A stretch of 20,000 bases of DNA, taken from an uncultured virus (IMG/VR IMGVR_UViG_3300026081_000002). Its lineage: Duplodnaviria; Heunggongvirae; Uroviricota; Caudoviricetes. The stretch lies in the IMG/VR virus record IMGVR_UViG_3300026081_000002; one strand, written 5' to 3'. A program made the translations under genes and the position numbers. The notes beneath the pieces were generated by a model. The model was not told where the DNA came from. It did no database searches and saw only the letters and a list, made by a program, of their open reading frames with translations. Each line of letters starts with the position of its first letter. Within the stretch, counting starts at the first letter, position 1. Positions 1-20,000 of this stretch are shown piece by piece.

Positions 1-3000
1 AAGATACAAAACTCTAGAATTATTGAAATTGCAAATGGTCAAACTCAATATAATAAAATAAATGACATTCTTGCACAAAGAACAAAAGAAGAATCTGGTA
101 ACTATATTATCAAACCGTTCTCAATATCATACGATTCCGCAGATGCTAATAACTTACAGCTTACTGTAAGCGAAGGCGCGGCGTATATTAATGGATATAG
201 AGCTAACAATCCAATACCTACGTTTATCACAGTTCCTAGAGCAACAGACACTGTATCTTTCAACAATCAAGCAATTGGTGTTGAGTATGGAAACTATGTA
301 GTAGCATCTTCTGTAAAAGGTGCAGCAGATATTAATAGCTTAACAAAAGTGAACATATCAACTTCCGCCACAAACAGTGGAGGAACAATAGGAACATGTA
401 GAGTAAGAAGTGTTGAGTATGTTGCTTCTTCTAGTGATTATAGAATTTATATTTTTGATGTTCAAATGAGTGGTTCAAATAAGTTTAGAGATGCTAGAAG
501 TATAGGAACAGGAACTACAAATCACGCAGTTCTTAAAACAAAAACTAATACTAACGGTGCAGTTGTCACAGAAATACTAGAAGCAAACAAAGAAGGTTTA
601 TTCTTTTCTCTTCCAAGTATCAGACCTAAAGAGATTGATGATATTACAGTAGTAGTTCAGAGAAAAATTACTGGCACTTCAACTTCATCTGGTCAACTTC
701 AGGTTAACTTATCAGCAGTAAATGAAAAATGGTCTAACACTACGAGCTGGCTAGTGTTCAGCGATTCAGACGGAAGTGTAGTTACACCTACAGGTACAAT
801 ATCAGGAACTGGTACAGATCAAGCTACAGTGGAGTGTGGATCGGCATTTGCCAATAAGTCTATCTCTATCATAGCTTATGTTTCAAAAACAAATGCAACA
901 GTAAAATCAAAATCAATCACCAATCGATCAATCACAAACGGACAACTTGTAAGTGATTCAGATGGATTTGGTAACAGCTTTAAGTTCTTAGACTTAGATG
1001 CAACCGACATAATTGAAGTTAATAGTGTAAAATTAAACAATGCTGCAACAACAGATGTGGCTCACTACTTTGACCTAGACAATGGTCAGAGAGATGCTTT
1101 TTATGATCAAGGAAGACTTATACTAAAATCGAATTTCACCGACCCAACAGCAGGAAGTGATAGATTAAACGTATCACTCAAGCACTACACTCACTCAACC
1201 ACTGGTGATTTCTTTTCCATCAACTCATATTCCTCAACCAACTATTCACAAATTCCAACTCATACAGCAGAAAATGGATTTGAAATCAATTTACGTGATG
1301 TTCTAGACTTCAGGCCAGTAAAGGATCAATCAGGAGAATTTACTGGTGCTGGAGGTAGACTCATTGGTCTTCCTAAAAATACTGATACTGTTACACTTGA
1401 TGCTACATATTATCAACCAAGAAATGACAAGATTGTAATAAGCGAAACAGCTAACTTAAAAGTTATAACAGGAACTTCTTCTCTTACTCCTAGGTTTCCA
1501 GATACTCCTGCAAACTCTCTTGAACTATACAGAACCAAAATGGGTGCGAATACATTAAGTGGTGCTGATGTAGTTTATGATATGGTAGAAGCCAAAGGTT
1601 ATACTATGAATGAGATTGGCAAGATTGAAAAGAGAGTTGAAAAATTAGAAGAACTTACAAACCTGAGTTTACTTGAACTTGACACTAATAAATTTTCCGT
1701 ATTAGATTCTAACGGCAATGAAAGAATTAAGTCTGGTTTTATTGTTGATAACTTCATTGATCACTTTTACTCTGCTGTAGATAATATACAGTTTGCTTCA
1801 TCAGTAGATCCTAAAGATCACACACTTCACCCATCTTTTGTTGAAAACAATATAGGTTTACTATATGACTCTTCATTAAGTTCTGGAATGTTAAGAAAAG
1901 GTGATAACGTATACTTAAACTATTCAGATTCGAATTACATTTCACAAATGGAAACATCTAGGACTTTAGATGTTAACTCATTTGATACATTTCAATTCAA
2001 CGGTAATATATCTTTATCCCCGGCTTCAGATGAATTCAGAGATATTGAAAAAACAGGTCAGAAATCTATTATCGGAGGACAAAAATTATCTTTTAAGCAG
2101 GACACTCTCTGGAAAAATTGGGAGTGGAACTGGTTAGGAACTGATGCAAATGGAAATGACATTGCTCAAGAAGAAGATATTTCAGAAAGATATGTCCAGC
2201 CAGACACAAGATCTTTTAGTGATAGAACTGGCGCGTACTTAACAAAAGGAATGGAAACTGTAGAAAGGACTGTTGTCAATAGAGTAGTTTCTTCAGAAAC
2301 AATTAGAAAGATTGTAGATGATAGAATAGTAGACATTGCTATTATTCCTTTTATGAGATCTAGAATTATTCACTTTGATGCAGTTGGACTCAGACCAAAC
2401 ACAAAGGTGTTTCCATACTTTGATGGTGTTGATGTTTCTGCATGGTGTAGAGAAGATAACGTTAAATATTACGGAGAAGGTTTGGATAGCGATTACTCAA
2501 ATCTTCAGAGTTATGCTACAACACATCCAGCAGGAAGTACAAATCTTATAACAGATGCCGAAGGTAAAGTATCTGGTACTTTCTTTATTCCTAACACATC
2601 AGCTTTATCATTTAGAACTGGAGTCAGAGAGTTTAAACTTCTTGATATTACTACATCAGCTGAAGCAAACGCTTCTACTAAAGCAGCTGCTCTCTATAAC
2701 GCAAGCGGTGTAATAGAAAAGAATCACAATGGAATAGTTTCAACAAGACACATTACTATAAACGGCAGCGACAAGAACATACTAGCAGATAGAGTAATTG
2801 GTTCCACTGACACTAGAGGAAGAATAGATCCTCTCGCTCAATCATTCTTTATTGAAAACGAGCAGGGAGTGTTTGTAAATTCTGTAGATTTATTTTTTAA
2901 AGATAAAGATCCTGACCTTCCGATCTGGATTCAGGTAGTTCCAATTGTCAATGGATCTCCATCAAGAGAAGTTATTGTACCGGGATCAGTTAAATATCTT

Positions 3001-4356
3001 TCATCTAGTTCGGTTAATCTTTCAACAACAGGAGTGACACAGACTAGATTTGAATTTAATGAACCTATTTATTTGAAGGGTTTTACTGAATACGCTTTAA
3101 CTATTCAGTCAGACAGTAAAAAATACAAGATATGGGCTGGAAAAACTGGAGATATAAAGATAGGATCTCAACAGGAGAGAGTTACTAAACAAACAACAGT
3201 CGGTCCTTTATACACTCCACAAAATTCATTCAAGTGGGAAGCTCAAAATGATATAGATCTTAAGTTTAAGATTAATAGATGTAAGTTTACTACTGGTAAT
3301 AACTACTACGCGACACTTAAATCCAGATCTATTCCTAAAAGACTCCTACCTGCAAACCCGTTCTCTGTAGCTAATGGTACAAATGTAGTTAACGTAACAC
3401 ATCCTAATCACGGAATGGTGAAAAACGATATGGTTCATATTTCAGGAGCTACAGCTTTTGCTGGAGTTACAATAGACGGAACATATAAAATTGCTACAGA
3501 TCCAGACGGAGATACTTATGCAATTGCTTCTGCAACAAACGCTACCGAAACGGCAATAGGTGGTGGGATAAACGTAGCTGCTGAAACAAACTATCAGTAT
3601 GATATAATAAATCCTTTTATTGAAGTTCTCCTTCCGGACGGATGTACTGCTACAGCTACAGCAAATCAAATATCAGGTAAATCTCTTGCTGGTGCAGAAA
3701 CACCTTATGTTGTTCAATCGAGTCCTGAGTTTAGAGATATTGTACTTAAACAAGATAACTATCTTCTAAGTCCTAATTTAATTCCTGGAGCCAGAAACTC
3801 TTCCGGAGTGAAGCGTAGTGAAAGAGCTAACATATTAATAACCACAGGATCTAGTAATGACTTCGTGTCTCCTGTGATTGATTTGCAAAGAGCATCACTG
3901 TTTCTTTTTGGTAATAGGATTGATAGACAGGTTTCTACTACTCCTACTGCAGGATTTAACAAACCTATAAATTACGTGTCAGAAACAGATAAGTCTTCAG
4001 GATCTCACTTATCGAAGCACGTTACTAAACCTATACCTCTTGTAGTTGATGCAGTAGGATTAAAAGTATTACTAAGTGCAAATAGACCTCCTGAATCAGA
4101 ATTTGAATTATACTATAAAACAGTATCTGAAGATCAGACTCTCGCAACAATGGCATGGAAACTTGCAGCAGTAGAGAATCCTGTCGCTGCAGATGAAAAT
4201 AGAGATGCATTCAGAGAGTATAGATATTTAATAGGTGGACAGAACGGAACTATGACACCGTTCACAGCATTTCAACTAAAGATCGTGTTTAGATCTTATA
4301 ATTCAAGCAAAGTTCCTGTCATTAAGGACTTACGCGCAATCGCATTAGGTGTTTAG
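1..4356 (+). CDS. Large T4-like virion structural protein (DUF4815/VrlC-like), 5'-truncated by the window
   Basis: Frame 1 is open from base 1 (KIQNSRIIEIANGQTQYNKINDILAQRTKEESGNYIIKPF...), so the track start at 349 is internal. Motifs I recall as typical of this family: LAQRTKEESGNY, LRDVLDFRP, YTMNEIGKIEKRVEKLE, RIKSGFIVDNF, DPLAQSFF, DLKFKINRC, VPVIKDLRAIAL-stop. Confidence 0.85.
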   Translation, partial: KIQNSRIIEIANGQTQYNKINDILAQRTKEESGNYIIKPFSISYDSADANNLQLTVSEGAAYINGYRANNPIPTFITVPRATDTVSFNNQAIGVEYGNYVVASSVKGAADINSLTKVNISTSATNSGGTIGTCRVRSVEYVASSSDYRIYIFDVQMSGSNKFRDARSIGTGTTNHAVLKTKTNTNGAVVTEILEANKEGLFFSLPSIRPKEIDDITVVVQRKITGTSTSSGQLQVNLSAVNEKWSNTTSWLVFSDSDGSVVTPTGTISGTGTDQATVECGSAFANKSISIIAYVSKTNATVKSKSITNRSITNGQLVSDSDGFGNSFKFLDLDATDIIEVNSVKLNNAATTDVAHYFDLDNGQRDAFYDQGRLILKSNFTDPTAGSDRLNVSLKHYTHSTTGDFFSINSYSSTNYSQIPTHTAENGFEINLRDVLDFRPVKDQSGEFTGAGGRLIGLPKNTDTVTLDATYYQPRNDKIVISETANLKVITGTSSLTPRFPDTPANSLELYRTKMGANTLSGADVVYDMVEAKGYTMNEIGKIEKRVEKLEELTNLSLLELDTNKFSVLDSNGNERIKSGFIVDNFIDHFYSAVDNIQFASSVDPKDHTLHPSFVENNIGLLYDSSLSSGMLRKGDNVYLNYSDSNYISQMETSRTLDVNSFDTFQFNGNISLSPASDEFRDIEKTGQKSIIGGQKLSFKQDTLWKNWEWNWLGTDANGNDIAQEEDISERYVQPDTRSFSDRTGAYLTKGMETVERTVVNRVVSSETIRKIVDDRIVDIAIIPFMRSRIIHFDAVGLRPNTKVFPYFDGVDVSAWCREDNVKYYGEGLDSDYSNLQSYATTHPAGSTNLITDAEGKVSGTFFIPNTSALSFRTGVREFKLLDITTSAEANASTKAAALYNASGVIEKNHNGIVSTRHITINGSDKNILADRVIGSTDTRGRIDPLAQSFFIENEQGVFVNSVDLFFKDKDPDLPIWIQVVPIVNGSPSREVIVPGSVKYLSSSSVNLSTTGVTQTRFEFNEPIYLKGFTEYALTIQSDSKKYKIWAGKTGDIKIGSQQERVTKQTTVGPLYTPQNSFKWEAQNDIDLKFKINRCKFTTGNNYYATLKSRSIPKRLLPANPFSVANGTNVVNVTHPNHGMVKNDMVHISGATAFAGVTIDGTYKIATDPDGDTYAIASATNATETAIGGGINVAAETNYQYDIINPFIEVLLPDGCTATATANQISGKSLAGAETPYVVQSSPEFRDIVLKQDNYLLSPNLIPGARNSSGVKRSERANILITTGSSNDFVSPVIDLQRASLFLFGNRIDRQVSTTPTAGFNKPINYVSETDKSSGSHLSKHVTKPIPLVVDAVGLKVLLSANRPPESEFELYYKTVSEDQTLATMAWKLAAVENPVAADENRDAFREYRYLIGGQNGTMTPFTAFQLKIVFRSYNSSKVPVIKDLRAIALGV

Positions 4357-4578
4357 ATGAAACTAGTTAGAATAAACGGACAGAAAGATTTGGCTAAAGA
4401 TGAAGAGACAGGTGCCGTCTTAAATACAGACGTTGAACAGGTTGAACAGGCCAGAGAAATAAAGGAAAAAAGAAAAGAAAAAGAAGACGAGTTTACACGA
4501 CTGCAGGAAGATGTGAGTGAACTCAAGATGATGATGAAACAACTATTAGAAAAAATGAGTAAGGAAGAAGATGGCTAG
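4357..4578 (+). CDS. Small conserved phage hypothetical protein with C-terminal coiled coil
   Basis: ATG directly follows the upstream TAG. The N-terminal DLAKDEETGAVLNTD and heptad-like LQEDVSELKMMMKQLLEK resemble the small gene that commonly follows the DUF4815 gene in marine T4-like phages. Confidence 0.75.
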   Translation: MKLVRINGQKDLAKDEETGAVLNTDVEQVEQAREIKEKRKEKEDEFTRLQEDVSELKMMMKQLLEKMSKEEDG

Positions 4579-4813
4579 AAAAACTTATGTTGATCTAAGC
4601 GATACCATTGAAGCTTGGCGAGTAAAAACAAATTTAATTTCTTCAAATGTAGGAGACTTAGACAGTTTAGCAACTGCTCTTCCTGACTCAGATCTCGTAC
4701 ACGCAATCAACTATGTTTACAACGAAAACATCAGAGATATTAAGTTTGATATTCTTAAGTCTGATGGATCACTTGTAAAAAGGGTATTCGGTTATACTGA
4801 CTCAGGAGTATAG
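4571..4813 (+). CDS. Small putative virion protein with fibritin/fiber-like N-terminal motif
   Basis: AAGGA upstream and 8-nt overlap with the previous gene. Contains SDTIEAWRVKTN and DLVHAIN motifs seen at N-termini of T4-like fiber/whisker-type proteins. Confidence 0.65.
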   Translation: MARKTYVDLSDTIEAWRVKTNLISSNVGDLDSLATALPDSDLVHAINYVYNENIRDIKFDILKSDGSLVKRVFGYTDSGV

Positions 4814-4816
4814 CAC

Positions 4817-5878
4817 ATGGCGTTTCGCAGGCCCTTAAAAATCCACTATCCTACAAAAGATTTGAAGGAGATGTCAGACTCTGACATTCTTAGCCTGCGT
4901 CATCGTGCAATTTATTGTTATGGTACAGACCCCTCAGTAAAACTTAATTATGTTAATGATTCTGGTAACTTAGGAACTATGATCGATCAAAGAAGTATTG
5001 CTGGTGCTGGACAAACAAGTTTAAATGACGCTTTAAGTAATAAAACATCATTGACTTCTATTAGCTGGTCAAAAATTAATTTGCAATTTGACTCTAGCTT
5101 TACAGGAGGAATTGTAGATTCCGGAAGTCAATTTCCAGTCTATTGGGATAGTGCCAATGACGCGATAAGAGCGATGACTGATTCAGATTTTTATGATACG
5201 ATTACGAGACCTGCGATTGATATATTAACAAACGGATCGTTAACTAATAAACAAGCTGGAATATTTCACTTCTCAACCGACAGTGCTTCTGATTCAGATT
5301 CAACGCTAGTAACTTCTAATCCTATTTTTATCGATACTGTTGCAGACGTGGAAGCTTATAGAGTAGGGAGTTTATATGAAACTATAGATCAGCCTAAGAC
5401 TTTAGAAAAGTATTACTTGCATAAGATGAATGCTGATTCTTCTATCTCACCTGGTAATCTTCTTCCTAAGTTATTAAAGATATATCAGAACACGGCTGAC
5501 TCAAATCATGTTGGTGTACAAGAATACGATAGTAGTGGAATGGATGACATTTTATGTAAATCTATAAATCACACTGCAAAAAATGATTCGCAGGGATACT
5601 GTTTAAGATATTTACTCGATTCAGATGGATCTGGATCTGGCTTACAAGTTGGTACTTCTATATTGGATAAAATATACGAAGGAGAAAGAATGAGGAAAGA
5701 CAACTCTGGTAAGTATCAAGTAGTACCAGCAGGAGATAGTCATAATCTGTACAGCGGATATGGGTACGGTTATGGATACGGATATGGATACGGGTACGGA
5801 TATGGTAGTCCAGATTCCGATAAAACTTTGACTATAAATAAAACATACTCACTAAAGGTTACAAAAGGAATATGCTAA
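4817..5878 (+). CDS. Putative virion protein, Asp-Ser-rich, with (GY)8 tract near the C-terminus
   Basis: AGGAG RBS upstream; 353 aa; S/T/D/G-rich; 16 DS dipeptides by manual count; SGYGYGYGYGYGYGYGYGS tract. Structural role inferred from composition and context. Confidence 0.65.
   Translation: MAFRRPLKIHYPTKDLKEMSDSDILSLRHRAIYCYGTDPSVKLNYVNDSGNLGTMIDQRSIAGAGQTSLNDALSNKTSLTSISWSKINLQFDSSFTGGIVDSGSQFPVYWDSANDAIRAMTDSDFYDTITRPAIDILTNGSLTNKQAGIFHFSTDSASDSDSTLVTSNPIFIDTVADVEAYRVGSLYETIDQPKTLEKYYLHKMNADSSISPGNLLPKLLKIYQNTADSNHVGVQEYDSSGMDDILCKSINHTAKNDSQGYCLRYLLDSDGSGSGLQVGTSILDKIYEGERMRKDNSGKYQVVPAGDSHNLYSGYGYGYGYGYGYGYGYGSPDSDKTLTINKTYSLKVTKGIC
5756..5806 (+). repeat. Coding hexanucleotide repeat encoding (Gly-Tyr)8-Gly
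   Basis: GGA TAT GGG TAC GGT TAT GGA TAC GGA TAT GGA TAC GGG TAC GGA TAT GGT, in frame with CDS 4817..5878. Confidence 0.95.
5833..5840 (+). promoter_or_regulatory. T4-type late promoter TATAAATA
   Basis: Exact match to the gp55-dependent late promoter consensus, 31 nt upstream of the ATG at 5872, inside the 3' end of the preceding CDS. Confidence 0.65.
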
Positions 5879-5985
5879 CAGAAGCTAAGTGTGAAAAATG
5901 TGGACATAAGTGCCATTGTGAAAAGGAATGTGAAGAGTGCGTAAATGACATATGTACTGGTTGCAGGTGCGAAAATTGTAAGTAA
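5872..5985 (+). CDS. Metallothionein-like Cys/His-rich miniprotein (37 aa), not in the ORF track
   Basis: MLTEAKCEKCGHKCHCEKECEECVNDICTGCRCENCK-stop: 10 Cys and 2 His in CxxC, CxC and CHC arrangements, no Phe/Tyr/Trp. Overlaps the upstream stop by 7 nt, follows a late promoter, has AAGG/AAGGA upstream, and fills an otherwise empty gap. Confidence 0.8.
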   Translation: MLTEAKCEKCGHKCHCEKECEECVNDICTGCRCENCK

Positions 5986-6004
5986 ATAAAGGATAAATTA
6001 TATT

Positions 6005-6445
6005 ATGGCTATATTTTCTGAGACGTTTATTGATGCGCATTTTATTGATGCTCGAAAATCTCATATATCGATATATTACAAAAATAAAAGAGGGCAGACA
6101 GTTAACTACTACATACCGTGTACGTGGGAGCACCCTGATTTTCAAGATTTACAGAAACTTATTTCTCTCGAAGATCTTGAGAAAAAATTAAATCAATCCA
6201 GAAAAAAAGCAAGAGAAGATAAAATTGAGAGACTTACGCAACCTCTTGATGACATCGATACTATTTTCGATTTTCTAGTAGAGAACGGAAATAACGTTAG
6301 GTACTTATTTCCTATGAAAGTAAAAGTACTGCAGTTAGATCAAGTAAAAAAATCAAAGTCAAAGTTAATAAAAAATAAAATTCAAAAAAGTAAAAACATT
6401 CTTGAACTTATGGGAATTGTTGGAAAGGTGATGAGTGGCAAATAA
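6005..6445 (+). CDS. Hypothetical protein with Lys-rich helical C-terminus
   Basis: AAGGA RBS at about 5989; 146 aa; overlaps the first GT gene by 11 nt; no recognised catalytic motif. Confidence 0.75.
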   Translation: MAIFSETFIDAHFIDARKSHISIYYKNKRGQTVNYYIPCTWEHPDFQDLQKLISLEDLEKKLNQSRKKAREDKIERLTQPLDDIDTIFDFLVENGNNVRYLFPMKVKVLQLDQVKKSKSKLIKNKIQKSKNILELMGIVGKVMSGK

Positions 6446-7190
6446 AATTGTATATATGAGATGGGGTGAACTGTACACTGAAGATCATGTTAGTAAACTA
6501 GAAGAACAGGTAAATAAGAACTGTTCTGTTGATTATGAGTTTTGTACTATGGAGTCCTGTCATAAAGGTTCAGCGTTTGATAGAATGCAGGAACTACAAG
6601 ATCGTTTTTATAGAGGAGGAATGAATCCGGAATCTTCTATTACAGAAAGAGAGGATTCAAACTTCGAGAGAGAAGATGCTGGAGGATTTGCTCACTTTCG
6701 CAAGTATCTCATGTTTATGAGAGACAAAGAAGAGTTTAAGGAAGGAGATGTTATACTGTACATCGATCTTGATACACTTGTAACTGGTGACTTAGCATAC
6801 TTTTTTGACTTGGATATGGAAAGGCCGTGGATAACAAGAAGTTGGCAGTTCCAAGAAGGATTCAAATGGAAAAGATTATATCACCTAAGAAGCTGTCCAT
6901 ACTTTAATAGTTCTGTCATGGTTTGGAAAGTTGGACAGAACATGACAATATTTAATGAGCTGACCAATCCGGATCATGATGAAGCAGTATTCTTTCAATA
7001 CGGAATAAACGACAACTGGTTATTTCATAGATTTGGCCCTAATGCTTATGATGAGACTAGAAGAAGCTGGTTCAATTTCTTTGAACCTGAAGTTGTAGTT
7101 TCAGATAAAAGATTTCTAACAAGTAAAACACTAATACATACTTTAGCTGGTATGACAATGATAGAAAAAAATAAATTATGCTTACAATAG
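6435..7190 (+). CDS. Putative GT-A fold glycosyltransferase (GT8-like)
   Basis: GTG start with AAGGTG upstream. N-terminal YMRWGELY..HV..L...V..N, DxD motif ILYIDLD, FNSSVMVW and INDNWL. Confidence 0.75.
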   Translation: MANKIVYMRWGELYTEDHVSKLEEQVNKNCSVDYEFCTMESCHKGSAFDRMQELQDRFYRGGMNPESSITEREDSNFEREDAGGFAHFRKYLMFMRDKEEFKEGDVILYIDLDTLVTGDLAYFFDLDMERPWITRSWQFQEGFKWKRLYHLRSCPYFNSSVMVWKVGQNMTIFNELTNPDHDEAVFFQYGINDNWLFHRFGPNAYDETRRSWFNFFEPEVVVSDKRFLTSKTLIHTLAGMTMIEKNKLCLQ

Positions 7191-7876
7191 ACAAGATTAA
7201 TATTAATAATGCTTTAGTAGATACTCTTTCTCAGATGGATAATAATTATCCACATAGAAAAGAAGATTTTTATAAAGCTCTACACCCATACGTTTTAGAT
7301 CAATGGATATGGGCTTCAGAAGAATTAATGAGACACTTTATATTTCCTGAGAAAATGGAATGTGAAAATGCTAACGTGTTTGCAGGTGGCTATTGTTTTT
7401 ATCCAGGACACTTCTGGAAAAAATGGGGACTGAAGAACGTGTTTCTGTATGACTTAGATCCTGAAATAAAACCTGTTAACTGGAGTTGTTTAGAGTATAT
7501 ACGAGATTATGTTAACATTGACCAAAAATCTCTAGATGTTTTGATAGATGATCAGTTTGTTTCAAGAGATAACATTGACATGGTTATTAATTTGTCATGT
7601 GAGAGTATGTACGATATGAAACACATTATAAAGAAAGGAACTTATCCTAAGAATACTATATTTGTATTTCAAGGAACTGACAAGATTCAAAGAGGAAACA
7701 TTAATGTTCATAAGACAATAGAAGAGTTTGAACAATCTACATCATTTGGAGAAGATGATATTTTATTCAGTGGTGAGAGAGATGTTAATTTTGGAAATTA
7801 TAAAGGAAGTGGCGCTCACAAAAGATTTATGGTGATTGCAAGGTATAACTATGAAAAACAGGATAATTTGCAGTAA
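7178..7876 (+). CDS. Putative class I SAM-dependent methyltransferase-like protein
   Basis: Rossmann-like pattern: NVFAGGYC (motif I-like), LYDLDP (acidic end of strand 2), DMVINLSCESM, IFVFQG, GNINVH, RFMVIA. Confidence 0.6.
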   Translation: MLTIDKININNALVDTLSQMDNNYPHRKEDFYKALHPYVLDQWIWASEELMRHFIFPEKMECENANVFAGGYCFYPGHFWKKWGLKNVFLYDLDPEIKPVNWSCLEYIRDYVNIDQKSLDVLIDDQFVSRDNIDMVINLSCESMYDMKHIIKKGTYPKNTIFVFQGTDKIQRGNINVHKTIEEFEQSTSFGEDDILFSGERDVNFGNYKGSGAHKRFMVIARYNYEKQDNLQ

Positions 7877-8501
7877 ATGGGGTGAGACGTTTGATGATAG
7901 TGATGTTAACACTTTACATCGTCAAGTAGAAGCTAACTGCTCAGTTCCATTTGATTTTATATGCTATGATAAGTTCAAGCATGATCTTTCTAGATTTGTG
8001 CCGCACAATAGAAAGGATCATCATGTAGATGATCAAGGTGGGTTGAGTCACTGGAGAAAATTAACTCTGTTCGATGATGTTCATTTTGGAGAAGATGATA
8101 AGATATTATATCTAGACTTAGACGTTGATGTTAAAAGTGACTTAGCATATTTTTTTGAGTTAGAGAACGATAATCCTTACATAATATGGAACCACTGGTG
8201 GGAAAGAAAACCTGAAGAGTGGTTAAGACAATATCATCAAGCAAGATGTCCATTGTATAATAGTTCTACATTGTTATGGAAGACTGGACAGAACAGGGCA
8301 ATATTAGCGTTCTTATTGGCACATGCTGAAGAGATATTCTTTACGTATAAAAGAATAGACACTTTTATGTTTCACTGCTTTGGTCCTCACAGTACAAGAG
8401 ATCACTTTAAATATTTTGATGAAGGTATCATAACTTCGCACAGGTTGGTTGGTGATTCGAATCCTGGGATCATTCACTCATATGAAGGAATACTACATTG
8501 A
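7851..8501 (+). CDS. Putative GT-A fold glycosyltransferase, paralog of 6435..7190
   Basis: Start better placed at ATG 7851 (AAGGT RBS). IICSKWG, HWRKL, ILYLDLD, DLAYFF, CPLYNSS, WKTGQN and FHCFGP all align with the first GT. Confidence 0.75.
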   Translation: MKNRIICSKWGETFDDSDVNTLHRQVEANCSVPFDFICYDKFKHDLSRFVPHNRKDHHVDDQGGLSHWRKLTLFDDVHFGEDDKILYLDLDVDVKSDLAYFFELENDNPYIIWNHWWERKPEEWLRQYHQARCPLYNSSTLLWKTGQNRAILAFLLAHAEEIFFTYKRIDTFMFHCFGPHSTRDHFKYFDEGIITSHRLVGDSNPGIIHSYEGILH

Positions 8502-9130
8502 ATTATTGGGAAGGGTTAGACGACATTGATAGAGAATGGGCTTCTCATCGTTGGCAAAATATTCTTTCGGAATACGGTGAGGCAAAGCCTTTCTTTATGC
8601 ATAATCTTAGAGAAGAATCTTCTGTAACAGAATATCTAATTCAAAAATATTGGATGGGCATCCATACAAAAGGAGAAAAAATAAACATACTAAATTCAGG
8701 ATTAAGTTTTTGGTCCGTTCCGTTTGCGGCAGAAAAAAATGCAGCTGCAATTCATACGTATGACATGTGTCCTCTTGCTGACAAATTATCTTGGATCGCA
8801 AATAAACAATACTCAGCAATTCATACACATCATAAAATTAATACAGTATTTGATACCGATCGTATAGAACTCGATGCTGGTGTTTGGATAAACACAAGCT
8901 GCGAACACACTTATCCTGTACATGATATTATTCCAAAAGGCGCGACTTGTGTTTTAAGTGGAAACAACTTAAAGAAAAGAGGTCATATTAACTTAATAAA
9001 TAGCCTTATGCAACTAAAAGTCCAAGCTAATCTTTCAAAGATAGAATCTCAAGAAGTGATGGTGTTCGATTATGAAGATGAATTAGGAAAAAGAGAATAC
9101 GAACAGTTTATTATTATAGGTAAAAAATGA
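8498..9130 (+). CDS. Putative class I SAM-dependent methyltransferase-like protein, paralog of 7178..7876
   Basis: TTG start overlapping the upstream TGA, GAAGGA RBS. INILNSG, TYDMCP, VWINTSCEHT, CVLSGNN, GHINLI, QFIIIGKK. Confidence 0.65.
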   Translation: MNYWEGLDDIDREWASHRWQNILSEYGEAKPFFMHNLREESSVTEYLIQKYWMGIHTKGEKINILNSGLSFWSVPFAAEKNAAAIHTYDMCPLADKLSWIANKQYSAIHTHHKINTVFDTDRIELDAGVWINTSCEHTYPVHDIIPKGATCVLSGNNLKKRGHINLINSLMQLKVQANLSKIESQEVMVFDYEDELGKREYEQFIIIGKK

Positions 9131-10020
9131 AAAGAAGAGTTATATTCACAATCTATATTGATATTCCAGAGCACTTACTCGATGAATCTGGTTATTCTAG
9201 ACATGCAAATGTAAATAGACATAGGGCAAATAGAGCAGGTGAAACTAAGGATAAACTAAGTGTTTATAAAAACAAACTTATGTGGACACAAAAGAATTAT
9301 GCAGACATATGTGATGCAGACTATAAGATATTCATAAACAACAAGCAGTGGGTAGACTATTATCTCTCAATGAAGAAAGTTCATGAAGGACTTCCTATGT
9401 ATCATATTGTTAACTATTATAAGCATCATCTACTATATGAATTATCAAAAGACTATGATGAGGTTTTTTATGTAGATCTAGATATTATCCCGGTCACAGA
9501 AGAAAACGTATTTGAAGAGCATGACTTATCATACTTTTGGGCTAAGAATAATAATGAGTTAGCTGAGTGGGGAAAAAGATTTGACTTGTCAAAGTATGAT
9601 AGTTGTGATAGGAATCCTGCAATTAAATATTGGAACTGCTATGCACTATTACTTCAGGAAGGATTTGAACCAGAAAATGATGTTATTAATACTGGAACTA
9701 TGTTAGGTGGAAGAGAAGTTCTTCAAGAAATAAACTGGCCTGAAAAGTTTCCGATCATGGTAGAAAAGTTAAAGAAGCTACAAGATGATGATGAGACTAT
9801 GTTTCCTCCAGCACTCCATAGTAGGTTTGCATTTGACAATGAAACAATGACAAGTTATCTTGTCAAATCAGAAAATTTTAAATATGCAAGTCTTTCAGAT
9901 GAGTGGCACGGTAGATTACCAGACAATGGAATTGATCCTAATCATAAAATCATTCATGCTATTAATAAAAGGTTTGAATTTATTTGGCCTGACGTAAATT
10001 TTGAAGGAAGAAAGTTTTAA
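9127..10020 (+). CDS. Putative nucleotide-diphospho-sugar transferase (GT-A; GT8/GT34-like)
   Basis: ATGA overlap. NYADICDADY, NYYKHHLL, VFYVDLDI (DxD), INTGTM, DNET, EWH and IIHAINK. Confidence 0.7.
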   Translation: MKRRVIFTIYIDIPEHLLDESGYSRHANVNRHRANRAGETKDKLSVYKNKLMWTQKNYADICDADYKIFINNKQWVDYYLSMKKVHEGLPMYHIVNYYKHHLLYELSKDYDEVFYVDLDIIPVTEENVFEEHDLSYFWAKNNNELAEWGKRFDLSKYDSCDRNPAIKYWNCYALLLQEGFEPENDVINTGTMLGGREVLQEINWPEKFPIMVEKLKKLQDDDETMFPPALHSRFAFDNETMTSYLVKSENFKYASLSDEWHGRLPDNGIDPNHKIIHAINKRFEFIWPDVNFEGRKF

Positions 10021-10691
10021 TGCAGATACATTTATTTCGTATAGGAAATAAGTATGGGCCAGAATATGAAATATATCTCAATAAAAAATTAAAAGAATAC
10101 AATGTAGTTTGGCATCGCGAAGCTTTTGATAAGAGAGTTGCTCTTCAATGGAACAAGATGCTGTGCATGAATCTTGATATTGATGAACCTATTGTGGTTA
10201 TGGATATAGATCTCATACTATTGAATAATTATCAAGATCTATTAGAGTATAAAATAGAAAGAGGCCAGTTTCTTGGTATGGCAAGCTGGTGGGGTTCACC
10301 TCCGAGTCATATTCTGAACGGAGGTTTTTTTAAATATTATCCAAAAGACTGCAAATATATTTATGATAAATTCATGAAAAAAATTAGTTATTGGCAGCAG
10401 CACTATATTCTTAAAAGAATAACTGTAGGTCCAGTAAACGGAGAGCAGTTTTTTGTAGAAGATTCTGTTAATGAGAATCTAGATCTCATAACATTTCCTT
10501 CAAAGTGGGCGACAAGATGGACACAGGATCCTAAGACCAATAGAGGAATATCTAGAAGATATGCTAGGTATTTTCATACTCCTCTACAGATACAGTCAAA
10601 TATATTTAACAATGACATAAAGCTCATTCATTTCACACATTCTTTAAATAAACCTCATGAATCGGAGATGTTTGCGCATCTCTACGACTAG
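10020..10691 (+). CDS. Putative GT-A fold glycosyltransferase (GT8-like)
   Basis: TAATG overlap. IGNKYGPEY, QWNKM, VVMDID (DxD), LNGGFF, GEQFFV, LIHFT...KPH. Confidence 0.75.
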   Translation: MQIHLFRIGNKYGPEYEIYLNKKLKEYNVVWHREAFDKRVALQWNKMLCMNLDIDEPIVVMDIDLILLNNYQDLLEYKIERGQFLGMASWWGSPPSHILNGGFFKYYPKDCKYIYDKFMKKISYWQQHYILKRITVGPVNGEQFFVEDSVNENLDLITFPSKWATRWTQDPKTNRGISRRYARYFHTPLQIQSNIFNNDIKLIHFTHSLNKPHESEMFAHLYD

Positions 10692-10696
10692 TTTTG

Positions 10697-10704
10697 TATA
10701 AATA
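10697..10704 (+). promoter_or_regulatory. T4-type late promoter TATAAATA (near-copy TATAAATC at 10706)
   Basis: Exact consensus in the only sizeable intergenic gap, directly after the last GT and upstream of the structural genes. Confidence 0.8.
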
Positions 10705-10711
10705 CTATAAA

Positions 10712-10737
10712 TCTTAGAGTTTCGAAACTCTTTGAGA
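10712..10737 (+). other. Hairpin containing the perfect 16-bp palindrome AGAGTTTCGAAACTCT (10716-10731)
   Basis: TCTT-AGAGTT-TCGA-AACTCT-tt-GAGA; the stem extends across a 2-nt bulge with one G-U pair. Lies at the expected 5' end of the late transcript. Confidence 0.6.
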
Positions 10738-10764
10738 AGACTCATATCGCTAGGAGTAGAAAGA

Positions 10765-11154
10765 ATGGCGCAGTACGAAGATCTCATTGTCGATCAAGGC
10801 AGTGATGTCGAGATAAAACTCGAGTTATTTAATCCTGATGGATCACAAAAGATATTGAATAAGTTCAATATTGTTACGCAGACGTTAGAACCTATGTTCA
10901 ACGCTTCAGGTAAAATCAAAAAATCATTTAATTCAAAAGATTCGGATTCTATTTCGTTTGGTGCATCTACTATTTCACCTTCAAACGCAGAGAATGAGTT
11001 GTATTTAAGTTTAACTAATACCGTAACTGATGCTATGAAATCAGGTAGGTATGTTTATGATGTAGAAATCTCCGCAACAGACAGTTTTGGTGTCACCACA
11101 ATAGAAAGAATACTTGAAGGAAAGCTTACGGTTTCACCTTCAGTTACGAAGTAG
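10765..11154 (+). CDS. Conserved phage virion protein (baseplate/BppU N-terminal-like, DQG family)
   Basis: Start better placed at ATG 10765 (AGGAG at 10752). MAQYEDLIVDQGSD...LSLT...T..MKSGRYVYDVEI...RILEGKLTVSPSVT. Confidence 0.75.
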   Translation: MAQYEDLIVDQGSDVEIKLELFNPDGSQKILNKFNIVTQTLEPMFNASGKIKKSFNSKDSDSISFGASTISPSNAENELYLSLTNTVTDAMKSGRYVYDVEISATDSFGVTTIERILEGKLTVSPSVTK

Positions 11155-11155
11155 A

Positions 11156-11458
11156 ATGGCTGAAATAAAAGTAGTATCTGGTAGAACAATAATAAAAAAG
11201 ATTACCGTCGGCGTTCCAGTCAGAGCGGTTAAGTCTTTTGCTATTAGTACAGATATAGGTTCTCTTAATAATGTTACTGTGGCTGGTGGTAGATTTAGAG
11301 ATGGATTTGTTCTATCTTTTGACAGTGAAAATCAAGAATTTAGAGCTGACGGCATATTAAACCTACAAAGATTGGATGGAGGAGATTCATTTGGATTAGA
11401 CTCACTACCTCCAGGAACAATCACACCACCTATTACATATAGTAAGGCTCAGAACTAA
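11156..11458 (+). CDS. Small fiber-associated virion protein
   Basis: Start better placed at ATG 11156, one base after the upstream TAG. IKKITVGVP, IGSLNNV....DGFVLSFD and LDGG motifs typical of phage fiber segments. Confidence 0.6.
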   Translation: MAEIKVVSGRTIIKKITVGVPVRAVKSFAISTDIGSLNNVTVAGGRFRDGFVLSFDSENQEFRADGILNLQRLDGGDSFGLDSLPPGTITPPITYSKAQN

Positions 11459-14400
11459 TGGCATCATTAATTCAAATAAAAAGATCGCAGACCCAAATTA
11501 CACCGGGTAGTTTAAGAGTAGGTGAATTAGCTTACTCAATGACTGATAGCGGTCTTAAACTTTATATAGGTGCTGGTAGTCCTGATTCGTTTCAAATGGC
11601 TGACAGTGTTCAGTCAATTGGTGGTCGATTTTATACAAAAAGATTAGATGTAGATAGTTTAGGAATATCTGAACCGGGTAAGTATCTTCTCCTAGGTGAT
11701 TCAAGAAATGTAAATTATTTAAAATTAGACTCCGGTGATGTTAATCAATTAAGAATATCAAACAATCTAGTTGTACCTGTAGGGACTGATTCACAAAGAC
11801 CTGTACCTTCTGCACTTGGACAAATTAGATTTAACACCACACAAACAACCTTTGAAGGATATGATGGAGTAGCATGGGGATCTTTAGGTGGTGTAAAAGA
11901 CGTTGATCAAGATACATTTATTCTTGCAGAAACAAGTCCAGGTGCTGATAACGACGACTTACAGTTCTTTACAAAAGGAATAATGAGGATGCAGATAACA
12001 GACAGTGGTTCTGTTATCCTTCCTCCTGACTATGTTCCAGATAGTCAGATGTCGATCGTTAATAAACAATATGTCGATAACGTTAAAGCCGGGTCTCCAT
12101 TAGATAGTGACTGGACTGATGGTGCTTATATGCACTTTAAAGATAGTAATAGAGTTACTGACGTTTTAGATGGTTTAAACGAAGCACTTAACAACGTAAG
12201 AAATAACTGTTTCGTAAGAGAATTTACTTTTGTAGCAGTACCTGATAGAGGTGGAGAAGGATTCACTACAACTCTTAATTTTACTATGGACGGTCAACCT
12301 AATAGATACACTATTGACTGGGGTGATAGTTCACAAACTGTAGCTACACCAGATGCTACTCCTTCTCATACATATACAAATGCATTAAAAAGTCCAGCAA
12401 CTGTTACAGTAAGAGCATTCAATACTAATGCAGTTGGAACTGGTCACGAGGCCTTTAGAACAAATAAAGATTATATCATTATATACACAGCAGATCCTAC
12501 TGCAGACTTTGAACTATATAGAACTGCGCAAGGAGGAACTGCTCTTACAGGAAATGATGTATACGTAATTGAAGGTCAATCTCTATATCTTAAAAATACA
12601 TCTACAAATACACAGGTTGCAAATAAAGCTGGACCGGCCCTGGTACAATATAACATGGAGTGGGCGGATGGCACTGTACTTGTTGATATTCCTAGTGATA
12701 GTGCGTCAGGTGGTGTAATTGGAACAAGACTACTACATAACTGGGGAGGCGGAACGAATACCGGAACTGGAAGAGATAACCTCATCTTGACAATGGACTC
12801 ACACAGTACAGCAGACCCTGCAGTTATTCCTCAAACAAAAACAGAACTATTAAAAGTCTATAATCCTAACATTGCTGCACCTGCAGGATTAAGTACAAAA
12901 ACTATAACCTTTGTTGATAATATAGGATCAAGTCCTAAGCTAGCAGCGAACTGTCCATCTAACATTCCATCAGGACAAGTTGTAGCTGCTGGTGATACAG
13001 TGTTAAGAACAGATAAAGTTACTGGAAATATTGAGTGTACACCTAACACATCTTTTGCGCACAGCGCAGGTTCTGGTGTGTTATCAGCTCAATTTAATAA
13101 TGCAGCTGACGGACAAGTTACAATGGATGGGACAGATAAGACCGGCACATACACAAGTTTAGCTTACGGTCAGCATACAGACATGAATCTTTTTGATCAG
13201 AACGGTGACTCAACATCATTCGCTACAAGCATATATCACCCAGGACTATATCATGGATTCAAAGCATCTGTTAGAAAGAACGCTGCAACTGTTCCGTTTG
13301 GTGTTAACAATATATTCTTAAAACACAGTACAACTGGTGAAACTAATAAACTTGAGTTTGTAAAAGATGACGTAACACTTAGGCCAACAATGAACTCTGC
13401 TGGTAATATTGCGCAAGGAAATGCAGGTCAGTTCAGATACATCAGTGGAATACCATACTATAATTCTGGAGCTCCTACGCTTACGCTATCTGGTCACACG
13501 ATAAGTGATTGGATAGGAAAAACCTACAAGGATACTTCTCAGGTTTTACAGATACGTAGTGGAACAAATCATGAAGGAAGTACAGGTACAGCAATAGGGG
13601 GAGATCAACACTATTCATACGCAGCAATAGACGGAACACCTACTTATTTAAGCAGTGGTATACCTATTGCTGACACAGGAAATGGGTCTACATATAACTT
13701 AGGAAACATAACTATTAATATTAATACTGGAAACGTTAGGACTGTAGAGCAGTTAAGAATGAGAGCTCAAAACGTAAATGGATACGGTAACTACGTCAAT
13801 ATTCCTGAAAAAATATCTGTTCATACTATTAATCAGTATGGAATAAGTGAGATAGCAGTAAGCGTTTCAAATAGTCTTGGAGAACAGTATTCTGATGATG
13901 GAGTACGTATTTTCGATCTCGCCTCAGAAATTATAAATACTCCTAACTATAACAGTGCAACTAACTTTTATACAAATAATATATACACTGAAAATTCAGA
14001 CCCTGGAATAGTTGGAACGAAAGAAGCTTCAGTAAGACTAGGAATAATAAAACACGATGTTACTGACTACAGTACAGGTTTTCTTCCAGTAGGACCAAAC
14101 AGAAGTGGAGATACTGGAACACAATACTTTACGATGGCATGGCGAAGAAGAGCAACAGCAAACTTTAATATTAACATAACAAGTCCTAGTGGAGTTGCTG
14201 CAGTTCACATAGCTGCACCTGGAACAGCAATCGACACTACTAGTGGAAACAATGGGTGGTTAGATTGTGAATTACAATACAATGGTTCTGGAGTTCCAGG
14301 TTCAAATATAGGTGCAGGTGGTAATGGAAGTAATGGTTGTGCATTTACGGGAGCAGACAAAATTGCACCTAATGTAGCACTTAACGGATCTTATACTATG

Positions 14401-14502
14401 ACTTTAGGAACAGAAAACTTAACAAATGCTACTGGTAATGTATGTTTAGTGAGAATAGCATTAACGGCAAATCAAACAATAACAGCGTTGAGCATTTCAT
14501 AG
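11458..14502 (+). CDS. Tail fiber/virion appendage protein with PKD-like domains
   Basis: TAATG overlap. N-terminal IQIKRS...PGSLRVGELAYS attachment motif; PVGTDSQRP...GQIRFNT....FEGYDG.AWGSLGGVKDVDQDT fiber module; NKQYVD; PKD-like YTIDWGD...SHTY and MEWADG; T/G/N/S-rich. Confidence 0.75.
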   Translation: MASLIQIKRSQTQITPGSLRVGELAYSMTDSGLKLYIGAGSPDSFQMADSVQSIGGRFYTKRLDVDSLGISEPGKYLLLGDSRNVNYLKLDSGDVNQLRISNNLVVPVGTDSQRPVPSALGQIRFNTTQTTFEGYDGVAWGSLGGVKDVDQDTFILAETSPGADNDDLQFFTKGIMRMQITDSGSVILPPDYVPDSQMSIVNKQYVDNVKAGSPLDSDWTDGAYMHFKDSNRVTDVLDGLNEALNNVRNNCFVREFTFVAVPDRGGEGFTTTLNFTMDGQPNRYTIDWGDSSQTVATPDATPSHTYTNALKSPATVTVRAFNTNAVGTGHEAFRTNKDYIIIYTADPTADFELYRTAQGGTALTGNDVYVIEGQSLYLKNTSTNTQVANKAGPALVQYNMEWADGTVLVDIPSDSASGGVIGTRLLHNWGGGTNTGTGRDNLILTMDSHSTADPAVIPQTKTELLKVYNPNIAAPAGLSTKTITFVDNIGSSPKLAANCPSNIPSGQVVAAGDTVLRTDKVTGNIECTPNTSFAHSAGSGVLSAQFNNAADGQVTMDGTDKTGTYTSLAYGQHTDMNLFDQNGDSTSFATSIYHPGLYHGFKASVRKNAATVPFGVNNIFLKHSTTGETNKLEFVKDDVTLRPTMNSAGNIAQGNAGQFRYISGIPYYNSGAPTLTLSGHTISDWIGKTYKDTSQVLQIRSGTNHEGSTGTAIGGDQHYSYAAIDGTPTYLSSGIPIADTGNGSTYNLGNITININTGNVRTVEQLRMRAQNVNGYGNYVNIPEKISVHTINQYGISEIAVSVSNSLGEQYSDDGVRIFDLASEIINTPNYNSATNFYTNNIYTENSDPGIVGTKEASVRLGIIKHDVTDYSTGFLPVGPNRSGDTGTQYFTMAWRRRATANFNINITSPSGVAAVHIAAPGTAIDTTSGNNGWLDCELQYNGSGVPGSNIGAGGNGSNGCAFTGADKIAPNVALNGSYTMTLGTENLTNATGNVCLVRIALTANQTITALSIS

Positions 14503-14511
14503 GAATCAAGA

Positions 14512-17500
14512 ATGGCGATTAATGACAATCAAAAATTAGACTGGTTATGGAAGAAGCTCGGTTATAACGTAGCAAAAACTGACGTTAACTCTCAGAAAAA
14601 CGCTACGAACGAGAACATTCCAAGTCCACTTCTTATGAGAGGTGATAACCTCTGGACTGACGCTTTATTCATTCCTTCTACCTTTCCAGGAGCTTCTACA
14701 CGAGTTGTAAAAATATATGATGATTCTGGTAACGGTGCATCTACTGTTGAAACAACAATGGATACTACCGCCACTTCTAACAGAACATGGAAAACTGGAG
14801 TTGGTGACTGGATTCCACCACAGTTTGGATCAACATATCAAGTAAAAGTTTACTTGGATGTTTCCGGTGCTGCTGCCCCTCAGTCAACAGGTACTCAGTT
14901 ATTTGCTGCTGGTTCAGGTAATAATGACGAATGGTACTTTGACTATGATGCTGGTGTACTTAATTTTATAGGTGACAACTTACCCGGAGGAATGTCTGGT
15001 AAAGTCATATATATTGTCGGCGCTGCCTACATCGGTAAAAAAGGAAACAACTTTAAGGTTATAAACGCCGACTCTGCTAAGATTGGTCACATGTTTGCCG
15101 ACTCAGTCGATATTCATATGGCTGATATTGTAACTGCATATATCGACTCAGCTGATATTATACATGCCTTTATAGACTCTGCAAGAATTGATATAGCAAG
15201 AATTGATTCAGGTATAATCACAGATCTTGTTGCAACAACAGGATATATAAGTCAACTTTCAGCTGACAGCGCAAACATAACTAATTTAACTACAAGTAAG
15301 CTATACGCTCCACTTATTCAAGGTCCTGGTGAGATTATAATTGACCCACTCTCTTACAGAGAGTCAGACGGTTCCGGTAATATAACTGATAGTGGAAGAA
15401 GTGGTCAACTTACTATACTAGGAAACCTTCAGGTAGAAGGTACACAAACTGTAGTAAATTCTACAGTCGTAACAGTTAATGATAAAAATCTTGTACTAGG
15501 TGATTCTTCTCAGAGTGCTACCATGTCAGATGGTGGTGGTATTATATTAGACTTAGGAAACGATGGTACAGCAGAAATAGTATATAGGTCAGTTGGTGAC
15601 AAGTGGGAGCTCAATAAACCTCTTCATGTTGGTCATCTAGATGCTGATTCTGCAAACGTAAGATCTTTTTCTTCTGACTCTGCAGTAATTGAAAGAGGCC
15701 ACATAAAACAATTTACTGCTGATTCTGGATTTCTTTCTAGAATAGATATTGACTCAGGATTTGCAAATAATTTTAATATTGATTCATCTAAAATCCAAAA
15801 CGCCACTATTGAAAAAATCCTTACAGTTGGCGGCACTGGTAAATTTGAGTTTATAGATGCTGATTCTGCTCATATAAGAAGCTTAAGAGTTAATAACTTT
15901 AAACTTCTAGGTGTTGATTCATTTAGATTCCTTATGATTGACAGTCAAGGAAATATGAACACCGATAATAACTTTACTGCAAATAAAACTATCGCCAATT
16001 TTTACCAAGGTGGAATGACGATTAACTCGCAAGGTGCAGTTACAGTCGGAAAGAGTATAACACTACCAACAACTACGATTGATTCGAGTGGCATCACCAC
16101 ACCAATGATCAATACAGACAGGATGACACTGACTTCACTTCAGCCTGGTATGATACTTCATGGTGGAGCTCAAGACTCTTTCTCAATGTCAAATGAGATA
16201 ACATTTAAAGCATCACCTTCCAACTTTACGAGTGTTGATGGGTTTAATGTTAGCTTTGAGCCTGTACAGGATTCTGGTTACTATAACTTTAATGTTGATC
16301 AACAGACAGGAAGGATATTAGGTAAAGGTGGATTAAAGATTGGAAGATTTAATAATGATCCAGTAGGACAGTATATTCAAAACTATCCTTATAACAAAGG
16401 TGCAAACACTAGAACATTTTTTGGAATTGATCTAGAACTAGACTCAGGTAAGCTTGTATCTACTGCCTACAGAAATATATTTAAGTCTCCAAAATCTACA
16501 AGTATGCCAAACACTGATAGCTTTGATGTTATCGATGTTATGAGTCTCGAAGACAGCATGCTCTTTCAGGTTAAAGCGGACGGATCTATTAACTTTTCTG
16601 GTAATATTCTAAAAAATGGTCAGATCTTTAGTGGCGGTGGTATTTTTACGAAAGATGAACCAAGCGGAGATGCTTTCTATTATCCTCTGCCATCGATACT
16701 TGATCCTACACTCAATCCAGGAGTTGCTCAAACTAAAAACATGTTTGGGTTCGGTCGTGTTTCTCTTAACTCACCTGAACCAAAATACAATTTTAGTGTT
16801 GATGGAACTTTTGCTTCAAAAGGATTTATAGATTCTTCAAAAGCTGAGTATGTACTTGTTCCCGGATTTGAGAATGGTGGAACAGTCTTTGCTGATGATT
16901 CTGATAAAGCTAGGATGTTCTTCATTCCTACATCAGGTATGCTTCGAGCAGGTGTACAAGATAGTATAGGAATGAACAGAGCCAATATGGGAATGTTCTC
17001 TATTGGACTCGGTTATAAACCACAGGCACTAGGAAAAAGCTCTATTGCAATGGGTTGGGGATCAAAGGCTCTCGGTGAACATTCAATCGCGATCGGTCAT
17101 AAGAATACAACAGGAAATAGTGTCAATACTGGTGGAATCGTAATTGGTATTGAAAATAGACTGGATTCTATTGCAGGTCAGGCTCAAGACGCCATTGGGA
17201 TAGGTATAGTCAACAGAGTTAAAGGTGATAGAGCTAAGATAATTGGCGGCAATAATATGATTGCTGGACAAGAAGCTGGTATCTTTGGTGACCAAAACGT
17301 TATGGGAGATTCAGCAAGCACCACAAGTACAGGTAACGCTGCTGGATCTTATATAATTGGTAATCTTAACACAGTCGGAAAAGCGGGTGGTGCTTTTGTT
17401 ATGGGATTCTCCAACACTCTCACTAACAATGCAAACGCTTCTTATACAATTGGTAATAATAATATTATGGACGCAACTGGAGGAATCACCCTCGGTACTC

Positions 17501-20000
17501 AGAACCAAGTACGTCCTAATGGTGGTATAGCAATAGGATCTTTAATCACAGTTGATTCCACATCAAATTTCAGTATAGGTATTAATCTCAAAAACACTGA
17601 AATGACAGTCAGAGATCCAAACATTATGTCCATTCAAGGTGGTAACGTAATAGTTGGTGCTGACTCTGATAAGTTTGAAGCTGGAGGATATGATGCTGAA
17701 GGTAACCTTTACGTTTCTGGTGACATAGTAATTGGAGGTAGATACTTAGCTGAAGGAGCTTCAGGATCAGCAACGACTGCTTCTCCATGGGATGATGATG
17801 GATCTATAGTCTCAACAAACTTAGGTGGTAGAAGTGTTGCAATTAATAAAACTACTGCACACCAAACATTTGAAGTACTTTCTCAAGCAGGTGCAACTCT
17901 TGCTATGGGACAGATCAAAACACCAGACGTTGCATTTCCTGGAGGAGTTGCTGTAGGTGATTCTGATCTGTTTGACTCTTCAAATACAAATAGAAGTTTA
18001 TTAAGTTATATACCTAAAGCTAGAGTATTAAGAGTTGGTAGTTTTACTAGAGCTCAGCTTCTTGACAGTAACGTAGGTTATGGATCTTACGTACTTGGTC
18101 CCGGTAACCTAGCTGCTGGAAAAGATCAGTTCGTACTTGGTAAAGACAACAGGTTTCATAGAGGTCACCCTTCTGAGGTTGACTCTTTTGGAAGTACATA
18201 CGACACTTACAATACCACTAAAGGTCAGAACAATATAATAATTGGTCACTCTAATATAGGTGACAGCGCAGAAGGCGCAGGTGATATTAATACTGGTTCG
18301 AACCATATTATACTCGGTTCAAGTAACAGAATATCTGGAAACGCAACAGATAATATAATAATTGGTAGAAATGCTACGATAGGTAGTGGACGAAGTAATA
18401 GAATTTATATTCATCACGCTTCTACTGCTTCTGATAGTTCTCTAAACAATACAAAAGTTACGATAGGTAAGTCTCATCCAACGGTACCGGCATCTGGACC
18501 AGATGCTTTTGGTAACTATGCTCTAGATATAAGAGGTGATATTCACTTAGACAGTGGATCAACTCTATTCATAGGTTCACAGACTATTAAACAACACGTC
18601 GGTATTGGACCTCCAGCAGACCAAGCAGATCCAAACATCGGCGGAGGACTAGGTGGTAGTTTAGGAGCTCTTGTCGGCACACCTGGATCTCCAGCTATAC
18701 AGTCAATTAGTACAAATAATGCTAATGAATTAGTTGTAACAACGACAACTGCACACGGATTTACTTCAGGTGACCCGAACTTAGCAATTGCTTTTACAGG
18801 TATTCACGGATCTGGCGAAAGCTCTAATGGTATAGACAGTATCAATAGTCCAAACTTTTACTTTCCAGTAGTTATTGATGCTAATTCATTTAGATTAATG
18901 CATGACTCTCCTGGTAACGTTACCGGAGAAGCTTTCGTTAGATTTAATCCGCCTGATGGAAGAGGACCTACACTAGTAGGAGATATTAACTTTATAAATG
19001 CAAACGCCGGAGGTCTTTTCGGTAGTATTGAGAAAAGATACTGGGAACCGCAAGTAGTTCTTCCAGATAACTTTGCTGTTGGTGGTGACTTAAGTGTTAG
19101 AGGTAAGTCTCTTAACTTAATAGCAGATTCTGCTGGATTAAGATTTACTGCAACTGGTAACACTGCAAATACTGCGTACTACAAATTTGATTCAAGCGGT
19201 CCAAGAATTAACAGAAGCACACTAGGACTAGGTGAATTAAGTCTAGACCAATACATTATGAGAACAGGCGAGAAAGGTGGTCTTATTCAACCACATGTTC
19301 TCAACACAGTTGATACTGACTATGTGCAAGCAAGAGTCAGTCTTGATGCTAACTTTGTAATAGGTGCACAAGAACTTTACTTCAAGCCTTCTGCTGGAAT
19401 GAAGCCAGTACAACTTGGTCTTCTACCTGGTGATGTTGGTGTCTCAAATGATCCGGCTGGAAATAAATTTGACTATGCTATGCATGTTGCAGCGCTGTCT
19501 GGTCAAGGTGCTATTAATATTCGCGACTCACTCAACTTAATCGGAGCTGGTGCCTTCACTGGAACAGGTGGAGTGAGATCACCTGTATCAATAAATGGTC
19601 AGCCGTTCCCAACAATGTCATACCTATCACAAACAGGTATGGTCGATCAGACTTACATTAACAGCTTAGTAAAGATTGACTCTGTTGCACTTTCTAATTT
19701 TATAGATGAAACTTATCTAAAAGGTATCATTGATAGTACATACATCATGTCTGCTGCTAATGACAGTACTGACTGGCAGAGACAGGGTGATAAACTATTC
19801 TTTGGAACTTTCCCGAATGTAGCAAACGTTCAGGTAGGTGTTGGTACGTCTAACCCAACGTCAAAGTTTGAGGTTGCAGGCCATATAAAAGGTGATAGCG
19901 CTACTTACACCGGTCCTTTTATTATCGAAGGAGAAAAAGTAACAAGAGACTCAGAGTATACCTTTACACTAGATAGAAGCTTTCTTGTAGAAAATCTTCA
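14512..20000 (+). CDS. Very large tail fiber/adhesin-like virion protein (over 1829 aa), 3'-truncated; not in the ORF track
   Basis: AGGA RBS and ATG at 14512; frame 1 read manually with no stop to base 20000. MAINDNQKLDWLWKKLG...WIPPQFGSTY...EWYFDYDAGVLNF; GNLQVEGTQTVVNSTVVTVNDKNLVL; 5-residue repeats; YadA-head-like SIGLG/SIAMG/SIAIG repeats; VTTTTAHGF..GD; VGVGTSNPTSKFEVAG. Confidence 0.85.
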   Translation, partial: MAINDNQKLDWLWKKLGYNVAKTDVNSQKNATNENIPSPLLMRGDNLWTDALFIPSTFPGASTRVVKIYDDSGNGASTVETTMDTTATSNRTWKTGVGDWIPPQFGSTYQVKVYLDVSGAAAPQSTGTQLFAAGSGNNDEWYFDYDAGVLNFIGDNLPGGMSGKVIYIVGAAYIGKKGNNFKVINADSAKIGHMFADSVDIHMADIVTAYIDSADIIHAFIDSARIDIARIDSGIITDLVATTGYISQLSADSANITNLTTSKLYAPLIQGPGEIIIDPLSYRESDGSGNITDSGRSGQLTILGNLQVEGTQTVVNSTVVTVNDKNLVLGDSSQSATMSDGGGIILDLGNDGTAEIVYRSVGDKWELNKPLHVGHLDADSANVRSFSSDSAVIERGHIKQFTADSGFLSRIDIDSGFANNFNIDSSKIQNATIEKILTVGGTGKFEFIDADSAHIRSLRVNNFKLLGVDSFRFLMIDSQGNMNTDNNFTANKTIANFYQGGMTINSQGAVTVGKSITLPTTTIDSSGITTPMINTDRMTLTSLQPGMILHGGAQDSFSMSNEITFKASPSNFTSVDGFNVSFEPVQDSGYYNFNVDQQTGRILGKGGLKIGRFNNDPVGQYIQNYPYNKGANTRTFFGIDLELDSGKLVSTAYRNIFKSPKSTSMPNTDSFDVIDVMSLEDSMLFQVKADGSINFSGNILKNGQIFSGGGIFTKDEPSGDAFYYPLPSILDPTLNPGVAQTKNMFGFGRVSLNSPEPKYNFSVDGTFASKGFIDSSKAEYVLVPGFENGGTVFADDSDKARMFFIPTSGMLRAGVQDSIGMNRANMGMFSIGLGYKPQALGKSSIAMGWGSKALGEHSIAIGHKNTTGNSVNTGGIVIGIENRLDSIAGQAQDAIGIGIVNRVKGDRAKIIGGNNMIAGQEAGIFGDQNVMGDSASTTSTGNAAGSYIIGNLNTVGKAGGAFVMGFSNTLTNNANASYTIGNNNIMDATGGITLGTQNQVRPNGGIAIGSLITVDSTSNFSIGINLKNTEMTVRDPNIMSIQGGNVIVGADSDKFEAGGYDAEGNLYVSGDIVIGGRYLAEGASGSATTASPWDDDGSIVSTNLGGRSVAINKTTAHQTFEVLSQAGATLAMGQIKTPDVAFPGGVAVGDSDLFDSSNTNRSLLSYIPKARVLRVGSFTRAQLLDSNVGYGSYVLGPGNLAAGKDQFVLGKDNRFHRGHPSEVDSFGSTYDTYNTTKGQNNIIIGHSNIGDSAEGAGDINTGSNHIILGSSNRISGNATDNIIIGRNATIGSGRSNRIYIHHASTASDSSLNNTKVTIGKSHPTVPASGPDAFGNYALDIRGDIHLDSGSTLFIGSQTIKQHVGIGPPADQADPNIGGGLGGSLGALVGTPGSPAIQSISTNNANELVVTTTTAHGFTSGDPNLAIAFTGIHGSGESSNGIDSINSPNFYFPVVIDANSFRLMHDSPGNVTGEAFVRFNPPDGRGPTLVGDINFINANAGGLFGSIEKRYWEPQVVLPDNFAVGGDLSVRGKSLNLIADSAGLRFTATGNTANTAYYKFDSSGPRINRSTLGLGELSLDQYIMRTGEKGGLIQPHVLNTVDTDYVQARVSLDANFVIGAQELYFKPSAGMKPVQLGLLPGDVGVSNDPAGNKFDYAMHVAALSGQGAINIRDSLNLIGAGAFTGTGGVRSPVSINGQPFPTMSYLSQTGMVDQTYINSLVKIDSVALSNFIDETYLKGIIDSTYIMSAANDSTDWQRQGDKLFFGTFPNVANVQVGVGTSNPTSKFEVAGHIKGDSATYTGPFIIEGEKVTRDSEYTFTLDRSFLVENL
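15067..15291 (+). repeat. 5-residue-period protein repeat, block 1
   Basis: ADSAK IGHMF ADSVD IHMAD IVTAY IDSAD IIHAF IDSAR IDIAR IDSGI ITDLV ATTGY ISQLS ADSAN ITNLT. Confidence 0.8.
15643..15822 (+). repeat. 5-residue-period protein repeat, block 2
   Basis: ADSAN VRSFS SDSAV IERGH IKQFT ADSGF LSRID IDSGF ANNFN IDSSK IQNAT IEKIL. Confidence 0.75.
16999..17580 (+). repeat. YadA-head-like (about 14 aa) beta-roll repeats
   Basis: SIGLGYKPQALGKS SIAMGWGSKALGEH SIAIGHKN..., continuing as hydrophobic-G-x-x-N units (GIVIGIEN, AIGIGIVN, SYIIGNLN, AFVMGFSN, GITLGTQN, GIAIG). Confidence 0.7.

Follow-up and report, generated by a model that had tools for sequence, protein, structure and literature searches.

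The window analysed here, a stretch of 20,000 nucleotides, is the last 20 kb (positions 53835-73834) of a 73,834-base virus contig, and it carries glycosyltransferase-like and SAM-fold genes among structural proteins rich in the dipeptide Asp-Ser (DS). A preliminary description had proposed that DS is an acceptor site for a methylated glycan installed or extended by this adjacent cassette. The locus raises the question of whether DS is a tag and which enzyme acts on it. The contig was classed as a T4-like phage from matches to gp32, tail tube, hub, gp6, gp8, and gp25; the nearest named record was phage C48C1 (gp8 33% identical), followed by cyano- and pelagimyophages (25-27%). Genes g1-g91 were taken from the ORF table of the contig, and counts are given as seen versus expected, with the expectation derived from each protein's own composition. 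The DS-rich proteins of the window are as follows.

4571..4813, + strand: g79, 80 aa, 3 DS, weak alone by shuffle
4817..5878, + strand: g80, probable virion protein of 353 aa, 16 DS
10765..11154, + strand: g88, tail-fibre assembly/adaptor-like (PHROG 3304, E 3e-10), 3 DS, count not significant singly
11156..11458, + strand: g89, 100 aa, 3 DS (29/2000 shuffles)
11458..14502, + strand: g90, virion structural/fibre protein of 1014 aa, 15 DS
14512..20000, + strand: g91, fibre protein of 1829 aa or more, running off the contig end, YadA-head repeat, 47 DS

First, all DS counts of the preliminary description were reproduced: 16 DS and 34 Asp in the 353 aa of g80; 11 DS in the first 230 aa of g90, 15 over its 1014 aa, and none past residue 585; 47 DS in the 1829 aa of g91, with SD 7, DT 3, and AGY codons at 14 of the 47 serines; 3 DS in each of the ORFs at 4571, 10765, and 11156; and 0-2 in each of the six cassette enzymes. 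The counts of g80, g90, and g91 exceeded those of all 2000 shuffles (means 4.2, 5.5, and 12.5, respectively). The small ORFs were weak singly, 3 DS being reached by 112 (4571), 201 (10765), and 29 (11156) of 2000 shuffles. A whole-contig comparison, suggested earlier as a check, confirmed the enrichment: over all 91 ORFs, unselected, DS ranked first of 400 dipeptides (186 vs 111.6, log10 p -10; runner-up -2.7), and the spaced pairs D-x(1-5)-S were flat. The enrichment was restricted to gp7, gp8, and fibre-like proteins; gp6 and the hub were neutral, and a large Ser-rich protein at window positions 1-4356 showed no enrichment (8 vs 9.3). It extended beyond the window to gp7, gp8, and three proteins at the left end of the contig.

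contig 50472-53034, + strand: gp7-like protein and gp8 (g75, g76), 8 and 9 DS vs 2.9 each
contig 3-5511, + strand: g1, g3, and g4, DS-rich proteins

Between gp6 and gp7 we also observed a 275-aa gene without a family match (L003:13652-14479, contig 49651-50478), which among 45 loci was present only in three near-identical copies.

Subsequently, the sequence context of DS was examined in the 11 DS-richest proteins, a set picked after the counts had been seen. GAYTC occurred 92, 8, and 4 times in the three frames, and serine codon use within DS was the same as that of serine codons overall; therefore, DS is not a DNA motif, and selection acts on the peptide, as had been claimed. The residue after DS, previously described as unconstrained, proved to be biased: Ala was found 23 times against 8.8 expected, Lys 0 against 5.2, and Pro 1 against 5.0. 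L, I, V, T, A, S, or M followed at 65 of the 132 DS sites, and D, G, or N at 41. SD was neutral, and ES (7 vs 16.9), NS (28 vs 42.3), and DT (23 vs 37.3; 84 vs 97.8 contig-wide) were depleted.

Comparison with relatives showed that DS has been gained and turned over on conserved scaffolds. The g80 family contained 11-17 DS in 19 closer homologues, at positions that partly shifted, and 0-2 in 10 orthologues of other lineages. In gp8, DS reached at least twice the expectation in 22 of 30 and in 55 of 65 distinct relatives in two scans, the second made with a DS-containing pattern and keeping the best 80 of 587 matches, and in only 1 of 22 members of the C48C1 group. In G039 of that group, another variant of the tag, DSDL (L160, L304-L306), was counted in 26 different contexts across 10 proteins, against 1.7 expected. 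Orthologues of g91 carried 32-123 DS, the last value (38.5 expected) belonging to G025, a DS-rich genome of 220 kb rated complete, and the N-terminal family of g79 heads longer DS-rich fibre-like proteins, with up to 16 DS in 203 aa. Conversely, about 41 kb around gp8 showed no DS enrichment in Mosig, S-SSM7, S-8S55, OC, and pf16, and the T4-like major capsid protein was not tagged (3 DS vs 2.0-2.1). The tags are thus restricted to outer structural proteins. Two further features were observed in the window. In g80 (window 5756-5806), eight Gly-Tyr units with differing codons form a repeat of low model confidence that is missing from all 29 aligned homologues, and the first 200 aa of g91 (window 14512-15130) find matches, at 33-35%, among hypothetical proteins of Caulobacter phiCbK-like phages.

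Asp and Ser are common in turns, at helix ends, and in hairpins, and, without any covalent change, DS might simply serve there as a structural turn, bind a metal, or offer a chaperone or decoration protein a place to dock. Indeed, DS sites lie at such places, and some gp8 DS positions are conserved. In the g80 model (pLDDT 82, no match to solved folds), coil accounted for 11 of the 16 DS serines, helix ends for 4, and a strand edge for 1, a distribution like that of other serines. However, orthologues with the same scaffold manage with 0-2 rather than 11-17 DS, the five outgroup tail regions are unenriched, and so are SD, ES, NS, and DT. Together with the siphovirus tetrapeptide described below, these results make a purely structural role unlikely. 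It is very probable that DS is a tag for an enzyme-made modification.

The candidate enzymes in the window were then considered.

6005..6445, + strand: g81, conserved cassette companion of 146 aa without DS, also in Mosig and C48C1
6435..7190, + strand: g82, GT-A fold glycosyltransferase-like, DxD (Pfam GT8 E 2e-4, below cut-off; family profile LgtC E 5e-4)
7178..7876, + strand: g83, class I SAM-fold protein
7854..8501, + strand: g84, GT-A fold glycosyltransferase-like, DxD (Pfam GT8 E 3e-3; PHROG glycosyltransferase E 3e-5)
8498..9130, + strand: g85, class I SAM-fold protein of the g83 family
9127..10020, + strand: g86, GT8-like by alignment, DxD (Atlas neighbours 0.98, GT8 on 11-23% of members)
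10020..10691, + strand: g87, GT-A-like, remote member of the g82/g84 family

The four genes described as glycosyltransferases held up as GT-A/GT8-like on weak but consistent evidence; g82, g84, and g87 form one DxD GT-A family, the profile of which matches LgtC (E 5e-4). For the two described as methyltransferases, the class I SAM-binding fold was retained, but methyl transfer was not established because the best solved matches of the g83/g85 family profile were spermidine synthases (E 1e-7). The family, which includes L001:13696-14304, may transfer an aminopropyl-type group rather than methyl, as judged from this profile. PIMT-like Asp methyltransferases are associated with aspartimide formation, and the Atlas PCMT neighbours of the family stood at only 0.86-0.87, the profile favouring spermidine synthases. 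O-methylated glycans on Asp-Ser are known from Elizabethkingia; a methylated glycan was unsupported here, and the presence of the SAM-fold family does not track DS.

That the cassette at 6435-10691 itself writes on DS gains some plausibility from its real GT-A features, its position beside the DS-richest genes, and its synteny in many DS-rich relatives. However, Mosig carries at the same place g81, two g82/87-type glycosyltransferases, a g86 type, and a SAM-fold gene, yet its DS counts were 39/41, 96/118 over two stretches covering about 80 of its 141 kb (baseplate, fibres, and head), and 4/7.8 in the long fibre. Similarly, G060 has matches to g81, g87, and the SAM-fold family, yet its DS was 61/65. 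DS-rich G025 showed no strong match to the cassette families, and the SAM-fold family was absent from it in a six-frame search. Hence, the cassette is neither sufficient nor necessary for DS, and the proposed co-variation of the two did not hold. The earlier idea that the neighbouring genes install a methylated glycan is accordingly very improbable, and the gene that does co-vary, g21, lies outside the window. A supporting role, in which the cassette extends or decorates the glycan, is a possibility that we hold tentatively, by judgement rather than computation; g82 is a candidate variable extender, not the DS writer. At the place of the cassette, G025 has a run of genes (L298:8278-16787) in which radical-SAM-like cysteine motifs were seen by eye. 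Across 31 sequences of the first clustering, including those of Mosig and C48C1, g81 is the leading gene of the cassette region.

The gene g21 and the genes related to its setting are located in the left part of the contig.

contig 12543-15627, + strand: block g16-g20
contig 15615-16271, + strand, outside the window: g21, putative stand-alone transferase of 218 aa with a Maf/GT42 fold in its model
contig 25450-26232, + strand: KdsA (g43)

In structure searches with the g21 model, glycosyltransferases took the top two VIA rows, 4 of the top six there, and all of the top six in Foldseek. The model shares its fold with the GT42/GT29 sialyltransferases (CstI, CstII, ST3Gal, ST8Sia), enzymes that extend glycans, at 6-14% identity and with no Pfam match; it resembles the central, CstII-like GT-A variant domain of Maf. 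PF01973 (Maf_flag10/MptE-like) did not match g21, and 1 of 46 homologues reached E 0.008, under the cut-off. Full-length homologues were mostly 170-230 aa. A C-terminal W-x-P-x-W motif was present in 105 of 112 rows of one DS-linked g21 subfamily, 12 of 14 rows of the other, and 0 of 13 of a third; this motif is a lead only because it was noticed after the fact. The contig encodes GT25 (above cut-off twice), GT8-like, and Gmd proteins. A second sugar cluster (L001:5569-16271), directly after three DS-rich proteins and with g21 at its end, contains three GT25 genes, a GDP-mannose dehydratase, a cytidylyltransferase-mannose-phosphate-isomerase fusion, two methyltransferase-like genes, and a weakly heptosyltransferase-like gene.

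A remote homologue of g21 was found in DSL-LC06, a 30-kb siphovirus. The profile of its subfamily retrieved 25 loci, 20 of them DSL-LC06-like, and the tetrapeptide DSAG was counted in DSL-LC06 and seven contigs of 83-100% completeness. These eight siphoviruses contained 8, 9, 9, 9, 8, 12, 11, and 1 DSAG against 0.2-0.3 expected; among dispersed 4-mers, DSAG ranked first in six of them and second in one. Homologues of the head, tail, and fibre-block genes of DSL-LC06 held 65 of the 67 sites, which were encoded by 28 different codon strings. GenBank names four of the families (capsid, tail, distal tail, and hub), and the rest are hypothetical proteins placed in the virion by position. In the capsid, tail-tube, and hub alignments, DSAG falls in loops that vary; at these sites HTVC112P, HTVC026P, and HTVC111P show gaps or different residues, and each of the three phages had 0 DSAG and no g21 match in six frames. 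Among 34 families conserved in the siphoviruses, g21 was the sole one matching all six DS-rich T4-like genomes and no HTVC or Mosig set, whereas terminase in the same comparison matched nearly every set holding the gene, controls included. None of the 34 matched g82-g87, which further argues against the cassette as writer. DSAG is thus shared by proteins of unrelated folds and follows the presence of a gene with an enzyme fold, a pattern that argues against the structural explanation. A glycosyltransferase-like gene labelled KpsC in GenBank (L207:6408-7331 in DSL-LC06) is also present in all eight siphoviruses, and Pfam and PDB searches did not confirm the label.

In two lineages that are not related to each other, DS tags therefore accompany two subfamilies of g21, a link drawn from few lineages. 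Some genomes carry g21 relatives without tags: G058, G059, and G060 hold the third g21 subfamily, on one shared branch (90/87), with no DS or other evident tag, and no DS accompanies the very remote homologue in HTVC008M. In HTVC008M, this 185-aa ORF of the g21 fold family (L392:752-1309) is followed by a 481-aa gene that appears carbamoyltransferase-like by eye. Taken together, the DS enrichment is real, selected, and widespread, and the enzyme assignment shifts from the cassette to g21. The case for DS as an acceptor tag of outer virion proteins was strengthened by gain on conserved scaffolds, by loop insertions, and by the second lineage; the covalent modification itself is inferred.

We favour, with some reservation, the reading that g21 initiates Ser O-glycosylation at DS, in which the modification, the acceptor, and the writer would all be as deduced from the genes. 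DS would be a recognition tag that phages add to loops of outward-facing virion proteins, preferably as DSA generally, DSAG in the siphoviruses, and DSD/DSDL in the C48C1 group. The phage's own g21 would recognise D-S-(small) in such loops and use a CMP donor to attach an acidic sugar to the serine that follows Asp. Kdo is our best guess, and a ulosonic acid of this kind as the first sugar is conceivable at somewhat less than even confidence; as regards a CMP-ulosonate donor, KdsA/KdsB genes offer context only. Phage tails assemble in the cytoplasm, and transfer would occur there during assembly, in the way that Maf modifies flagellin. The outer glycan may then be extended, decorated, or varied by the GT25/GT-A genes next to g21 and by exchangeable cassettes, that of the window included. 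The expected outcome would be a glycan coat on the baseplate and fibres and, in siphoviruses, also on the capsid and tail tube; as speculation, it might provide charge, anti-adhesion, or fibre protection. A shared fold does not dictate the reaction catalysed. A different possibility is that g21 acts on DS but transfers phosphate, pyrophosphate, or a nucleotide, or targets Asp. The glycosyltransferases in the top rows of both structure searches, the position of g21 among glycosyltransferase genes in both lineages, and the sialyltransferase label of the homologue in the DSL-LC06 GenBank record make this reading unlikely.

Several known systems resemble the proposed g21 glycosylation. Maf of Magnetospirillum (PDB 5mu5) is a chain of 632 residues acting on a cognate flagellin, whereas g21 is one 218-aa domain presumed to act on many unrelated virion proteins with a short tag, Thr apparently being unused; no flagellin family was found among 71 contig proteins scanned. 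According to the available part of the Maf preprint (bioRxiv 10.1101/2020.06.03.131540), Maf enzymes can use Kdo, and the words 'consensus' and 'sequon' are absent from that part. The available text of PMC12871550 describes general O-glycosylation of exported proteins in Bacteroidota at D-(S/T)-(A/L/V/I/M/T), with transfer probably periplasmic from a lipid-linked glycan, as the only known motif-driven bacterial O-glycosylation. The phage tag shares with it an Asp directly before the presumed acceptor, Ala as the commonest next residue, and no substitution by Glu (ES depleted). A host enzyme of this type might therefore modify or the host select the tags, with g21 and the glycosyltransferases altering host LPS and sharing a host range; related pelagimyophage glycosyltransferases were interpreted as host O-chain modifiers (PMC7029224, as far as available). 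However, the Bacteroidota system, as described in that text, also takes Thr, favours a hydrophobic next residue, and acts on exported proteins, while the phage tag appears to use Ser only, DT is depleted, and Asp, Ser, Gly, and Asn are frequent next. The sequon drawn on earlier thus stands as an analogy only. Since the preferred tag also shifts with the phage g21 branch (DSA, DSD(L), and DSAG), a host origin appears remote. By analogy, g21 glycosylation would work like Maf with a Bacteroidota-like tag and belong to neither, having no multi-domain Maf, no flagellin, and no Thr use.

The short Asp-Ser tags on outer proteins, which track one small sugar-transferase-like gene in two unrelated groups of aquatic phages, suggest that these viruses give their virions a sugar coat at a fixed sequence motif. 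Some mycobacteriophages and chloroviruses glycosylate their virions with glycosyltransferases of their own. Mycobacteriophage virions are glycosylated at the C-termini of capsid and tail-tube subunits (available part of PMC12619734, citing Freeman et al. 2023). There, too, a tailed phage's own virion is glycosylated; here this is inferred from genes alone, and the presumed tags lie within the chains, scattered over many proteins, with as many as dozens in one chain. Among the literature listings and passages covered, no description of such virion tags was found. Our most specific proposal, offered with reserve, is that a mobile Maf-like enzyme, built of a single domain, recognises tags of two to four residues and attaches Kdo, or some other ulosonic acid, by O-linkage to hundreds of serines in each virion, and that unrelated aquatic myo- and siphoviruses possessing this enzyme evolve the tag into capsid, tail, and fibre loops, with one variant per enzyme branch. 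If true, this would be a sequon-directed cytoplasmic phage O-glycosylation, readable from genomes alone, with a natural protein-Kdo linkage; an acidic glycan coat on many aquatic virions would affect adsorption, particle stickiness, decay, and grazing, and site-specific glycosylation would gain a practical tool in an enzyme of 200 aa that needs a tag of four residues. Glycosyltransferase islands, a common feature of abundant marine phages, tend to be attributed to changes in host LPS with no substrate known; for them, a tag tracking one enzyme supplies a substrate and a candidate writer. In the available text of PMC7029224 and PMC12801897, the hypervariable islands of pelagimyophages and large cyanomyophages are read as host-surface modifiers, and no acceptor motif in virion proteins is named. 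They share with the present contig GT8-like clusters among tail genes, and S-SCSM2R carries KdsA/KdsB (PMC7029224, PMC12801897).
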